A stretch of DNA of 64,000 nt from positions 13,998 through 77,997 of the forward strand of contig QWPW01000013.1 of assembly GCA_003671025.1 (NCBI GenBank). The letters run 5' to 3'. Of the stretch, positions 1 through 64,000 are shown piece after piece (the stretch's first letter is position 1; each line of letters begins with the position of its first letter). Source of the DNA: Planctomycetota bacterium. Lineage in GTDB: Bacteria > Planctomycetota > Phycisphaerae > Phycisphaerales > SM1A02. The position numbers and the translations under genes were made by a program. The notes below the pieces were generated by a model that was given only the letters and a program-made list of their open reading frames with translations, had not been told where the DNA came from and made no database searches.

Positions 1-39
1 TCATAACGCGCATTTCGATCGCGCCTCGGCGCGCGTTGC

Positions 40-1440
40 TTAGAACGCGACTTCGACACGCAGCGTTGCAATGAACGCGCCATCCACCGCCGAAGGATCG
101 CCGCCGCCTGGCGAGCTGATGTACTGCACATCAGGCTGCAACACGATGCCGCGATCAAGTTGGAAACGGTAGAACAGCTCGAAAATGCCTTCGTTTCCGC
201 CAGTCGCGGTGCTACCAGGCGCGGTGTACACCAAGGGATCATCGCTAAACAACGTGACGCCGGCCATGAATCCTGCGCAGTCATCTGGTCGTGCCGCAAA
301 GGGCGAGCGACAAATCACGCCCGCAGCAGTGCTCCACTCTGCTTGCACTTTCGATGGGTCGCTCCAGCCGGTTTGGCTGAACAATTCGAAGCGCGTGGCG
401 CTGTCATCGGCGTCGTGCAAATCTTGAGTGATGGTGAAGTAGAGACCTCCCGAGTCATCGACGACTTTCGTTCCGACGGCCGTCGAACGAATCGTCTCTC
501 CGATTTGCATCCATGCTCCGACGGTGGCATTTCCGCGCCAACCATCGGTGCCGAGATTCCACGTGGGACCAAAGTCCGCGATGACAAACGTGCCGCCGTC
601 AAACATGTTCGAGAGTCCGCGATTGCCCGTGCGCGGACCGTTGGAACCAGTGCTCGTGTTGTACGCCGCACTGGAACCATCGAAGATTCCCGCTTGCGCA
701 AGCCACTTTGTGTCGGTCGGTTCACTGCCGCCAAACTGCCACTGCACCATCGCACCGAACGCGGGATTGGGATACGTCGGAAGGTAACCCAACATCGTCG
801 CGGGTTCGGTGTCGGCAACATGAAGGAACGGACCAGCATTAGGCACGATGGCGAAGAAGCGATTGGAGTCGATCTTGCCGACGGTGGCGGTCACTCCGCT
901 GTCACCGAGTTTCTGTTGCCACCACAGTTCAGACAACTGAAAGATCTCATCGCCGAGCACGGGGTTCATGACATCCCAACCCCAGTAATCGCCGACGCCC
1001 AGCGGTGAATCGCCAAACCAATTCCAGTATTGAAGGTCTGCGAAAATCGTTCCACCGTCGAGCAACTTCGCAGTACCAAGATCAAAGGTGATCGAGAGGT
1101 CGAGCAGGTATTGCCCAGTCTGAAAGTCTTCCATGCCTCCCGACGACGCCGAGAGATCGGTGGTCGCGAGCAGTTCAACGTCAAGACCAAGATCAGCCAA
1201 CGCGCGACGCGAACCATAGAGATCGCCGAGTAATCGATCGTCAAACCCAGGGCTCACGAAACCATGTGTGGCAAAGCGCGGATCGGCGCCTTCCAAATCT
1301 GCGGTGGCAGTGGGAACTTCTTGCGCGTCGGTTGGAGTTGCGGGCGCGCTCTGCGCAGCGGTCATGCTGGTGTTGGCCAGCATCGCCATCGACGCGAGCG
1401 AAAGAGAGACACGAGTTGAGAACTGGCGAGATGACTTCAT
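40..1440 (-). CDS. Outer-membrane beta-barrel porin, OprB (carbohydrate-selective porin)-like
   Basis: 466-aa ORF with ATG at 1440. Signal-like N-terminus (SLSLASMAMLANTSMTAAQSA), Gly/aromatic-rich strand-like segments, and a C-terminus ...LRVEVAF ending in Phe as in OM barrels. Family call is recall-based. Confidence 0.5.
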   Translation of the reverse strand: MKSSRQFSTRVSLSLASMAMLANTSMTAAQSAPATPTDAQEVPTATADLEGADPRFATHGFVSPGFDDRLLGDLYGSRRALADLGLDVELLATTDLSASSGGMEDFQTGQYLLDLSITFDLGTAKLLDGGTIFADLQYWNWFGDSPLGVGDYWGWDVMNPVLGDEIFQLSELWWQQKLGDSGVTATVGKIDSNRFFAIVPNAGPFLHVADTEPATMLGYLPTYPNPAFGAMVQWQFGGSEPTDTKWLAQAGIFDGSSAAYNTSTGSNGPRTGNRGLSNMFDGGTFVIADFGPTWNLGTDGWRGNATVGAWMQIGETIRSTAVGTKVVDDSGGLYFTITQDLHDADDSATRFELFSQTGWSDPSKVQAEWSTAAGVICRSPFAARPDDCAGFMAGVTLFSDDPLVYTAPGSTATGGNEGIFELFYRFQLDRGIVLQPDVQYISSPGGGDPSAVDGAFIATLRVEVAF

Positions 1441-1559
1441 TTCGGGTTTCTCGATTGAACTAGCGGGTGAAGGATTCGCACCCTGCGTCGGTTGCTCAGC
1501 TCATCGACTTCTTCGATTGATCGCAGTCGGTGGGGCAATGGGGTAGATACACATCTCAA

Positions 1560-3641
1560 CTACTTCAATAACGACGCTTGCACCGAGCCCGGAGCACCCG
1601 AAAGCAGACGTTGTTCGATTTCTGCGGCAATTCCCGCGACAAACGCATCAAAGGGCATCTCGCCGAGGTTCGCTTCGATGCCGCGCGCGCGCACGCTGAC
1701 CACGCGATTCTCTGCGTCACGCGGACCGACCACGGCCATGCAGGGGATCTTCTCGTCCACCGCAACTTTGATTTTCGCTTGCACGCGGTCGTTGGAAAGA
1801 TCGACGGTCGCGCGCACGCCTTTGGCCTTGAGTGCCGTGACGAGTTCGTTGGCGTAGGCCTCGGACTTTTCCGAAATCGGCAGCACGCGCACTTGCTCGG
1901 GCGAGAGCCACATGGGAAACGCGCCCGCGAAATGTTCGATGAGTACGCCGACGAATCGCTCCATCGAACCAAACGGCGCGCGATGAATCATCACGGGGCG
2001 ATGCGCCTTGTTGTCGGCACCGGTGTAGGAGAGATCAAAGCGAATAGGCAAGTTGTAATCCACTTGCACCGTGCCCAATTGCCACGAGCGACCGATGACA
2101 TCGCGCACGATGAAGTCAATCTTCGGTCCGTAGAACGCGGCCTCGCCCGGCTCTTCGCTGTAGGGAACTCCCAGTGTCGCCGCAGCGTCGCGACACGCTG
2201 CTTCGGCCTTGTCCCAGTGCGCGGAATCGCCGACATACTTCGCACTATCAGGGTCGCGCAGACCAACGCGCACGCGATAGTCGTGCATGCCCAACGTGCC
2301 AAAGATGAGCTTCACAATCGAAAGACATCCCAACACTTCTTCGGCCACTTGATCTTCGCGCACGAAGAGATGCGCATCGTCTTGAGTGAATCCGCGCACG
2401 CGAGTCATGCCGCCAATCTCGCCGGATTGCTCCCAGCGATAGACCGTGCCGAACTCAGCCAAGCGCACGGGCATGTCGCGGTAGCTGTGTGGCTCACTCG
2501 CGAAAATGCGAATGTGATGCGGGCAATTCATCGGCTTGAGCATGTAGCCGTCGATTTCGCCGGCGGCCATGCGATTGCTCAAGTCGCCGCATGTGCAGCC
2601 TTCGCTGGCGAGCTTGCTCATCTCATCGTGTTCGATGATCGGCGGATACTGACTCTCGCGGTAGTAAGGGAAGTGACCGCTGGTGCGATAGAGCTCGAGC
2701 TTGCCGATGTGCGGCGTATACACCTGGAAATAGCCTTGTCGGCGCAACTCGGTGCCGATGAAGTTTTGCAACTCGGTGCGCACGATGCTGCCCTTGGGGG
2801 TCCACAGCACCAGGCCTTGTCCCACCATCTCGTCGATGTGAAACAGTCGCAGTTGCTTGCCCAGCACGCGGTGATCGCGCTTCTTCGCTTCGTCTTGTTG
2901 CGCGGTGTATTGCGCGAGTTCTTCTTTGGACGCGAACGCGGTTCCGTACACGCGAGTGAGACGGTCGCTCTTCTCGTCACCCTTCCAATAGCTTGAGGCG
3001 AGCGAGAGCACTTTGAACGCGCCGATCTTTCCCGTCGCGGGAACGTGCGGACCGCGGCAGAGGTCTTCCCAGTTGGTGCCAGGAACACCAGTCGCGTACC
3101 ACGAGAGCGTCTTCGATCCTGCTTCCGCGGCGCGCGTGGCGTTGTCGAGTTTGTACTTCGATCCCTCGCGCTCCAATTTGGCGATGCCTTGCGCGAGGTC
3201 AAGTTCGTAGCGGGTGAAAGTGCGGTTTTCCCCGATGATTTTGGCCATTTCCGCTTCGACGCGTTCGAAGTCATCAGTGGACATCGCTTGCCCCGCGGGG
3301 AAGGCCATGTCGTAATAGAAGTTCGTTTCGAGCGGTGGTCCGTACACCAACGACACGCCGGGGAAGAGTCGTTGAATCGCCTCGGCCATGATGTGCGCGC
3401 ACGAGTGGCGCAGCAGCAACAACGCGTCGGGGCTCACGGTGCCATCGCGATTTTTTGCGGTGACGACGGCCACGCGCGCGTCCTGCTCGATGACATGTGC
3501 GAGATCGACGAGCGTGCCATCGACTTTGGCGCCGAGCGCCGCTTTGGCCAGGCCCGCGCCGATCGATGCGGCAACCTGTGCAGCAGTAGGGGCGGACTCG
3601 AATTCTTTGACGGTGCCGTCAGGCAGTGTGATGCGAACCAT
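1560..3641 (-). CDS. thrS: Threonyl-tRNA synthetase
   Basis: TGS-domain start MVRITLPDGTVKEF, editing-domain HSCAHIMAEA, class II core (..HRAPFGSMERF..) and an anticodon-binding C-terminus. ATG at 3641 is preferred over the GTG at 3665 used by the ORF track. Confidence 0.95.
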   Translation of the reverse strand: MVRITLPDGTVKEFESAPTAAQVAASIGAGLAKAALGAKVDGTLVDLAHVIEQDARVAVVTAKNRDGTVSPDALLLLRHSCAHIMAEAIQRLFPGVSLVYGPPLETNFYYDMAFPAGQAMSTDDFERVEAEMAKIIGENRTFTRYELDLAQGIAKLEREGSKYKLDNATRAAEAGSKTLSWYATGVPGTNWEDLCRGPHVPATGKIGAFKVLSLASSYWKGDEKSDRLTRVYGTAFASKEELAQYTAQQDEAKKRDHRVLGKQLRLFHIDEMVGQGLVLWTPKGSIVRTELQNFIGTELRRQGYFQVYTPHIGKLELYRTSGHFPYYRESQYPPIIEHDEMSKLASEGCTCGDLSNRMAAGEIDGYMLKPMNCPHHIRIFASEPHSYRDMPVRLAEFGTVYRWEQSGEIGGMTRVRGFTQDDAHLFVREDQVAEEVLGCLSIVKLIFGTLGMHDYRVRVGLRDPDSAKYVGDSAHWDKAEAACRDAAATLGVPYSEEPGEAAFYGPKIDFIVRDVIGRSWQLGTVQVDYNLPIRFDLSYTGADNKAHRPVMIHRAPFGSMERFVGVLIEHFAGAFPMWLSPEQVRVLPISEKSEAYANELVTALKAKGVRATVDLSNDRVQAKIKVAVDEKIPCMAVVGPRDAENRVVSVRARGIEANLGEMPFDAFVAGIAAEIEQRLLSGAPGSVQASLLK

Positions 3642-3714
3642 AAGGGTCGCGAGTGTACCGATCACAGTGGTCGCGTCGCGCGCAACGCCGAGGCCTCAAA
3701 GGTACTCTTGCGCC

Positions 3715-6012
3715 ATGATTACTCCTCTCGTTGCATGGATGCTGGCGCCCATCGTGATGCCAGTGGTGATGAACGTGCCGCCAAGTGCGCTGCCCGAAGT
3801 GATCGTCGATCGCGACAACATCGTGGTGCGCGAGAGTTGCACGCTCCGATTTTCCAAGAGCATCAGCGATGACGATGGAAACGGCGTCGTTCATATTGAG
3901 GGCGATGGAATCACCGTTGATCTCGGCGCGGGCACGCTCGCATCGAGCGCAGACGCGGCGACTCCCGAGAAGTTCAGCGGCATGGGCATCGTGCTGCGCG
4001 CGAAGAACGTGACGCTGCGCAACGGAGCTGTGCGCGGGTTCAAAGTGGCCATCTCAGCCTCCGCATGCGATGGCAGCACCTTTGAACAACTCAATGTCTC
4101 GGGCAACTACGCGCAGCGATTGCTCTCCACGTTCGAAGCGGAAAACTCGCAGGATTGGCTGTTTCCCCACCAAAACGATGAAGGCCAATGGGCGACGCAA
4201 CATGGCGCGGGACTCTCGGTGAGCAACGCCTCGAAGGTGGTGCTGCGTCAGATCACCAGTCACGCGACGCAAAATGGAATCTTGCTTTCGCGGGTGGTCG
4301 ACTCGCAAATCTACGACAACGACTGCTCGTTTCTTTCTGGTTGGGGCTTGGCCATGTGGCGCTCGAGTGGTAACACGATCTGTCGCAACAACTTTGACTT
4401 CTGTGTGCGCGGCTACTCGCACACGGTCTACAACCGTGGGCAGGATTCTGCGGGAATCCTGCTGTTTGAGCAGTGCAGTGAAAACATCATTGCCCTCAAC
4501 AGCGCCACGCATTGCGGTGATGGCGTGTTTGCATTCGCCGGTCGCGAGGCGCTTGGCGAGACGCCCGCGCCCATGGACGCAAGCGATGCGAGTGATCCCA
4601 AAGCGTGGTATCGCACTCGTGGAAACAACTTCAATCAGTTCATCGGGAACGATCTCTCGTGCTCAGCAGCGCACGGATTGGAGTTGACGTTTTCCTTCAG
4701 CAATCGCATCGAGAAGAATCGTTTCGAGAGCAACGCGATCTGCGGCATTTGGGGCGGATATTCGGCGCAAACGCGCATCGAAGACAACGACTTCGTCCGT
4801 AACGGCGATGCCGCGAGTGGTGGCGAGCGCGGCGGAATCAACATCGAGCACGGGCGCGAGAATCTCATCCTCGCGAATCACTTCGAGTCCAACGCGGCGG
4901 GCGTCGTGTTGTGGAACGACGTCGACGAAGCGCTTTCCAAAACGCCTTGGGCCAAGGCCAATGGCACGGATTGCTCGGGAAACAAAGTGGTTTCCAACAC
5001 CTTTACCAAAGACAAGGTTGGTATCGAGTTGCGCGAGGCGCGCGACACCGTGCTCGCCGCCAACACCTTTGTCGAAGTCGCCGTGCCCTTGCTCGAGCAG
5101 CGCACCGAGGGCACTCAGCAGCACGACGATGTGTCGTTGATCGCGGCCATCAGCGCCGCGTCGCCAACTGCCGAAACGATTGTGGCGAGCTTGCCTGGTT
5201 CGCGTCAGGCCGTGGGTATGCGCGAGAAGACGCGCGGACGATTCAACATCCTGATGGAGCGATACGGGCCCTATGCGTTCGATGCGCCGCGCTTGGCGCG
5301 CACCAATTCGTCGCAAGAGAAAGCCGACTATCGCACGCTCGGCTTTACCAACATCGTCGGTGTGGACATTGTGGGTCGCGGGCCCGTGCGCATCTTGTGG
5401 GGCTCGACCGAGTCCACGGTGCGCGTCATCGCCGAGGACACCAACTTTGTCACGCCCTACGAATTGATCGTGCGCGACAACCAACGACACAGGTGGATTT
5501 ACCGCGACATCCTCGCGCCCGTGGATTGGACGTTGCGCCTCTTCGCGACCACCGGCGATCCATTGACCGACCCTGCGTCGGTCGCGCGCGACGGTGCGAG
5601 CGCGAGCGCGATTGAGTTTACGACGCGCTCGCTTAACTTCGATTTCGGCGCGGGCACGCCTGGCAGCGTGATCGACGAACCGAAGGTGCGCGACTCGGGC
5701 CTCGGCGCGGATCACTTCGGCATGATCGCCAAGGCAAATCCCACGTTTTTGGCGGGAAAATACGCGATTGTGATCACCAGCGACGACGGCATTCGCCTCA
5801 AGGTCGACGGCAAAGTCGTGCTCGAGCATTGGGATCGCCACACTCCCACCGCCGATCGATTCGTGGTCACATTGACCGAGCCGCGCCCCGTGCCAATTGA
5901 AATTGAGTGGTTCGAACTTGACGGAAATGCGACATTCAAGGTGCATTTCGAAAGCGTGGAACCAGACATTCCCGATATGGGGCAGAGCAAGCGTTCAACA
6001 CGAATGAATTGA
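3715..6012 (+). CDS. Secreted right-handed beta-helix repeat protein with C-terminal PA14 domain (putative glycan-active enzyme)
   Basis: The ORF-track start at 3388 overlaps thrS; the in-frame ATG at 3715 gives a hydrophobic N-terminus MITPLVAWMLAPIVMPVV. Repeated N-x-I/F-x-x-N-type parallel beta-helix turns (NNFDFCVRG, NRIEKNRFESN, IEDNDFVRNG, ILANHFESN). The C-terminal segment GKYAIVITSDDGIRLKVDGKVVLEHW..FELDGNATFKVHFE is PA14-like. Confidence 0.6.
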   Translation: MITPLVAWMLAPIVMPVVMNVPPSALPEVIVDRDNIVVRESCTLRFSKSISDDDGNGVVHIEGDGITVDLGAGTLASSADAATPEKFSGMGIVLRAKNVTLRNGAVRGFKVAISASACDGSTFEQLNVSGNYAQRLLSTFEAENSQDWLFPHQNDEGQWATQHGAGLSVSNASKVVLRQITSHATQNGILLSRVVDSQIYDNDCSFLSGWGLAMWRSSGNTICRNNFDFCVRGYSHTVYNRGQDSAGILLFEQCSENIIALNSATHCGDGVFAFAGREALGETPAPMDASDASDPKAWYRTRGNNFNQFIGNDLSCSAAHGLELTFSFSNRIEKNRFESNAICGIWGGYSAQTRIEDNDFVRNGDAASGGERGGINIEHGRENLILANHFESNAAGVVLWNDVDEALSKTPWAKANGTDCSGNKVVSNTFTKDKVGIELREARDTVLAANTFVEVAVPLLEQRTEGTQQHDDVSLIAAISAASPTAETIVASLPGSRQAVGMREKTRGRFNILMERYGPYAFDAPRLARTNSSQEKADYRTLGFTNIVGVDIVGRGPVRILWGSTESTVRVIAEDTNFVTPYELIVRDNQRHRWIYRDILAPVDWTLRLFATTGDPLTDPASVARDGASASAIEFTTRSLNFDFGAGTPGSVIDEPKVRDSGLGADHFGMIAKANPTFLAGKYAIVITSDDGIRLKVDGKVVLEHWDRHTPTADRFVVTLTEPRPVPIEIEWFELDGNATFKVHFESVEPDIPDMGQSKRSTRMN

Positions 6013-6067
6013 TCGACCCACGTCGATGCTTGCGCACTCCCGAGTCTGAGCGCGTATCGAAGACCTG

Positions 6068-6559
6068 ATGATCTGCCCATTCTGCAAAGCCGACAACGAC
6101 AGCGTGATCGACAGCCGCGAGGCTGATGCGGGCGCGGCGGTGCGTCGTCGTCGTGAGTGCAACCAGTGCAAGCGGCGCTTCACGACCTACGAGCGATTCG
6201 AACGCGCTGACCGTTTGGTGGTGGTCAAACGCGATGGCACCCGCGTTCCCTTCAACGCGGCAAACGTGTTGCGCGGAATCGTGGCCGCGTGCGGCAAGCG
6301 CGCGATTTCCGAAGAGCGCAAGGCGGAGATGGTGGGCGAGGTTGAGGACGAACTCAATCGCGAGTTTGAGCGTGAGGTTTCGTCGGAGGAAATCGGTCGT
6401 CGTGTGGCCGCACGATTGCGTGCCACCGACGACATCGCCTACATCCGGTTCGCGAGCGAACACAAAAATTTCCGCCGCGTCGAAGAGATCGCGCAAGCGG
6501 TACAGGAAGTGCTCGAATCCCCCAAGGATTTGCCCGATCAAACCAAGTTGTTCGAGTGA
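6068..6559 (+). CDS. nrdR: Transcriptional repressor NrdR (zinc ribbon + ATP-cone)
   Basis: MICPFCKADNDSVIDSRE...RRRRECNQCKRRFTTYERFE zinc ribbon followed by an ATP-cone (VVKRDGTRVPFNAANVLRGI). 163 aa. Confidence 0.9.
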   Translation: MICPFCKADNDSVIDSREADAGAAVRRRRECNQCKRRFTTYERFERADRLVVVKRDGTRVPFNAANVLRGIVAACGKRAISEERKAEMVGEVEDELNREFEREVSSEEIGRRVAARLRATDDIAYIRFASEHKNFRRVEEIAQAVQEVLESPKDLPDQTKLFE

Positions 6560-6628
6560 CGCACCGGCGCACGCGTTCGCAGGCGCGGTTCACGCACGAT
6601 GTTCGAGCCGCGCCAACCGCGACGCTCG

Positions 6629-6664
6629 TGCGTTCAGACTTGCGTTCAGATTTGCGTTCAGATT
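6629..6664. repeat. 12-bp tandem repeat x3 (TGCGTTCAGAYT) spanning the frr stop codon
   Basis: Units at 6629-6640, 6641-6652 and 6653-6664. On the minus strand each unit carries an in-frame TGA (6658, 6646, 6634). Confidence 0.9.
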
Positions 6665-7224
6665 TCCTCGACCTCAGCGCACTTTTTCGTACACAGCGCC
6701 TCGACTTGCTCGCAGTACTTCTTGGTGAGTTCGTCGATGTCGTCCTTTGACGTCTTCGCGGAGTCTTCCGAAATCGGATGTTTCTTATCCGCTTCGAGCG
6801 CGTCGATCGCTTTGTTGGCGTCGCGTCGCTCGTTGCGGATCGAGACCTTCGATTCCTCAGAGAGCTTCCTCACCTGAAGCACCAACTGCTTTCGGCGCTC
6901 CGATGAAGGCGCGGGGACATTGATGCGGATGATCTGTCCGTCGGACATGGGATTGAGTCCCAATCCCGAGGTTTCGATGGCGCGCACGATTTCGCTCTTG
7001 GAGCTGGGGTCGAAGGGCTTCACGACCAACTGGGTTGCTTCGGCAATGGTGATTGAGGCGAGTTCGCGCAAATCAGTGTGCGAGCCGTAGTAATCGACCT
7101 TGATGTACTCGAGCAGTGCAGTGCTCGCGCGTCCGGTGCGCAGGCCGCGCAATTCACGCTGCAAATACTCCGTCGAGCGTTGCATGCGTTCTTCCGTCTC
7201 GATGTTGATCGTGTCAAGGTCCAT
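6658..7224 (-). CDS. frr: Ribosome recycling factor
   Basis: 188 aa from the ATG at 7224 (MDLDTINIETEERMQRSTEYLQRELRGLRTGRAS..VDYYG..LVVKPFD..). The ORF-track N-terminal extension to 7539 was rejected. Confidence 0.9.
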   Translation of the reverse strand: MDLDTINIETEERMQRSTEYLQRELRGLRTGRASTALLEYIKVDYYGSHTDLRELASITIAEATQLVVKPFDPSSKSEIVRAIETSGLGLNPMSDGQIIRINVPAPSSERRKQLVLQVRKLSEESKVSIRNERRDANKAIDALEADKKHPISEDSAKTSKDDIDELTKKYCEQVEALCTKKCAEVEEI

Positions 7225-7342
7225 GGCGCCAATGTAACAGCCGCTCGGGGAAGCGATCATGTTCGAGTGATGCACGGCGCATCGAAGAAAACAGTTGAGT
7301 TCACGCCTTGACCGCGCGCGCGATTGTCGATGGAATGAACAC

Positions 7343-8068
7343 ATGTCCGCTTCCAAAGTTGCGCAACGACTCGTTCTCAAAATCAGCGGCGAGAGTCTGT
7401 CGCCGGTGGGGCAATTGGGAATCGACACCCAAGAACTCAAGTTGATCGCGGCCGAGATTTCGTCGGCCTGCGAACTCGGCGGACAAATCGCCGTAGTAGT
7501 CGGTGGCGGCAACATCATTCGCGGCGCACGGTTGGCCAAGGATGGAGTCGTCCATCAATCGACTGCGGATTACATGGGCATGTTGGGCACGATCATCAAT
7601 GGACTCGCGCTCAAAGAGGCACTCGAAGGAATGGGTCGGCCCGCGCGCGTGATGTCGGCGATCAACGTGCCCGCGGTGGCAGAGCCGTTCATTCGCGGCC
7701 GCGCAGTGAGCCATTTGGAAAAGGGCCGCGTGATCATTCTCGTCGCGGGAACGGGCAATCCATTCTTCACCACCGACACGTGCGCGAGTTTGCGCGGCAT
7801 TGAACTCAACGCCAGCGTGCTACTCAAGGCGACGAAGGTCGACGGCGTGTACACCGCCGATCCCAAGAAAGACCCAACCGCGACACGGTTTGATCGATTG
7901 ACTTTCGCGGAGGCGATCGAACGTCAACTCGGAGTCATGGATATGACCGCGCTCACCATGTGCATGGAGCACAATCTTCCGGTGTGCGTGTTTGACTACA
8001 AAGCCCCAGGAAACATTCGTCGCGTCGTCGCGGGTGAACGCATCGGCACGTTGCTGACGAGAGATTGA
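7343..8068 (+). CDS. pyrH: UMP kinase
   Basis: RLVLKISGESL...VVVGGGNIIRG...MLGTIINGLAL..ILVAGTGNPFFTTDTCASLRGIE..VDGVYTADP motifs. ATG at 7343. Confidence 0.9.
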   Translation: MSASKVAQRLVLKISGESLSPVGQLGIDTQELKLIAAEISSACELGGQIAVVVGGGNIIRGARLAKDGVVHQSTADYMGMLGTIINGLALKEALEGMGRPARVMSAINVPAVAEPFIRGRAVSHLEKGRVIILVAGTGNPFFTTDTCASLRGIELNASVLLKATKVDGVYTADPKKDPTATRFDRLTFAEAIERQLGVMDMTALTMCMEHNLPVCVFDYKAPGNIRRVVAGERIGTLLTRD

Positions 8069-8137
8069 TCAGTCCTTGATCAGTCCCTGATCAGGCTTTG
8101 ATCAGTCTCTGAGAGGACTTCGCCAATCCGTGATCAG
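8066..8137. promoter_or_regulatory. Phased TGATCAG repeat cluster (candidate operator / GATC cluster)
   Basis: TGATCAG at 8066, 8077, 8088 and 8099 (exact 11-bp phasing) and again at 8131. The first copy contains the pyrH stop codon; the cluster lies upstream of the vWA-ExbBD operon. Confidence 0.4.
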
Positions 8138-8274
8138 GCGTCGGTCATCGGTGGACCGTTCGCAACTAGAAATGTTGCGGGGACGGTCGCGTGATTTGCG
8201 CAACCTTCCGAAAACCCAGCGAGTCCGTAGAATCGCGGGCTCGCACTCTCGTATCTGGTCTTGTGCCTTTGACG

Positions 8275-9336
8275 ATGCCTCGCCGATCTTCGACTCCTAA
8301 CTCCTCCCCGGGGTCCATATTGGCGACACGCGACGCGCGTGCGGGTGAAACGTCGAGGGCCGATGAACTGCAACTAACTCCGCGCGAACGTGTGCATCGC
8401 GAACGGCAGCGCATTACCCGCGAGCGTTGGGTGCATCTGCTGCTGCTGGGCTTCGCGCTCTCGATCATCGTGCATGTCGGAATGATGGTGCAGTTGTGGT
8501 GGATTCGCGCGCCCGAACGCGTCGAGCAGGGTGTTCCTTCGATGGAGGTCACGCTGCAATCGCTGCCGCAAGCGGTGAACGTTTCAGACATGGTTGAGTT
8601 GCCGGATCCTTCGCCGCGACCAGCGGGACCGATCACTGCTGAGCTCGATCCTCTGCCCAATCTTTCCACGGATCTTGCGAATTCAAATCCAAACGCAAAC
8701 GACATCGGTGTCATTGCCGCGCCAGGCATCGGCGCGATTGTTGGCAGCGGCGGGCCTGCAAGTGGAATTGGAATCGGCAGTGGGAAAGGCGGCGGGGGCA
8801 CCAGTTTTTTCGGTGTCGGAGGACGCGGTTCGCGCTTTGCGTTTGTGGTCGATGTCTCAGGATCGATGGAACAAGACAATCGCTTAGGCACCGCACTGGC
8901 GGAACTCAAGCGATCCATCGGCGCGCTGCCTGATTACGCGCAGTTCTATGTGGTGTTGTTTTCCAACGATGCGATTCGTCCCGACTTCGAGGCCAACGGT
9001 TGGTTGCGCGCGACGCGTACCAACATCGCGCGCATGAAGACATGGATCGACACGCAGCCTTCGCGTGGCGGAACGTATCCCTATGACGCACTGAAGATTT
9101 GTTACACGCTGCCCCAGCCACCCGATGTCATCTTCTTTCTCACCGACGGTGAGATCCCCGTGGACTCTGCGGAGTTGGTGCGCGCTCTCGCGAAGGACGT
9201 CAAAGGGGATGTGGTGGTTAACACCATCGGATTTTCCAGCGAAGCAGGCAAAGACCAACTGATCGAGATTGCCCAGCAAAACCGCGGGGTTTTCCGCTTT
9301 GTGCCCGTGCGCGGTGGAACGCCGGTGACGCCATGA
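8275..9336 (+). CDS. Membrane-anchored von Willebrand factor type A (vWA/MIDAS) protein with TonB-like S-x3-H signal anchor
   Basis: Single TM WVHLLLLGFALSIIVHVGMMVQLWW, a Pro/Gly-rich linker, then vWA (FAFVVDVSGSM MIDAS start, ..GGTYPYDAL.., VIFFLTDGE). The start may be 8191 or 8275. Confidence 0.7.
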   Translation: MPRRSSTPNSSPGSILATRDARAGETSRADELQLTPRERVHRERQRITRERWVHLLLLGFALSIIVHVGMMVQLWWIRAPERVEQGVPSMEVTLQSLPQAVNVSDMVELPDPSPRPAGPITAELDPLPNLSTDLANSNPNANDIGVIAAPGIGAIVGSGGPASGIGIGSGKGGGGTSFFGVGGRGSRFAFVVDVSGSMEQDNRLGTALAELKRSIGALPDYAQFYVVLFSNDAIRPDFEANGWLRATRTNIARMKTWIDTQPSRGGTYPYDALKICYTLPQPPDVIFFLTDGEIPVDSAELVRALAKDVKGDVVVNTIGFSSEAGKDQLIEIAQQNRGVFRFVPVRGGTPVTP

Positions 9337-10721
9337 TTCCGGTGTTTTCCGTCGGACTTGTCGCGCTGTCATGTTCGTTCTCGCATGCAATCGCGTTGAC
9401 GCTGAATGCTGCGCCAGATGTGACCGTCGCGCGCCGCGGCGGTGCGACCGACATCACCGCGGCCACGGTGATTGCCGATGAACGCGGCGTGGAAGTGAAG
9501 GGGGCGAAGACGCCTGAGTTCATTCCGTGGGATGAAGTGCGCGCGTTCGTTGGTACGCCGCAACTGAGTGGAGCGCTCGTCAGTAGTCGAACTGATTCAC
9601 TCGCCGCGCAACTGGCGCTAGGCGAAGATCTCTGGCGCGCGCGCATTCGCGTTGCTCGCGGCGACTACGACTTCGCGCGTCCACTGCTGGCCAAACACTG
9701 GGCGCAACTGCGCTCGCTCGATGGACCAACGGCGTCGCTTGCCGCAGAGGCCATGCTGCTCTGCGCGTTGCATCACGAAAATCTTGGCGCGGCAGTTGTG
9801 CCTTGGATCGAAGTGTTGCGTCACCGTGCCAAGGGCGAACCCTCGCGCTTCGCGACCGAAGCGTCGCCCATCGATGCGCAAACAGGCTTGCTCAGCGCGC
9901 TCTCGCCATTCGTTCCCGCTGCGCGGCGAGTCGAACTTCTCGATGCGTGTCGCAGCGCGCAACATCGTTCGCAAGGCAATCCAACAGGCGCCGACGCGAC
10001 TGCGCTCGCCGTTGCGGCGCTGATGGAGCGTCTCATCATCGCGGCGGATGGAGGCGCCCTGAGTGCGCCTGCAGCTTCATCGAAGAGTTCTGCGGCGCCG
10101 CGCGAGACACCGCCGTCAACATCGCGAACAACATCGCGAACGACACCGAATTCAGCGGTGAATGCCACGATTCCAACGCAGAGCGTCTTGTTACTTCTTG
10201 ATTCAATCGTCTCGGCGACTGATCTCTTGACGCGCAATAAAGCGGTCGCAGAGTTTGATCGAGTCATGCCCGAACCGCCGACGTTTCTTGGCGCTTGGAG
10301 ACTGGCGGCGATTGGCACCAGCTCCGCGCGTGCGGCGCGAGCCACCGTTGGCGATGCACGAACGCAGGCGCTCGAGCGCGCGGCGATGGAACTGCTCGCC
10401 GTGCCTGCCGCCGCAATTGATCGCTCGGGATTGGTAGACGAATACGCCTTGGAAATGGCTGAGGCGCTGCTGCGCGAGTCGGGTGACGTCGCGTCGGCCG
10501 ATCAAGTCGCATCGGTGCGAACCAGCGGCGCAAACGGCAAACACTCCGATCGTCTGCGTCCGAGCACGGCGACGGGATCGACCACTCAGTCCTCCGCAGC
10601 ATCCTCTGCAGCATCGACTGCAGCATCGACTGCGCACACTTCGTTTGTCTCTTCGTCCGCAGTGGTGGAAAATTGCACCACGCATCGTTTCGTCGCGCGC
10701 CGACTCATGCGCATCACTTGA
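9333..10721 (+). CDS. Hypothetical secreted protein (Ala-rich, Ser/Thr-rich tail)
   Basis: 462-aa ORF whose ATG overlaps the vWA stop (ATGA at 9333). Signal-like N-terminus MIPVFSVGLVALSCSFSHA. No motif recognised. Confidence 0.5.
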   Translation: MIPVFSVGLVALSCSFSHAIALTLNAAPDVTVARRGGATDITAATVIADERGVEVKGAKTPEFIPWDEVRAFVGTPQLSGALVSSRTDSLAAQLALGEDLWRARIRVARGDYDFARPLLAKHWAQLRSLDGPTASLAAEAMLLCALHHENLGAAVVPWIEVLRHRAKGEPSRFATEASPIDAQTGLLSALSPFVPAARRVELLDACRSAQHRSQGNPTGADATALAVAALMERLIIAADGGALSAPAASSKSSAAPRETPPSTSRTTSRTTPNSAVNATIPTQSVLLLLDSIVSATDLLTRNKAVAEFDRVMPEPPTFLGAWRLAAIGTSSARAARATVGDARTQALERAAMELLAVPAAAIDRSGLVDEYALEMAEALLRESGDVASADQVASVRTSGANGKHSDRLRPSTATGSTTQSSAASSAASTAASTAHTSFVSSSAVVENCTTHRFVARRLMRIT

Positions 10722-10736
10722 ATTCGGTTTCATCCC

Positions 10737-11444
10737 ATGCAAATCATGTTCATTGACATTCTTGCGCAATCAGAATCAACGGGCGGCGGTTCGGCGCTCA
10801 AGTTCATCACTGGCGGCGGCATCATTGGCTACATCATCGTGGTGTTGTCGGTGGTCGCGGTCGCGTTCGTGCTCATTCACTTCGTGCAGATTCGCCGCGC
10901 GGCGTTGATGCCTGCGCATCGCGTGATCGCGGTGCGTGAGTTGGTGGAGCGCGGTGATTTAGAAGGCGCGTTGGAATACTCGACGCTTCCCGCGAATGAC
11001 TGTTACTACTTGCGTGTCATCGGTGCGGGACTGAAGCGCTTCTTGCGTTCGCCGTTTGGTGCCTTCGAAATCAAGTCCGCGATGGAAGAAGCGGGCGCCG
11101 AAGAAACCGCGCGTCTCTATCGCACCATGGATGTGATTTCGACCATCGGCTCGGTTGCGCCGCTGCTGGGATTGCTCGGCACTGTGCAAGGAATGATCGG
11201 CGCGTTCGACACCGTCGCCGACGGCGCCGCGAACAACGCGAACTACTACCAAGACCTCGCCTCCAACATTGCCATCGCGCTGATCACGACCTTTCAAGGA
11301 CTGGTGGTGGCGATTCCTTGCGTATCGGTCTACGGATATCTGCGCAATCGCGTCGACGCGCTGGCTGGCGAATGTGCTTCAAACGCCGAGGAAATCGTGA
11401 CTTTGGTCGAACGAGGCGCGCGCAAGAACCCACGCAGCGAATGA
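10737..11444 (+). CDS. exbB: MotA/TolQ/ExbB-family proton channel
   Basis: 235 aa with three TM segments. Conserved C-terminal core ..APLLGLLGTVQGMIGAF..IAIALITTFQGLVVAIPCV.. Confidence 0.85.
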   Translation: MQIMFIDILAQSESTGGGSALKFITGGGIIGYIIVVLSVVAVAFVLIHFVQIRRAALMPAHRVIAVRELVERGDLEGALEYSTLPANDCYYLRVIGAGLKRFLRSPFGAFEIKSAMEEAGAEETARLYRTMDVISTIGSVAPLLGLLGTVQGMIGAFDTVADGAANNANYYQDLASNIAIALITTFQGLVVAIPCVSVYGYLRNRVDALAGECASNAEEIVTLVERGARKNPRSE

Positions 11445-11472
11445 ATGTGATCGACCTTCGGAGATTCATGCC

Positions 11473-11895
11473 ATGAGGTTCAAGCAACCCAACTCAGCAC
11501 CGCGCGGCGTGCCCATCGACATGACACCGATGATCGACATCGTGTTTCAGTTGCTGATCTTTTTCTTAGTGACGTCACAGATGGCGGAGTCGTCACGCGC
11601 GCAACTCAACTTGCCCAAGGAGCAAGGTGAGAATGAAACTTCGACTGACAGCGCATCGTTCACCATCAACATCCAAGCGGACGGAACCGTGTTGATCAAC
11701 GACAACGTGGTGTCACTCGAAGCGCTTGATGTGTTGGTGGAAGAAGCGATCGCGCAGGCGGGCGGAGCGGAAAGACTCCAGCCCTTGGTGCGCGTTGATC
11801 GCACTTGTGATGCCGCGCGCCTCAATGAAGTGCTGACGCGCTTAGGCGCGCGCGGATTGCTGGCGATTCGCCTCGCAACCGAAAGGAGTCAGTGA
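11473..11895 (+). CDS. exbD: ExbD/TolR-family biopolymer transport protein
   Basis: 140 aa. N-terminal anchor IDMTPMIDIVFQLLIFFLV with the conserved membrane Asp, and a periplasmic domain. Confidence 0.85.
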   Translation: MRFKQPNSAPRGVPIDMTPMIDIVFQLLIFFLVTSQMAESSRAQLNLPKEQGENETSTDSASFTINIQADGTVLINDNVVSLEALDVLVEEAIAQAGGAERLQPLVRVDRTCDAARLNEVLTRLGARGLLAIRLATERSQ

Positions 11896-11896
11896 C

Positions 11897-12304
11897 ATGC
11901 GATTCAAACGCAAGGGTGGCGACCGCAAGCCCGAGCTCAATCTCGCTTCGATGATTGACGCGACATTTCTCTTGCTCTCCTACTTCATCTTCACTGCTGG
12001 CGCGGGCGCCAACGAGGCGAAACTCTCGCCCAATCTTCGCGTGCAAGAAGGCACGCAAGCGATGGATGACCTCGATCCGCAAGTGCTCGATGTCGTGAGT
12101 GTCGGCGGAGCGGTGGTGTTTCGACTGGGCTCGAACGAGTTGACGACTCGCGCAATGCTCACCGAAGCCGTGCGCGCGCTTCCCACCGAACAAGGCTTGT
12201 TTGTGCGTGTTCATTCCGGTGTCGATGTCGGTTCCGCTGCTGCGGCGATTCAAGTCGCGCGCGACGCGGGGTTCAAGGCGGTGACCTATGTGCCCGCAAA
12301 GTGA
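11897..12304 (+). CDS. exbD: ExbD/TolR-family biopolymer transport protein (second paralog)
   Basis: 135 aa; LNLASMIDATFLLLSYFIF retains the Asp. Starts 1 nt after the stop of the preceding exbD. Confidence 0.8.
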   Translation: MRFKRKGGDRKPELNLASMIDATFLLLSYFIFTAGAGANEAKLSPNLRVQEGTQAMDDLDPQVLDVVSVGGAVVFRLGSNELTTRAMLTEAVRALPTEQGLFVRVHSGVDVGSAAAAIQVARDAGFKAVTYVPAK

Positions 12305-12323
12305 TGACGCGCACAACTTGAAT

Positions 12324-15167
12324 ATGTCGCCGAGCGCATCTCGCGCGGGGAACGCGCAGCGCACTCGAACCAGCGTCACTCGACTGTGCACACGCATGTT
12401 GCTGTGCGCGACGATGTTGTTGCCGAATGCTTGGGCGCGCGCCGACGACTTGTTGGACTACTTGCAAGCGCAGGGACTTGACTCGCTCGCGGCGCTGCGC
12501 ATCGAAGAATTGGTCGAAGCAGCGACTGGTGATGAACGAGACCAACTGTCGGATGTGCTCGCGGATCTGTACACGCGCATGCTCGACGCCAACAGCGATC
12601 CGCGCGCGCAATCGAAACTACTTGCGCGCGCCGACGCGATTGCTGCGGGCACGAGCGCCGCAAGTGACGCGAATCGGCTTTCGACTTCCAAGCGTGATCG
12701 TCTGCGCATCGCGGCGGCGCGCGCGCGTTATCGCGATGCCGCGAGCGTCGCTGAACGTATTCGTGCGGGAAGCGCCCTCGATCCTGCAGCGAGCATCGAG
12801 TCGTTGGGTGCGCAAGCGGACGAGCTGATGCAAGTCGCGCAGCGCGCGGATAAGCGCGCGACTGAACTCAATCGTCGCTTCGATCGCGAGTCGGGACTCG
12901 GGCGCGATCTTCTCGCCGAGGAGATCGACGGTGAGCGTGGTTGCGCGGGACAAGCGCGATTTCTCGCCGCGTGGAGCTTGCTCTATCGCGGATTTCTCGC
13001 GAAAGATCGCGGCGACAGTGAACGCGCCGAAGCGTTGTTCGCAGCGTTGCTCGGCGCGCGCGACGGCAAACTCACGCCCGCCGAAGTATCCGAAGACCTG
13101 CGCAGAGATGAGGCGTACGCAGCGGCGATCTTGGGATTAGCCTTGGCCAAGGCGCGCATCGCGGGGTATTCGGAATCTGTGCGTTGGCTCGCGTTGCTGG
13201 ATTCGCCGCAGACGCACCCATCACTGCGCGATTCGGTGCCGGGATGGTCGATGGTCGCCGCGCTCGATGCGCGTGCGTTCAAGCAGGCGCGTGATGCGCT
13301 GGCTGCGCTCGCGTCGCATGACGACGCCGCCAACTGGGCGCGCGTTGCCGTGGCGCGTGCGATTGAAGACGGAGGCAGCGATGCTCAAGCGAAGTTGCTC
13401 GCGCGCGAAGGCATCGCGCTGCTCGCGGCGCAACGTGATCTTCCCGCGGTGCGCGAGTTGGTCGCGCGTTACGGCGAGGGCATTCTCGGTGAGGATGAAT
13501 CGACGGCGAACTCAGGCGCGGGCTCTGGCACAGGCTCGGGTGCAGGTTTCGTCGCGCGCTATGTGCGAGCGGTGCGACTCTTCGATGATGCGCAACGCGC
13601 CATGACGGAGGCAGGCGAGGATCCCGCAAAATTGGACAGCGATGCAGTGCGTGCGCCCGCCGAGGCCGCCGCTGCGGCGCTGGCAACGGCGCTTGAAGCA
13701 TCTGATGTCGACGCGTATCCCGCGGCGAAAACCGAATGCACACTCATGCGCGCGTTGAGTGTGCGTGCCGCAGGTCATGGCGCCGATGCCGCACCATTGT
13801 TTGATGCAGTGGCCGCGATCAGCGTGGGAGTCAAAGCAGAACAGGCTTCATTTCTCGCGATTGCCGCACTTGACGATGCGCGGCGAGGCACCACCGATGT
13901 GGCAACGCAACAAGCACTTGAGCGAGCGCTGGCCACGCGCATCGAGCAGTTTCTCGCGCGATTTCCCGGAAGCGAGCACGTGCCCACACTCTTAGTGCGC
14001 CGCATCGCCAGCAGCGATGATCCCAACGTCGACGATGTTGAACGATTACTCATGGTGCCCAGCGAAAGCCCAGAGTGGCTCGCATCGCGCAAGCAGGCGC
14101 TCGGTGGTCTGTACCGCGCCTTTCGCGGCGGCAACGCTCCGCGTGCAGACACCGCGCGTCGCTATCTCGCAGTGCTCGCCGAGTTGCCGCGTGAAGATGG
14201 CACTGGTCTACCTGCGGGCAGTTCATCCATTGCGCGTCAAGCACTCGAGGTTGTGCTCGCGCCCGAGGTTCGCGATAGCTCCCTCGCGACCAAGTTGATT
14301 GCGGCGCTTGAAGCAAGCGCGGCGCAGGGTGATTTCGATATGAGCGAGGCCGATGAAGAGATTGCCTATCGCCGCTTGCAACTGGCGATTGAGCTCGATC
14401 ACTTTGCCGATGTTGCCACGTTGTTGTTGCCCTTTGAAAAACCAGAGGCCACACCGATCTGGGCTGACGCAGGGCTGCGATTGGCGCTGCGCACCGCCGA
14501 ATCAAAGCGTCGCGCTGCGCCGATGGACGCGCCCGCGCGCGCAGGATTTGTCACAAGTGTTGTGCGTGCGGGTGATGCGATTTTGGCGCGCGAAGGCGGC
14601 ATCAACGCCGCGCTCAAATCAAAGGACGCAAGCGCGATGCAGCAAATCGCGCGCATCACGATTGATGCACGCGTGGAATTGGTGCGCTCGTCGGGTGATG
14701 CGGCGCAAGCACGCGCGAGTTTGTTGTTGACTGAAGCACTGCTCGCACAATCTCCCCGCGACGCGGCGTTGCTGCGCGCGGGAGCAATGTTCGCGGAAAC
14801 CGCGGGCGACCTCTCTCGTGCCGCCGAACTCTTGCGCACCTTGGTGGGCGGACTTCCGTCACGCACGACGCCGTGGTTTGAAGCGAAGGTCGATCAGTTG
14901 CGCGTGCTCGCGAAGTTGGATCCAGCACGCGCACGCGCGGTGCTCACGCAATTCCGCACGCTCTATCCAGAACTCGGGCCGGAGCCGTATCACACGCAAG
15001 TGTTGGAGATTGAAAAGTCTCTGCCCGCAGCGGCGAGTCCTGCCGCACCAAGCGAGCCATCGACAAGCGAACCATCACCAACGGTTCCTGCGCCAAACGC
15101 TGCGGAATCAGGCGTTTCAGCAGCATTCGCGACGCACGCAGCAATGACGCGACGAGGCTCCGCATGA
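12324..15167 (+). CDS. Large Ala-rich helical-repeat (TPR-like?) secreted protein, function unknown
   Basis: Long ORF (track start 12288; ATG at 12324 gives basic n-region + LLCATMLLPNAWA). Ala/Leu/Arg-rich throughout with a Pro-rich C-terminus. No catalytic motif. Confidence 0.55.
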   Translation: MSPSASRAGNAQRTRTSVTRLCTRMLLCATMLLPNAWARADDLLDYLQAQGLDSLAALRIEELVEAATGDERDQLSDVLADLYTRMLDANSDPRAQSKLLARADAIAAGTSAASDANRLSTSKRDRLRIAAARARYRDAASVAERIRAGSALDPAASIESLGAQADELMQVAQRADKRATELNRRFDRESGLGRDLLAEEIDGERGCAGQARFLAAWSLLYRGFLAKDRGDSERAEALFAALLGARDGKLTPAEVSEDLRRDEAYAAAILGLALAKARIAGYSESVRWLALLDSPQTHPSLRDSVPGWSMVAALDARAFKQARDALAALASHDDAANWARVAVARAIEDGGSDAQAKLLAREGIALLAAQRDLPAVRELVARYGEGILGEDESTANSGAGSGTGSGAGFVARYVRAVRLFDDAQRAMTEAGEDPAKLDSDAVRAPAEAAAAALATALEASDVDAYPAAKTECTLMRALSVRAAGHGADAAPLFDAVAAISVGVKAEQASFLAIAALDDARRGTTDVATQQALERALATRIEQFLARFPGSEHVPTLLVRRIASSDDPNVDDVERLLMVPSESPEWLASRKQALGGLYRAFRGGNAPRADTARRYLAVLAELPREDGTGLPAGSSSIARQALEVVLAPEVRDSSLATKLIAALEASAAQGDFDMSEADEEIAYRRLQLAIELDHFADVATLLLPFEKPEATPIWADAGLRLALRTAESKRRAAPMDAPARAGFVTSVVRAGDAILAREGGINAALKSKDASAMQQIARITIDARVELVRSSGDAAQARASLLLTEALLAQSPRDAALLRAGAMFAETAGDLSRAAELLRTLVGGLPSRTTPWFEAKVDQLRVLAKLDPARARAVLTQFRTLYPELGPEPYHTQVLEIEKSLPAAASPAAPSEPSTSEPSPTVPAPNAAESGVSAAFATHAAMTRRGSA

Positions 15168-18100
15168 GTGCAACGCCCGATCATGAACCCTCACGCGCAA
15201 GCGCCGACGAGCCAACGCCAACTGCGTCCTCGATTGATCCGTCGCACGCGATCGTCGAAGCGGACCCGTTGCTTGACGAACGCAAACTGCTGGGACTTCC
15301 ACCAACGGGGCTGCTTTCGAGCGGACAGATTGAGGCTGCGATGGGCTTGCGCGCGCAAGACATTCGTCATCACCCGATGGGCGAGAGTCACAAGGCGCGC
15401 CGTGTGTTGCACCTTCTCGAAGCAGCGGCCGATCGACTGCAAGCGCAGTTGGCGCTTGCTGCTCGTGGGCCGCTTCATCCGCAAGCCGCGAAGCGCGTGG
15501 CCGCGCGATTGGCGGTGACCAACCGCACCGCGGCGCGGCTGATGGTGGTGTCGCCAGAGCAACGCAGTGCGAGCATGGGACAAGTCATCGCGCGCGACCT
15601 CACCGACTTCGATCGGCTTGCACTCGCGGTGTTGGTGGTGTCGCGCGGTTGGAATGCCACCAGCGCGAAACGACTCGCGTCGGTCGCCGATGAACACGGT
15701 GTCGCTGTCGCTGATCTCGAACGCGTCGTCGATGGACTGACACGATTTTTGGCAGAGGGCGGCGGAGTGCGCGGCAACATCGGCGACATCGGTGAAGGCG
15801 CGCGTTTGTCCATGCGTTCGCCGCGCGCGATGACGCGCATCGATGCTGCCGAGGACACCGTCGAGCGCGTGCTTCATCGACTCAACGATGCGCTGCGCGA
15901 TGAAGTCACCAGCGAGTCGCGCGCCTCGCAAGCGCGTTTAGCCCTTGTTTTTGGCTTGTTTGCGCTCTCTTGGATGGGCGTGCTCTCGTGGATCTTCTTC
16001 AGTCCGTCCTACGAGTCGCTCAGTGAGACTCCCATCGTGGACAATTCGACGATGCCTGCGCTCACCGCAGAAGACGCTGCTGTCGACGCGTCGAGCACCA
16101 TTGATGCATCATCATCCGCGCCGCTTCAGAGAGGCGCGAACGGCGAACTCATCGCACCCGTTGCCGCGCGAGCCGCGCCCGCGAAATTTCCTCGCGCGCC
16201 TGGATTCGTTCCGTCCGTTCCACCAGCTGGTCTGCTTGAGGCCGCGAGCGCTGGCGCAGATTGGGTCGCGGCGATTGAAGAGGTCATTCCCAAGTTGACC
16301 ACCAACGGCGGTCATATCGATGGTCTCAATCTCGCGCTCGTCGCGGATGCGTTGCAACGCGCTGGCGGCGCGTGGTGTGTGTCGATCGGATACCGCGCGG
16401 AAGTCACGCGCGCCTTTGTCACGCTCACGAAAACCCTGCGCAGCTCGGACGATTTCCGCAAACTCATGCAGGCTGTTCCTGGCAGTGATGTTCCGATCGC
16501 GAGTGCAAGCGCGAACGATGCGAAAATTCCCCAGTGGCAACGCACATGGATTCGCGCATTCGGCGCGGGCGTGTTGGCGACTGTGGCACTCGATTCCTCG
16601 CAACCTGCGTCGGCTTCGGCCGCGCGCGAAGAAATGCGCCTGCGCCTCATTCCGATTCCCAGCGGAGTTGTCACCGATCCCTTCGCCAGTGCGGCCACGG
16701 TGCAGATCGCGGCGGCTGCGCCTGCGTTGGCAGAGCAACTTGCGCTCGACACCGCGACACTCGAAGACGCCTCTCGCTTTGTGGAAGCGATGAATGCGGC
16801 GGCGACGACTTCTGCGCTGCGCACCCAAGCGGCGCTCGCCGCAGTAGACGCGTGCTTGCGCGCTCCCGGAGCACTCGACAAGCCCGGCGCGCTGGTCGAT
16901 TTCCTCGGTTACATGCTGCATCGACTTGATTTCAACAGTCGCGGCGCATCAAGCGAAACCGTGCGCAACGCGCTCGCTTCGTGGATGGTCGATCGTTCGA
17001 TTCCAGTCACGCGGTTGTGGGTGCTTACGAGTTTGCTTGACGCAGATATGAGCATCGCGTGGTACGGACCCGATCTTGTGCTCGCCACCAACGCCGATCT
17101 TCCCGCGCGCGAAGCGATGTCCGAACAGATGATCGCTGCGTTTCCCAAGCAGCAAGTCACCAGCATCGGCGAGGCCGTGTTGGTGGACGGAAAAACATTA
17201 GAGGAGTGGAAACTGCATGTGGCCAATGCGGACGCGCTACCCAATGACACTGCGTGCAACCGATTGCGCAACGCAGCGGTTGCGCTGGGACTCGCGCGTG
17301 TCGCGCGCGGCTTTGAGTTGGGCGAACCGAGCGTGGTCAAGCAAGCGCTCGATGATGTGATTGATTTGCAAAGTCGCAAGGATTCCGAGTGGTCTGCGTC
17401 ACCGACGGGTGAGCGCGCGGGACTGCCTGCATCAGGTGTTGGTGATGGCGAGTTCGCGACGGTGTACGCCACGCTCGGTCGTGATGCAGCGAAGCGAATC
17501 GATCAAATACGCGCGCTTGGTGCGCGTCCTGCAGCGGGCGATCTCGGTCCGATCGATGCGCGTGTCGTGGTCGCGGAAGCGCTGCGCGGAACGCCCTCGG
17601 AAGTGCGAGTCGCGGCGGCAACGGTGTTGGTCGATCGCTACCCCAATGGCCGCGAAGTGCTGCAAGCGACGCTCGATGCGTTGGTCGACGGCGGAGGATC
17701 ATCCGACGCCGCGATGTTTGTTTCGCAGTTGGTGGGTCAATCAGTCGCAGGGCGCGATTGGCAGTCTGAGGCGCGCGAGCGTTTGTTGGATCGCTTGACG
17801 CTGTTGGAGGATTCACAGTTGCACGCCGATGACAGCGCCGGACTCGAGGTTGCGCGCATGGCCAACGCACTCACCGCGAGATTCGTGCGCGCGGCGCCGA
17901 CAGCAAGCGGGCGACCAGATCGTTCGTTGATGCAGTTGGCCGACGCGCTGCGCGACGAAGCGGCCAGCAAGTTTCTCGCGGTTTCGTTTCCCCAATCGGT
18001 GGATGAAATCGAACGCCTCCGCGGCGCGCGTCGTTCACTCGCGACCAGCATCGCCCAGCGCATGGCCGCGGAAACCCCTGGAATTGTCGAGTATGCAGCG

Positions 18101-18283
18101 ATGTTGGTCGCCGCACGACAACCTGCGTTGCAATCGAAACTCGAGCCCATTCTCAGCGAAGGTCGACGCGCACGCACTGCGGCAGTGAGTGCAACCGAGC
18201 AAGTGGATGTGGATCTGCGCACGTTGCTCAAAGTGATCGCGCAGGGACTCGCTCCTCGCGCGACGGAAAGAGATGCGTCATGA
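15164..18283 (+). CDS. Large orphan protein with one internal TM segment, function unknown
   Basis: 1039-aa ORF with an ATGA overlap at 15164. Internal hydrophobic LALVFGLFALSWMGVLSWIFF, and an Ala-rich helical C-terminal two-thirds. Confidence 0.55.
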   Translation: MSATPDHEPSRASADEPTPTASSIDPSHAIVEADPLLDERKLLGLPPTGLLSSGQIEAAMGLRAQDIRHHPMGESHKARRVLHLLEAAADRLQAQLALAARGPLHPQAAKRVAARLAVTNRTAARLMVVSPEQRSASMGQVIARDLTDFDRLALAVLVVSRGWNATSAKRLASVADEHGVAVADLERVVDGLTRFLAEGGGVRGNIGDIGEGARLSMRSPRAMTRIDAAEDTVERVLHRLNDALRDEVTSESRASQARLALVFGLFALSWMGVLSWIFFSPSYESLSETPIVDNSTMPALTAEDAAVDASSTIDASSSAPLQRGANGELIAPVAARAAPAKFPRAPGFVPSVPPAGLLEAASAGADWVAAIEEVIPKLTTNGGHIDGLNLALVADALQRAGGAWCVSIGYRAEVTRAFVTLTKTLRSSDDFRKLMQAVPGSDVPIASASANDAKIPQWQRTWIRAFGAGVLATVALDSSQPASASAAREEMRLRLIPIPSGVVTDPFASAATVQIAAAAPALAEQLALDTATLEDASRFVEAMNAAATTSALRTQAALAAVDACLRAPGALDKPGALVDFLGYMLHRLDFNSRGASSETVRNALASWMVDRSIPVTRLWVLTSLLDADMSIAWYGPDLVLATNADLPAREAMSEQMIAAFPKQQVTSIGEAVLVDGKTLEEWKLHVANADALPNDTACNRLRNAAVALGLARVARGFELGEPSVVKQALDDVIDLQSRKDSEWSASPTGERAGLPASGVGDGEFATVYATLGRDAAKRIDQIRALGARPAAGDLGPIDARVVVAEALRGTPSEVRVAAATVLVDRYPNGREVLQATLDALVDGGGSSDAAMFVSQLVGQSVAGRDWQSEARERLLDRLTLLEDSQLHADDSAGLEVARMANALTARFVRAAPTASGRPDRSLMQLADALRDEAASKFLAVSFPQSVDEIERLRGARRSLATSIAQRMAAETPGIVEYAAMLVAARQPALQSKLEPILSEGRRARTAAVSATEQVDVDLRTLLKVIAQGLAPRATERDAS

Positions 18284-19104
18284 GACGACACACGCCCTCA
18301 CTCGGCTTCGTATTGATTGCGCTTAGCGTCATGCTCACGCTGACCGCGTCGCGCGCCATTGCCCAATCAACCGTGGCGATCTCGGAGCAGTGGAACGCGC
18401 GCTTGCTCGCACTGGATCCAGCACGACCAGCGGACTACTTCAACCTCGCCGAAGAAATCAGCGACGCATTTCCTGCGCAGGCGACTGGTGTTGCGGGTAG
18501 TACTGCGACGAATGCTGCGCAGAATGAGGCACAACGCGAACTGGCGCGGCAACTCTTCGCGCTCGCGGGCGCGTTGAACACGCCGATCTTTGGACGCAGC
18601 GCCATGCTGGCGATTAGTGAGTTGGCAATCTCAACGCAGAGTCGTGAGCGCGCGTTGGCCGCGGCAGAAATCGTGGGCGGCCGTGGTGAGAAAAAGAGCG
18701 TGTTTCGGCCGGAAAGCGCGCAGATTGAAGCGTTAGCGCGCGCCTTCAGTTTCTACCGCAAAGGAATGGGCACGAAGGCGTTGTCGGCACTGCGCCAGTC
18801 CGACGCCGACGCGCTGCTCGATGCGATCAGCGATGCGATTCCTGGTGGCGCGGCGGCGATGCGCGTCGAATGCAAGTCCATGCGCGCGAACACGCGCGTC
18901 TACCTCGATCCACAACACGAGCGCACGTTGATGCTCATCGAACTAGCACTTCGCCGCGGCGAGTTACGCGGCCTCGGTCTGGACATCGTGGTGCACGGTG
19001 ATCGCCCGCTCATCGAAATCGATCGCGACGATGTTGCGTCACTCTGGCAAATCGATCCCAAGCGCGTGTGGTGGCGTGATGGCGCGTGGAGCGCGAAGCA
19101 GTAA
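18280..19104 (+). CDS. Hypothetical secreted protein
   Basis: 274-aa ORF with an ATGA overlap at 18280. Signal-like LGFVLIALSVMLTLTASRAIAQS. Confidence 0.5.
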   Translation: MRRHTPSLGFVLIALSVMLTLTASRAIAQSTVAISEQWNARLLALDPARPADYFNLAEEISDAFPAQATGVAGSTATNAAQNEAQRELARQLFALAGALNTPIFGRSAMLAISELAISTQSRERALAAAEIVGGRGEKKSVFRPESAQIEALARAFSFYRKGMGTKALSALRQSDADALLDAISDAIPGGAAAMRVECKSMRANTRVYLDPQHERTLMLIELALRRGELRGLGLDIVVHGDRPLIEIDRDDVASLWQIDPKRVWWRDGAWSAKQ

Positions 19105-19181
19105 ACGCACGAGGTGCGTGACACGCGTGTGTCGCATCGCGTCGCCGCGATTTGACTTGCATCTGCATCGTTGATCGCACA

Positions 19182-20165
19182 TCACTTCGCAGCGCGTAGA
19201 GATCGTTGCTTGGCGGCAAAGTCGAGGAACGCGCGTCGCTGTTGCGGCTCGAGCAGCGCGTAGACCTCGCGGTAGGCATCGCGCTGCATGGCGGGAGAAT
19301 CGTCGCCTGTGAGTTTGGCGAGAAACAGCGGTGTGAGCGCGGTGCGCACCTGTTCCGCTTGTGTTCCGCTGAGATCAAGTGTGCGCGCAAACACCTCAAA
19401 TTCAGCGGCGGCGAAGGCAATTTTCGCCTCGATGGCCTCTTTGAGCAGCATGCCCACGTGTTCGAGATCAAGACGAGTTCGGATCGCGAATTCAGTCCTA
19501 TCAGTTTGCCCGCCAGTTTGCGCGCCAGACTGCGCGACTTGTGCTTCGCGCACGAGGGTGTCGAAGTAGCGCCGCTCAAGTTCGCGCGCGTGTGCCACCG
19601 TGGTCGCGCGCACGCCGTCGGCGCGCTCGAACTCATCGAGAAAAACGCCTCGATCAAAGTAGGGTTTGAATGAGAGCAGCACGCGCACCAAGTCACTCAT
19701 CGCGCCGATGCGCACGAGGAGTTGCGCACTGGTGATGCGCGCCGAAACATTCTGTAGCGCGAAGATGCCGCGATAGTTTTTGGAAAGCAACGCATCAAAC
19801 GCAGCACTTCGCGCCGCGCTCACGCGTTCGAGTGCCTTTCGTTCCGCGTCGTTGAGCGCGTAGATTCCACGCGCGGCGTCCATCGCATCGAGCGCATCGC
19901 GCCCCGGCTGCGCACTTGCACGCACGATGCTGCCGGAAAAGTCTCGACGAACGATGGTGGGGCGAATCCGTCGCGTCGCTTCAATCGAAAGATCCACCGT
20001 TGGTCCAGCGAGAATGTCTCCGCGAATGGTGGATCCGTGGGTCTTCTCGCCCTCGTGCTCAGTCGGCACGATCGGCAGTGGAGCACCGCAACGCGAGAAG
20101 CTCGAGAGCGTGACAAGCAGCGAAATCACGGCGTTTTCAAGCATGTTTTGCGAGTGTACGCTCAC
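19182..20165 (-). CDS. Hypothetical protein
   Basis: 327-aa ORF with an alternative start at 20144 (MLENAVISLLVTLSSFS). Helical, with several L-x-x-x-Q-like segments; no firm family. Confidence 0.45.
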   Translation of the reverse strand: MSVHSQNMLENAVISLLVTLSSFSRCGAPLPIVPTEHEGEKTHGSTIRGDILAGPTVDLSIEATRRIRPTIVRRDFSGSIVRASAQPGRDALDAMDAARGIYALNDAERKALERVSAARSAAFDALLSKNYRGIFALQNVSARITSAQLLVRIGAMSDLVRVLLSFKPYFDRGVFLDEFERADGVRATTVAHARELERRYFDTLVREAQVAQSGAQTGGQTDRTEFAIRTRLDLEHVGMLLKEAIEAKIAFAAAEFEVFARTLDLSGTQAEQVRTALTPLFLAKLTGDDSPAMQRDAYREVYALLEPQQRRAFLDFAAKQRSLRAAK

Positions 20166-20212
20166 GGAGCATCAAGACAAGCGCGAGGGGCATGCTTCTG
20201 TACACTTCGTGC

Positions 20213-21601
20213 ATGACTGCCCCGCGCACGCTCGCTCCCGTGTTCCACAACATCCTCGAGATGATCGGCAACACGCCGATGCTTGAAATCAAGCGGATGG
20301 ATACGGGACCGTGTCGGCTGTTCGTGAAGATGGAGTCGATGAACCCGGGCAACTCGATCAAGGATCGCATCGCGGTCACCATGATCGACGCGGCAGAGAA
20401 ATCGGGGCAGTTGCGCAAAGGCGGCCGCATCGTCGAAGCGACTGCGGGCAACACAGGTTTAGCGCTCGCGCTTATCGCGGGGCAGCGGGGATATCGCCTC
20501 ACGGTGGTTGTGCCCGACAAGATGAGCGACGAGAAGATTTCGCATCTACGCGCGATGGGCGCCGAAGTGATTCTCTCGCGCTCCGATGTCGCCAAAGGAA
20601 ATCCTGAGTACTACCAAGACGTTGCCGAGCGCATCGCGCGCGATGATCCCGATGCGTTCTACACCAACCAGTTTGCGAACGAGGCGAACTCGCTTGCGCA
20701 CTACCAAACCACTGGTCCTGAAATATGGGAGCAGATGGAAGGGAAGATCGACGCATTCGTCGCGGGAGTTGGCTCAGGCGGCACGGTGAGCGGCGTCGGC
20801 AAGTACTTCAAAGAGCGCAATAAAGCCTGCGAAATCATTATTGCCGATCCCATCGGTTCGATCCTCACCCCGTTGGTCAACGAAGGGCGCAAGGTCGAAC
20901 CGGGCTCGTGGTTGGTCGAAGGAATCGGTGAAGACTTTGTGCCTTCGATTCTGCATCTTGAACTCGTGACCAAGGCCTACGCGATTTCTGATGGCGAGGC
21001 GTTTCATACCGCGCGCGAATTGCTCAAGAAGGAAGGCGTGCTCGCTGGATCATCGGTGGGCACGCTGCTTGCTGCATCGCTGCGCTACTGCCGCGAACAA
21101 ACGCAACCAAAAAACGTGGTCACGCTCATCTGCGACAACGGAGCGAAGTATCTCTCCAAGATGTTCAACGACTTCTGGATGATCGACAACGGCTTCATCG
21201 AGCGACCAACCTACGGCGACATTCGCGACCTCATCGCGCGTCGCCATCTCGAGCGCGAGGACTTTTGTCTGAGCCCGACGATTCCGGTGGTGCAAGCGAT
21301 CAAGCGCATGCGCATGTATTCGATTTCGCAGATGGCGGTGATCGATGAGAAGGACAACGTGGTTGGAATCCTCGATGAAACCGATGTGCTCATGGCGCTG
21401 GTGCATGATCGTGACTGCGCCAACAAGCCGGTGCGTGATTTCATGAGTAGTCGCGTCGAATCGATTCGTCCGATGGCGAGCGTGAACGATCTCCTGCCTA
21501 TCTTCCGCGCCGATCGCGTGGCCGTTGTCTCTGATGAGAAACACTTCTACGGACTCATCACCAAGATCGATCTCATCAACTATCTGCGCAAGCAGCTGTA
21601 A
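20213..21601 (+). CDS. Cystathionine beta-synthase (PLP fold type II + C-terminal CBS-domain pair)
   Basis: NPGNSIKDRIA (PLP Lys), TAGNTGLALALIA, GVGSGGTVSGVGKY, then two CBS motifs (..QMAVIDEKDNVVGILDETDVL.. and ..RVAVVSDEKHFYGLITKIDLINYL). Confidence 0.85.
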   Translation: MTAPRTLAPVFHNILEMIGNTPMLEIKRMDTGPCRLFVKMESMNPGNSIKDRIAVTMIDAAEKSGQLRKGGRIVEATAGNTGLALALIAGQRGYRLTVVVPDKMSDEKISHLRAMGAEVILSRSDVAKGNPEYYQDVAERIARDDPDAFYTNQFANEANSLAHYQTTGPEIWEQMEGKIDAFVAGVGSGGTVSGVGKYFKERNKACEIIIADPIGSILTPLVNEGRKVEPGSWLVEGIGEDFVPSILHLELVTKAYAISDGEAFHTARELLKKEGVLAGSSVGTLLAASLRYCREQTQPKNVVTLICDNGAKYLSKMFNDFWMIDNGFIERPTYGDIRDLIARRHLEREDFCLSPTIPVVQAIKRMRMYSISQMAVIDEKDNVVGILDETDVLMALVHDRDCANKPVRDFMSSRVESIRPMASVNDLLPIFRADRVAVVSDEKHFYGLITKIDLINYLRKQL

Positions 21602-21633
21602 GCCTGAAAACTAGGCAAAAACAAGGGTAAATC

Positions 21634-22845
21634 ATGGCCTCTGCATCCAACTCTCACCATCTCGCCACCCAGTGCATCCACGGCGGTCAACACGTCGACC
21701 CCACCACGGGCGCGGTGATGCCTCCGATTTACACGAGCTCGACGTTCGTGCAAGAGTCGCCCGGCGTGCACAAGGGCTTCGAGTATTCGCGCAGTCACAA
21801 CTCCACGCGCTTTGCGTTTGAGCGATGCATCGCCACGCTCGAACACTCGGGGCTGAGTGAAGAAGCCGAGCGCACCTGCGGCGGATTCGCGTTTGCTTCG
21901 GGTCTCGCGGCCATTGCTACGGCGCTTGAACTCATGGACGCGGGCGACACGATTTTGTGCATGGACGATGTGTACGGCGGCACCAACCGCTTGCTCAATC
22001 GCGTGCGCAAGCGCAGCGCGGGATACAAAGTCGAGCACATCGACTTCAGCGACCTTGCGGCTACCGACGCGGCGATCAGCAAACACAAACCAAAGATGGT
22101 GTGGCTCGAGACGCCGACCAATCCCACGCTCAAACTCGTTGACATCGCGGCGGTGTGTCAACGCGCGCGTGCCGTCGGTGCATGGAGTGTGGTCGACAAC
22201 ACGTTTGCCACGCCGATGTTGACGCGACCACTTGAGCTTGGCGCCGACATCGTGATGCATTCGACGACCAAGTATGTCGGTGGTCACTCCGACACGGTCG
22301 GTGGCGCGCTCATCACCAACTCGCTTCCTCTCGCGGAACAACTGCGCTTTTTGCAGAACGCCATCGGCAGCGTGATGGGGCCGTTTGATGCGTATCTCAG
22401 TCTGCGCGGGCTGAAGACATTGCATGTGCGCATGGAGCGTCACTGCAGCAGCGCGATGACGTTGGCCAAGCGTTTGGAAGCGCATCCCAAAGTTGCGCGC
22501 GTCGTCTATCCCGGTCTTGCCAGTCATCCGCAGCACGCGTTGGCGGCGGCGCAGATGCAGCTCGATGGCAAGCCTGCATTTGGCGGGATGATCACCATCT
22601 TCCTCAAGGGCGGTCTCGCTGAGAGTCGACGCTTCTTAGAGAACGTTCATCTCTTCGCGCTTGCTGAGAGTCTCGGCGGCGTCGAGAGTCTCATCGAGCA
22701 TCCCGCGATCATGACGCACGCGAGTGTGCCCGCCGCGATGCGCGCGCAACTGGGAATCAGCGATGCGCTGGTGCGACTCTCGGTGGGAGTCGAGCATGTC
22801 GACGATCTCTGGCGCGATCTCGAGCATGGACTCGCGAAGGTCTGA
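21634..22845 (+). CDS. Cys/Met-metabolism PLP enzyme, probable cystathionine gamma-lyase
   Basis: 403 aa. YSRSHNSTR, VVDNTFATP and HSTTKYVGGHSD (PLP Lys) motifs, with an AAGGG-like RBS upstream. The gamma-lyase role is inferred from adjacency to CBS. Confidence 0.75.
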   Translation: MASASNSHHLATQCIHGGQHVDPTTGAVMPPIYTSSTFVQESPGVHKGFEYSRSHNSTRFAFERCIATLEHSGLSEEAERTCGGFAFASGLAAIATALELMDAGDTILCMDDVYGGTNRLLNRVRKRSAGYKVEHIDFSDLAATDAAISKHKPKMVWLETPTNPTLKLVDIAAVCQRARAVGAWSVVDNTFATPMLTRPLELGADIVMHSTTKYVGGHSDTVGGALITNSLPLAEQLRFLQNAIGSVMGPFDAYLSLRGLKTLHVRMERHCSSAMTLAKRLEAHPKVARVVYPGLASHPQHALAAAQMQLDGKPAFGGMITIFLKGGLAESRRFLENVHLFALAESLGGVESLIEHPAIMTHASVPAAMRAQLGISDALVRLSVGVEHVDDLWRDLEHGLAKV

Positions 22846-23526
22846 GTGATGGCGAGCGACGACACGAGTTTCACGCTCGAACGCGTAGGCGCGCCCGACG
22901 ATCCAACATCGTTCTTGGAATTGCGCGCCGTCGGTCAACGCGCGGGACACGGCGTGCGCTGTGATCTTTCGACTGTCTCGTTGCGCGGTGGTTTGTCACA
23001 GGCGCGCGCAATGCCGATTGCGAAAGCGTTGGGTGACGCGCGAACGGTGGTCGACGCGACCGCGGGATTGTTGTGCGATGCGTTCTTGCTCGCCGTCGCT
23101 GGCTTTGAAGTGTTGGCGTTGGAGCGCTCGCCGTGGGTGTATCAACTCGCAGCCGATGGACTCGCGCGCGCGAAACAAGACGTCCGCTTGTCGGCGCTCA
23201 TAGGCGACCGCTTGCGGCTCGAACATGTGGACGCGCGCGCGTGGTTGACCGCGCACATCGGCGCGCTCGACGCACCCGACGCCGTTGTGATTGACCCTAT
23301 GTTTCCCCCGAAAAAGAAGCGTTCCGCGCTTCCGCGCAAAGAGATGGTGGTGCTACGCGAAGTGGTGGGTACCGATGTCGACGCGCAAGAACTTCTTGCC
23401 GCCGCACGCGCGTGCGCGCGGCAACGGGTGGTGCTCAAACGCGGCGACGATGCGGTCGAGTTAGCCACGGCCGACTGGAACATCGAAGGAACCACCGTGC
23501 GCTTTGATGTGTGGCGTTGCGGTTGA
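22846..23526 (+). CDS. rsmJ: 16S rRNA (guanine1516-N2)-methyltransferase RsmJ
   Basis: VVDATAGLLCDAFLLAVAGFEVLALERSP ... VVIDPMFPPKKKRSALPRKEMVVLREVVG ... RVVLKR closely parallels E. coli RsmJ (DPMFPHKQKSALVKKEM). Confidence 0.8.
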   Translation: MMASDDTSFTLERVGAPDDPTSFLELRAVGQRAGHGVRCDLSTVSLRGGLSQARAMPIAKALGDARTVVDATAGLLCDAFLLAVAGFEVLALERSPWVYQLAADGLARAKQDVRLSALIGDRLRLEHVDARAWLTAHIGALDAPDAVVIDPMFPPKKKRSALPRKEMVVLREVVGTDVDAQELLAAARACARQRVVLKRGDDAVELATADWNIEGTTVRFDVWRCG

Positions 23527-23542
23527 GCACGCGCGCGTGAAC

Positions 23543-24163
23543 CTACGGGCACAGTCGCGTGATGCGATACGAACCATCATCAATGCGCGTGTAGCGCACA
23601 CGGTCATGCAAGCGAAATTTGTCGCCGCGCCAGAACTCGATCAACTCAAGCGCCACGCGATAGCCGCCCCAATGCGGAGGACGCGGAATCTCGATGCCGT
23701 GGTACTTGCGGGTGATTTCCACTGCGCGTGCTTCGAGCGCCGCGCGATTCGCAATCGGTTCACTCTGGTTGCTCGCCCATGCGTTGATGCGACTTTCGCG
23801 CCGGCGCGATTGAAAGTACTCGTCGCTCTCTGCGTCCGTCGTCTCGATCACTGCGCCGGCGATGCGGATTTGTACATCGAGAATGTCCCAGTGAAACAGC
23901 AATGCCGCGCGCGGATGCGCGGCCAAGGCGCGACCCTTCTGGCTCAACCGATTGGTAAAGAACACCGCGCCTTCGCGGTCGAAATCTTTGAGCAACACGA
24001 TGCGCGCGCTCGGATATCCGTTGTCGTCAACGGTCGCCAATGTCATCGCGTTGGGATTGGGAAGTCCCACAGTCTGCGCAGTAGCGAACCACGCGTTGAA
24101 GACCGGAATCGGATCGGTGGGCGGCTGTTCAAATTCTGCGGTGGTCGAAAGCATGTTGCTCAT
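23543..24163 (-). CDS. pdxH: Pyridoxamine 5'-phosphate oxidase
   Basis: ..ATVDDNGYPSARIVLLKDFDREGAVFFTNRLSQKG..IRIAG..SDEYFQSRRRESRINAWAS.QS..PPHWGGYRV..IEFWRG...RLHDRVRY. ATG at 24163. Confidence 0.85.
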   Translation of the reverse strand: MSNMLSTTAEFEQPPTDPIPVFNAWFATAQTVGLPNPNAMTLATVDDNGYPSARIVLLKDFDREGAVFFTNRLSQKGRALAAHPRAALLFHWDILDVQIRIAGAVIETTDAESDEYFQSRRRESRINAWASNQSEPIANRAALEARAVEITRKYHGIEIPRPPHWGGYRVALELIEFWRGDKFRLHDRVRYTRIDDGSYRITRLCP

Positions 24164-24173
24164 GAAGTGCTCG

Positions 24174-25058
24174 TTACTTGCGCGATTTCTTCTTGCGCGC
24201 TGGTTGACCTGTTCTCTTCTTGGCCTCGACACGCTCACTTGATTTTTCGGTTGCCGCTGACGAGAGCGATGGTTCGTGTGCGCGCATCAGTGCGTCGATC
24301 GATGCGTCATCAAGTTCACTCAGCGCTTCAAGCAGTGCGCGTCCGCTACGACCATCGAGAATCGCCAACGGATCGGCGACTTCCTTTGTCGCGAGACGGT
24401 AGCGCCTCAGCGCTGGCGTCTCATGACTCGCCGTCGCGGGAACTTCCGCGAGTACGACAGGTTGCTCCGGTATCGCGCGTGCTGCGCCACGCTTGGGCGG
24501 CGAGGGAGTGATGTTCATCGAATCACGCGTCGCCGCAAGTGGCGGCGGCGTAGTCGCACGCGGCGCGCTCTCGATGGCCGCATGTGCTGCAGTGATTCCA
24601 AACAGTCGCATCCATCCATGCGCTTCGCGTTCTGAAAGTGGAACGCTGCGGCGAGGATCAGGGAGCGATGGTGCGCGCTTGCGCAGATGCGCGGCGTCTT
24701 TCGCGAGCGTGCTCAGAAACTCTTCGCTCTTGAGAAGTTCTGCGCCGAGCGCTTTCGCGCGTTGGCGAAGGGCGCGATCGCTGGTGACCACCGTCATCCG
24801 TCGCGGCGCTGAGTCGCGTTGAAGCAGCGAGATGATGTGATCGTCGGCAGTGCGTTTGTGACCGCTGCCTTCGATCACGATGCGTCCGCTCCGCCGCGCG
24901 CCCGACGGAACTCCATCGCAGATCAGCCAAATCGCATCGGAACCGAATCGGCTTTGGGCAATGAGTGCCGCGAGCCCATCGACATCAACGCCGGCCATCT
25001 CGGGCGGGAGCACGCCCTCGACATGGAGCACGTTGTAGGTGTCAATAATGACAGGCAT
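24174..25058 (-). CDS. NYN/PIN-like nuclease domain protein of the YacP/Rae1 family with long C-terminal extension
   Basis: From the ATG at 25058: MPVIIDTYNVLHV..IWLICDG..GHKRTADDHII..VVTSDRALRQRA matches the YacP pattern (DGYN.., ..FD., ..ADE.I, ..TSD). About 150 extra low-complexity residues ending in a basic tail. Confidence 0.65.
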   Translation of the reverse strand: MPVIIDTYNVLHVEGVLPPEMAGVDVDGLAALIAQSRFGSDAIWLICDGVPSGARRSGRIVIEGSGHKRTADDHIISLLQRDSAPRRMTVVTSDRALRQRAKALGAELLKSEEFLSTLAKDAAHLRKRAPSLPDPRRSVPLSEREAHGWMRLFGITAAHAAIESAPRATTPPPLAATRDSMNITPSPPKRGAARAIPEQPVVLAEVPATASHETPALRRYRLATKEVADPLAILDGRSGRALLEALSELDDASIDALMRAHEPSLSSAATEKSSERVEAKKRTGQPARKKKSRK

Positions 25059-25373
25059 CGCGTTGCAGGATAGGCTCAGAGCGGGCTTAGCGGCGTCGGT
25101 GATTGAGCGCGCGGTTGGCTGGTGCTCCTCGCTCACGCGCACGTGCTTGTTGCACCCGAGAATTCGCCGCGTGTCACGGGCAAGTTGCTTGCTCGAATTG
25201 GGCGACCGCTGAGCCTTGTCGGTCGAGGCTCTCTCCACTTCGCGCATGTTCACGCATCGGGTCGAGCACTTCCCAACTTCGATGACGCGATGGCCTTGAC
25301 CGATCGCAGTAAATCGAGTCGAATAGACGACTCGATAGTTGCACCCCTCAGTTCTTCAAGGACCCGATTTTCA

Positions 25374-25652
25374 ATGTCTATCCGTATCAAAGCCCGTAGT
25401 GGCGAGTCCGTTGAGCAAATGCTCCGTCGGTTCAAGAAGCTCTGCGAGAAGGAAGGCTTGACCAAAGATGTCAAGCGCAAGATGAACTACGAGAAGCCCT
25501 CGGAGCGCAAGCGTCGCGATGCGAAGCGTCACGAGCCACGGCCGATTCGCCCAGGTTCTGATCGTCAAGGCGGCGCTACTTCTGCGAAGGGCCCAGCCGG
25601 CGCGAAGCGTGATTCGAAGGGTCCTCGCGGCCCACGCAGCGGTGGTTTCTAA
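25374..25652 (+). CDS. rpsU: 30S ribosomal protein S21 (with extended basic Gly/Pro-rich tail)
   Basis: MSIRIKARSGESVEQMLRRFKKLCEKEGLTKDVKRKMNYEKPSERKRR, then a 40-aa basic extension. ATG at 25374 within the longer track ORF. Confidence 0.85.
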   Translation: MSIRIKARSGESVEQMLRRFKKLCEKEGLTKDVKRKMNYEKPSERKRRDAKRHEPRPIRPGSDRQGGATSAKGPAGAKRDSKGPRGPRSGGF

Positions 25653-25657
25653 GCCGC

Positions 25658-26131
25658 ATGCGCTCACGTTCCACCGCTGATCCAGAAACGACGCTTCAGT
25701 TTGCGCTCGACATCACGCGCACCGTCGCCGACTCGAAATGCAGCGATGTGCTGCTTCTCGATGTGCGCGGTCGCAGCCAAGTGTGTGACTACGTCGTCAT
25801 CGGCTCGGGCACCAGTCAGCGCCAGATGCGCTCGGTGGCGCAAGAGATCGAAGACCTCGGCAAGGCGCGCGGACAACATCCGTATCGCTCCAACGCTGAT
25901 GACAGTTCGACGTGGATCGTGACCGACTTCGTAGAGATCGTGGTGCATCTCTTCGAGCCGGATCAGCGACTCTACTACGACCTCGAACTTCTCCACGCCG
26001 ACGGCAAGCGCGTCGACTGGCGTCGTCCCGAAGGCGACGTGCCCCCCGCGCGCGGTGCGAAAGCGGCGTTAAAGGCCGCGACAAAGTCGAAAGCCACGGC
26101 GGCCGATGTTGACGACGACGCTGACGAATGA
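25658..26131 (+). CDS. rsfS: Ribosome silencing factor RsfS (Iojap family)
   Basis: ..KCSDVLLLDVRGRSQVCDYVVIGSGTSQRQMRSVA..W.V.DF.EIVVHLFEPDQRLYYDLE. Confidence 0.85.
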   Translation: MRSRSTADPETTLQFALDITRTVADSKCSDVLLLDVRGRSQVCDYVVIGSGTSQRQMRSVAQEIEDLGKARGQHPYRSNADDSSTWIVTDFVEIVVHLFEPDQRLYYDLELLHADGKRVDWRRPEGDVPPARGAKAALKAATKSKATAADVDDDADE

Positions 26132-26337
26132 GTCGTTCGCGTGGCTTGTTTTGTGCTGATTTGCGCGATTGCGCGCAGCTCAATCGACACAGAACCAACT
26201 ACCCACTGCGGCCATCCATTGCGACCACGCACTGCGACCACCCATTGTTCGGTGCGCCGTGCGGACTCGCGTGCGCCCATCATGCGCGCATCGATCGAAC
26301 TCTCCCAACTCTTTGATGTCCGCGCCTTTCGAGGCAC

Positions 26338-26381
26338 GATGAATGCATGATGAATGCATGATGAACGCATGATGGACGCTT
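26338..26381. repeat. 11-bp tandem repeat x4 (GATGAATGCAT)
   Basis: Units at 26338, 26349, 26360 and 26371; the last two are degenerate. Intergenic, about 115 bp upstream of the hydrolase start. Confidence 0.85.
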
Positions 26382-26494
26382 GTCGCAGCCTCGCTGCAGG
26401 CGGGCCTGTACAGCATGTTCGCTCGTGTACTTCACGTAAGGCACTCTTGTCGTCAATGCACTTTCAACTGATCCAGTTGCTCACCGGAGTCTCC

Positions 26495-28561
26495 ATGTCG
26501 CGCCTCACCTCTCGCCGCGTTTCTCCCTCTCACGACCTGTATCGCGTCGCGCTTCGTTGCGTTGTGAGTGTGGCGTTCATCATCGCTCCGTCGCTGACGG
26601 CGCAAACGTCTCTTCCTGCAACGAGTGCGCCGACAACCGGCGCACAACCAACGATCGCGCCTGCCGATTGGAACGGCGGTTGGATCGGAGTGGTGACAAC
26701 GGCTTCGGTCACGCCCGCGGGTCAAACTCCCATCAATCTCCCTGTGCATCTCGTCATTTCTGGCGCGCCGAACACGCCAACGATTGAGATCACCGCGGCA
26801 CTCGCGGGAGCGATCGCGGCTCCTGCGCGCGAGGCGTCGCTCAAGGATCACACGATTGGGTTTTTGCTTTCGTCTTCGGGACGCAACGCGCGGTTTGATG
26901 GCAAACTTTCCGACGATGGCAGCACCGTCACCGGGTCGTTTGGGTTCACCGATGAAGAAGGAAAATCGATTCCGCCAACATTGCCGTGGACGATGCGTCG
27001 CGTTGATCTCGTGAGTTCCGTCGCGAGTGCGAAGACCTACAACATGACGCTCGGGGCGATGGGACAGAAGATCGCGATGACGCTCGCATTGGGTGAAGGT
27101 CCACACGGTTGGTGCGGCGCGATCGACATTCTCGCGCAGGGCATACGCAACTTTCCACTTGAGGTTTCCAAGGATGGCGACACCATCGTTGCGGTGATGC
27201 AAGTTGCGCCGCCGGGATCCTTTCGTCTCAAGCCGAGCACGCAAGCTGGCGTACTCGAAGGCACGTACACGCAAGCGAGTTTCACCGAACCCGTGCTGCT
27301 CACCGAAGTGGCGGGCGGCAGGCTCGCGTCCGCGCGTCGCCCTCAAGATCCAGTACCGCCGTTTCCTTACACCGATCGTGAAGTGATGGTCACCCACATG
27401 TTCGGACACAAACTTTCGGGAACGCTTTCGTTGCCGACGAACAACACGCTTGCGCGCGACGGCAAGTTTCCCGCGATCGTGTTGGTGTCGGGATCGGGTC
27501 CACAAGATCGCGATGAATCCATTCTCGGGCATCGTCCCTTTGCAGTGATCAGTGATGCGTTGGCGCGCGCGGGTGTCGCAGTGCTGCGCTACGACGATCG
27601 TGGCACGGGCGGATCGACGGGTGACTTCGCCGCGTGCACCACCGCGGACTTCGCCACCGATGCTGACATGTGTACGGAATGGCTGAAAAAGCAGCCCGAA
27701 ATCGATGCCGCGCGCATCGGCATGCTCGGTCACAGCGAAGGCGCGATGATTGCGCCGCTCGTCGCGCAGTGGCAGAACGTCGGCGATGTGCCGATCAATC
27801 CGCTCGCCTTTGTCGTGTTGCTTGCGCCGCCGATTGAGCCATGCGGCTCGGTGCTCAATCGTCAAACACAGCTGCTCTATGACGCATCAGGAACCAAGCG
27901 CGAAGTGAGCGACCCTGCAGTTCTCGCGCACGGCCAAGTGATGCGTGCAGTCATGGACAAAGCCTCGGCCCAAGAACTACGTCCGTTGGTCGAGGATCTC
28001 GTGCGCGCGCAGCTCGCCGCTGCGGGACAAGTTGCAGCGAACGATGCCGACTTGAAGACCATGTTTGACGGAGCGATGGAGCAACTCACCAGTAAGTGGA
28101 TGACCTTCTTCATTCGCTTTGATCCGCGCTCCGCGATCGTGGCCAACGAAGTACCCATGCTTGCGATGTTCGGCTCGAAGGATGTGCAGGTCGAAGCCGC
28201 GTCGAATCAATCGTTGCTCGTGGCGCTCACTATTCCCTCGAAGCGGCCCGCGACGGTGCGCGTGTATGAGGGACTGAATCATCTGTTTCAGCCTGCGACC
28301 ACCGGACTTCCTAATGAGTACGGATCCATCGAAACGACGTTCGATCCGAAGGCACTTGCGGATCTCGTCGCGTGGGTTGTCGTTGAGGCGGGACGAGCTC
28401 CGATGCCGCAGATTCCGGAAGCGTCGCGCCCGACCATCAACTTCGGCGGCGCGCCCGCGGCCGCGCCGGCCAGCGGTGGCGGTGGTCTCGTCCCAAGCTC
28501 GACTCCGAGACCTTCACCGGCGGAAGCGGCGCCGCTCACCGTTCCAGGCGCAACGTCGTGA
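26495..28561 (+). CDS. Secreted alpha/beta hydrolase (serine hydrolase) with large N-terminal domain
   Basis: Signal-like N-terminus from the ATG at 26495. GHSEGAM nucleophile elbow (G-x-S-x-G), the ..LVSGSGPQDRDE.. motif typical of the S9/S33-like fold, and a Pro/Ala-rich C-terminus. Confidence 0.6.
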   Translation: MSRLTSRRVSPSHDLYRVALRCVVSVAFIIAPSLTAQTSLPATSAPTTGAQPTIAPADWNGGWIGVVTTASVTPAGQTPINLPVHLVISGAPNTPTIEITAALAGAIAAPAREASLKDHTIGFLLSSSGRNARFDGKLSDDGSTVTGSFGFTDEEGKSIPPTLPWTMRRVDLVSSVASAKTYNMTLGAMGQKIAMTLALGEGPHGWCGAIDILAQGIRNFPLEVSKDGDTIVAVMQVAPPGSFRLKPSTQAGVLEGTYTQASFTEPVLLTEVAGGRLASARRPQDPVPPFPYTDREVMVTHMFGHKLSGTLSLPTNNTLARDGKFPAIVLVSGSGPQDRDESILGHRPFAVISDALARAGVAVLRYDDRGTGGSTGDFAACTTADFATDADMCTEWLKKQPEIDAARIGMLGHSEGAMIAPLVAQWQNVGDVPINPLAFVVLLAPPIEPCGSVLNRQTQLLYDASGTKREVSDPAVLAHGQVMRAVMDKASAQELRPLVEDLVRAQLAAAGQVAANDADLKTMFDGAMEQLTSKWMTFFIRFDPRSAIVANEVPMLAMFGSKDVQVEAASNQSLLVALTIPSKRPATVRVYEGLNHLFQPATTGLPNEYGSIETTFDPKALADLVAWVVVEAGRAPMPQIPEASRPTINFGGAPAAAPASGGGGLVPSSTPRPSPAEAAPLTVPGATS

Positions 28562-29241
28562 GCTTTGGACTCGGGCACGGAAAGCCGCTGGTTGCGGGCG
28601 ACGTCGGCATCGAACTGTTGTCGTTGCCTCCGCTGCCCATCGCGGAGTCGGTCGAAGCCGCGCGCGTGGCGCTGGGGTTTGATCCGCGTGCATGGTTCAT
28701 CGAGCCTGCGCGACGATTCGAAATTGAGATCGGTTCGGGCAAGGGCACGTTTCTCTTGCAGCAAACCGAGCTCGAGCCAGAGACGAATTTTCTCGGCATC
28801 GAATGGACCAGCGAGTTTTGGGTGTACGCCGCGGATCGCATTCGTCGTCGCGCGTTGCCCAACGTGAAACTCTTGCGTGGCGATGCCACCGAGTTTCTCC
28901 GCTCGCGTGTGCCCGACCAAATCGTCTCGGTGATTCATCTCTACTTCAGCGATCCGTGGCCCAAGACGCGTCATCACAAACGTCGCGTGGTGCAGGATCA
29001 CACGCTGCGCGAGTTCCATCGTGTGCTTGCGCCGCAAGGCGAATTGCGCATCGTGACTGATCACGATGCGTTGTGGCAGTGGGACCTTGAGCACATCGAT
29101 CGCGCGCGGCATCTCTTCGAGCGGCGTGCGTTTGAGCGTCCCAGCAGTGCTGGTGAAGGCGAGTTGGTGGGCACCAACTTCGAGCGCAAGTTTCGCCGCG
29201 AGGGGCGACCCTTTCACGCGATGACGCTCGTGCGTCTCTGA
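28558..29241 (+). CDS. trmB: tRNA (guanine46-N7)-methyltransferase
   Basis: EIEIGSGKGTFLL..NFLGIE...LLRGDA..FL......S.IHLYFSDPWPKTRHHKRR. GTG start overlaps the hydrolase stop (GTGA). Confidence 0.85.
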   Translation: MSFGLGHGKPLVAGDVGIELLSLPPLPIAESVEAARVALGFDPRAWFIEPARRFEIEIGSGKGTFLLQQTELEPETNFLGIEWTSEFWVYAADRIRRRALPNVKLLRGDATEFLRSRVPDQIVSVIHLYFSDPWPKTRHHKRRVVQDHTLREFHRVLAPQGELRIVTDHDALWQWDLEHIDRARHLFERRAFERPSSAGEGELVGTNFERKFRREGRPFHAMTLVRL

Positions 29242-29371
29242 GTCGCACGCGCATGAACGTTGGCGCGGCGCGCGATTTCGCGCCGATTCATAGCATTTGC
29301 GCCGTCCGCACTCTCACGCGGGAGTCACGCCCATGCATGTGCGCGGCGCGCGGGCACGAGACGCGAGGCGC

Positions 29372-29860
<489 letters not shown>

Positions 29861-29904
29861 GGCGTGCTGCATCGATAGTCGGGGGAGTGGGGGCGTGATG
29901 ATGA

Positions 29905-30273
29905 TCACTCTTGCGCGTTTGTGGGGCCGATCGGCCTTCGCCACGTGTAGTCTTGATCTTTTTCTAGCGCGGTGGCCGACTGCTTGATGCAGCGGCGGCA
30001 CAAGCTTGCGTCAGGGCGCTCGGAACTGCTCCAAATCTCGTCCTCGCGCTCCTCGAGGCACATGGTGCAGGCGAGTCCTTCGGTGCGATGGTTCTGCCCC
30101 TCATGCACGATGGCTTGGTAGGCCAACGAGAGGCATTCGCCACACACATGACTTCCATGATGTCCCTCGAGCATCGGACGCGATGGATCGTCGGGATCCC
30201 ACGGCTGACCGCAGAAATTACACAGAACATCTTCGTACTGGACATTCGTTTCATCGGTACCTACTCGAAACAC
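29905..30273 (-). CDS. Small protein with two ClpX-type zinc-ribbon-like motifs
   Basis: 122 aa. CNFC-x22-CGEC followed by LSLAYQAIV (compare ClpX CSFC-x18-CDEC VDLCNDII), and a second CTMC-x19-CRRC followed by IKQSATAL. Confidence 0.55.
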   Translation of the reverse strand: MFRVGTDETNVQYEDVLCNFCGQPWDPDDPSRPMLEGHHGSHVCGECLSLAYQAIVHEGQNHRTEGLACTMCLEEREDEIWSSSERPDASLCRRCIKQSATALEKDQDYTWRRPIGPTNAQE

Positions 30274-30360
30274 GCGCGACTCCTTGCGAGGACTGTCAGA
30301 GGACTGTCAGAAAACGATCCGAGGACGCTCAGAAGCGTTGAACCAGTAGACTTGCTGGTC

Positions 30361-31923
30361 ATGGCGCAAGGTATCTCACTTGCTAACAAGTGTCAGATCC
30401 TCTTTGGGCTCGCGGTCTTCGCGCTGCTCGGAGCCGCGCTCTCCGTTCCGTGGAACCGCACCGGCGCGATTGTTTCCGCGAGTCAACTCGAGGTGTCGCG
30501 ACAGCTCGCGGACACCTGGTTTGAGAATGGGTTTTCCATCGGCCGCAGTGAGGGCAGCTCTATTCCGATGCGCGTCATTCGCGTCGATGAAGTTTTGTTT
30601 GGCAGTGGCGATGAAGACACATTTCTCGAGCAGAGTCTCGCCGTGTTCGAAGGCGATACCAACACTGCGGAGCGATTCGAGCGCACCCAAGTTGGTGAAG
30701 GCATTCGCTATCGCTATGTACGTGCGATTCGCGAACGCGAGTGGCGCGTCATCGCCGATCGCAAGTACATCGATTGGGCGCCGCGCAGTGGATCGGTTCG
30801 CCCCGACGATGCGCTGGCGGCGATGCTGCTTATCGATCGCACCAGCATCTTCGCCGAAGCGCAGATTCTGGAGAACCGCGTCTACATCGTCGCGTCGGGT
30901 CTGGTCGCAGGCTCGCTGGCCATGTTGGTCTTCCATTGGATTTTGACGCGAGTGATTTTTCGGCCCGTGCGCGCACTCACTGCGGTGGCGGAACGCATCG
31001 AGCAGGGCAGCACCAGCGCGCGCAGCGGTTTGGTCACGGGCGACGATTTTCAGCGGCTTTCCCGCGCTTTTGATGGCATGCTCGATCGACTCGAAGTGGG
31101 ACAAGCACAGTTGCAACAAGTGAATCAGAGTCTCGATCTCAAGATCAGCGAACTCGCCGAAACCAACGTCGGTCTCTTCGAATCGAATCGTCTCAAGAGT
31201 GAGTTCCTCGCCAATGTGTCGCATGAATTGCGCACGCCGCTCAACTCCATCATCGGCTTCGCTGAGTTGCTCGATGAGATCGCTCGTCATGATGCCGCGG
31301 CGGATCCCAAGCGCGTGCGTTACATCGGCAACATTCTTTCGAGCGGGCGCAATCTGCTGGAGATGATCAACGAACTCTTGCAGATGGCCAAGATCGAAGC
31401 GGGACGATTGGAAGTCAGCATTGGTCCCACCAGTGTTCGCGATGTGATCGGAGGACTCGCAGTGATCATGCGCCCGCAGTCGGGAGCGAAGGGAATCACT
31501 ATCGAAACCAGTTTCGACGGTGAACTTCCTAGCATCGAAAGCGATGCCGGCAAACTGCAGCAGATCCTCTACAACTTCGTCTCCAACGCGATCAAGTTTT
31601 CGCCTGAGGGCACGGGCATTTCCATCAGTGCTTCGTTGCTCACGGTGGATGGGGTGGAGCAGGTGCGCATCCGCGTGACCGATCAAGGCCCGGGTATTCC
31701 GCTCGACATGCAAGAAACGATCTTCGAGAAGTTTCGCCAAGTCGATGCGAGCCACACGCGCGCGCATTCGGGAACGGGATTGGGATTGGCGATCTGTCGC
31801 GAGCTCGCCGACCGTCTCGGCGCCCGCGTTGCGCTCGAGTCCATCCCTACTCAGGGCGCGACATTCTCGGTTGATGTACCGGTTGTGTTCAAGGGTCGTC
31901 AGTTGGAACCGTTGATGGCATGA
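30361..31923 (+). CDS. Sensor histidine kinase (2 TM, periplasmic domain, HAMP, HisKA, HATPase_c)
   Basis: ATG at 30361. H-box FLANVSHELRTPLNSI, N-box LYNFVSNAIKFSPEG, G1 DQGPGI, G2 GTGLGLAICREL. No response regulator adjacent. Confidence 0.85.
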   Translation: MAQGISLANKCQILFGLAVFALLGAALSVPWNRTGAIVSASQLEVSRQLADTWFENGFSIGRSEGSSIPMRVIRVDEVLFGSGDEDTFLEQSLAVFEGDTNTAERFERTQVGEGIRYRYVRAIREREWRVIADRKYIDWAPRSGSVRPDDALAAMLLIDRTSIFAEAQILENRVYIVASGLVAGSLAMLVFHWILTRVIFRPVRALTAVAERIEQGSTSARSGLVTGDDFQRLSRAFDGMLDRLEVGQAQLQQVNQSLDLKISELAETNVGLFESNRLKSEFLANVSHELRTPLNSIIGFAELLDEIARHDAAADPKRVRYIGNILSSGRNLLEMINELLQMAKIEAGRLEVSIGPTSVRDVIGGLAVIMRPQSGAKGITIETSFDGELPSIESDAGKLQQILYNFVSNAIKFSPEGTGISISASLLTVDGVEQVRIRVTDQGPGIPLDMQETIFEKFRQVDASHTRAHSGTGLGLAICRELADRLGARVALESIPTQGATFSVDVPVVFKGRQLEPLMA

Positions 31924-32519
31924 GCGGCAGTTACCACATGTTTCTCGCGCAGCTGAAGCCTTGGACGCCCGGGTTCAATGATCCGACTCCGCTGGGATTC
32001 GCGGTGTGCGCCGCGTATTTGTTGGTGGCGTGGCTCGCGTACCGCGCATGGCGAGGTGAGCGCGGCACACACACGAAACTGGCGCGCGCGTGGTTCGTGC
32101 TCATGCTGCTGCTGCTGTTGCTGGGCATCAACAAGCAAGTCGATATGCAAACATTGGCCACGCAGATTGCGCGCGCGATCGCGAAAGACAATGGTTGGTA
32201 TCGCGAGCGAAAGGCACCGCAGCTGATCGTGCTCGCGATTGCCTGCGCGCTGGCGCTGTGCACCGTGGTGTGGATTGCGTGGACTCTACGACGCGAGCTC
32301 CGACGCATTTGGCCGGCGCTGATGGGACTCACGCTCATCGGCGTGTACATCGCCGCGCGCGTGACCTCGGTTCATGTCATCGATGGGTTTCTGCGCTCGG
32401 GCCCGATCAAGATCATGTCGATGGTGGAGCCTGTGGGATTAGCGCTTATCGCTTGGGGCATCGTGCGCGGCACGTCGCGTCGCGTGAGCAGCGCGGCATT
32501 CACCACCCATCAATCGTGA
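31920..32519 (+). CDS. Hypothetical multi-pass membrane protein
   Basis: 199 aa with an ATGA overlap on the kinase stop and about 5 hydrophobic segments. No family recognised. Confidence 0.5.
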   Translation: MSGSYHMFLAQLKPWTPGFNDPTPLGFAVCAAYLLVAWLAYRAWRGERGTHTKLARAWFVLMLLLLLLGINKQVDMQTLATQIARAIAKDNGWYRERKAPQLIVLAIACALALCTVVWIAWTLRRELRRIWPALMGLTLIGVYIAARVTSVHVIDGFLRSGPIKIMSMVEPVGLALIAWGIVRGTSRRVSSAAFTTHQS

Positions 32520-33838
32520 CGCAGCGCTTCGATGGGATCTTTGCGACTGGCGATGATTGCGGGATAAATTCCAAACACGAGCCCAACGCCCGCGGCAACG
32601 ACGAAGCTCACGACGATGCTCCAAGTGGTCACACTCGGCTCGAGCGTGAGTCGTCCCTCAAAGGCGCCCGCGAGAAACGGCAGTCGCACCAGCGCGCCCA
32701 CCAGCGGCTGCAATCCCCAAGAAATGCCCACGCCCAGCAGGATTCCCAGCATTCCGCCGATCATGGAAAGCGCGCCCGTCTCCACCAGAAATTGCAGCAC
32801 GATGTCTCGTCGCGTGGCGCCGAGCGCGCGGCGAATGCCGATCTCGCGGGTGCGTTCGGTGACCGACGCCAACATGATGTTCATGATGCCGATGCCGCCC
32901 ACCAGCAGCGAGATTCCTGCGACCACCACCAGCATGATGTTCCACACCATCATCTGACGCTTGGCGTTTTCCAGCAGTTCCCACGGGACCACGATTTGCA
33001 CATCGGTGAGTGCGACGTGACCGCTCTCGATCACGCGGCGCACGCGTTCGGCGATGGGAACAACGTCATCGGTTTCGGGCGCAACCACGTAGAGCTCGGA
33101 CAACTCGACTTGCTCGCCGCTGAATGATCCCGAAGTACGACGCATCACCATGTCGCCGAATTGCGACTCCGCAGTCGTGATAGGAATGTGAATGTCCTTG
33201 TTGAGATCGCGTCCGACCAACGCTGATCCGCGTCCGCCGGCGAGACCAACAGGCTCGAGCACACCGACCACGCGAAACACGGTGCCATCGACTTTGATGG
33301 TCGCGCCAATGGGATCGCGAAAGCGAAAGAACTGCTTGGAGATTTCGCTGCCGATCACGCACACGGGCGCGCGCGAGATCAGATCTTCGGCGCTGAGATA
33401 GCGGCTGCGCGGCTCGAGATGAAGTCGCGCAACATCAAGCAGCGCGGGAGTGGTGCCAAAGACCTGGCTGCTGATGCGCTGGTCTTCATAGGACACATCG
33501 CTGCCCACCGCTTTGAGCGGAACCACCGCCATCGCATCGGGGAGCGCCGCTTGCAGGCGACGCAGATCTTGTCGCAGCAATCCGTAGGCGACGAAAAAAG
33601 TGCGCGCCGCGCCTGAGTTTGCGGCCTCGGGCGGTTTCGACGAACGCACGATGATGTTGGTCGCACCGAGCGCGGAAACTTCGCGCAGCGCGGTGATCTT
33701 GTTTCCTTCGCCGACTGCAACCACCACGATGACCGCGGCCACACCGAGGATGATGCCCAAACTCGTGAGCGTCGATCGCAGCTTGTGCAGCAACAAATTG
33801 CGCAGGCCGAGACGAATGATTTCGAGAAGAAAACCCAT
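32510..33838 (-). CDS. ABC transporter permease, MacB/LolC/FtsX type
   Basis: From the ATG at 33838: MGFLLEIIRLGLRNLLLHKLRSTLTSLGIILGVAAVI, a large periplasmic domain, and C-terminal FtsX TMs with ..ERTREIGIRRALGA.. The 3' end overlaps the upstream plus-strand gene by 10 nt. No ATPase gene adjacent. Confidence 0.75.
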   Translation of the reverse strand: MGFLLEIIRLGLRNLLLHKLRSTLTSLGIILGVAAVIVVVAVGEGNKITALREVSALGATNIIVRSSKPPEAANSGAARTFFVAYGLLRQDLRRLQAALPDAMAVVPLKAVGSDVSYEDQRISSQVFGTTPALLDVARLHLEPRSRYLSAEDLISRAPVCVIGSEISKQFFRFRDPIGATIKVDGTVFRVVGVLEPVGLAGGRGSALVGRDLNKDIHIPITTAESQFGDMVMRRTSGSFSGEQVELSELYVVAPETDDVVPIAERVRRVIESGHVALTDVQIVVPWELLENAKRQMMVWNIMLVVVAGISLLVGGIGIMNIMLASVTERTREIGIRRALGATRRDIVLQFLVETGALSMIGGMLGILLGVGISWGLQPLVGALVRLPFLAGAFEGRLTLEPSVTTWSIVVSFVVAAGVGLVFGIYPAIIASRKDPIEALRHD

Positions 33839-33959
33839 GAGTGAGAATCGGGGGTCACAAGAAAGAGACGCGCCGCAAATTTCTGCGACGCGAGAACGAA
33901 GCGCGATGCCACGCGTGCCTACGCAACGGTGGTGCTGAGGGCGATGGTATCTTCCGCTG

Positions 33960-34271
33960 ATGTCTTCCGACGGCGCCGAACCAAACATCCGTCTCGGTGC
34001 CGAGCGTGAAGCAGAGCAGTCGTGGATCTGGCACGCATCGATCGATGCACCTGAAGGATCAACGCTGCACGAACTGCGACTTTCGTGGGCCGATTACAAC
34101 ATCTACTCGCCTGATGGATCGCGCACACCTGCGGACGTAGGTCGCGCAGTGCTTCAGTTTTTTGCGCACCATCGCGCATCGTTTCCGTTGCGCGAGCGAC
34201 TCGACGCCTCGATGGCGCGGATGCGAATTCGTGGCGCGGATGCAGAAATCATCGGCAATCTCGGCAAGTGA
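33960..34271 (+). CDS. Hypothetical small protein
   Basis: 103-aa ORF with genome-typical codon usage. No motif recognised. Confidence 0.4.
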   Translation: MSSDGAEPNIRLGAEREAEQSWIWHASIDAPEGSTLHELRLSWADYNIYSPDGSRTPADVGRAVLQFFAHHRASFPLRERLDASMARMRIRGADAEIIGNLGK

Positions 34272-34277
34272 AGAGTG

Positions 34278-36134
34278 CTAGCGCGCGTCGTCAGATGCGT
34301 CGTTCTTCGAAGCCGCGTTCGCTTGCCACACTTCAACTGCGCCATGTCCCCAATCGGCCCAGCCGGCGAAGTCCGCGATGTGGTGAGAGTTGGATTCCAA
34401 GGTGGCGCGCACGCGGGCATCAAGCCGCTGCGGATAGAGCACGATGATGAAGTGTGGATGCTGCTCGGTGATCACTTGCGCGAGCGTGCTTCCGAGGAAT
34501 CCTGTCGCGGTCGCGCGAAATCCCAACTGTTGGGTGTAGAAGCCGACCACGTTGTCGGGAAGTCCGATGGTTGCAACATCATCGCGCTCTGCCGCCGCAC
34601 TGGCGTGAAGCATCGTTCGCTGCGCGGCGACAAACTCCACCGCAGCGCGAATCGGCTGCTTTTCGCGGTAAAACCAGATGGACGCGAGCGCGGAGCCTGT
34701 CATTAGCGCAATCAACGCGATGCGCGCGCCATTGAACTGCCTGTGCATGAACCCAGATATGAACCCAGATATGAACCACGGATCGAGCGCGCGATCAAGC
34801 AATCGATGGAGCGCGTAGGTGACGGCGACCACACTCATCGGCAGCGCAAACAGCAGGAAGCGCGCGTAGATCCAAGTGTTACAGCAGAGAGCCAACGCCA
34901 GCGCTAAAACGAAGGCGAGTGCCAAGGGCGCCAACGCCGCGCGCGCGCGTTGCGTGTCGCCGCGCGGCTCGAGCGTGATCATGAATCCGCCCAGCAGCGC
35001 GGTGAGCAACAACAACGGTGACGGCACTTGCCACCACACACTCCACGAGAGCGTGAGTCCGATCAGCGCTTCGTATCCTTCGCGCGAAAAAACTGTGGGC
35101 TGCGTCGCGGAACTGAGCGTGTAATCGCTCGAGGTGGTCAGCACATCACTCAACAGCGGAGCCAAGAGCACGAGTGCGAGCACGCCGGCGGCGAGTGACG
35201 CGAGAGTCAGCGCGCGCGCGTGCGCATCAACTCGGCAACGAGTGAGTCCAATGATTCCTGCGGCGATGGGCAGCAGCAGCGCGACGGGATGACTCCACGC
35301 GGCCAATGCGCAGGCCACGGCGAACACCGCGTAATGAACCGATGCATCGCACGCGCGCGTCGAAAGTTCGCGCCGCGTGCGTGCCAGCGCGAGCGTCGCC
35401 ACCATCGAGAACAAGATCACCAATGCGTAGCCACGCGCTTCCGCGGATTCGATGACGGCAATGGGCGCGAGCGCCATCACCCACGCGCCGATGATTGCGG
35501 CGCGCGTGTCTAAGAGTGTTCGCGCGAGGGCAAAAGCCACGGGAATCGCGGCGATTCCCGCGATCAACGCGGGCGCGCGAATCGTCCATTCAGAAGTCGA
35601 GCCGGTGAACGTCCACGCCAGCCACGTCGCGATTGTTTGCGGCACATGGTTGGTGGGCACCGCATACGAACCAAACGCGACGAACGGTCCATACACCGCG
35701 AAGGAGAGGAACGACGAAATCTCGTCGTACCACAGGCTTTGCGATGCAATCGATAGACGCAAGATTGCCCCGACCAAGACTGCGCCCGCAAGAGCGATGG
35801 TCGCGTTGCGTGTTGGCGATGGAGCGCGCTCGGGAGCAACGACGATGCTCGCAGTCACACGCGTCAGCATCCACATCAGCAGCGGCATTGCGACGCTCGC
35901 GAGGAGCAGTGCCGCGCGAAAGAATTCCGCGCCACGCACAGTGGCTTGCGGAATCGCGCCACCGATGAGAGCCATGCGCGACGGATGGGCAAACAACTCG
36001 GCGTAGGTCGAAGTCGAAACCAACGCCAATGCAAGGCAAACGAGCGCATAGAGCGTCGTCACTGGAAGCACGAAGTTGCGGCGAGGCGCGTGCACTGCTG
36101 GTGAAGCTGGCGAGTTTCGTCTGCGCGTACCCAT
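34278..36134 (-). CDS. Polytopic membrane glycosyltransferase, GT-C fold (family 39 / ArnT/PMT-like)
   Basis: More than 10 TM segments with a first-loop acidic motif SLWYDEISSF and a soluble C-terminal domain. The ATG at 36134 avoids overlapping the upstream MFS gene. Confidence 0.5.
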   Translation of the reverse strand: MGTRRRNSPASPAVHAPRRNFVLPVTTLYALVCLALALVSTSTYAELFAHPSRMALIGGAIPQATVRGAEFFRAALLLASVAMPLLMWMLTRVTASIVVAPERAPSPTRNATIALAGAVLVGAILRLSIASQSLWYDEISSFLSFAVYGPFVAFGSYAVPTNHVPQTIATWLAWTFTGSTSEWTIRAPALIAGIAAIPVAFALARTLLDTRAAIIGAWVMALAPIAVIESAEARGYALVILFSMVATLALARTRRELSTRACDASVHYAVFAVACALAAWSHPVALLLPIAAGIIGLTRCRVDAHARALTLASLAAGVLALVLLAPLLSDVLTTSSDYTLSSATQPTVFSREGYEALIGLTLSWSVWWQVPSPLLLLTALLGGFMITLEPRGDTQRARAALAPLALAFVLALALALCCNTWIYARFLLFALPMSVVAVTYALHRLLDRALDPWFISGFISGFMHRQFNGARIALIALMTGSALASIWFYREKQPIRAAVEFVAAQRTMLHASAAAERDDVATIGLPDNVVGFYTQQLGFRATATGFLGSTLAQVITEQHPHFIIVLYPQRLDARVRATLESNSHHIADFAGWADWGHGAVEVWQANAASKNDASDDAR

Positions 36135-36144
36135 CGCGGACTGA

Positions 36145-37521
36145 CTACGAGTGCGACGATAGTTTGTCATGCGGGTCGATGTCAATCGACTCATCAATCG
36201 ACTCATCAATCGGCTCGTCAATCGACTCAGGAATAGGCACTTCAATCGAGCCTGCGTTGAGTCGCAGCGCCAACGTCGAGGAAATCATGGGAATCGCGCG
36301 CAGCACCTCGACATGGACGAAGGGCACAAAGATGAGTGCGACAAACCGCGCCGCAGTCGAGATTCCAAACACCAATGCATAGGTTTCACTCGTGGGCGCG
36401 CCGCCGAGCAACGCGCCACCAACGAGCGCGCCCGCAGCCATTGCGAGCGAGTTGAGAAAGTAGAAGCCCGTCATCACGCTGGTGCGCTCGTGGGTGGGAA
36501 TCGTTTCGAGGAGCAGCAAGAACGCGGCCAATTCCCATGCGCCTTGCGCGACTCCGCTCATCGCTTGAATCGCATACATCCCCGGCTGTGAACGCACGAA
36601 GATCCAAGGCACGATCATCACTGCGGTGCCGAGCGCGCCCAACACCAAGAGTCGATGCGCGCCATGCGCTCGCGCGTACTTGCCCAGAAACGGAAGCATC
36701 ACGCACTTCGCAGCGAAGCTCGCCGCGATCAATCCGAGATAGAGCGCGGGCGAGGCATCAAGTTCGCTGAGCAGATACGGATTGAGAAACGGCTGGCCCA
36801 TTTGCACGGCGATTTGCATTGCCAACAGCAACGTGACCAATCGCGCGTCGGCGCGGTGCATGAAGTTTTGCGCGAAGTGCCACAGCGGAACTGCTTTGTG
36901 TTCGGGCCAATGATCAGGATCACGTTGACGGCGCAAGTAGGGAATGCTCGCACCGCGCGCGGCGGCGGCGAGAATAAACAGCGCAGCGAATCCTGCGAGT
37001 TCCCATTGCGTGCCATCGGTTGATTGCAGAATCACGCCCGCAACAATGAGCGCGACGAGAATCGCGCCTTGGCACAATCGACTGCGAATACCGAAGTAAT
37101 TGGCGCGAATCGGCGCGGGGAAGCACAGCCCAATCCACGTGTTCCACACGCCGCCAGCAGCGAGCGCGGCCGTCCAATAGATCCCTGCGACCACGAAGAG
37201 AACCCACATCGGCAGCGCGCCCATGAGCGCGCCGAGGATGAGCGGAATGAAACTCACCACTTGCAACGCGGCGCAACATTGAATCCAACGCGAAGGACTC
37301 TTCACGCGCGCGGAGAGCAGCGGGGCGAAGAGTTGCACCGTCGCGCCCACAAGCGGCGGCACTGCGGCGACGAGTCCAGCGAGACGTTCGCTTGAACCGA
37401 GCGCCAAGGCAAACGCCGCGAAGTAGGTTTCGCCCATTCCCACCATCAACGAGTAGGTCACGCCATCGCCAGTGCAGGCGTGAAGATCGCGGCGAAGCGG
37501 AGAGTCCTTGCGAAAGCCCAT
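36145..37521 (-). CDS. MFS-type transporter
   Basis: 458 aa with about 12 TM segments. The C-terminal tail ESIDEPIDESIDESIDID is encoded by a 12-bp tandem repeat. Confidence 0.65.
   Translation of the reverse strand: MGFRKDSPLRRDLHACTGDGVTYSLMVGMGETYFAAFALALGSSERLAGLVAAVPPLVGATVQLFAPLLSARVKSPSRWIQCCAALQVVSFIPLILGALMGALPMWVLFVVAGIYWTAALAAGGVWNTWIGLCFPAPIRANYFGIRSRLCQGAILVALIVAGVILQSTDGTQWELAGFAALFILAAAARGASIPYLRRQRDPDHWPEHKAVPLWHFAQNFMHRADARLVTLLLAMQIAVQMGQPFLNPYLLSELDASPALYLGLIAASFAAKCVMLPFLGKYARAHGAHRLLVLGALGTAVMIVPWIFVRSQPGMYAIQAMSGVAQGAWELAAFLLLLETIPTHERTSVMTGFYFLNSLAMAAGALVGGALLGGAPTSETYALVFGISTAARFVALIFVPFVHVEVLRAIPMISSTLALRLNAGSIEVPIPESIDEPIDESIDESIDIDPHDKLSSHS
36183..36230. repeat. 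12-bp tandem repeat x4 (CAATCGACTCAT)
   Basis: Units at 36183, 36195, 36207 (2 mismatches) and 36219. In frame within the 3' end of the MFS gene. Confidence 0.9.
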
Positions 37522-37572
37522 GCGCGTGCGAGGGTATCACCGCGCACTGATCACGCGCGATGCGCATTCGAC

Positions 37573-37605
37573 AACGCGCGCGTCGTATGCAACGACGCGC
37601 GCGTT
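37573..37605 (-). terminator. Perfect 14-bp-stem hairpin (candidate terminator or operator)
   Basis: AACGCGCGCGTCGT-ATGCA-ACGACGCGCGCGTT. Lies 45 nt downstream of the stop at 37650 and about 50 nt upstream of the MFS start. No clear U-tract on the minus strand. Confidence 0.4.
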
Positions 37606-37649
37606 TCGTGTTGGGCAAGAGTGTTGTCAGAGTTCGAGAGCTGCGCGCG

Positions 37650-38921
37650 TCACTTGAAGAGCGGCGGGCTCGTCGACTTGCTTGTCGTTGACTTGGAAGT
37701 TGAAGTCGCCGAAGACTTCTTCGCGTTCGACTTCTCGTCGTCAGTGGGACGCGTCGTTGGATTCGTCGGCGCGTTGGGATCAGTTGGTGGAACGGTTGGT
37801 GGAACGGTTGGCGTGTTCACAATCGGCGAGCCGGTCGAACCACCATTGCCCGAGCCGCCCACCGCTCCGTTGACGGGAACGCTGCGAAACTCGAGGTTTT
37901 GCACGACGGAAAGTCCCGCAGTAAACGTGACGTAGCGACGCGAACCGCCGGCGCTCGACGCGGTCTTGCGTGGACGCACGGGCGCAAAGGGATATCCATC
38001 GATTTGTCGGTGAATGAAGTCAGGCGCGCGAATGATGAGCACGCCTTGGTAGTAGCGAATGCTCGCGGCGTCGCCGCCCGCATCCTGCCACGCTTCGGGC
38101 TCGCATTGATCCTGAATGATCTCCATCAGTTGATCGGCCTTCTCGGTTTCGGAAGGACGTTCAGGATCTTCGCCGGGGTCGCCGATGACGCCACCGCCGC
38201 CGCCACCACTACCGCCGCCACTTCCGCCACCCGAACCGCCGCCGCCGCCGCCGAATCCACCGCCACCGCCGCCGCCCCCACTACCGCCGCCGCCACTTCC
38301 GCCACCTTGACCGCCTTGATTGCCTTGCTCAAGCGCGGCGCTCAGATTGAAGTCAGGCGCGTTGTCAAAGTTTGGTGGTTCAAAGAGCAGATCGCGCACG
38401 GGATACATGCGCAGTTCGCGCGCGGCGGGGACGGAGAGTCGATCCTTGGTGCCGGCTTCGATGAAGCCTTCGCGAATCTGCCACGTGCACGGAGAATCGG
38501 TTCCGCACATCTCGAGCATGCGCTCGACAACCGAGAGCGCAGCCGCGCCTTCCATCGCCAGCGAAATTTCCATCTCAGGATCGATGCCATCTGCGCCGCC
38601 TTCGCCCGCGTAGCGCACGATCAGTGGCACGCCGAGTTGTTGCTGCACATATTCAAACGCGGTCTTCGCTTGCGTGCGCTCGAAGTTCACCGTGATGTCG
38701 CTGTAGAGAAGTGCGCCGAGCAGTTGCCCGCGACCAACGTCTTGCCGGAGATCTTCCGCGCGCTGTTCGCCCACGGCCTTGATGCGCTCTGAGAGGCCTT
38801 GCGCCTGCGCGGAGGAGGCGGCGAGCATGGCCGGTGCAGCGAGCGACAACACAGTCGCGGTAGTCATAGCTCTGGCCAAGGTAAACGAGCGAAGAGCAAC
38901 AAAGCGTGACGTGCGTTCCAT
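37650..38921 (-). CDS. Secreted protein with a roughly 45-residue poly-Gly/Ser linker and Thr/Pro- and Lys/Ser-rich tail
   Basis: Signal peptide ..TVLSLAAPAMLAASSAQAQG and a Gly run GGQGGGSGGGGSGGGGGGGGFGGGGGGSGGGSGGGSGGGGGG. No family recognised. Confidence 0.5.
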   Translation of the reverse strand: MERTSRFVALRSFTLARAMTTATVLSLAAPAMLAASSAQAQGLSERIKAVGEQRAEDLRQDVGRGQLLGALLYSDITVNFERTQAKTAFEYVQQQLGVPLIVRYAGEGGADGIDPEMEISLAMEGAAALSVVERMLEMCGTDSPCTWQIREGFIEAGTKDRLSVPAARELRMYPVRDLLFEPPNFDNAPDFNLSAALEQGNQGGQGGGSGGGGSGGGGGGGGFGGGGGGSGGGSGGGSGGGGGGVIGDPGEDPERPSETEKADQLMEIIQDQCEPEAWQDAGGDAASIRYYQGVLIIRAPDFIHRQIDGYPFAPVRPRKTASSAGGSRRYVTFTAGLSVVQNLEFRSVPVNGAVGGSGNGGSTGSPIVNTPTVPPTVPPTDPNAPTNPTTRPTDDEKSNAKKSSATSTSKSTTSKSTSPPLFK

Positions 38922-39071
38922 GAACGACTCCCTGCAAATGAGGACTCGAAACTGGGTCTAGTCTTTGCGACGCAACACAGAGCGCGGAACAAATCCGAGC
39001 TCGATGAAGGCGTCGCAGACAGCGAATATACGACACGCCCCGCGTCGCGCTTGCACCCAACCTCGGAGAAT

Positions 39072-41267
39072 CTAAGGATTTTCGGCGGCGCGGATCGCCT
39101 CGAGGGCGAGCAAAAGCCCCGCGATCAAGGCACTCGGAGGACAGTCGTCGGTCGCGAGCGAGCCGCGCACGAGTCCGCGAATCGACGCAGGATCGCGCAA
39201 TCCGCCGACCCATGGATCGTCCGCAATGTGCTGCGCGAGGAAGCGCATGAAGTGGCGGGTGGTGGTCGCGGCACTCACTTTGGGTTCACCGCTGAGCGAT
39301 GTTTGCGCGCTTGCAACGCCTGCCGCAACTCGCAGTGATTGCGTGTCAGGAAGTCGTCCCTTCGCCGAAGGCAGCAAAAGTCCGCCGTCAAGATCTGCGG
39401 GAATTCCTGCAGAAAACTCGCTTTCGCCCGCGCGAATCTGCACCCGAGCGATGACCTCGACCGTGCGCGCAAGTTGTTCGACGCATCGTGCGCGCAGCGG
39501 TGGGGGCAGCGTGGGTGACTGTGCGATCAACGCGATGGCGAGGGTCGCGTCGACCAGTTGCGCGCGTGACGATTCGTGATGCGTGAGCAGTGCATCAATC
39601 GCGGCAATCGCGGCCGTACGCGACTCTGATGAATCGAGCGCCAACGCCGCCGCGGCGAGAAGCGCGATGAGTTCGGGCTCGTTTGCGCGCGCCGCGTTGT
39701 CGACTTTTTCTTCGGCAACGGGCGCGGGGTTGCCAGTTTCATTGAGCGCCGCCGCATCGATCGGCGCGACCGCGTTGTTGGTTGTCGTTTCGTTTGCGCG
39801 CGCGAGCGCCGCGACGATTCGTGTGGTCAGCGCAGAACGCATCGCGCTCGAGTGTTGCGGCGCATCCTGTTCGAGCGTGCACAGCGCCAACGCGCAATAC
39901 GCATCGACGGCGATCGGTCGTGCGTCGAGGCTCTGCATCAACAGTGATTGCAGCAACGCGTTGGCGCGTGCGCGCGCGTGCGTGCGTGTCGGAAGCGGAA
40001 TCGATGTGGTCGTCGCCGCGCGCGCAAGTGCGAAGGCCGCGAGTGCGCCGTCGCGTTCTCCTGCAAACGGCGGGTCGTACATCGCCGCGGTGGGATTGAG
40101 AGTTCCCAGCAGCGCGACGGCAGTGCTGGTGGTGGTCGCAGTGATCGCTGCGCTTTCTGAACTCTTGTTTCCGTTACGCGCGACAACTTGTCCCGCAAGC
40201 CGCGCGCACAATTGCGCGGCCAACGCGCGCGTCAACGCAGGCGTGATCTCGACCAACTCAATCGTGCGACCACCGCGTTCAATGATTGTCGGCGTGCTTT
40301 GCGCATCATCCTGACGAATGCGCACCGACGAGAATCGCGCCAACGACACGCGATCCTCCGCTGTGTATTGCGGGAGATCTTTCGCGGGCAATCCCGCTTC
40401 GACGAGCAACGTCGCGATGGTGCGATCAGGTCGATCCGCGTTGTCCGCGGCGTTGAGGCGACAGGGAAACGCGCGCGTGACGCTCTCTGCGCGCAGCACC
40501 GCGATGCCGTCACGGCTCGGCGCGACGCGTTGCGCAGCATCGGCAACGGTGCGTCCGAGCAACGGCGTGAGTGCGCCCGCGAGTTCGAGTTCGAGCGAAA
40601 GCCGCGCGGTCACGCGATCGCCAACAGTCTGGCGCACCGCGCGAATAGTCTCGTCGCCGAGCGCTTTGGTGACCGCGCGGCCGAGCGCACGACGCACCAT
40701 CGTCGCGTCACCGGTTGCGTCTTCGCCCACACCCACGATGCGCCCATCGAGCCGCAGAATCACGCACACCGCGGTGGTCGCGTCGAGACTGACTAACGCA
40801 AGGGGCGACTCAACTGCAGGAAGCGCGTCGGCATCGAGCCACGCGCGCGCGGCCAGAAACGCGGCGACCGCGCTGTCCGTGGTGGGAGTTGTGATGGTGG
40901 GGGCGGACTGCGCAGCGACGCGCGCATCCATGCGCACATTCATCGGCGATGCATGCGCGTCCATCGTTGCAACACACGTTGCACCAATGCAACATGCGAG
41001 CAACCCTCCATGCAACAAGCCGCACAGATGGAACCGCGAAGGCGCGCCGCGCGCCTCAAACGGCACCGCAGCGCGCGTTGGCACGACTGTTGCAATGCTT
41101 GGGCGCGCCGCAGAGCTTCTGCGACGGAAACACAACTGAAGATTGGAATACGACATGCTGCTCTCAACCATCCTCGCTCCTGTCGACAACCGCCGCAAGA
41201 TCTTCTTGCTCGCCGTTCTCGCCTTCATCGCACTTTGCTGATCGCACGCACGATCAATGAACGGCAC
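39072..41267 (-). CDS. Hypothetical Ala-rich protein
   Basis: 731-aa ORF with an uncertain start (several internal Met before a hydrophobic segment LLHGGLLACCIGATCVA). Only a weak, unverified resemblance to the AMMECR1 core (VCVILRLDGRIVGVGE). Confidence 0.45.
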   Translation of the reverse strand: MPFIDRACDQQSAMKARTASKKILRRLSTGARMVESSMSYSNLQLCFRRRSSAARPSIATVVPTRAAVPFEARGAPSRFHLCGLLHGGLLACCIGATCVATMDAHASPMNVRMDARVAAQSAPTITTPTTDSAVAAFLAARAWLDADALPAVESPLALVSLDATTAVCVILRLDGRIVGVGEDATGDATMVRRALGRAVTKALGDETIRAVRQTVGDRVTARLSLELELAGALTPLLGRTVADAAQRVAPSRDGIAVLRAESVTRAFPCRLNAADNADRPDRTIATLLVEAGLPAKDLPQYTAEDRVSLARFSSVRIRQDDAQSTPTIIERGGRTIELVEITPALTRALAAQLCARLAGQVVARNGNKSSESAAITATTTSTAVALLGTLNPTAAMYDPPFAGERDGALAAFALARAATTTSIPLPTRTHARARANALLQSLLMQSLDARPIAVDAYCALALCTLEQDAPQHSSAMRSALTTRIVAALARANETTTNNAVAPIDAAALNETGNPAPVAEEKVDNAARANEPELIALLAAAALALDSSESRTAAIAAIDALLTHHESSRAQLVDATLAIALIAQSPTLPPPLRARCVEQLARTVEVIARVQIRAGESEFSAGIPADLDGGLLLPSAKGRLPDTQSLRVAAGVASAQTSLSGEPKVSAATTTRHFMRFLAQHIADDPWVGGLRDPASIRGLVRGSLATDDCPPSALIAGLLLALEAIRAAENP

Positions 41268-41435
41268 GTGAGCGAAGAGTGGAGTGGAACAATCTGAAAC
41301 CTATGACTCTCGAAGCGGCGGAGCCGTCAAGAGGGAGCACTGATCATGGCGGAGCCAAGGCAGTGAATGAAATGAAACGACTGTGATACGACTGACTCTG
41401 TGACTCTGACTGGGATCTGAGACGACTGAAACGGC

Positions 41436-41467
41436 AAACCGGCCGCAGCACATGCTGCGGCCGGTTT
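41436..41467 (-). terminator. rpsA terminator hairpin
   Basis: Perfect 14-bp stem AAACCGGCCGCAGC / GCTGCGGCCGGTTT with a 4-nt loop, 67 nt downstream of the rpsA stop. The stem ends in TTT on both strands; T-rich GATTTTG follows on the plus strand. Confidence 0.6.
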
Positions 41468-41533
41468 GATTTTGTCTCACACACACTGAAGAGGTTGCGA
41501 AGGCATCTCTTGGCGGATGGCCTTCGCAACAAC

Positions 41534-43339
41534 TCAGAATGAGAACTTGTCGCTGCCCATCGCGCCGTGATCATCAAGACCACCGCGTGCTGGACCACCA
41601 CCACGGGCGCTGCGCGTTGGGCGCTCGCCGTCATCGCTGCTCGACGAGCCAGCAACTGCACCGGCGGCGGGAGCAGGACGCTCGGTTCCGCTGCCAGTCC
41701 ACTGCGCGCGCTTGAGGCTGAGACCGATCTTGCGATCGTCGGTGTCGACGCGCAGAATCTTGACTTCAACCTCTTGCCCAACCTTGACCACGTCTTGCGG
41801 GTTCTCGATCTTGGAATCGCTGAGCTCGCTGATGTGCAGGAGACCTTCGAGTCCTTCTTCGAGTTCGACGAACACGCCGAAGTTGGTGATCTTGGTGATC
41901 ACGCCCTTCACGATCATGCCCGGACGGTACGCCGATGGAATCGCCTCGACCCACGGATCTTCCGAGAGCTGCTTGACGCCGAGACCGACGCGCTGCTTCT
42001 CTTGGTCGACATCGATCACGACGCACTTGACCACATCGCCCTTCTTGTACAGCTCGTTGGGATGCGCAACCTTCTTGGTCCAGCTGATGTCGCTGACGTG
42101 AAGAAGGCCGTCGATGCCCGGCTCGATCTCGATGAACGCGCCGTAGTTGGCGAGGTTGCGAACCTTGCCTTCGATGACTGTGCCGGTTGGATATTTCTCG
42201 GCGACGAGTTCCCAAGGATTGACCTCGGTCTGCTTGACGCCCAGCGAAATTTCCAGCTTCTCTTTGTTGATGTCGAGCACAACCACGTCGACCTCTTGGC
42301 CGACCGCGACGAGCTCGCTCGGATGATTGACGCGACGCGTCCACGACATCTCGCTGATGTGAACGAGACCTTCGATGCCCTCTTCAAGCCGCACGAATGC
42401 GCCGTAGGACATGAGGTTGACCACGGTGCCCTTGGCGCGGCAACCGACGGGATACTTCGCCTCGATCTGCTCCCACGGCGAAGTTTCCTTCTGCTTCAAA
42501 CCGAGGGCGATCTTCTCGCGCTCGCGGTCGATGTTGAGGATCTTGACCTCGATCTCGTCGCCGATCTTCACGATCTCCGACGGATGATTCACGCGGCCCC
42601 ACGACATGTCGGTGATGTGGAGAAGGCCGTCGATTCCGCCGAGATCAACAAACGCGCCGAAGTCAGCAACGTTGGTGATGTATCCGCGGATGAGGTCGCC
42701 TTCGCGCACACTTTCCATCAAGCGCTTCTTGGCCGCATCGCGCTCATCTTCGATCAGCTTGCGCCGAGAGATGACGATGTTGCGACGCTCTTCGTCGATC
42801 TTGAGAATCACCGCGCGCATGGGCTTGCCCACGAACTCGCCGATGTCGCCAGGACGGCGCACATCAACTTGCGACGCAGGGAGGAACACAGGCACGCCGA
42901 TGTCGACGAGCAGTCCACCCTTGATCTTGCGGATGCATTTTCCTTCGATGACATCGCCTTCTTTGCGCGTCAGAAGAATTTGTTCCCAACCGCGAATGCG
43001 ATCGGCCTTGCGCTTGGAAAGGCGCACGCCACCCGACTCATCTTCGAGGCTCTCGAGGAGGACTTCGACTTCATCGCCCACGGCGACATCGGTGTCTTCA
43101 AACTCGTTGCGGTCGATGAGACCTTCGCTCTTCAGACCAACTTCAACCACCACGTGATCGCCAGAGAAACCGACGACGCGACCCTTGAGGATTCCACCAG
43201 GCGCGAGCCCACCGATTTCAGTGGAGATGAGCGAGTCCATCTCGCCGCCAGCGACCTTGTCTCCATACGCCTCGCGGAGCATGCGCTCCACTTCGCCGTC
43301 TGGAAGTCGAAGATCCTCGATCAGATTGAAGTCAACCAT
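41534..43339 (-). CDS. rpsA: 30S ribosomal protein S1 (six S1 domains)
   Basis: Repeated S1 OB-fold units (G.V..I..FGAFV.L..G.EGL.HISE.S). ATG at 43339 (MVDFNLIEDL..). Gly/Arg-rich C-terminal tail. Confidence 0.9.
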   Translation of the reverse strand: MVDFNLIEDLRLPDGEVERMLREAYGDKVAGGEMDSLISTEIGGLAPGGILKGRVVGFSGDHVVVEVGLKSEGLIDRNEFEDTDVAVGDEVEVLLESLEDESGGVRLSKRKADRIRGWEQILLTRKEGDVIEGKCIRKIKGGLLVDIGVPVFLPASQVDVRRPGDIGEFVGKPMRAVILKIDEERRNIVISRRKLIEDERDAAKKRLMESVREGDLIRGYITNVADFGAFVDLGGIDGLLHITDMSWGRVNHPSEIVKIGDEIEVKILNIDREREKIALGLKQKETSPWEQIEAKYPVGCRAKGTVVNLMSYGAFVRLEEGIEGLVHISEMSWTRRVNHPSELVAVGQEVDVVVLDINKEKLEISLGVKQTEVNPWELVAEKYPTGTVIEGKVRNLANYGAFIEIEPGIDGLLHVSDISWTKKVAHPNELYKKGDVVKCVVIDVDQEKQRVGLGVKQLSEDPWVEAIPSAYRPGMIVKGVITKITNFGVFVELEEGLEGLLHISELSDSKIENPQDVVKVGQEVEVKILRVDTDDRKIGLSLKRAQWTGSGTERPAPAAGAVAGSSSSDDGERPTRSARGGGPARGGLDDHGAMGSDKFSF

Positions 43340-43554
43340 GTGTATGTACTGTGTTCCCGCGTGAGGGCACCGAGCCGACGCGCGCCGAGAAAGTGAAGCC
43401 GAGTCAGACGACAGTCTGAGCTTGTGGTCGGGTCCCCCCGCCTCGGAAGCGGGGAATCGACAAACATACCCGAGCCGCGCACGCAACGGAAGCGTTGCCT
43501 GCGTAGATCGATGCGATGGGGTGAATGAACGAGGGATGATTCACGCGCGGTCAT

Positions 43555-43587
43555 GTGCGTGATCGATCGAAGTGATCGATCACGCAC
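43555..43587 (-). terminator. Perfect 14-bp-stem, GATC-rich hairpin (terminator of the upstream MFS gene or element of the rpsA leader)
   Basis: GTGCGTGATCGATC-GAAGT-GATCGATCACGCAC. Lies 148 nt downstream of the MFS stop and about 215 nt upstream of the rpsA start. No U-tract. Confidence 0.35.
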
Positions 43588-43734
43588 GATGGATGCACGG
43601 CGAAGTGCGCGCCTCGTCGCCTTCAAATGTCGCTCGTCGCTGCGTTGCGTGTGCGTCGAAGCATGGCGCGTGCGCGTCTCACGCGTCGCACAACGATCTG
43701 AGCGATGCGCGCTCTTGCGGCGCAATATTGCTTG

Positions 43735-45105
43735 TTATAAGCCCGCGAGCGCTGATTCTGGTTCCATGCTCGGGGCAATCTTCTTGCGCATCGACATGAA
43801 GCCGAGCACGCCGATGACGTTGATCGCCGTGCAAATCAGCAGCACCAACGGCGCCATTCCGCGCGGCGCCAAGGCTTGATAGAGCCACCACGCGACCACC
43901 GGCGCGATGACTCCGCGGATTCCATTGAGGGTGACATGCACCGCCATGTATTCGCTGTCGCGCGCGGCGGGAGCGAAATCTTGATGTCCAAGATTCCACG
44001 CCAGAGTTCCGCCTGCGAAGCCGATGCCGAGCAACACCGCGCCGACGTACACCAACGGGACACTCGAGTAATACGACGCGAGGGTGATCGCCGCGCCCGC
44101 GCTGCAAAACGTCCAACCATGAATCGAGCGAAAGCGAATGATGTGGGTGCGATCCATCAACTTGGCCCACAACGGAATTGCCAACGGCATCGTCATGAGT
44201 GGAATAATCGTGGTGACCAGCACGCCGCCGGTGTAGGTCATTTGCAGTTCATCGACCACCACATAGGTAAGCGGCGCCATCAACATGAGATTGCCAAAAC
44301 CAAAGACGCTCATCCACCACATGAACTCGGCGTACAGCTTGTCTTCACGCAAGAGCGTGACCATCGCCATGGGATTGAAGCCAGTGTCCTTCTTGCGACC
44401 ATCGTGTTCCGCACGCTGCAATTGGCGCGCGCGCCGCAGCCGTACCTTGCGATAGATCTGATTTCCCATCAGCCCAAAGAGCGCGAGTAAGGGGAAGAGA
44501 TAGTGATAGTTGTCGGGCGAACTATCCATGGAGACACCAACGATGGCGCCTGCCGCGGCAAGAAAGATGCTCTGCACCGTCGCGAGTTTTCCCGCAACGG
44601 TGGCGCGATTCGCCGTGGGATAGTTGTTGCGCCACACTGCGGCGCGAATGGTGATCACACCGGTCCACGCTATGCGCGCGAGGCCGAGCGCGATGCACGC
44701 GAGGATCAAACCGTTGGCATTACGCGGCACGCAGGCGATGCCCGCGACCATGAGGCATGTCGCAATCTGTAGCCACGAGATGAACGCAACTTTGGGGCGA
44801 CCTCGCGCCAATGCGGCCCAAATGAAACTGGTGAGGTTGGCCACGTTTGGCGCCGCGCCGACCCACGCAGTCGCGAGATCGAGCCAGTAGGGATCAATTC
44901 CTGGTTGTCCCGAAAACGCCTTCTTGATGACGATTGCAATCGTTCCACCTTCGATCGCTCCGAGCATGAGCGGAAGAAACGCCCAACTCACCAACTCGCG
45001 TCCGTAGGTTCGCCGCAGCATCGGCGGCAGTTCCGCAGGATGAAAACTGCGCGCGAATGCCCCGACAAAACGAAGCGGAAGAAGAAGCGGTGCGAGTTCG
45101 CGCAT
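43735..45105 (-). CDS. MFS-like multi-pass transporter
   Basis: 456 aa with 11-12 hydrophobic segments. Family is assigned from topology only. Confidence 0.55.
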   Translation of the reverse strand: MRELAPLLLPLRFVGAFARSFHPAELPPMLRRTYGRELVSWAFLPLMLGAIEGGTIAIVIKKAFSGQPGIDPYWLDLATAWVGAAPNVANLTSFIWAALARGRPKVAFISWLQIATCLMVAGIACVPRNANGLILACIALGLARIAWTGVITIRAAVWRNNYPTANRATVAGKLATVQSIFLAAAGAIVGVSMDSSPDNYHYLFPLLALFGLMGNQIYRKVRLRRARQLQRAEHDGRKKDTGFNPMAMVTLLREDKLYAEFMWWMSVFGFGNLMLMAPLTYVVVDELQMTYTGGVLVTTIIPLMTMPLAIPLWAKLMDRTHIIRFRSIHGWTFCSAGAAITLASYYSSVPLVYVGAVLLGIGFAGGTLAWNLGHQDFAPAARDSEYMAVHVTLNGIRGVIAPVVAWWLYQALAPRGMAPLVLLICTAINVIGVLGFMSMRKKIAPSMEPESALAGL

Positions 45106-45265
45106 GGAGTTCGGGGGGCGCGATCGTAGGCAACTGATGCGGAATCAGCGAGAAAGACAATGATGCTCACCGCACGAGGTCACGAGCGATCTGCGAGTTG
45201 ACGCGCGTTGCACGCCCGTGATTCCACAGCGTCACGTTCGGTCGCACGAAGCGACGCATCCTCAG

Positions 45266-45299
45266 AAAAAACGAACCCGACCAAGTTGGCCGGGTTCGA
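45266..45299 (-). terminator. Rho-independent terminator (minus strand)
   Basis: Minus strand reads CGAACCCGGCCA-ACT-TGGTCGGGTTCG followed by TTTTTT (12-bp stem, one A.C mismatch). Lies just beyond the hairpin array. Confidence 0.7.
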
Positions 45300-45333
45300 C
45301 GAGTTTAAGTTTGCCGTTGTGAACCGCGTCCCA

Positions 45334-45826
45334 TCCCGCTGGCGAAGCCAGCCGCTCACATCATTCAGCCAACGGCTATCCCGCTGGCGAAGCCAGCCGC
45401 TCACATCATTCCCCTGGCGAAGCCAGCAGCTATCCCGCTGGCGGATGCCAGCGGCTCATTCAGCCGGCGGAGCCGGCGGCTCACTCGCGGATGCCAGCGG
45501 CTCATTCAGCCGGCGGAGCCGGCGGCTCACCTCATATGCAGCTGGCGAAGCCAGCGGCTAATTCCGCTGGCGGATGCCAGCGGCTCATTCAGCCGGCGGA
45601 GCCGGCGGCTCACTCACGGATGCCAGCGGCTCATACAGCCGGCGGAGCCGGCGGCTCACCTCATATGCAGCTGGCGAAGCCAGCGGCTAATTCCGCTGGC
45701 GGATGCCAGCGGCTCATACAGCCGGCGGAGCCGGCGGCTCACCTCATATGCAGCTGGCGAAGCCAGCGGCTAATTCCGCTGGCGGATGCCAGCGGCTCAT
45801 TCAGCCGGCGGAGCCGGCGGCTCACC
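45334..45826. repeat. Tandem array of about 18 short GC-rich palindromes in 83-bp (and 46-bp) higher-order units; REP/BIME-like or structured RNA
   Basis: Modules are GCTGGC-GAA-GCCAGC, CCGCTGGC-GGAT-GCCAGCGG and GCCGGC-GGA-GCCGGC. CTCACCTCATATGC recurs at 45526, 45655 and 45738, with a related CTCACCTTAC at 45821. No unique spacers. Confidence 0.85.
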
Positions 45827-46114
45827 TTACGGATTGCCAGAAGTCGACATGATCGGATAAGGGCTGAGTCGGCTTGGTTGATCGGTGAGCCAGACGCGGC
45901 CCAGATCGTCGGCGGCGGAGCGGAGATCTTGGTTCGCGTTCTGCGCCCAATTGCTCTGCTGATCCACGGGTCGCTCGGAGAGTCCCGCGAGTTCCGGCGT
46001 CAGGTTGCTGTTGATCGATTTGAAATCCGTCGCGTATGGATCAGCCTTGCAGCCCGTGAGCGCAAGAGCGAGGGCGGCAGACGAGAGAACGATAAAGGTC
46101 GTATTGCGAGTCAT
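45827..46114 (-). CDS. Small lipoprotein
   Basis: 95 aa. Signal peptide plus lipobox FIVLSSAALALALTGC. Confidence 0.55.
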   Translation of the reverse strand: MTRNTTFIVLSSAALALALTGCKADPYATDFKSINSNLTPELAGLSERPVDQQSNWAQNANQDLRSAADDLGRVWLTDQPSRLSPYPIMSTSGNP

Positions 46115-46524
46115 GAAAGCTTCCTCTAAGTCGTCGCATCATGTGGGAACGAGGCGCGCTTGTCAATCGCAGATCACGCGCGGAGTACACTCAATCCATC
46201 ACGCCGCGAGACCCTCTCGGGCGGGGTGTCAGGCACATCGCCTCGAGCCTTGCTTAACCCCAAGGGATCGACAATTTCCGCGACGAAAATCAGGCCTCCA
46301 TTGCGCACGCGCTCTGAGTGGAAGGTTGGGCTCGATGGATGTCGAACCCACGTAGCATTGGGGTTCGAGCGCTCGTCCCTGACCATCGTTGAGTTCTCAC
46401 AAACTCATCGTTTTCGGCGCGTTTACGCACCGATTCCCTCCCGAGTGGGTCACGCGGCGTGAGCGACAGACACGAGTTTGCGCAGCAAACCTCACACGTT
46501 GATGCGCGTGCAATCACGCGGTGC

Positions 46525-48021
46525 TCACGGCCGCCAGCGGCGCGCGGGCGCCATCGCGTTCATGCGCTCGACGCGCAGCGGGAGCTCGATGGTTCCTGCG
46601 AACCATCGTGTGTATTCCATCGTCGGAGTTGCTCCGTCGGACGCGGGATCGGTGCGTGTGGAGTCGGATTCGCTTGCTGCGGGAATCGCGCGGCGCGCAA
46701 TCGCTTCGTCGCCGCGAATGCGCAGCGTCCATCGCGGAATGCTCGCGTTGACCGTCGACGCACCATCAGGACGCACGGCTTCCGCGTCAGGCAACGCGAC
46801 TTCGGTGTCGAGTTGGTAGAGCCGCTCCAACGCCGTCGCATCTTCGATGGCGGGAACCCAGCGTGCGTCGCTTTGTCGTTCACCGCCGCGCCACCACAAG
46901 CGACTGGTGCGACGAACAACTCCGTCTTCGCACACTTCAACGATGAGTCCGATGAGCACGCCTTCGCACTGCGCAATGAAAGTCGCGCGATGATTGAAGC
47001 GCAGTCCCGCGCGCGGCGATCCCTGCTGCCAAACGATGAGTCCTTCCGCGAACACTTCACTGATGGCCACGCGCAGCGGCAGCGAATCGATCGGTCCCCA
47101 CGTGTCGGCCGTGATAGCAGTCGCAGGCGTGAACGCAGGAATCGCAAACCGAGTGGTGGGGCACTCGGTCCACCCTTCGTCATCAATCGTGATGGCTCCG
47201 CGGGGACGATGGGCCAGGCGCAATTCCGCGCCGTCGCCAGTCTGCACGCCTTGCGGAAGATCAACGTACAGCGGCGGAAAACGCGCGGAGGGACTGAAGT
47301 TCGCGCGCACGATGGTGCCGTCAGCAAATGCAATCTGGGCGCGCCCTTCGACCGAACTCGGCCACCACACATCGGCGTCAATTGCAATCACGCGCGGTGC
47401 GTCGGAACCATGCATGGCCTCCGCATGAACCGTGGGAGGAATCTGCATCATGACGCGCAGTGCGGGATCATCGCTCTTGAAATGCGACAGCAACGCGGAG
47501 CCGAGATCGCGATATTTCCGCCGCCACGCAGTACTTCCCGCGGGAGCGTCGATGTCGCCGTGCACAAACAAGTCGAGTGCTTCGAGTGCGTGCGCTTCGC
47601 TGGTCTTCTTCGCTTGCACGCGTTGCGCGAGTTCCCAAATCGCCGAGCGCGTTGCTGACTCACTGCTCCAGGGCACGGCCCACAACACGATGCGCGTCGG
47701 AAGATCGCCCCACGGGCCGCGATCAAAGAGGCGCACGCGCGCTGCCACAGCGATGGCGACTACAGCAAGGATGCACACGATTGCGCGACCAAGATGACGG
47801 CGCGTGCGCAGCGTCTGTGCCTCGGACACGCAAGTGAATCCGCATTCGGCGCAGCGCAAGTTGTTGGCATCGGTGACCGGACCGAGTTCGTGCCAACAGC
47901 GTTGACAGCGTCGTCGCCCGCGCGCCGGATCGCCCGCGACATTCTTCGCAGCGAACACCGTGCATAAGACGATCGCCGCGAAGGAACCGAGCGAGAGGAT
48001 CCATGCGGCGATGTCAGTCAT
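46525..48021 (-). CDS. Bitopic membrane protein with a cytoplasmic zinc ribbon between two TM helices and a large external domain
   Basis: TM1 IAAWILSLGSFAAIVLCTVFAA, then CQRC-x14-CAEC, then TM2 AIVCILAVVAIAVAA, then a roughly 390-aa domain. Lies 23 nt downstream of the ABC-2 permease. Confidence 0.5.
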   Translation of the reverse strand: MTDIAAWILSLGSFAAIVLCTVFAAKNVAGDPARGRRRCQRCWHELGPVTDANNLRCAECGFTCVSEAQTLRTRRHLGRAIVCILAVVAIAVAARVRLFDRGPWGDLPTRIVLWAVPWSSESATRSAIWELAQRVQAKKTSEAHALEALDLFVHGDIDAPAGSTAWRRKYRDLGSALLSHFKSDDPALRVMMQIPPTVHAEAMHGSDAPRVIAIDADVWWPSSVEGRAQIAFADGTIVRANFSPSARFPPLYVDLPQGVQTGDGAELRLAHRPRGAITIDDEGWTECPTTRFAIPAFTPATAITADTWGPIDSLPLRVAISEVFAEGLIVWQQGSPRAGLRFNHRATFIAQCEGVLIGLIVEVCEDGVVRRTSRLWWRGGERQSDARWVPAIEDATALERLYQLDTEVALPDAEAVRPDGASTVNASIPRWTLRIRGDEAIARRAIPAASESDSTRTDPASDGATPTMEYTRWFAGTIELPLRVERMNAMAPARRWRP

Positions 48022-48044
48022 GTGTGTTCAATTCACGAGCCGCG

Positions 48045-49412
48045 TCAACGAACAAACGCCCAACGCACCAACTCGCGCGGCGTCGGTGGTTTTCCTTGCA
48101 TCAACACACCCACGCGGAAGATGCGCGCGGCAACCCAAAGCATTCCAAATGCAGAGGCGAATCCCCACACGATGGAGAGAATCGTTTGCCAAGCTGGAAT
48201 CGGTTCGGTGGCCGCGGTCAGGCGCAAGATCATCACGAAGGGACTCGCGGGCGGAATGAAACTCATCAGCGTTGCCAGCATTCCGTTGGGATTCTGAATG
48301 ATCGGCATCCACAACATCAGCGGCACGATGAGCAGCATCATCACCGGGCCGACCAGCGATTGCGCCTCGCGCAAGTCACTGACTGCGCTGCCCACCGCGG
48401 CCATCATGGAACTAACCATGAAGTACGCCATCACGAAGAACACCGCGAGATACACCAAGTGCATCGGTGGCACCAAGTCCATCATGGCCGCTGCGGAAAG
48501 TCCTGCTAAACCCAGACCGCCGTACATGATCAACATCACCGCGCTGACCATCGCGTAGCCGCAGATTTTTCCGCTGAGCAATTGCATGGGGCTGGTCGCG
48601 GCGAGCAACACTTCCATGACTTTGTTTGACTTCTCTTCGATGGTGGTGGTGAGCAAATAGTTGGCGCTGGTGAAGACGCAGATCCACAGCAGCATCATGA
48701 ATGCGCCTGGAACGATGAAGCGCAGCTCGGTGTTTTCTTCGGCTTCGCTGCCTTCAGGCGAGATGCGAGTGGTGTTGGGTTCAGGGGCATCGGTCAGTCG
48801 CGCCAGCAGTGCCGCGTCGACGCCGCTGCGCGCGATGCGTTCCTGTTCGAGAGCGCCTCGGATGGCGCGCTCGATTTGCTTCACGTGTTTGGTGGAGAGC
48901 GACGTGGGGATGTAGTACTCAAACGCAATTGCTTCTTGCGTGGGATCGATCATCTGCGGCGTGATCACCGCAGCGGCCAACAGCGTGCCCGCTTTCACTT
49001 GCTCTTTCAATTGATCGAGTGCATCGAGCGCAGACTCTTCGCGCCACGTGACCTCAACGCGCTGCCGCTCGCCGCCCGCGATTTCCGCAGCGGCATCGAT
49101 GCGCGAACCCATGTCGGTGGGCGGAGAAGTCACCAGTTCTTCCATCGCTTCTTCGCGGGTGGGCGCTTTTTCTAAGCGCGCTTTAGCACGAGGAATGATG
49201 GTGCCCGAAGCATCAATCACCGCGATGCTGCCCACCAACGCAGGCACTTTGTCGGTGATGAGCATGGGCACCAGCGCGATGACACCGAACATCAGAATCG
49301 GCATCGCGACCGCGCCGAAGATGAATCCCTTGGTGAGCGCGGTGTAGCGAAACTCGCGCCACGCGATGAGCGCGATCTTGCCCATGTACGACGATTGAGG
49401 ACGATCACGCAT
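48045..49412 (-). CDS. ABC-2 type transporter permease (NatB-like)
   Basis: 455 aa. N-terminal TM, a roughly 180-aa external loop and 5 C-terminal TMs. Start overlaps the ATPase stop by 8 nt. Confidence 0.7.
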   Translation of the reverse strand: MRDRPQSSYMGKIALIAWREFRYTALTKGFIFGAVAMPILMFGVIALVPMLITDKVPALVGSIAVIDASGTIIPRAKARLEKAPTREEAMEELVTSPPTDMGSRIDAAAEIAGGERQRVEVTWREESALDALDQLKEQVKAGTLLAAAVITPQMIDPTQEAIAFEYYIPTSLSTKHVKQIERAIRGALEQERIARSGVDAALLARLTDAPEPNTTRISPEGSEAEENTELRFIVPGAFMMLLWICVFTSANYLLTTTIEEKSNKVMEVLLAATSPMQLLSGKICGYAMVSAVMLIMYGGLGLAGLSAAAMMDLVPPMHLVYLAVFFVMAYFMVSSMMAAVGSAVSDLREAQSLVGPVMMLLIVPLMLWMPIIQNPNGMLATLMSFIPPASPFVMILRLTAATEPIPAWQTILSIVWGFASAFGMLWVAARIFRVGVLMQGKPPTPRELVRWAFVR

Positions 49413-50457
49413 CGACGCGGGCTCCCTTCGTTCTGTGAACAGAACTGTGCGCAGAACTGTGATTGACGCGACTGTGCGCCGATGGTGTTTGTATGTCGTT
49501 CAGTCGCGCATCAGACGCGCCCACGAGTTCGACAAAGAGATCATCGAGATTCATCCGTCGCAACGCCATCGAGCGCATCGGCGAAATCTCCAGCACTGCG
49601 CGCATCGCGCTCTCGGGATCAGTGCCGTGCGCGAGCTCGAGATCGACTACGCCTTCGTCGTTTACCTGCGCGCGCGAAGCAATTCCTCGCGCGATGGCGA
49701 GGTCGGCAAACTGCTCGGCGCCGAGACTCGCGGTGGTCTTCGGTTCGCACACGAGACCGCGATCATCGTGGCGCGCGCGCAACGTGGTGAGATCTTCGTC
49801 GAGCACCTTCTCGCCCTTATTGATGAGCACGACTCTGTCGCACAGCGCTTCAGCGGTGTGCATCTGATGCGTGGAGAAGATGATGGTCGCGCCGCGCGCT
49901 TGCTCGCTGCGAATGAGCTCGGTGACCAAACGACCGTTGATGGGATCGAGTCCTGAAAATGGCTCATCGAGAATGAGCAAATCAGGCGCGTGAATGATCG
50001 ACGCGAGCAGTTGAATCTTCTGTTGTTGTCCCTTGCTCAGCTCTTCGCAGCGACGCTTGGTCACGCCGGGAAGCGCGAGCCGCTCGAGCCAATCTTCGAT
50101 GCGTCGCGTCAGTCCACTCGCGTGCACGCCCTTCAATCGCGCGAGGTATGCCAAGAACTCGCCCACCTTCATCTTGCGATAGAGGCCGCGTTCTTCGGGC
50201 AAATAGCCGATGCGATCCTTCATCGCCAACGCCGAGCTGCCCAGCACTTCGACGCGACCAGTGTCGGGCGAAATGATCGACATGATCATGCGAATGGTGG
50301 TGCTCTTGCCCGCGCCGTTAGGCCCGAGGAATCCGCACAGCGAACCTTCGCGAATCTCCAACGAGATGTCGCGCACGGCTTGCACCGCGCCAAAACGCTT
50401 GTGTACACCTTCGATCGTGACGGCGAGGCCGCGCGAAGAACTAATGACTCGACTCAT
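49405..50457 (-). CDS. ABC transporter ATP-binding protein
   Basis: Walker A GPNGAGKST, signature LSKGQQQK, Walker B LLILDEPFSGLD, H-loop STHQM. C-terminal accessory domain. Confidence 0.9.
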   Translation of the reverse strand: MSRVISSSRGLAVTIEGVHKRFGAVQAVRDISLEIREGSLCGFLGPNGAGKSTTIRMIMSIISPDTGRVEVLGSSALAMKDRIGYLPEERGLYRKMKVGEFLAYLARLKGVHASGLTRRIEDWLERLALPGVTKRRCEELSKGQQQKIQLLASIIHAPDLLILDEPFSGLDPINGRLVTELIRSEQARGATIIFSTHQMHTAEALCDRVVLINKGEKVLDEDLTTLRARHDDRGLVCEPKTTASLGAEQFADLAIARGIASRAQVNDEGVVDLELAHGTDPESAMRAVLEISPMRSMALRRMNLDDLFVELVGASDARLNDIQTPSAHSRVNHSSAHSSVHRTKGARVDA

Positions 50458-50563
50458 AGGGCGGCGAGTGTATCGAAGCGCATGCGGGGGAATTTGCCTG
50501 CACTCGCACGCAACTTGATGAGATCGAGCGTGCAGTCTTCATCGCGTCGCATCGCATCAAGTC

Positions 50564-51544
50564 TCAGCGCGTCTGCCGCGCCTTCGTCACCTCGGCGGGC
50601 GGACGAATCGCATTCGGGCTCAGCGTGTTGACCGCGACTTTGTCGTAGACGAGTTCGGTGGTCATTCCGCCGGCGCTCACAGAGGCGTTGCGAAACGCGC
50701 GCAGCGGCGTCGACGGCCCCGCGCTCTTCACCGTGTTGCTTGCAGTGGAGGCATCCGTCGTGCCGCGTTCAACTTCTTTCCAATTGGAAAATCGAATGCT
50801 CTGGCCAGTCGGCGCGGGAGGTTGTGCGGCGGAATCGTCGCGCGGCGCACTCGCTTGAGGCGGCGCAGGAATGTCGATGCCGAGGATGATTCCTGTGGCG
50901 GATTCGATGTAAATGATCCACGCATCGGCCGCGCTGGCGGGAGTTGCCGCCGGGTTGCGCGGCGCGTTTCCCGCAGGAATCATGGCGATTTTCCACGCAT
51001 TCTTGCCGTCGAGTTTTTCGCGGCCGATGGTGGTGAACGCACTGAAGCGCGTTTCAATGGTGCGCAGCAGCGTCTGCAAATCGCCGCCACCCGCGAGTTC
51101 TTGCGCCATCTTTGGGTCGGCAACCTTCGCTTGTCCTGGTTCGCCGATCCACGCGATGCCATCGGCAAATCCCATCTCCATCACACCCTCGCCGCCGGGC
51201 ATTGTCTGCGTCAGTCGATGCGAATTGGGTGCGACGAACTGGTACTCGATGCGCGCGTCACCCATGACACTCTTCGCGGTGGCCACCGACTCGAAGCTCG
51301 CAATCTCGCGCCATCGCGCGCCACCAATGCGATCAATCGCAACACGCACAATCGTCGCTGCGTCGTTGGTTTCGTCTGCCCATGCACTCGGTGGTGCAGC
51401 GCACAAAACTTTCGGCGCAGAAGCGCACCAAGCTTTCGGCGCAGAAGCGCACCAAGCAACAGGCGCCGCAGTGAGTGACACTGCGACGCCTGAAATTGTT
51501 GCGATCACGATGAGCGATGAGCGAAGCGCGTTTTGGTGTTGCAT
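50564..51544 (-). CDS. Secreted protein, paralog of the upstream gene; possibly LolA-like (outer-membrane lipoprotein-sorting fold)
   Basis: Signal peptide from the ATG at 51544. Shares ..IGG..W..I.S.E......G.....F.DG.AW...PG / L.G.NAWKI pattern with 51632-52624. The fold call is tentative. Confidence 0.4.
   Translation of the reverse strand: MQHQNALRSSLIVIATISGVAVSLTAAPVAWCASAPKAWCASAPKVLCAAPPSAWADETNDAATIVRVAIDRIGGARWREIASFESVATAKSVMGDARIEYQFVAPNSHRLTQTMPGGEGVMEMGFADGIAWIGEPGQAKVADPKMAQELAGGGDLQTLLRTIETRFSAFTTIGREKLDGKNAWKIAMIPAGNAPRNPAATPASAADAWIIYIESATGIILGIDIPAPPQASAPRDDSAAQPPAPTGQSIRFSNWKEVERGTTDASTASNTVKSAGPSTPLRAFRNASVSAGGMTTELVYDKVAVNTLSPNAIRPPAEVTKARQTR
51409..51456. repeat. Perfect 24-bp tandem duplication
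   Basis: CTTTCGGCGCAGAAGCGCACCAAG x2 (51409-51432, 51433-51456). Encodes AWCASAPK twice just after the signal-peptide hydrophobic core. Confidence 0.9.
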
Positions 51545-51631
51545 GGTTCGTTCCGAGTGAGTGACTCGATAGCGACGCAGGCAAGTCGCGCGATGTTCCG
51601 CGAAAATCGCGAATCGTCGCCCGTCACTCAT

Positions 51632-52624
51632 TCACTTTGGTGTTGCGGGTGCTTTGGGAGCAGCGGGAGCAGTGGGAGTTTTGGGAGCCACGGGCGCAGT
51701 TGGAGCAGCAGGCGCGCTCGGTGCGGCAGGCGCGTCTGGAGCAGTCGCGGCGTTCTCAAGCTCCTCTTCTTCGGTGGGCTCTGGCTCGAGAAGTGCTTTG
51801 ATTTCCTTGGGCAAATCAAACTCGCTGGGGTCCACCAGATCAAAGACGACGCTCTCAACCGTGCTGATCATCTTCTGATTCATCTGCGTCGCTTCGGTGC
51901 GCACGGGCATGCGCACGGCGCCGAACTCGCGGTACTCGCGGATGACCGTCACCACTTTGAGGCGACCGACTTGCGTGTCGACTTCCATCTCCACACCGCG
52001 GGCGAGGCCGTCGTCCTTCGCGTAATACAACGTGGTGGTGTCGCTGCCCTTGGTTCCAACGAGCTTCCAACAGTCGTAGCCGTTGAAGTCGCCACCGCTC
52101 ACGGTTTCGATCTTGTCCCAACGCTTCTCGAGATCAACTTCTTTGAGGAAGTCTGCTTCGTGACGCATGGTCTCGAGCTCTTTCCCTTCGAGCAAACGCG
52201 CGCCGTTGATGGGATCGATCGACCACGCGGTGGTGCCGTCGAAACCCTGACGAATCGTGCCCACGCCCGCGAGTTCGATGAGCGTGAGCATCTTGTTGGG
52301 CGGCGCCATCTTGGAACGCACCGGTCCCTTCATGCCCGCGGCAGGCATCTCCATCGCGCCAATGATTTCGGTGGACTTGACCTTGCTCCACGCCTCTTTG
52401 CCGCCGATGGCCTCGACTGATTTCTTGAGAATTTCGGCCGCTGCAGGCAGGTTTTCGGTCTGCACCGCCGGCGTGATCGTCGCGGGGGTTGCGACCGGCA
52501 CGGTCACGGGCGGCGTGACGGCTTTGTCTTGCGCCAAGACGCCTGCGCTAAGCGCGAGCGAAGTCATGCACACGAATGTGCGCACAGAAAACGAAATCGA
52601 CGAGGAGTGTGATGTGTGTTTCAT
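51632..52624 (-). CDS. Secreted protein, possibly LolA-like, with Pro/Ala-rich C-terminal tail
   Basis: Signal peptide MTSLALSAGVLAQ. Core similar to the downstream paralog. Tail APDAPAAPSAPAAPTAPVAPKTPTAPAAPKAPATPK. Confidence 0.4.
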   Translation of the reverse strand: MKHTSHSSSISFSVRTFVCMTSLALSAGVLAQDKAVTPPVTVPVATPATITPAVQTENLPAAAEILKKSVEAIGGKEAWSKVKSTEIIGAMEMPAAGMKGPVRSKMAPPNKMLTLIELAGVGTIRQGFDGTTAWSIDPINGARLLEGKELETMRHEADFLKEVDLEKRWDKIETVSGGDFNGYDCWKLVGTKGSDTTTLYYAKDDGLARGVEMEVDTQVGRLKVVTVIREYREFGAVRMPVRTEATQMNQKMISTVESVVFDLVDPSEFDLPKEIKALLEPEPTEEEELENAATAPDAPAAPSAPAAPTAPVAPKTPTAPAAPKAPATPK

Positions 52625-52688
52625 TGAAGTGAGTTGATGAGAGTGTGTGAACGGATTCGGGTGCGTGAGTGAACGCGTGTGATCGAAG

Positions 52689-54329
52689 TTAGCGCGGCGA
52701 TGTATCGGGAGCCGTGGGAATTGCGGTGGGCGCCGCGACAGTTTCGTTGTTCGCGGATGCCGCTGCTTTGTTTGCCCGTGCAGTCAATGTCGACGCGCAA
52801 ATCCAAACGGTTGCGGCATCGAGTGCGCCGTCGCGACCAACGAGCAACGCAGCACGCGAAGGCGCAACGGCTTCGTCAGGAATGACGCCGCGGCCTTCGA
52901 GTCGTGTTCCCTTTGAGGTCACGAAATCCGCGACCGCATGCAACAGAACATCGCCACTAGGAAGTTCGGTCGCTTGCGCAGGCAGCGCCATTCCCGCAGA
53001 AGTTTCGCCGAAGACGCGCGCGCGGCCGAGGTCTTGCATCCCGCCCGCGAAGACTTCACTGGTGCTCGCGCTGCGTGCATCCATGAGAATCGCCAGCGGT
53101 TTGGAAATCGTGCGCACTCGTTTGCCTGCCGCAGAAACTTTGCGCGGCGACGCTTTGAATTCGAGCGTGCTGTCGCGACCGAGCATCGAACCGAGACTCT
53201 CAGGCGTGGCGAGAAAGTAGCCCGCGAGGCCCATCGACATCGCGCCCACGCCGCCAGGATTTCCACGCAGATCAATGACGATGCCATCGCATGAACGCAT
53301 GGTGTCGATCGCTTGATCAATCGCCTCCGATGCCCCCGTCATCCAGATGTTGAATCCGAGCACACCGATGCGCACAGGTTTGCCGCCTTCGACGGGCAAG
53401 CTGATGATTTGCGAATCGACGGCGATCGAGAACGGCGGAAGATTTCCAAACTTGGTGCTGCCCAGCGGCGAGGGCGCAAACGCGATGGTCACCACTTGCT
53501 CGTGGCCCGAAGCGTCTTCGAAGGTTGCGCGGCGAACTTCGCCGGAATCGCCTGAAAGCAAGTGGTTTCCCGTCACCGCCAACGCCACGCGCAGTTGTCG
53601 AGCGTGCGTCGAGTTGTGGTCGGTCTCTCGCGCAATTTCTTCGCGAAGCGGACGAAGTTCGTCGCTTACCAACGCGCCATCAACGGAGAGCAATTTCCAA
53701 CCGACGAGCACGCCCGCGCGCGCGCCCGAAAGATTTGGCGTTACGCGCAGCACGGTGGGTTCGCCGTCGACGAGTGCGATGTCGACTCCGCACACGCCAG
53801 GACCGCCCGGCGTCGTCGCGGTGTTGGTCGCGTCGCTGGAGGTAATCGTGTCAACATCGGTGGTGATGGTGGTCGAAGGGCTCTCTTGTGCGACGTGCTT
53901 TGAAACTGGCGCAGCGACTTGTTCTTCGGGAGTCGAGAGAGTGGGCGAGCGTTCTGCAGCTTGACCAGGAATGATCGCGAAGTGACTTTGTCCCAATCGC
54001 GAGAGCATGTCCATCAACACGGCGCGCGCTTGATCTTGCGTCAGCGCCGATTCCGCTTGTGGAAGGAGTTCGACGCGCACCGATTCCCAGTCCACGCCGT
54101 TGAGTGTCTTGTCGAAGTGTTGCGTGCGCACGGTTTCCCAAACGGCGTCAAATGTTTCGACGCTGCGCACTGCAGGCGCGGGCGTCATCACAACGGCCGT
54201 GTTGTTGGCCGTGTTGTTCGCCGTCGTCGATGACGTGTTGGTGACCGCCGACTTTGGGGCGCAACCAATTGCCCAGAGTGATGCGACCACACACAGCGGA
54301 AGGAACAATTGCATTGATGCGCGATTCAT
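52689..54329 (-). CDS. S41-family peptidase (C-terminal processing / tail-specific protease-like), probable lipoprotein
   Basis: ..GIVIDLRGNPGG.. and ..ILMDARSASTSEVFAGG..GETSAG motifs. N-terminus MNRASMQLFLPLCVVASLWAIGC from the ATG at 54329. Confidence 0.75.
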   Translation of the reverse strand: MNRASMQLFLPLCVVASLWAIGCAPKSAVTNTSSTTANNTANNTAVVMTPAPAVRSVETFDAVWETVRTQHFDKTLNGVDWESVRVELLPQAESALTQDQARAVLMDMLSRLGQSHFAIIPGQAAERSPTLSTPEEQVAAPVSKHVAQESPSTTITTDVDTITSSDATNTATTPGGPGVCGVDIALVDGEPTVLRVTPNLSGARAGVLVGWKLLSVDGALVSDELRPLREEIARETDHNSTHARQLRVALAVTGNHLLSGDSGEVRRATFEDASGHEQVVTIAFAPSPLGSTKFGNLPPFSIAVDSQIISLPVEGGKPVRIGVLGFNIWMTGASEAIDQAIDTMRSCDGIVIDLRGNPGGVGAMSMGLAGYFLATPESLGSMLGRDSTLEFKASPRKVSAAGKRVRTISKPLAILMDARSASTSEVFAGGMQDLGRARVFGETSAGMALPAQATELPSGDVLLHAVADFVTSKGTRLEGRGVIPDEAVAPSRAALLVGRDGALDAATVWICASTLTARANKAAASANNETVAAPTAIPTAPDTSPR

Positions 54330-54637
54330 AGGAGTAACTGTCGGGGAGTGTCGCGTGACCAGTGGTGTGCGCGCGATGAGCGAAAAGTTTCGCGCGAGTG
54401 ACCGAGTGTCCATGCGCGCGAGGGGCGGCTGCGAGTGCCCGCGTCAAAAAGGTGCCGATGGTAATCGCGCTTGCGCTGCGCGCGCAGGTCGCGGGCAAAC
54501 TCGCGTGAAGTCGACGCGAGAGCTCTGTGCAAACACCCCACGCGCGAAAAAGGCACTTTCCGCGCCACGGCAGCACATTCATCCATGTATCCGGATGAAC
54601 GGTTGAAGATCCGCGCCGTGACTCGTATCCTCCGCCG

Positions 54638-57600
54638 ATGCATCGCTCGCTCTTGAAGGCTCTTGACTCCCGCACGCTCATTTTTGACGGCGCGATGGGC
54701 ACTTCCATTCATGCGTGCGCCGATTGTCGTACCGAGGATTATCTCGGCCGTGACAACTGCACCGACATATTGGTGCGCAGTCGCCCTGACATCATTCAGC
54801 GCATTCACGAGAGCTTTCTCGCGGTCGGCGCCGACGTGGTGGAGACCGACACCTTCGGCGCCAACATCTTGGTCGGGCGCGACTTCGACGAGGAGTTTGC
54901 GGGTTGGACCTACGACCTCAACATGCGCGCGGCACAAGTGGCGCGCGCGGCCTGCGACAAGTTTGACTCGCCGAGCAAGCCGCGCTTCGCCATCGGTTCG
55001 ATGGGCCCAGGAACCAAGTTGGTTTCGCTCGGCCAAACCTCGTGGGATGAGATGCACGCGAGTTACTTGGAGCAAGCACGAGGACTTATCGCGGGCGGCA
55101 TCGACGGATTCATGATCGAGACTTCGCAAGACTTGTTGCAAGTCAAGATTGCGATCAACGCGGTGCTTGATGCCATCAAGGCAGCGGGAAAATCTCCCAA
55201 CGACTTGCCCATCTTCACCAGCGTCACCATCGAGACTTCGGGAACGATGTTGCTCGGCAGCGACATCGCCGCGGTGGTCAATGCGTTGCGCGCGTTTCCG
55301 ATTCATTCGCTCGGTCTCAACTGTGCGACTGGTCCGGTGGAGATGGTCGAACACCTCGCGTACATCACGAAAAATTGGGATCGCGCCGTCAGTGTGCTGC
55401 CCAACGCAGGTCTTCCGATTTTGGTCGAGGGACGAACGGAATATCCGCTGCAACCGAAAGCGTTCCGCGATGCCATGCGTCGTTTTGTCGAGGAATTCAA
55501 GGTGAATTCCGTCGGTGGCTGCTGCGGCACCACGCCCGCGCACATCGGAGAACTCGCGGCGCTGGTGAGTGAGCAGGGACTCGATCGACGCGCGCCGGCT
55601 CGCGCAATCACGCCGCAAGTTGCGGGATGTTCGAGCTTGTACGGCTTCGTCGAGTACACGCAAGAGAACTCGTTTCTCATCGTCGCCGAACGCACCAACG
55701 CCAACGGCTCGCGCAAGTTCAAGCGCTTGCTCGATGAAGATGACTTCGATGGATTAGTCTCGATGGCGCGCGAAGAAATCAAAGACGGCGGACAAGTGCT
55801 CGACGTGTGCGTCGACTTCGTGGGACGCAACGGTGTGCGCGACATGGAAGAAGTTGCCTCGCGATTCGTGCGTCAAGTGAACGCGCCCATCATGTTTGAC
55901 TCGACCGACCCGCGCGTCATCGAAGCGGGACTCAAGCGTTCTGGCGGCAAAGCGATCGTGAACTCCATCAATCTCGAAGACGGTCTCGAGCGCATGAATC
56001 GCATCTGCCCGCTGCTCAAGACCTATGGCGCGGCGTGTGTCGCGCTCACCATCGACGAAGATCCGCAAGCGGGCATGGCCAAGACTTGCGCGCGCAAACT
56101 CGAAATCGCCACCCGCATTCACGATCTCTACACGCGTGAGTGGGGGTTGCTCGCGGAAGACATTCTCTTCGATCCGCTCACGTTCACCATTTGCACGGGC
56201 AACGATGATGACCGTCGCCTCGGCCTCGAGACCCTTGATGGCATCGCAGCCATCGCGCAGGCATTTCCCAAATGTGGCTTGATTTTGGGGCTTTCCAACA
56301 TTTCGTTTGGTCTGAAGCCATCGGCGCGCACTGTGCTCAACTCGGTGTACCTGCATCACGCGCGCAGCCGCGGTCTCACTGCGGCCATCGTGCACGCCTC
56401 GAAGATTCTCCCGCGCAATCGCATCGCGCAGAACGAATGGGACGCCGCCGAGTGGCTCATCTTTGACAAGCGCGGCGATGAACGTCCTGCAGGGATGGCG
56501 GAAAATTTCGACCCGCTGCTCTATTACATCTCGCTCTTTCCCGATGGCTCGGAAGAGATCACGGTCAAAGTCACGCTCGCGGATCTGCCAATCGAAGAGC
56601 GGCTCGCGCGTCACATCGTGGACGGCGAACTACGCGACCTCGAGAAGAACCTCGTGATCGCGCTCGAGACCTATCCGCCGTTGACGATCATCAATGATCA
56701 TCTGCTCGGTGGCATGAAGACCGTGGGCGAACTCTTTGGTTCGGGTCAGATGCAGTTGCCGTTTGTGCTGCAATCGGCCGCAGTCATGAAGAAAGCGGTG
56801 GCCATCCTCGAGCCGCACATGGCCAAGTCCAACCAGAGCGCCTCAAAGAAGGCGTGCATTGTGTTGGCCACTGTGGCGGGCGATGTGCATGACATCGGCA
56901 AGAATCTCGTCGACATCATTCTCTCCAACAACGGATTCGAGATTCACAACATCGGCATCAAACAGCCGCTGCACGCGATTCTCGACGCATGGCGCAACAC
57001 CAAGGCCGACGCGATTGGCATGAGCGGATTGCTGGTGAAGTCGGTGGGAGTGATGGAAGAAAACCTGCACGAGATGAATCGTCTCGGCATCACCGTTCCA
57101 GTGATTCTCGGTGGCGCCGCGCTCACTCGTCATTACGCCGAATCGCATTTGCGCAGCATTTACAAAGGGCCGTTGTACTACGGACGCGATGCGTTTGAAG
57201 GTCTCGCAGTGGGCGATGCGTTGGCTACGAAGACACTCGCGTCGATTGATGCGGAGATTGATGAGCGGTTGGCCAAGCGCGAATTGGTTGACGCGAAAGT
57301 TTCCGCGGCGCGCAGTGCAGTGGCGAGTGCGAAGGCGACGGTGGACGTTGCCGCGCGCTCCTCGGTGTCGACCACGATTGTTGTTCCTACGCCGCCATTT
57401 CTTGGCGATCGCGTGGTCATCGATGTTCCGCTCGAGCAGATCTACCCCTACATCAATCTCGTCGCGCTCTTCCGCGGACAGTGGGGATTCAAGAAGGGCG
57501 ACATGGGCGAAGTCGAGTACGAACAGTACTTGCGTCTGCATGCGTGGCCAGTGTTCGAGCGTCTGTGCAAGGAGTGCAAAGAGCAGCGCATTCTGCGGCC

Positions 57601-58201
57601 ACAAGTGGTGTACGGCTACTTCCCCGCCAACGCGCAGGGCGATGATCTCGTGGTCTATGACCCGCGCGACAACACGCGCGAACTCGAACGATTCGCGTTT
57701 CCTCGTCAAGGCACGCGTGAACGTTTGTGCATCAGTGATTTCTTTCGCGCGCACGACAGCGGCGTGAAGGATGTGGTGGGATTTCACTGCGTCACCATGG
57801 GCGAAGAAGTGAGTCTGCGCGCCAAGGCGCTCTTCGAAGCAAACGACTACACCCAGTACTTGTTCATGCACGGCTTCGGTGTTGAGTGTGCGGAAGCGCT
57901 CGCCGAAATGTGGCACAAGCGCATGCGCGCGGAGTTGGGCATCGGTCATGAGGACAGTCCCGAGATTCGCAAGTTGTTCACGCAGAATTACTGTGGTTCG
58001 CGCTACAGCTTCGGCTATCCCGCTTGCCCCGACATGAGCGATCAAGAGAAACTCTTCCGTCTCATCAAGCCCGAGCGCATCGGCTGCGTGCTCACCGAGA
58101 ATTGGCAGATGGTGCCTGAGCAATCGACGAGCGCGATCATCGTGCATCATCCGCAAGCGAAGTATTTTTCCGTCGAAAGCGCTGCACGCGTGCAAGGTTG
58201 A
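54638..58201 (+). CDS. metH: Cobalamin-dependent methionine synthase
   Basis: 1187 aa. Hcy-binding (LIFDGAMGT), pterin-binding, B12-binding (GDVHDIGKN) and AdoMet-activation domains in canonical order. Confidence 0.95.
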   Translation: MHRSLLKALDSRTLIFDGAMGTSIHACADCRTEDYLGRDNCTDILVRSRPDIIQRIHESFLAVGADVVETDTFGANILVGRDFDEEFAGWTYDLNMRAAQVARAACDKFDSPSKPRFAIGSMGPGTKLVSLGQTSWDEMHASYLEQARGLIAGGIDGFMIETSQDLLQVKIAINAVLDAIKAAGKSPNDLPIFTSVTIETSGTMLLGSDIAAVVNALRAFPIHSLGLNCATGPVEMVEHLAYITKNWDRAVSVLPNAGLPILVEGRTEYPLQPKAFRDAMRRFVEEFKVNSVGGCCGTTPAHIGELAALVSEQGLDRRAPARAITPQVAGCSSLYGFVEYTQENSFLIVAERTNANGSRKFKRLLDEDDFDGLVSMAREEIKDGGQVLDVCVDFVGRNGVRDMEEVASRFVRQVNAPIMFDSTDPRVIEAGLKRSGGKAIVNSINLEDGLERMNRICPLLKTYGAACVALTIDEDPQAGMAKTCARKLEIATRIHDLYTREWGLLAEDILFDPLTFTICTGNDDDRRLGLETLDGIAAIAQAFPKCGLILGLSNISFGLKPSARTVLNSVYLHHARSRGLTAAIVHASKILPRNRIAQNEWDAAEWLIFDKRGDERPAGMAENFDPLLYYISLFPDGSEEITVKVTLADLPIEERLARHIVDGELRDLEKNLVIALETYPPLTIINDHLLGGMKTVGELFGSGQMQLPFVLQSAAVMKKAVAILEPHMAKSNQSASKKACIVLATVAGDVHDIGKNLVDIILSNNGFEIHNIGIKQPLHAILDAWRNTKADAIGMSGLLVKSVGVMEENLHEMNRLGITVPVILGGAALTRHYAESHLRSIYKGPLYYGRDAFEGLAVGDALATKTLASIDAEIDERLAKRELVDAKVSAARSAVASAKATVDVAARSSVSTTIVVPTPPFLGDRVVIDVPLEQIYPYINLVALFRGQWGFKKGDMGEVEYEQYLRLHAWPVFERLCKECKEQRILRPQVVYGYFPANAQGDDLVVYDPRDNTRELERFAFPRQGTRERLCISDFFRAHDSGVKDVVGFHCVTMGEEVSLRAKALFEANDYTQYLFMHGFGVECAEALAEMWHKRMRAELGIGHEDSPEIRKLFTQNYCGSRYSFGYPACPDMSDQEKLFRLIKPERIGCVLTENWQMVPEQSTSAIIVHHPQAKYFSVESAARVQG

Positions 58202-58256
58202 TCGTTGCGTTCGTGCAATTGATGAGGCGAATTAGGCGCGGTGCGCCCTTCGTACC

Positions 58257-59234
58257 ATGAGCGCCTCGATGTCTAGAGTTCCCGCACACACTCCCAGCGC
58301 CGCGCGCGTCGCACTTGCCTTTGGCGCGGTCTACCTCATCTGGGGTTCGACCTACCTCGTCATCAAACTGGTTTCGCAGCACGGCGCATTCGTCTGTGCG
58401 TCCGCGCGCTTTCTCGTTGCGGGCTTGATCTTGCTCGGCTTCGCGTGGTGGCGCGGATTGCTGCGCCGCAGTGATTTCTGCGCGCGCTCATGGTTGCACG
58501 CCACGATTGTTGGTTCGTGTTTGATGTTGCTAGGCAACGGTGGCGTCGCAATTGCCACGCGCAGCACCGACTCGGGCATCGTCGCCCTCATGACCGCCAT
58601 CACACCGCTGTGGTTGGTGGGATTGGACAGCATGATGCATCGCACGCGCGCGCCGTCGAAAGTGGTTTGGCTGGGAATTGCCCTAGGAATTGCAGGAATT
58701 GCGGTGCTCAAGTCGGAGACGATCGGCGCGACCTCCACAGTTTCCACCGTCGGCATCTTGATCATGATTGTTGCGACGCTCGGTTGGGCTCTTGGCAGCG
58801 TGTGGTCCAAACGTCCCGACGGCGCCGACTCGCCCGTGGCCGCAACCGCGATGCAGATGCTCTGCGGTGGCGCCGTCTTGGCGATTGCCAGCGTCCCTAA
58901 AGAATTTCTGTTTCACGATGAGTGGACATTGCTCATGCAATCACCGCCGGATTTCGCGACGTGGATGCAGTGGTCGTACCTCGTCGTGTTTGGTTCGTTG
59001 TGCGGGTTTACTGCGTATATCTGGCTGTTGCGTCATCAACCCGCCGCGCGCGTGGCGACCTATGCCTATGTGAATCCGCTCGTTGCGCTTGTGTTGGGAT
59101 GGGCGTTCATCGGCGAACCGATTGGCATGCGCACGGTCTACGCCGCAGCGCTCATGCTCTCCGGAGTCGCGGTGATTCAAGTGGCCAACGCTCGCAAGAA
59201 GTCGGCGACGCGCATCGCAATTGCTGGCGAGTGA
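58257..59234 (+). CDS. EamA/DMT-family transporter
   Basis: 325 aa with 10 TM segments and two EamA halves (ALAFGAVYLIWGSTYLVIK..). Lies 55 nt downstream of metH. Confidence 0.75.
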   Translation: MSASMSRVPAHTPSAARVALAFGAVYLIWGSTYLVIKLVSQHGAFVCASARFLVAGLILLGFAWWRGLLRRSDFCARSWLHATIVGSCLMLLGNGGVAIATRSTDSGIVALMTAITPLWLVGLDSMMHRTRAPSKVVWLGIALGIAGIAVLKSETIGATSTVSTVGILIMIVATLGWALGSVWSKRPDGADSPVAATAMQMLCGGAVLAIASVPKEFLFHDEWTLLMQSPPDFATWMQWSYLVVFGSLCGFTAYIWLLRHQPAARVATYAYVNPLVALVLGWAFIGEPIGMRTVYAAALMLSGVAVIQVANARKKSATRIAIAGE

Positions 59235-59281
59235 TCGTCGCATCCTGCGTTGGGACAGCAGTCCAAATCGCTTCAGAGTCG

Positions 59282-59436
59282 GAGGCGACAACCTTTACGC
59301 GGAACCGAGATCGACTCGATGCGCACGGTTTGATGCGCCGATCGCGTCATGTGGAGCGACACACGATAAACAACAAGCAGAGTTGACTGCTGCGACGCAC
59401 AACCTCGTGCGCATGGCTCGATTGCTTGCGGCGTGA
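59282..59436 (+). pseudogene. Internally deleted, frame-split remnant of an IS1182/IS5-family transposase
   Basis: One frame reads EATTFTRNRDRLDAHGLMRR (like the DHSTFSKNRDRL.. N-terminal transposase motif). A different frame ends AELTAATHNLVRMARLLAA-stop (like the ..L.TAAHNL.RLA C-terminal motif). The whole middle of the gene is missing. Recall-based. Confidence 0.4.
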
Positions 59437-59478
59437 AATGTCAAAGGAAACACTGAGAACGGCTCTGGTGTTCAGTGT
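59436..59478 (-). terminator. Candidate terminator of the 753-aa gene
   Basis: Minus strand reads ACACTGAAC..loop..GTTCTCAGTGT (7+2 bp with a bulge) followed by TTCCTTTGACATTT. Lies 45 nt downstream of the stop at 59523. Confidence 0.35.
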
Positions 59479-59522
59479 CTTGCTAGGCCTTGGAGCGTGA
59501 CTCATTGGCGCCTGTGCACGCG

Positions 59523-61784
59523 CTACTCCTCCTCGTTCTCCTCCTCGACAGGCTCGACTCCGACGGGAACACCCGGCTCGATTTCACTCGGGTCTGGCGG
59601 CTCCTCGTCGAGCAGCGAGATCAACGTGACGCTCCAATTCGCGTCCGCTCGCTGCGTTCCCGTTTCGATAGCGCGTTTCGCAGCACTGCTCGCCGTGCAG
59701 GGTGCTGTCAGTTGATCGATGCGAAGAATCGCGTGCAATGCGCGTCCGCGCTCTCGAATCCTTTCTGACTGGATCCGCGTCAATGATCCTTTGAGGACCG
59801 CCGTGACCACATCATCAAGCGCGCCATCGAGCGCGATCTGCGCCGCCATGGAGTCGTCTTCGGTCATCTCGCATTCTCGAAGTTCCGCGCGCGCAATCAG
59901 GTCGACCTTGTGGACATTTCCCAGCGCCGCGAGCACCCAGAGCCGCTTCAGGTTGTCAGCCGTCAGGGATGTTCTCTGCGCGGTTGTGTTGTCGCAATAG
60001 AGCACACCACACTCGACCAAGGCGCGCGCGGCATCCGCTTGAGCCCGCTCAAGTTTGCTGTAAAGCACTCGGTCGGCGCGCTCGTCGGGCGTGAGTTCGC
60101 GCAAACGCCACACGGCCTGCGCGCACTGTCGCAGTGCGTCTGTGCGCGTCGCTTCGTACTTGAGAAGCGAGGCATCGGCGGGACTATCCGCCGTCGCAGC
60201 GCTTGCCGCGTCATGCTCTCGCACCAAGGCACCAAGGTCGACGCAGGCAAGCTGTCCGAGGTCGCTAGGAGTGACCCGACACGGGAGCCGTCGAAGCGTG
60301 TCACGCTCGGCAGTGACTGGATCCGCGCCAGCTTGGACAGCCGCGGCAATGATCGCTGCTGCGGCCGCTCGATCAAGCTCCTCCTTGCCCAAAGTCGCCA
60401 TCATGCTGTCGGATTCCCACGCATCCGCGATCGGATATGACCCTGACGCGGACGCAATCCCGTTGCTCAGCAGCAGTCCACGATGGGTCAGCGTGATGAG
60501 ACCATCCGCACAACTTGCGATCGCGACGCTCAGCGCGGTGAACTCTGCTGGCGTGTATGCGGGCGCGGTCGGAACCTCGTCCTCCATCGTGACAAAGGGG
60601 ACCTGAGATGCAATGCGCTGTGTGAGCGCGACGAGCTCGGCCAATAGAGCCGCGCGCTGTTCCTCGGCTTGCGCGTCTGGCACTGCTTGAACGCTACCCG
60701 CGTCGGTCGGCGCGATGCCATCGTTCGTAGATGGAGCAAGTTGCTCGCCCTGGCGATGAACTTTTGGTTCCATGCCGAGCGGCAGTGCACTGTGCAGCGC
60801 AACCGACAGGAGCGTCGCTTGAGACTGGTAAGCCTCGGCGAGCTCTTTTGAAGTCGCCATGCTGGCCAGCGTCTCAGCGCGCACAAACGCCGCGAATGCT
60901 GGATCAATCGCCGAGAGATCCTGAGCGATTTTGAAAAGCGTGCGCTGACATGCGCGATTCGCCTCGATGACGCGCGTGGGTTTCACTTTACCTGCCACCG
61001 GGTCCGCTTGTTTTGCTTCGAAATGGTCCGATGGAATGAGCAAGAGCGCGGCGACACGATCGATCAGGGCGCGCTCGAAGGCTTTGCCTGCGCCCGTCAG
61101 CACCCCGAGCTGGCCTTGCGCTGCGATACGCGCCACGAACTCCGCGTCCGTTTGGATCGTGGCGATCGGATCGATCGGAGACCACAGGGGTGAATATTTC
61201 ATCAACAAGTCGCTGCGCAAGAGCGCCTCCACGAGTTGCGTTCTTTGCGGGTGGTTCGCATCGCCGACGACCACGATGACATCCTCAAATAGCCGCCGAT
61301 AGCGTTTGCGCGTTTGCTCGCGTTCGAGTGCGAGCGCGCGTGCGGCGGCGCTCAGAAGCGGCGCGACTTTCAGGGGATTCGACAGCAGATTTTCCGTAAA
61401 TAATGCTTGGAAGCGCTGCTCTGCGGGTGATGAGCCGTCTGCGCGGAATGCCAACCATTCCGCGAGAAAGTCTTCATACAGCATGAGCGAAGTGACCGTC
61501 GCGTCCACCGACGATGGACCCGCATGAACAACTTCAAATATCTGTTGAGGGCTCGGAGGCGTGGGCTGCGGACCGAGGACCCCCTGTGCATGAAGAGGAG
61601 GGGACATGATGCAGGCGAGGAGAACAGCGACGACGATCGCGCCCTGTATGACCCACGGTTGTTGCACGCTACGGATCAGAAATGCATGGCGCATTGGAAT
61701 CATGGGTGTGTCTCCGTTGACGGACCGCCGAACTCTCCGACGCTTTCGCGATTTCAAAATTACTTTTTGAGACCGGCGCATCAA
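59523..61784 (-). CDS. Hypothetical secreted protein with acidic C-terminus
   Basis: 753-aa ORF with an ATGA overlap on the sulfatase stop; internal starts at 61703/61694 precede the signal-like WVIQGAIVVAVLLACIMSPPLHAQG. Ends EEENEEE. Confidence 0.45.
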   Translation of the reverse strand: MMRRSQKVILKSRKRRRVRRSVNGDTPMIPMRHAFLIRSVQQPWVIQGAIVVAVLLACIMSPPLHAQGVLGPQPTPPSPQQIFEVVHAGPSSVDATVTSLMLYEDFLAEWLAFRADGSSPAEQRFQALFTENLLSNPLKVAPLLSAAARALALEREQTRKRYRRLFEDVIVVVGDANHPQRTQLVEALLRSDLLMKYSPLWSPIDPIATIQTDAEFVARIAAQGQLGVLTGAGKAFERALIDRVAALLLIPSDHFEAKQADPVAGKVKPTRVIEANRACQRTLFKIAQDLSAIDPAFAAFVRAETLASMATSKELAEAYQSQATLLSVALHSALPLGMEPKVHRQGEQLAPSTNDGIAPTDAGSVQAVPDAQAEEQRAALLAELVALTQRIASQVPFVTMEDEVPTAPAYTPAEFTALSVAIASCADGLITLTHRGLLLSNGIASASGSYPIADAWESDSMMATLGKEELDRAAAAAIIAAAVQAGADPVTAERDTLRRLPCRVTPSDLGQLACVDLGALVREHDAASAATADSPADASLLKYEATRTDALRQCAQAVWRLRELTPDERADRVLYSKLERAQADAARALVECGVLYCDNTTAQRTSLTADNLKRLWVLAALGNVHKVDLIARAELRECEMTEDDSMAAQIALDGALDDVVTAVLKGSLTRIQSERIRERGRALHAILRIDQLTAPCTASSAAKRAIETGTQRADANWSVTLISLLDEEPPDPSEIEPGVPVGVEPVEEENEEE

Positions 61785-63172
61785 TTGTTTGAGGATTTAA
61801 CTCTCGGCATATCCGATGTGGCTCCGAGTTTCTTCTTGGCGGCCTTCTCCTTACCAGGCTGCATCTCAACGAGTGGCCAGTCAGGATGATCGACGCGCAT
61901 CGATTTCATGAGTGAATCGGCTTTGGCGACGAGGTCAGGCTTCTCAGCAGCAAGGTCCTTCGACTCGCTCAGATCGCAAGCGAGATCGTAAAGCTCGATG
62001 GGCTTCGCAGGGCCATTGCGGACCGCTTTCCAATCACCAAAGCGCACGGCCTGGAGAGATGTACCCTCGTGGAGTTCCCAGTAAAAGGCCTCGAGCTTGG
62101 GTGCGGCACCGCCTTTCAGCAGGGTGACGATGGAGTGGCCGTCGTGCGGTGATTTGAGTTCGGCTCCGGCGAGTTCAGCGGCTGTAGGCAGGAAATCCCA
62201 GAAGGCCCACGGCTCTTCACTCACGCGACCCGCTGGCACTTTCCCCGGCCAGCGTGCGATGCCGGCCTGACGCAGCCCGCCTTCATAGAGCGAGAGTTTG
62301 CAGCCTCGCAGCTTGCCGCCCATGGACTGGTCGAAAAGCTTCCCAACTTCGGAGCTTGGTTTAAAGGAGGCGCCATTGTCTCCGGAGAAGAGGACGAGCG
62401 TGTTGTCATCCACCTTGAGTTCCTTCAGCAGATCCATGAGACGACCGACATCACTATCGAGGCGTGTGACCATGGCGGCATAGGTCTTCTGCAATTGCGT
62501 CCACGGCTTGTCCTTGTAGAGGCCGAGGTCGTCGATCTCATAGTTGCCATGCGGCAATGTGATGGCGTGGAAGAGGAAGAATGGCCCACCCGCATGAGCA
62601 CGCACCCAGTCGCGCGTGTCTTGGCCGATCAAATCGATGGCGTAGGTCTTGCCGTCGAGTTCGACGCGCTGGTCATCGTCCCAGAGATACTTTGGGAAGT
62701 AGTTGTGAGCGTGGCGCTGACAATTGAAGCCATAGAAGTGATCGAAGCCTTTTTTGAGCGGACTGCCCGAGGTGTCGAACATGCCCATGCCCCACTTGCC
62801 GGTGCAGGCGGTGGCATAGCCCGCACTCTTGAGCACCTGCGCGACAGTGACGGTTTCCGCTGGCAGCGGCTTCTGGCCTTCAGGTTGTATGTCACGGTTT
62901 GCGCGGATCGGGCAGTGGCCCATGTGCAAGCCCGTCATCAGGGAGGATCGCGACGGCGCACAAACACTGGTACCTGAGTAGAGCTGTGGAAACTTCGTCC
63001 CCTCCGCCGCCATGCGGTCGAGGTTCGGCGTCTGAATCAGCTTCTGTCCGTAGCAGCCAAGATCACCCTGCGCGAGATCGTCACAGAGAATGAAGATGAT
63101 GTTGGGCTTCTCGGCAGCGTGGAGAGAAGAACAGACCAACAGCGAGATGGCTAAAAGGCGGAAGATTTTCAT
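61781..63172 (-). CDS. Sulfatase (formylglycine-dependent arylsulfatase family)
   Basis: Signal peptide MKIFRLLAISLLVCSSLHA. NIIFILCDDL and SVCAPSRSSLMTG (C-x-P-x-R) motifs. Confidence 0.85.
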   Translation of the reverse strand: MKIFRLLAISLLVCSSLHAAEKPNIIFILCDDLAQGDLGCYGQKLIQTPNLDRMAAEGTKFPQLYSGTSVCAPSRSSLMTGLHMGHCPIRANRDIQPEGQKPLPAETVTVAQVLKSAGYATACTGKWGMGMFDTSGSPLKKGFDHFYGFNCQRHAHNYFPKYLWDDDQRVELDGKTYAIDLIGQDTRDWVRAHAGGPFFLFHAITLPHGNYEIDDLGLYKDKPWTQLQKTYAAMVTRLDSDVGRLMDLLKELKVDDNTLVLFSGDNGASFKPSSEVGKLFDQSMGGKLRGCKLSLYEGGLRQAGIARWPGKVPAGRVSEEPWAFWDFLPTAAELAGAELKSPHDGHSIVTLLKGGAAPKLEAFYWELHEGTSLQAVRFGDWKAVRNGPAKPIELYDLACDLSESKDLAAEKPDLVAKADSLMKSMRVDHPDWPLVEMQPGKEKAAKKKLGATSDMPRVKSSNN

Positions 63173-63453
63173 GGTCGACCCACTTTAACGCGCTTCACTT
63201 CATGATCTGACAGCAGAGTCATGCTACTCCGCCGACGCTTTCTTGATACTGTGGTCCCTGCCCGGTCTGACGAAATCACTCCGCTCGCAGCGATTCCTCA
63301 GAGCGTCAAGAGCAGTACATCCCCAACGCACAGGATGAAGTACGGAACCAGGGATGCGGCGTCTTCTCTATCATCATCACGCCGGAATTCGCCGTTCCCA
63401 TCGCCGTGCGCTGCTCTCGTGTCCCCCGCCCAGCCGCGCCCCTTCCATGAACC

Positions 63454-63972
63454 ATGACCAGCGATTCTCTCCCACCATCTGCAGGTCGCCCCGCGGAATT
63501 CCCGCACGACATTCGCCTCTTTCTGGGAAGTTGGCAGAACGTCGGAGTTGAGAATCCCATCGGGGAGGTGACGAGCACCGGATTGAGCAAGATCCCGGGT
63601 GAATGGATTGTGTCCCGGGCCCGCACGATCAGCCATTGGCTCTTACCGTCGGCCGATGCAACGGCGCGGGTCGTCATTTACGAGACCGGCGTCTGGCCCT
63701 CAGGTGAGATCGAGTCGCTGTGGTGGAATTTTGTCGATTCGCATCGACTTAACGTCCAGCAGCACGGCGAGGTTCGCATTCTGCAGTTTGGGGCTTCAGA
63801 GGCGGAATCGCTCGCTTCCATGGTGACGCTGGCGATTCTCTTCGGTTGGGACATCCGTGCAGTCCAGGTCGATTCTGATCGCAGATTTAAGATTGATGAT
63901 GACAGCGTTGTTGAGGTGTGGGGCGCATCGCAGGCGGATCGTGCCTCGTTTATTTCGCATATTGCGTTGTGA
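63454..63972 (+). CDS. Hypothetical protein
   Basis: 172-aa ORF. No motif recognised. Confidence 0.4.
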   Translation: MTSDSLPPSAGRPAEFPHDIRLFLGSWQNVGVENPIGEVTSTGLSKIPGEWIVSRARTISHWLLPSADATARVVIYETGVWPSGEIESLWWNFVDSHRLNVQQHGEVRILQFGASEAESLASMVTLAILFGWDIRAVQVDSDRRFKIDDDSVVEVWGASQADRASFISHIAL

Positions 63973-64000
63973 CTGGCAGCGGATCGACCTCCCAGACTTT

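Follow-up and report, generated by a model that had tools for sequence, protein, structure and literature searches.

Gene organisation and the proton motor

An operon of eight genes, all on the + strand, occupies positions 8191-19104 of the window, the 64,000-nucleotide stretch of DNA from a freshwater planctomycete that was analysed here. In order, the genes encode a vWA protein (g1), an orphan (g2), an ExbB (g3), two ExbDs (g4 and g5) and three more orphans (g6-g8). Stop and start codons overlap as ATGA (4 nt) at 9333, 15164 and 18280, g4 and g5 are separated by a 1-nt gap at 11896, and gaps of 15 and 28 nt lie 5' of g3 and g4, respectively. An ORF check reproduced the coordinates, the three overlaps and the 1-nt gap given in an earlier note on this DNA; its gaps of 15-28 nt elsewhere hold for g3, for g4 and for g6 if the latter starts at ATG 12324 (19-nt gap), but not if g6 starts at ATG 12288, which overlaps g5 by 17 nt. 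To judge from the sequence, the eight genes are one tightly packed, coupled operon.

The motor genes comprise g3 (10737..11444), a TolQ/ExbB-type channel subunit (PF01618 MotA_ExbB, 5.5e-28), and two ExbD/TolR paralogs, g4 (11473..11895; PF02472 ExbD, 6.5e-22) and g5 (11897..12304; PF02472 ExbD, 1.2e-6). The membrane aspartate is present in 18/18 orthologs of g4 (D22) and 18/18 of g5 (D21), which together with the Pfam matches confirms the first identification of these genes. In NCBIfam, g3 scores best with tolQ (78 bits) and exbB (59 bits), in both cases far under the equivalog cut-off, and tolR equivalog scores likewise fall far short. Compared with E. coli ExbB and TolQ, g3 keeps the pore threonine positions, and the glutamate of TM3 is replaced.

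A proposed vWA force transducer

The product of g1 (8191..9336; 381 aa, identical to record P0100) begins with a cytoplasmic N-terminus that is basic and variable; a single TM helix, a putative motor box and a Pro/Gly linker come next, and a vWA domain closes the protein, as delimited by Pfam (VWA_3/VWA/VWA_2) and ortholog alignments. Translation starts at GTG 8191 or alternatively at ATG 8275, and the first ~60 codons vary among orthologs. Some members of the family carry an N-terminal zinc ribbon.

The sole hydrophobic segment of g1, LGFALSIIVHVGMMV, forms the TM helix (aa 81-103, 8431..8499). It contains S91 (8461-8463), H95 (8473-8475) and L102 (8494-8496), spaced S-x3-H-x6-L. This agrees with the TonB/TolA SHLS motif at its first three positions, and Arg takes the place of Ser at the fourth. 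The motif register and the motor box concept follow the definitions of PMC12204202. S91 and H95 are invariant among 45 orthologs of 32-65% identity, and L102 is conserved at 90% or more in alignments of 15 and 28 sequences spanning the same identities. Among 148 full-length family representatives, SxxxH lies within the helix in 139 and DxSxS is present in all. The earlier note had likened this helix to the TonB anchor and cautioned that the S-x3-H match might be chance; the invariance of both residues contradicts the caution and backs the likeness, and the Leu at +7 from His lengthens the match to the SHLS register.

Directly after the helix lies a conserved, strand-like segment, SMEVTLQSL (8539..8565), with the consensus PVSxEFAxLxExELT among orthologs and a similar block in distant family members, for example VELAIVTQQEL. 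From this sequence pattern, it is assigned as a putative motor box. The linker that follows (aa 126-216, about 90 aa; 8566..8838), the equivalent of domain II, changes from an acidic, Pro-rich stretch to a Gly-rich one and closes with an invariant GTSFFGV. The vWA domain (8839..9300) matches VWA_3 over aa 217-370 (1.3e-8), and its DVSGSM residues D221/S223/S225 form, with T295 and D319, a complete and invariant MIDAS, in agreement with the linker, terminal vWA domain and MIDAS start originally described for this protein.

Predicted helical-repeat orphans

No family was found for g2, g6, g7 or g8 in Pfam and NCBIfam, and g7 and g8 have no sequence relatives in Pfam or the PDB. A possible match of the orphans to Bat, TolA or TonB was sought by Pfam, NCBIfam and PDB profile searches and none was found. 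The orphans thus lack a named family, as first reported, but they are not featureless: AF2 models of g2 and g7, with weak Foldseek matches (E >= 8e-3), and profile matches of g6 suggest that these three are TPR-like or HEAT/ARM-like alpha-solenoids.

In the model of the secreted g2 (9333..10721; pLDDT 81.7), a TPR-like solenoid comes after a small beta domain (aa 30-73). Foldseek returned TPR matches only, all weak (best E 0.1), and sequence profiles of orthologs also gave weak TPR matches. In the window copy, alignment shows in addition a Ser/Thr/Pro insert specific to its lineage, and a tail at the C-terminus. The large g6 (12288..15167, or from 12324 for ~947 aa; about 900-960 aa) is likewise a predicted secreted, TPR-like alpha-helical protein, its orthologs giving weak TPR family matches (at most 5/18 for any single family) and a PDB profile search a designed TPR alone (E 0.02). 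It is the best conserved of the orphans in distant loci (E 1e-156).

The model and topology of g7 (15164..18283) indicate a bitopic inner-membrane protein. Its helical domain in the cytoplasm (aa ~27-250), which bears an invariant LTxFDR...GGWN motif, is predicted to be joined by a TM helix (253-279) and a disordered linker (280-350) to an alpha-solenoid in the periplasm (355-1039). The model has a pLDDT of 80.3 and a low pTM of 0.42, and its Foldseek matches are to HEAT/ARM folds only, weak, with none below E 1e-3. Its homologs (n=64) are labelled, where a taxon is given, Planctomycetota/Phycisphaera or plain 'bacterium'. The last gene, g8 (18280..19104), encodes a protein of an unknown family of about 260-280 aa, probably secreted given its signal-like N-terminus; in three lineages (L002/P0062, L042 and L046) it forms a single ORF with g7, joined at the C-terminus of the latter.

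Conservation and genomic setting

Of about 50 loci from Phycisphaerales/Planctomycetota, all complete ones keep the eight-gene order, usually adjoining pyrH/frr, and the motor genes lie inside the conserved block at every locus. Forty-four of these are genome or metagenome loci, in which the order is identical in all complete cases even where g7 is at 24-28% identity; five more, reached via distant relatives of g1, have the same order. Profile HMMs detected homologs of g2, g6, g7 and g8 in the three distant loci that reach beyond ExbB (L045-L047), and of g2 in L048. The whole gene order is not chance, because it recurs in about 50 independent loci; the synteny in relatives that the earlier note wished to see checked is thus very strong. 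By record title, the carriers are mostly metagenome-assembled genomes from lake, river and ocean.

Among the scanned window ORFs of at least 200 aa, no TonB_C, TonB-dependent receptor, TolB or OmpA/Pal domain was present, upholding the absences noted before, and the operon encodes no outer-membrane barrel or lipoprotein detectable by Pfam or NCBIfam. An OprB porin, a sulfatase and a beta-helix/PA14 protein are encoded elsewhere in the window.

Relation to described vWA transducers

Whether this architecture had been described, left undecided at first, is settled by PMC12204202, section 8 of which already names the motor-plus-vWA class. That computational study of 2025 described, in PVC bacteria, 'vWA force transducers' encoded beside a TPR gene, tolQ and a pair of tolR genes, modelled the helix-motor interface with AlphaFold 3, predicted a His-mediated motor contact and suggested a gliding role; according to it, the function of the class is unknown and no deletion phenotypes are known. 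The likeness extends to one TM helix bearing a motif of SHLS type, a motor box within a disordered linker, a C-terminal vWA domain, a neighbouring tolQ-like gene with two heterologous tolR-like ones, a TPR-type gene in the cluster and, by description, occurrence in Planctomycetes among other phyla. In the Tichowtungia example of PMC12204202, however, the vWA gene is downstream of TPR-tolQ-tolR-tolR, whereas here it comes first, translationally coupled to the TPR-like g2, and g6, g7 and g8 (about 2,270 codons) are added 3' of the motor. The motor-plus-vWA core is therefore not new, and the locus is an expanded, reordered variant of it. No description of g6-g8, the g7 cytoplasmic domain or the g7-g8 fusion was found in the text and supplement of PMC12204202, and the literature searched yielded no account of the rest of the conserved module.

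A putative envelope machine

The whole is best explained (probability about 0.6) as a single envelope machine, inherited vertically in Phycisphaerales-type planctomycetes and made of a proton motor, a vWA transducer and a solenoid scaffold. Motif invariance and strong synteny support the reading first offered, a PMF motor with a TonB-like vWA/MIDAS partner and the large orphans as scaffold or output. The inner-membrane stator would be g3 with a g4/g5 heterodimer, TolQ/ExbB-type and proton-driven; by analogy with the solved Ton and Tol motors, we infer a 5:2 stoichiometry and rotation. As the motor's TonB/TolA equivalent, a role inferred from the shared motif and from AlphaFold 3 modelling of this family in PMC12204202, g1 would dock its helix outside the ExbB ring by way of Ser91/His95/Leu102, the strand conserved just behind the helix would engage the periplasmic domains of ExbD, and force would travel along the flexible linker of ~90 residues. 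At its end, the vWA domain with intact metal site would replace the TonB C-terminal domain and may grip an acidic residue of a partner in a force-bearing bond, as integrin I-domains do. The Ton system (ExbB-ExbD-TonB with TonB-dependent transporters) has a stator of this family and, in its transducer, an S-x3-H anchor and a Pro-rich linker; the window differs in lacking TonB C-terminal domain and transporter and in ending the transducer with a MIDAS-containing vWA.

Taken together as helical-repeat proteins, the periplasmic g2, g6 and g8, with g7 anchored in the inner membrane, would form a platform for the hook, or the hook's target. It is proposed that g7 and g8 bind each other, because their genes are fused in some lineages, and, from its membrane-spanning topology with a cytoplasmic domain, that g7 can act as a relay between the cytoplasmic and periplasmic sides.

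Two readings would do without this force coupling or this kind of motor. Bat aerotolerance operons (BatA-E with MoxR and DUF58) likewise pair membrane-anchored vWA proteins with TPR proteins, so that a Bat-like stress complex might merely sit beside an unrelated ExbBD motor. This is very improbable: Bat operons have no motor, whereas here one lies within the conserved block throughout, an invariant SHLS-type helix would have no reason without it, and the eight genes and their neighbours gave no match to BatD, DUF58, the MoxR ATPase or the N-terminal domain of BatA. Hardly credible is a Zorya-type anti-phage defence, even though Zorya also combines a proton-driven 5:2 stator, MotAB-like in that case, with large accessory proteins; PADLOC models match 0/8 proteins, the locus is fixed at pyrH/frr across deep divergence rather than in a variable island, and the stator is of ExbB/ExbD and not MotA/MotB type.

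As to output, a surface adhesion or gliding machine like Agl-Glt of Myxococcus xanthus, with the motor moving the vWA hook and a trans-envelope TPR/solenoid track coupling it to an adhesin, is unlikely. The combination of one TolQ with two differing TolR paralogs matches AglR/AglQ/AglS, the g7 cytoplasmic domain could take up positional cues, and the zinc ribbon of some g1 relatives recalls GltJ, which likewise has one at its N-terminus. Gliding is also the role suggested by PMC12204202. Agl-Glt (PMC11761067, PMC9946355) has one TolQ-like and two TolR-like proteins, many TPR proteins and a vWA adhesin, CglB, which is an outer-membrane lipoprotein, together with outer-membrane barrels and with GltG/J, which keep TonB-type C-termini. 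The present operon, however, encodes no TonB_C-type GltG/J, barrel or lipoprotein, its vWA is predicted to be tethered at the inner membrane and not surface exposed, the titles of its carriers point mostly to lake, river and ocean metagenomes, and its core-genome position is unlike that of an accessory motility island.

More doubtful still is Ton-like import, in which the vWA hook would open or pull an unconventional outer-membrane gate or fibre to admit macromolecules to the periplasm. In its favour, planctomycetes are known for an as yet uncharacterised uptake of polysaccharides into the periplasm, the topology is TonB-like in a window with neither TonB_C nor TonB-dependent receptors, and the window holds the porin, sulfatase and beta-helix/PA14 genes. 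A receptor gene is nevertheless linked to the operon in 0 of ~50 loci, no nutrient-related regulator or substrate-binding gene belongs to it and its neighbours are housekeeping genes.

For the output of the envelope machine, the preferred, if tentative, guess is housekeeping of a Tol-like kind, for example the tethering or remodelling of outer envelope layers in growth or division. Like the present system, Tol-Pal (TolQ-TolR-TolA-TolB-Pal-CpoB) has a TolQR-type stator driven by protons, an SHLS helix and a motor box in its transducer and, in CpoB, a TPR protein encoded by the operon, and it too is of core-genome housekeeping character. It differs in having one TolR rather than two, TolA domain III in place of the vWA, and TolB and Pal, and in lacking the large putative solenoid proteins and the bitopic protein with a cytoplasmic domain. 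Planctomycetes are reported to be without pal (PMC12204202 supplement), and a Tol-like output is favoured because of this absence, the core-genome position at pyrH/frr and the presence of the operon in every complete relative examined.

Organisation and borders of the locus

The locus is an expanded and reordered variant of a class of von Willebrand factor A (vWA) force transducers that has so far only been predicted computationally, with four orphan families attached. It consists of eight plus-strand ORFs (8191–19104), confirming the block recognised in the earlier note: g1, a vWA protein (8191–9336, 381 aa), g2, an orphan (9333–10721, 462 aa), g3, an ExbB-type channel (10737–11444, 235 aa), g4 and g5, both ExbD-type (11473–11895, 140 aa; 11897–12304, 135 aa), and the orphans g6 (12288–15167, 959 aa), g7 (15164–18283, 1039 aa) and g8 (18280–19104, 274 aa). 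The junctions described in the earlier note also agree with the ORF coordinates, with ATGA overlaps at g1/g2, g6/g7 and g7/g8, 1 nt between g4 and g5, and 15 and 28 nt preceding g3 and g4. Its central proposal, a proton-motive-force motor with a TonB-like-anchored vWA partner, is supported by the sequence; the idea was right but not new, as the class is already defined in a 2025 paper (PMC12204202), the one directly relevant result of a full-text literature search, which describes the vWA-transducer core.

The g6 gene starts either within g5, overlapping it by 17 nt, or 19 nt past its end. In the overlap (12288–12304), the ATG at 12288 arises from the conserved terminal Tyr-Val codons of g5 (TAT GTG), and its offset is the same across many related loci; it may be the true, overlapping start or may simply result from the conservation of g5.

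Upstream, the block is bordered by pyrH (7295–8068, plus strand) and frr (minus strand), and downstream by a convergent 327-aa orphan without a Pfam match (19182–20165, minus strand), followed by cystathionine-pathway genes. The stretch from g8 to the CBS/PALP gene holds a homolog of the 327-aa protein in just four relatives (loci L007, L009, L012 and L025), indicating a variable insertion at the operon end. The pyrH and frr genes are divergent in the clade of the window (6658–8068) and co-directional in a distant clade (L029–L043), so a small inversion lies directly at the operon's upstream edge. A scan for promoters gave 0 candidate sites and one for terminators gave 9 where 13 were expected; neither tRNA genes nor Rfam families were detected in the window. 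The pyrH–g1 intergenic region contains six copies of TGATCAG within 72 nt (8066–8137), out of 13 in the 64-kb window, where about 10 are expected by chance. This array was considered as a conserved operator and rejected: about 40 related loci lack it at the corresponding place, so it is lineage-specific.

Synteny and distribution

When one genome was scanned for each GTDB species, 42 loci were recovered; their titles nearly always read Phycisphaerales, Phycisphaeraceae, Planctomycetota or Planctomycetaceae, and in a few cases name other taxa. In tblastn comparisons using the eight window proteins, the order g1–g8 was the same in every complete locus, even in marine and other lineages whose g7 is 24–28% and g1 34–40% identical, and the block usually lay beside pyrH/frr. 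Five further loci, identified from g1 relatives that rank low among the top 150 profile matches, encode a vWA protein, a protein of ~370–455 aa, ExbB, ExbD and ExbD, then proteins of ~900, ~780–1060 and ~300 aa. Profile HMMs confirmed homology to g2, g6, g7 and g8 in the three of these that reach past ExbB (L045–L047), and to g2 in L048. Overall, about 50 loci have the conserved gene order. Homologs of g7 number only 64 in a collection of 5.8 billion proteins, those with a taxon label being all Planctomycetota/Phycisphaera or simply 'bacterium'. The window itself belongs to a Planctomycetota metagenome-assembled genome; its g2 protein matches the NCBI entry of locus tag DWI12_05975 exactly, and the identical g1 sequence is present on at least 24 metagenome contigs.

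In three separate lineages g7 and g8 form a single ORF, found in L002 (2762–6421; P0062, 1219 aa), L042 (8492–12211) and L046 (16252–18594; 780 aa only, with a weak g7 and a strong g8 match). By the Rosetta-stone argument, this fusion suggests a joint action of g7 and g8.

The vWA protein and its motor

The sole hydrophobic segment of g1 (aa 81–103) contains an SHL motif, in which Ser91 and His95 are invariant and Leu102 is at least 90% conserved across alignments of 15 and 28 relatives (32–65% identity). The pattern S91-x3-H95-x6-L102 matches the register of the SHLS motif of TonB and TolA, with Arg at position four; according to PMC12204202, the SHLS motif mediates motor binding in the cryo-EM structures. 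Past the helix, a conserved segment (SMEVTLQSL in the window; consensus PVSxEFAxLxExELT in the alignments) occupies, as a sequence pattern, the position of the 'motor box' strand of TonB and TolA, and is followed by a linker of ~90 residues that is acidic and Pro-rich, then Gly-rich. The protein ends in a vWA domain (aa 217–370) matching VWA_3 (1.3e-8), VWA (2.4e-7) and VWA_2 (6.9e-7), all above the Pfam gathering scores. The metal-binding MIDAS site is complete, since D221, S223, S225, T295 and D319 are all invariant. No match to TonB_C or TonB_N was obtained in g1 at E ≤ 0.1.

A profile of g1 searched against 1.84 billion representative proteins matched 1,539 representatives at E ≤ 1e-30. 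Among the full-length sequences in the top matches (n=148), all carry an N-terminal transmembrane (TM) segment and DxSxS, and 139 of the 148 have SxxxH within that segment. This frequency, together with the invariance of Ser91 and His95, sets aside the doubt, raised in the earlier note, that the S-x3-H spacing was due to chance. Family members without the Ser/His pair (P0255 and P0284) sit on contigs too short to show motor adjacency. Two other family representatives (P0328 and P0337), also on contigs too short for genomic context, have an N-terminal CxxC...CxxC zinc ribbon before the SxxxH helix, a feature that recalls the zinc ribbon of GltJ, a gliding protein of Myxococcus.

The motor is encoded by g3, a MotA/TolQ/ExbB channel protein (PF01618, 5.5e-28), and by g4 and g5, both ExbD/TolR proteins (PF02472, 6.5e-22 and 1.2e-6), all above gathering scores. 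All three fall far under the NCBIfam equivalog cut-offs for TolQ, ExbB, TolR and ExbD (78 bits against a cut-off of 221 for tolQ, 50 against 127 for tolR), so they are members of these families rather than orthologs of the characterised systems. The membrane Asp (D22 in g4, D21 in g5) is kept in 18/18 orthologs of each ExbD paralog. The g4 and g5 orthologs fall into two separate, well-conserved groups, which favours a heterodimeric plug of the AglQ/AglS kind. The pore Thr positions of g3 are conserved, as in the 5:2 stators formed by ExbB/TolQ and ExbD/TolR, which combine a channel domain bearing pore Thr with the membrane Asp; the TM3 Glu of E. coli ExbB/TolQ is not kept.

Orphan proteins

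The products of g2, g6, g7 and g8 are best described as helical-repeat scaffold proteins of four uncharacterised families. No Pfam or NCBIfam gathering cut-off was reached in any ortholog of the four, and sequence-profile searches of the PDB gave nothing significant. Below threshold, weak TPR matches occur in g2 and g6 orthologs, involving for g6 at most 5/18 orthologs per TPR family, and nothing of note in g7 and g8. Paralogy among the orphans was rejected, as hhalign comparisons of g2 with g6, g8 with g6 and g8 with g2 all gave probabilities < 1%.

The AlphaFold2 (AF2) model of g2 (29-sequence alignment, pLDDT 81.7) contains a signal peptide, a six-strand beta domain (aa 30–73) and a TPR-like solenoid, for which Foldseek against the PDB returned weak generic TPR matches only, none under E 1e-3. 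A Ser/Thr/Pro-rich insert (aa ~245–280) and a low-complexity C-terminal tail (411–462) of the window protein are missing from most relatives and have low confidence in the model. An RGD tripeptide (aa 109–111; 9657–9665) was considered as a ligand of the integrin-like MIDAS domain encoded by the adjacent g1 and rejected; it fits an ordinary TPR 'GDYxxA' turn in a loop between two helices, R-x-D occurs in 6/17 orthologs while D111 is invariant, and the tripeptide is probably structural.

The AF2 model of g7 (47 sequences, pLDDT 80.3, pTM 0.42) predicts four parts: ~250 cytoplasmic residues folded into a helical domain, in which an LTxFDR...GGWN motif is invariant, then a TM helix (aa 253–279), a disordered stretch and an all-alpha solenoid of ~690 residues, whose Foldseek neighbours in the PDB are HEAT/ARM proteins only (E ≥ 8e-3). 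The cytoplasmic domain has no PDB or Pfam relative. A J-domain reading of the g7 N-terminus (LLGLP...GQIEAAL...RHP) was discarded, as a PDB profile search gave no DnaJ or J-protein match (best vinculin, E 0.03) and Pfam gave nothing. The N-terminus of g8 is signal-like, and no relatives of this protein were detectable.

Relation to the published transducer class

Members of the published class have a single N-terminal TM helix with an SHLS-type motif that includes the essential His, a disordered linker of ~100 residues with a beta-strand motor box, and a C-terminal vWA fold (PMC12204202). The helix, with its motif, and the vWA fold are both found in g1, and its conserved post-helix segment and Pro/Gly-rich linker of ~90 aa may correspond to the motor box and disordered linker. 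The genes published beside the transducer, one tolQ-like, two heterologous tolR-like and one TPR gene, have counterparts in g3, g4, g5 and the TPR-like g2/g6, in an order unlike that of the published example. The class has been reported in Proteobacteria, Planctomycetes, Verrucomicrobia, Bacteroidetes and Rhodothermaeota, with no known phenotype. In AlphaFold 3 models of the published examples, the His of the helix contacts the outer face of the pentameric motor, like that of TonB and TolA (PMC12204202, Mol Biol Evol 2025). Relative to the accessible part of that description, the present locus adds a different gene order, with the vWA gene first and translationally coupled to the TPR-like g2, three additional conserved genes (g6–g8) including the membrane-spanning g7, and the depth of conservation beside pyrH/frr. 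A recent review of the phylum mentions none of TonB, ExbB, Tol-Pal or vWA.

Proposed mechanism and biological output

In the proposed mechanism, a 5:2 proton-driven stator would turn or pull the g1 helix bound at its rim, while the motor-box strand may engage ExbD. The linker would then transmit tension to the vWA domain, which could grip an acidic residue of a partner through a metal ion, with g2, g6, g7 and g8 serving as platform or target.

The favoured output is a Tol-like role in envelope maintenance or linked to division, to which we give a probability of roughly one in three, based on three points: the operon lies in a core-genome position, all complete relatives examined have it, and Pal is reportedly missing. 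The PMC12204202 supplement records no pal in Planctomycetes. The Tol-Pal system itself links a TolB beta-propeller and the OmpA-like lipoprotein Pal to TolQRA; neither TolB nor Pal was found in the operon or among the scanned ORFs of the window. An adhesion or gliding role similar to that of Agl-Glt ranks next and is unlikely: this system shares with the operon only the pattern of one TolQ and two TolR proteins, whereas its TonB-type C-termini (GltG/J), outer-membrane barrels (GltA/B/H) and outer-membrane vWA lipoprotein (CglB) have no counterpart here, as no TonB_C domain, barrel or lipobox protein was detected among the eight products. A Ton-like role in uptake comes last and is improbable. 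The SHLS register of g1 is shared with TonB, but the TonB family acts through a C-terminal domain binding the TonB box of outer-membrane transporters, which is lacking here, and no TonB-dependent receptor was found in the scanned ORFs of the window.

Two other readings are not supported. The Bat aerotolerance operon is distinguished by the BatA N-terminal domain, a MoxR AAA+ ATPase, DUF58 and BatD, and no Pfam or NCBIfam domain of these types was matched in the operon or its flanks. For an anti-phage defence system, the PADLOC models gave 0 matches for all eight proteins.

To our knowledge, no routes other than TonB and TolA were known for a long time for carrying inner-membrane proton energy across the periplasm. 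A metal-dependent vWA 'hook' would be a third end-domain, widening this principle, and is so far only predicted. The present locus is a clean, deeply conserved version of such a transducer with its probable partners attached, offering experimenters a defined parts list that includes four uncharacterised protein families, one predicted to span the inner membrane with a cytoplasmic domain. The core will not surprise a reader of the 2025 paper; the conserved list of eight parts is a useful and testable lead in a phylum whose envelope biology is unexplained. Both FtsZ and Pal are missing from this phylum, and its mode of division has no explanation (PMC5147048). Should the module prove to serve the envelope or division, it would help to address how this FtsZ-less phylum divides; a device for adhesion or uptake would still give the first defined context for what a vWA transducer pulls on. 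As a long shot, the module could stand in for Tol-Pal and for some of the missing divisome in planctomycetes (Phycisphaerae). It would then be a catch-bond device, integrin-like and proton-powered, in which the inner-membrane scaffold g7 would take a cytoplasmic cue and the vWA hook would afterwards draw the outer layers of the envelope inward as cells undergo binary fission without FtsZ.

Other genes in the window

Long ORFs without a Pfam match at E ≤ 0.001 lie on the minus strand at 37650–38921 (423 aa), 39072–41267 (731 aa), 46525–48021 (498 aa) and 59523–61784 (753 aa). The window also encodes an 874-aa NosD/beta-helix protein with a PA14 domain (3388–6012, plus strand), as well as an OprB-type porin and a sulfatase (40–1440 and 61781–63172, respectively, both minus strand). 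These three have no evident link to the operon and are typical planctomycete surface or glycan genes.

What the first reader, a model, noticed from the sequence alone, without database searches (positions are those of the whole stretch)
45266..45826. 500-bp array of about 18 GC-rich mini-hairpins in 83-bp higher-order repeats, between a lipoprotein stop codon and a strong terminator
Seen in sequence:
- From 45334 to 45826 the DNA is built from three palindromic modules: GCTGGC-GAA-GCCAGC, CCGCTGGC-GGAT-GCCAGCGG and GCCGGC-GGA-GCCGGC. Short CTCA-type linkers join them.
- CTCACCTCATATGC recurs at 45526, 45655 and 45738, and a related CTCACCTTAC sits at 45821. This gives near-identical units of 129 (83+46), 83 and 83 bp. 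Older, more diverged copies fill 45334-45525.
- The array begins at the base after the TAA of the small lipoprotein gene (45827-45829, minus strand).
- On the minus strand it is followed by a canonical terminator at 45266-45299 (12-bp stem, then TTTTTT).

Inference: the array is probably transcribed, either as a roughly 0.5-kb structured 3' UTR or as its own RNA. I see three options:
1. REP/BIME-like extragenic palindromes amplified in tandem.
2. An RNA element that stabilises the mRNA or binds a protein.
3. A CsrB/RsmZ-type sponge. Read from the plus strand, about a dozen loops expose GGA or GGAU, the core of CsrA/RsmA binding sites. Against this, the terminator orientation favours minus-strand transcription, where the loops read UCC/AUCC/UUC.
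Basis: partly seen in the sequence, partly recalled or inferred. Interest (0 to 1): 0.68.

Follow-up and report, generated by a model that had tools for sequence, protein, structure and literature searches.

The report
Hairpin minisatellite in lipoprotein 3' UTR
The repeat array is real: a strain-variable run of 19 short hairpin-forming units that grew by repeated duplication of the end of a small lipoprotein gene and sits in that gene's 3' untranslated region, so it looks like an ordinary bacterial tandem repeat rather than a regulatory RNA sponge.

Summary
**Observation: confirmed.** Window 45335-45824 (minus strand) holds 19 head-to-tail units of 21-32 nt. Sixteen form 6-8 bp GC hairpins. 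They are organised in 46-, 83- and 129-bp higher-order blocks. The array lies between the lipoprotein stop codon and a strong minus-strand terminator.

**Distribution**
- The units occur nowhere else in the 64-kb window or in 186 kb from relatives.
- Thirteen same-species assemblies carry the same array with 4-11 units, some with assembly gaps.
- The truncated units match the gene's own last bases plus stop codon. The 82%-identical relative has a different 23-nt repeat, also derived from its gene end.
- More distant relatives carry, in the same slot, a dispersed 37-nt REP/BIME-like hairpin element. It occurs in both orientations and at other loci.

**Best reading:** a locus-specific, stop-codon-seeded hairpin minisatellite, co-transcribed as 3' UTR. 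Any effect is probably generic: an exonuclease barrier or partial terminator, as shown for the E. coli REP cluster REP325.

**Rejected or open**
- The CsrA-sponge idea is not supported.
- A true REP family with a RAYT (REP-associated transposase) gene cannot be excluded without the whole genome.

**In passing:** window 46196-46463 (+) is a probable divergent 6S RNA that Rfam misses.

The parts
46138..46166 (-). Sigma-70-like promoter of the lipoprotein gene (TTGACA, 17 nt, CATGAT)
   Evidence: Found by the consensus scan. TTGACA, CATnATG and the GAGGAAG Shine-Dalgarno sequence are conserved in 18 orthologous loci.
45827..46114 (-). Small lipoprotein gene (95 aa; lipobox LTGC; conserved C-terminus LSPYPI.STSGNP)
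   Evidence: ORF. Twenty-one homologs found, with an invariant G-C lipobox and C-terminus in the alignment. No Pfam or NCBIfam family matches.
45526..45824 (-). Young part of the array: units 1-11 arranged as [C B A][C B A][C b][C B A]. These are 83-bp and 46-bp higher-order blocks, 99% identical.
   Evidence: The R2 covariance model built from the units hits them at 27-41 bits, all on the minus strand.
45335..45525 (-). Older, more diverged part of the array: units 12-19 (C, b, C, B, A', A'', half unit, A''). The last units are shared by all same-species assemblies.
45613..45633 (-). Truncated unit b (TGAGCCGCTGGCATCCGTGAG). It copies the gene's last bases plus a stop codon. A second copy lies at 45484-45504.
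   Evidence: Alignment with the gene end CTGGCAATCCGT(A/G)AG-TGAGCC.
45299..45334 (-). Unique spacer between array and terminator (contains CAACGGCAAACT). It is conserved in the 82%-identical relative, which marks the ancestral 3' UTR.
45266..45298 (-). Intrinsic terminator: 12-bp stem, 3-nt loop, then TTTTTT
   Evidence: folding energy -23.4 kcal/mol.
43735..45105 (-). Downstream MFS transporter gene. It is the next gene in conserved synteny and lies about 160 nt after the terminator.
   Evidence: Pfam MFS_1, E = 5e-12. Synteny shown.

Best explanation
**What it is.** The array is a locus-specific, hairpin-forming minisatellite. It lies in the 3' untranslated region of a conserved small lipoprotein gene, between the stop codon and the gene's own intrinsic terminator.

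**How it arose.**
- It began as a tandem duplication of the last ~12 nt of the gene plus its stop codon (shown by sequence).
- The duplicated segment acquired a complementary arm and became a 6-8 bp GC hairpin (inferred).
- The array then grew by slippage or unequal recombination of 46-, 83- and 129-bp blocks. The youngest copies are 99% identical (shown).
- Copy number and unit order differ among assemblies of the same species (shown, but partly confounded by short-read collapse).

**What it does.**
- It is transcribed with the lipoprotein mRNA from the conserved promoter and ends at the conserved terminator (inferred from anatomy; no expression data).
- As RNA, each unit folds at -10 to -17 kcal/mol.
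- Any effect is probably generic and independent of sequence. A stack of hairpins would slow 3'-to-5' exonucleases after cleavage, add partial termination before the MFS gene, or both, as reported for the E. coli REP cluster REP325.
- It may equally be nearly neutral.

**Context.** The same slot is a recurrent sink for repeats in this clade. There is a 23-nt repeat in the sister species, and a dispersed 37-nt REP/BIME-like element in more distant species.
For: **Anatomy**
- Sequence, ORFs, promoter and terminator.
- All 16 full units hit by the R2 model are in one orientation and confined to 45333-45824. The next best hit in the window scores 14.9 bits (E = 0.16).
- No R2 hits in 186 kb from 33 related loci.

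**Origin at the gene end**
- The truncated units align base-for-base with the gene end, stop codon and first unit.
- The L001 23-nt repeat aligns with its own gene end including the TAA.

**Same-species variation**
- Thirteen same-species or near-identical contigs carry the same unit types, with 4-11 units where the array is complete.
- They differ in block order and in point variants.
- Four have N gaps inside the array, and one contig ends inside it and another just downstream.

**Ancestral 3' UTR**
- The promoter is conserved in 18 loci.
- The terminator and pre-terminator spacer are conserved in L001.

**Hairpins**
- Energies are given.
- The stems of units A/B (GCTGGC/GCCAGC) and C (GCCGGC/GCCGGC) differ by a compensatory T-A to C-G change.
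- The older units fold slightly better on the sense strand because of G-U pairs.

**Functional analogy**
- REP325 is reported to act as an mRNA stabiliser and a partial terminator (bioRxiv 10.64898/2026.03.23.713779, read).
- Tandem reiteration of REPs together with flanking DNA, and REP ends that supply stop codons, are described in PMC3733652.
Against: - There are no transcript data, so co-transcription and any effect on stability are inferred.
- The strong terminator hairpin alone could protect the 3' end.
- The sister species has non-hairpin repeats, and distant orthologs have none. This argues against a needed function and for near-neutrality.
- Only 64 kb of the source genome was available. 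A low-copy dispersed family of about 100 copies per genome would be missed in 64 kb with a probability of roughly 0.3.
- Differences in copy number among short-read assemblies may partly reflect repeat collapse.
- The direction of descent (gene end to unit, rather than unit overwriting the gene end) rests on conservation of the SGNP C-terminus across the family. It was not demonstrated directly.
Confidence: 0.6

Rival explanations
1. This is an ordinary REP/BIME cluster. The units belong to a species-specific REP family that is dispersed elsewhere in the genome, mobilised by a RAYT transposase, and merely amplified at this site.
For: - The units are 21-32 nt GC palindromes with a constant 5' head (TGAGCC or TGAGCG).
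- Relatives carry a bona fide dispersed hairpin family at the same position. It has covarying stems, occurs in both orientations, sits at other loci, and forms BIME-like mosaics.
- That family shares the TGAGCGG head with the oldest window units.
- Tandem reiteration of REPs is known (PMC3733652).
Against: - No unit occurs outside the array in 64 kb.
- No unit occurs in the flanks of same-species contigs or in 186 kb from relatives.
- All units are head-to-tail, not alternating.
- There is no GTAG or CGTC tag.
- The R1 model of the relatives' element does not detect the window array, even at E<=10.
- The units are visibly derived from the gene's own end.
- No Y1 transposase was found among the 17 window ORFs scanned.
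Confidence: 0.2
2. This is a selected, rapidly mutable expression dial (a contingency locus). The number of hairpins would set lipoprotein mRNA half-life or read-through into the MFS gene. Recombination between the gene end and the truncated units could also recode the C-terminus.
For: - Unit number and order differ among strains.
- The stop codon is TAA in some strains and TGA in others.
- The truncated units carry a 1-nt deletion relative to the gene end. Recombination there would change SGNP* to SGIRE*.
- Repeats recur in this slot in at least 12 distinct orthologous loci.
Against: - There are no expression or phenotype data.
- The variation may be neutral, or an artefact of assembly.
- The lipoprotein C-terminus is invariant in all same-species contigs seen.
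Confidence: 0.1
3. This is a CsrB/RsmZ-type sponge RNA made from the plus strand, with GGA or GGAU exposed in about a dozen loops.
For: On the plus strand the loops read GGA, GGAU and GAA, and that strand also folds well (z = -6.8).
Against: - No plus-strand promoter or terminator flanks the array, and the only strong terminator is on the minus strand.
- No Rfam sponge family matches at the gathering threshold or at E<=10.
- GGA loops are not conserved in any other species at the orthologous site.
- A plus-strand transcript would run antisense into the lipoprotein gene.
Confidence: 0.02
4. This is an independent minus-strand RNA, or a decoy for an unknown protein that recognises UCC/AUCC/UUC-loop hairpins.
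For: There are many near-identical hairpins with only three loop types, and the sense strand folds slightly better.
Against: - No separate promoter lies between the stop codon and the array, because the array starts 2 nt after the TAA.
- The hairpin type is absent from the sister species and from all other relatives.
- Unit number is unstable within the species.
Confidence: 0.05

Closest known systems
E. coli BIME/REP clusters in 3' UTRs, e.g. REP325 between yjdM and yjdN (bioRxiv 10.64898/2026.03.23.713779)
   Same: Both are several GC-rich hairpin units in tandem between two co-directional genes, transcribed as 3' UTR. REP325 is reported to stabilise the upstream mRNA and partly terminate transcription before the downstream gene. 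[quoted passage not shown]
   Different: E. coli REPs are dispersed in hundreds of copies, alternate in orientation within BIMEs, carry a GTAG tag and are linked to a RAYT gene. The window units are single-locus in the DNA seen, all point the same way, carry no tag, and derive from the adjacent gene's end.
GTAG- and CGTC-tagged REP superfamilies (Di Nocera et al. 2013, PMC3733652)
   Same: Both have 5-8 bp stems. In both, clusters are made by tandem reiteration of units together with pieces of flanking DNA, and elements abut or supply stop codons. These superfamilies are also reported in Planctomycetes/PVC.
   Different: No GTAG or CGTC (or their complements) occurs anywhere in the array, and dispersal was not seen.
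The 37-nt hairpin element of related species, defined here (consensus GTTTGAGCGGTCGCGGCTGCGGCCGCTCCCTYTGGTG)
   Same: It occupies the same slot right after the orthologous stop codon. It shares the TGAGCGG head with the oldest window units, has a GC stem with a 3-4 nt loop, and occurs in tandem copies.
   Different: It has a fixed 37-nt length, a UGCG loop and a conserved YTGGYG tail. It occurs in both orientations and at other loci. Its covariance model does not detect the window units, and the window-unit model does not detect it.
Mycobacterial MIRU/VNTR intergenic minisatellites (own knowledge: Supply et al. 1997)
   Same: Both are head-to-tail intergenic repeats of tens of bp, abutting the stop codon of the upstream gene, with copy number varying between strains.
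   Different: MIRUs occur at about 40 loci per genome and are not simple GC palindromes.
CsrB/RsmY/RsmZ sponge RNAs
   Same: Both contain many short hairpins in one RNA.
   Different: Sponge RNAs have their own promoter and terminator and GGA loops on the transcribed strand, and they are conserved as genes. None of this holds here.

Membership tests
REP/BIME (REPIN-RAYT) elements | Short (20-40 bp) GC-rich imperfect palindrome that forms a stem-loop | tested here: met
   Sixteen units have 6-8 bp stems and fold at -10 to -17 kcal/mol.
REP/BIME (REPIN-RAYT) elements | High copy number, dispersed over many intergenic regions of the same genome | tested here: inconclusive
   No copies lie outside the array in the 64-kb window, either by mismatch search or with the covariance model and filters off. 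However, 64 kb would miss a family of about 100 copies roughly 30% of the time. The whole genome was not available, and the one genome-contig scan was wasted on a pattern that was too degenerate.
REP/BIME (REPIN-RAYT) elements | Neighbouring elements in alternating or inverted orientation (BIME, REPIN) | tested here: not met
   All 16 model hits are on the minus strand, head-to-tail.
REP/BIME (REPIN-RAYT) elements | Conserved terminal tetranucleotide tag (GTAG or CGTC) | tested here: not met
   GTAG, CTAC, CGTC and GACG are all absent from the array. The head is TGAGCC, TGAGCG or TAGCC instead.
REP/BIME (REPIN-RAYT) elements | Cognate RAYT (Y1 transposase, PF01797) gene in the genome, usually flanked by REPs | not testable with these tools
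   None was found among the 17 window ORFs scanned with Pfam. The rest of the genome could not be searched.
CsrB/RsmZ-type protein sponge RNA | Own promoter and terminator on the strand that exposes GGA loops | tested here: not met
   No plus-strand promoter or terminator flanks the array. The terminator and promoter that bracket it are on the minus strand.
CsrB/RsmZ-type protein sponge RNA | GGA-loop hairpins conserved at the orthologous locus, or a match to known sponge models | tested here: not met
   Rfam gives no hit at the gathering threshold. At E<=10 it gives only unrelated weak hits. The relatives' repeats have UGCG/CGCA loops or no hairpins.
CsrB/RsmZ-type protein sponge RNA | csrA/rsmA gene present in the genome | not testable with these tools
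   Only 64 kb of the genome was held.
CRISPR array | Identical direct repeats separated by unique spacers of similar length | tested here: not met
   The units abut each other and the 'linkers' are themselves repeated, so there is no unique spacer.
Bacterial minisatellite / VNTR | Head-to-tail tandem units at a single locus, with higher-order repeat blocks | tested here: met
   Tandem Repeats Finder periods of about 25, 46, 83 and 129; unit map.
Bacterial minisatellite / VNTR | Copy number differs between strains of the species | tested here: inconclusive
   Same-species contigs have 4-11 units against 19 here. They also differ in block order and point variants. All are short-read assemblies, four have N gaps in the array, and one contig ends inside it and another just downstream, so collapse cannot be separated from real variation.

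The most novel reading that the evidence does not exclude
The array could be a contingency-type rheostat in a 3' UTR. Slippage would change the number of exonuclease-blocking hairpins, and so heritably but reversibly tune the level of a conserved surface lipoprotein and read-through into the MFS gene. Recombination between the gene end and the stop-codon-derived truncated units could occasionally recode the C-terminus.
Probability: 0.1. Interest if true: 0.55.

Novelty: new member of a known kind. Interest (0 to 1): 0.3.

Why it matters
The array itself matters little. It adds one more example of intergenic hairpin repeats in a 3' UTR, from a poorly studied lineage found in freshwater metagenomes.

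Three points are mildly useful:
- **Visible origin.** In two sister species, different arrays grew independently from the same seed, the last bases of the gene plus its stop codon. This shows how a REP-like hairpin unit can arise locally without a transposase.
- **A repeat-prone slot.** The same 3' UTR position is filled by unrelated repeats in at least 12 distinct orthologous loci. That makes it a natural system for asking whether 3' hairpin load is selected.
- **Assembly and typing.** The array breaks or gaps short-read assemblies and could serve as a strain-typing marker.

The by-product, a divergent 6S RNA missed by Rfam, is of practical value for annotating this clade.

Tried and rejected
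1. **Genome-contig scan with the degenerate pattern AGCCGCYGGCN{0,1}TYCGCCRGC.**
   - None of those loci encodes a homolog of the lipoprotein or the MFS protein.

2. **The search for related loci with the 18-sequence alignment A1.** It failed because the alignment had no conserved stretch. The run was repeated with alignment A2.

3. **Homology between the window units and the relatives' 37-nt element.**
   - The R1 model of the relatives' element finds nothing in the array at E<=10.
   - The R2 model of the window units finds nothing in the relatives.
   - Only the 5-7 nt head is shared, so common descent remains a conjecture.

4. **Rfam.** There were no hits at the gathering threshold. At E<=10, only weak GC-hairpin noise appeared in the array, the best being Betaproteobacteria-1 at 28 bits against a gathering score of 49.

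5. **Plus-strand ORF 45491-46129 (212 aa) across the array.**
   - It runs antisense through the lipoprotein gene.
   - Its frame shifts with the 83-bp period.
   - The sequence is not conserved in any relative.
   - It was rejected as a gene.

6. **CRISPR.** Rejected because there are no unique spacers.

7. **Base-pairing between the neighbouring conserved RNA and the array.** No complementarity of 10 nt or more was found.

8. **Identifying the organism.**
   - Accession searches in papers found nothing.
   - Cluster look-ups gave no names.
   - Sample names and JGI sources suggest freshwater metagenomes. One search shows an RHS/dockerin neighbour gene in a relative.
   - Planctomycetota is a guess and was not tested.

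9. **Treating the upstream conserved element as a new RNA class.** Revised after a sub-threshold 6S match in one relative.

Full report
**1.

- Window 45335-45824 is a tandem array. Tandem Repeats Finder reports period 83 (2.5 copies, 99% match), period 129 (2.9 copies, 92%) and a base period of about 25 (17.5 copies).
All copies lie inside the array, against 0.46, 0.01 and 0.00 expected, and no shuffle reaches these counts.
- The landmark strings are at the stated coordinates.
- Read on the minus strand from the stop codon, the array parses into 19 head-to-tail units of 21-32 nt:
  - C: TGAGCC-GCCGGC-TCC-GCCGGC-TGAA
  - B: TGAGCC-GCTGGC-ATCC-GCCAGC-GGAA
  - A: TTAGCC-GCTGGC-TTC-GCCAGC-TGCATATGAGG
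  - two truncated 'b' units: TGAGCCGCTGGCATCCG(T/C)GAG
  - four diverged units next to the terminator.
- The order is [C B A][C B A][C b][C B A][C b][C B A' A'' h A''].
- Sixteen units are complete hairpins (-10 to -17 kcal/mol each). A covariance model built from them (R2) recovers exactly these 16, all on the minus strand.
- The lipoprotein ORF ends at 45827-45829. A 12-bp-stem terminator with T6 lies at 45298-45266 on the minus strand.

**2. The array belongs to a conserved transcription unit**

- The 95-aa protein is a real, conserved lipoprotein. It has 21 homologs, with an invariant lipobox Gly-Cys and an invariant C-terminus. No Pfam or NCBIfam family matches it.
- Its TTGACA-17-CATGAT promoter and GAGGAAG ribosome-binding site are conserved in 18 orthologous loci.
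- The synteny is conserved: ABC ATPase, ABC-2 permease, a 498-aa protein, the lipoprotein, an MFS transporter, then ribosomal protein S1.
- In the closest other species (L001, lipoprotein 82% identical), the terminator and the CAACGGCAAACT spacer before it are conserved, but the DNA between stop codon and spacer is different.
- So the ancestral 3' UTR was short, and the array is an insertion into it, upstream of the terminator.
- It should therefore be transcribed with the gene on the minus strand. This is an inference from anatomy, not a measurement.

**3. Where else the units occur**

- There are none elsewhere in the 64-kb window, by mismatch search or by the R2 model with filters off. The next best hit scores 14.9 bits, E = 0.16.
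- There are none in 186 kb from 33 related loci.
- Thirteen contigs from the same or nearly the same species carry the same unit types at the same place. These contigs encode an identical or at least 90%-identical MFS protein.
- They show only 4-11 units, in different block orders and with private point variants.
- Four have N gaps inside the array, and one contig ends inside it and another just downstream.
- This fits a hypervariable minisatellite, but collapse in short-read assembly cannot be ruled out.
- My attempt to test dispersal in whole genomes failed.

**4. Origin**

- The truncated b units align base-for-base with the gene's own end. The gene end reads CTGGCAATCCGT(A/G)AG|TGAGCCGCCGGC, and unit b followed by unit C reads CTGGC-ATCCGTGAG|TGAGCCGCCGGC.
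- In L001 the slot holds 4.5 copies of a different 23-nt unit, TCTGTTCGGACAAGCCGTAAACT. It aligns with that species' gene end including the TAA, and folds only weakly.
- Two sister lineages therefore expanded different arrays from the same seed, the stop-codon region.
- In the window lineage the unit acquired a complementary arm. Stems A/B and C differ by a compensatory change (T-A against C-G).
- Blocks of 46, 83 and 129 bp were then amplified, and the youngest 83-bp copies differ at 1 of 83 positions.

**5. What more distant relatives have**

- In species whose lipoprotein is 59-70% identical, the stop codon is followed by 1-6 copies of a 37-nt element, GTTTGAGCGG-stem-UGCG-stem-CCTYTGGYG.
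- Its 9-bp hairpin shows real covariation. There are 17 double-change cells against 4.8 in shuffles (0 of 500 reach this), and the slid controls give about 1.
- A model of it (R1) finds copies in both orientations and at other loci. These lie upstream of the lipoprotein gene in L147, and after the stop codon of an IscA-like Fe-S gene in L159 and L164 (Pfam-checked in L159 only).
- There the copies alternate with a second element type, and a MITE-like insert with terminal inverted repeats interrupts the cluster in L159. This is a REP/BIME-like organisation.
- R1 does not detect the window array at E<=10. Only the TGAGCGG head is shared with the oldest window units. Descent of the window units from that family is therefore possible but unproven.
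- The most distant orthologs have a plain terminator and no repeats.
- Overall, at least 12 distinct orthologous loci carry some repeat in this slot.

**6. Mechanism**

- Best-supported reading: a locus-specific, stop-codon-seeded hairpin minisatellite that is part of the lipoprotein 3' UTR.
- What it does is not shown. By analogy with REP clusters, a row of stable hairpins would block 3'-to-5' exonucleases and could add partial termination before the MFS gene. REP325 in E. coli is reported to stabilise the upstream mRNA and partly terminate before the downstream gene (bioRxiv 10.64898/2026.03.23.713779).
- The unit type is species-specific, unstable in number and absent from the sister species. 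Any effect is therefore likely generic, and near-neutrality is a live possibility.

**7. Rivals**

- *A true REP family with RAYT.* Not excluded, because only 64 kb of the genome was seen. Several points argue against it: uniform orientation, no GTAG or CGTC tag (tags defined in PMC3733652), no copies elsewhere, and the visible local origin.
- *The CsrA-sponge idea.* This fails on strand signals, on Rfam, and on the absence of GGA loops in every other species.
- *An independent minus-strand RNA or protein decoy.* Unlikely, because the array starts 2 nt after the stop codon and the hairpin type is not conserved.
- *CRISPR and the plus-strand ORF.* Both rejected.

**8. Seen in passing**

- The 268 nt at window 46196-46463, between the 498-aa gene and the lipoprotein promoter, are far more conserved than the flanking proteins. 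They are single-copy in every syntenic relative.
- They fold into a covarying structure: 49 pairs, 96% of cells paired, and 22 pairs with double changes against 11.8 in shuffles and 5-7 in slid controls.
- The plus strand is favoured. Its alignment fold is -55.3 kcal/mol against -43.0 for the minus strand, with 76 G-U pairs and 8 A-C mismatches against 30 and 15.
- The window copy has no Rfam hit even at E<=10, and 13 relatives have none at the gathering threshold.
- One distant relative gives a full-length sub-threshold match to 6S/SsrS RNA on that same strand: 27.8 bits against a gathering score of 46.4, E about 6e-4. It aligns the invariant ACCCACCU...GGGGUUCGAGC block.
- This is most likely a divergent 6S RNA with lineage-specific insertions. 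The 70-aa ORF called there in public annotations is probably spurious.

**9. Verdict**

The finding is real and more than chance, but ordinary in kind: a new member of the family of bacterial intergenic hairpin tandem repeats. Interest is about 0.3.

Noticed in passing
window 46196-46463 (+ strand): A 268-nt noncoding element that is single-copy and strongly conserved upstream of the lipoprotein gene in all syntenic relatives. Its structure covaries: 49 pairs, 22 with double changes, 96% of cells paired. The window copy has no Rfam hit even at E<=10, but a distant relative (L153 4640-4793) gives a full-length sub-threshold match to 6S/SsrS RNA (27.8 bits against 46.4) on the same strand. It is probably a divergent 6S RNA with extra hairpin insertions that standard annotation misses.
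   Followed up: yes
window 46174-46386 (- strand): A 70-aa ORF is called as a gene in the same-species public contigs. It lies entirely inside the conserved 6S-like RNA on the opposite strand. Conservation there is at the nucleotide level with no codon periodicity, so the gene call is probably spurious.
   Followed up: partly
L147 4527-4647, L149 5730-5835, L151/L152, L159 568-961, L160, L164 1890-2175, L166 226-260: A dispersed 37-nt hairpin element (consensus GTTTGAGCGGTCGCGGCTGCGGCCGCTCCCTYTGGTG; UGCG loop; covarying 9-bp stem). It occurs in both orientations and alternates with a second 44-nt element (TTGAGCGCTCGCAAC...GCTCGCTTTGGYG) right after stop codons. This is a REP/BIME-like family without a GTAG or CGTC tag. 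No RAYT gene was looked for.
   Followed up: partly
L005/L006 ~6440-6660, L141 5460-5700, L142, L147 ~5570, L152 ~410-590, L159 740-905: Repeats of about 110-160 bp bounded by inverted GGGTGCCC...GGGCACCC ends (MITE-like). They are inserted in or next to the REP-like clusters of relatives, and several metagenome contigs end there.
   Followed up: no
window 45827-45829 compared with L131, L132, L167-L169, L171-L175: The lipoprotein stop codon is TAA followed by GG in the window and some strains, but TGA followed by G in others. The junction with the first repeat unit is therefore itself polymorphic within the species.
   Followed up: partly
window 45827-46114 (-) and homologs P0001-P0021: A conserved family of small lipoproteins (about 95 aa; invariant NLTPE, LSP.P and a G..P C-terminus) with no Pfam or NCBIfam model. 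In one group of relatives (L159-L166) the same domain forms the C-terminal half of a protein of about 195 aa in a different gene context, with no repeats and no 6S-like RNA nearby.
   Followed up: partly
window 29429-29678 and 38189-38306: Long trinucleotide-type repeats inside GC-rich ORFs: (TCG)n of about 65 copies, and CGC/CCG-rich 12-24 nt periods. They are probably low-complexity acidic or Gly/Ala/Pro-rich protein segments. They were not examined.
   Followed up: no
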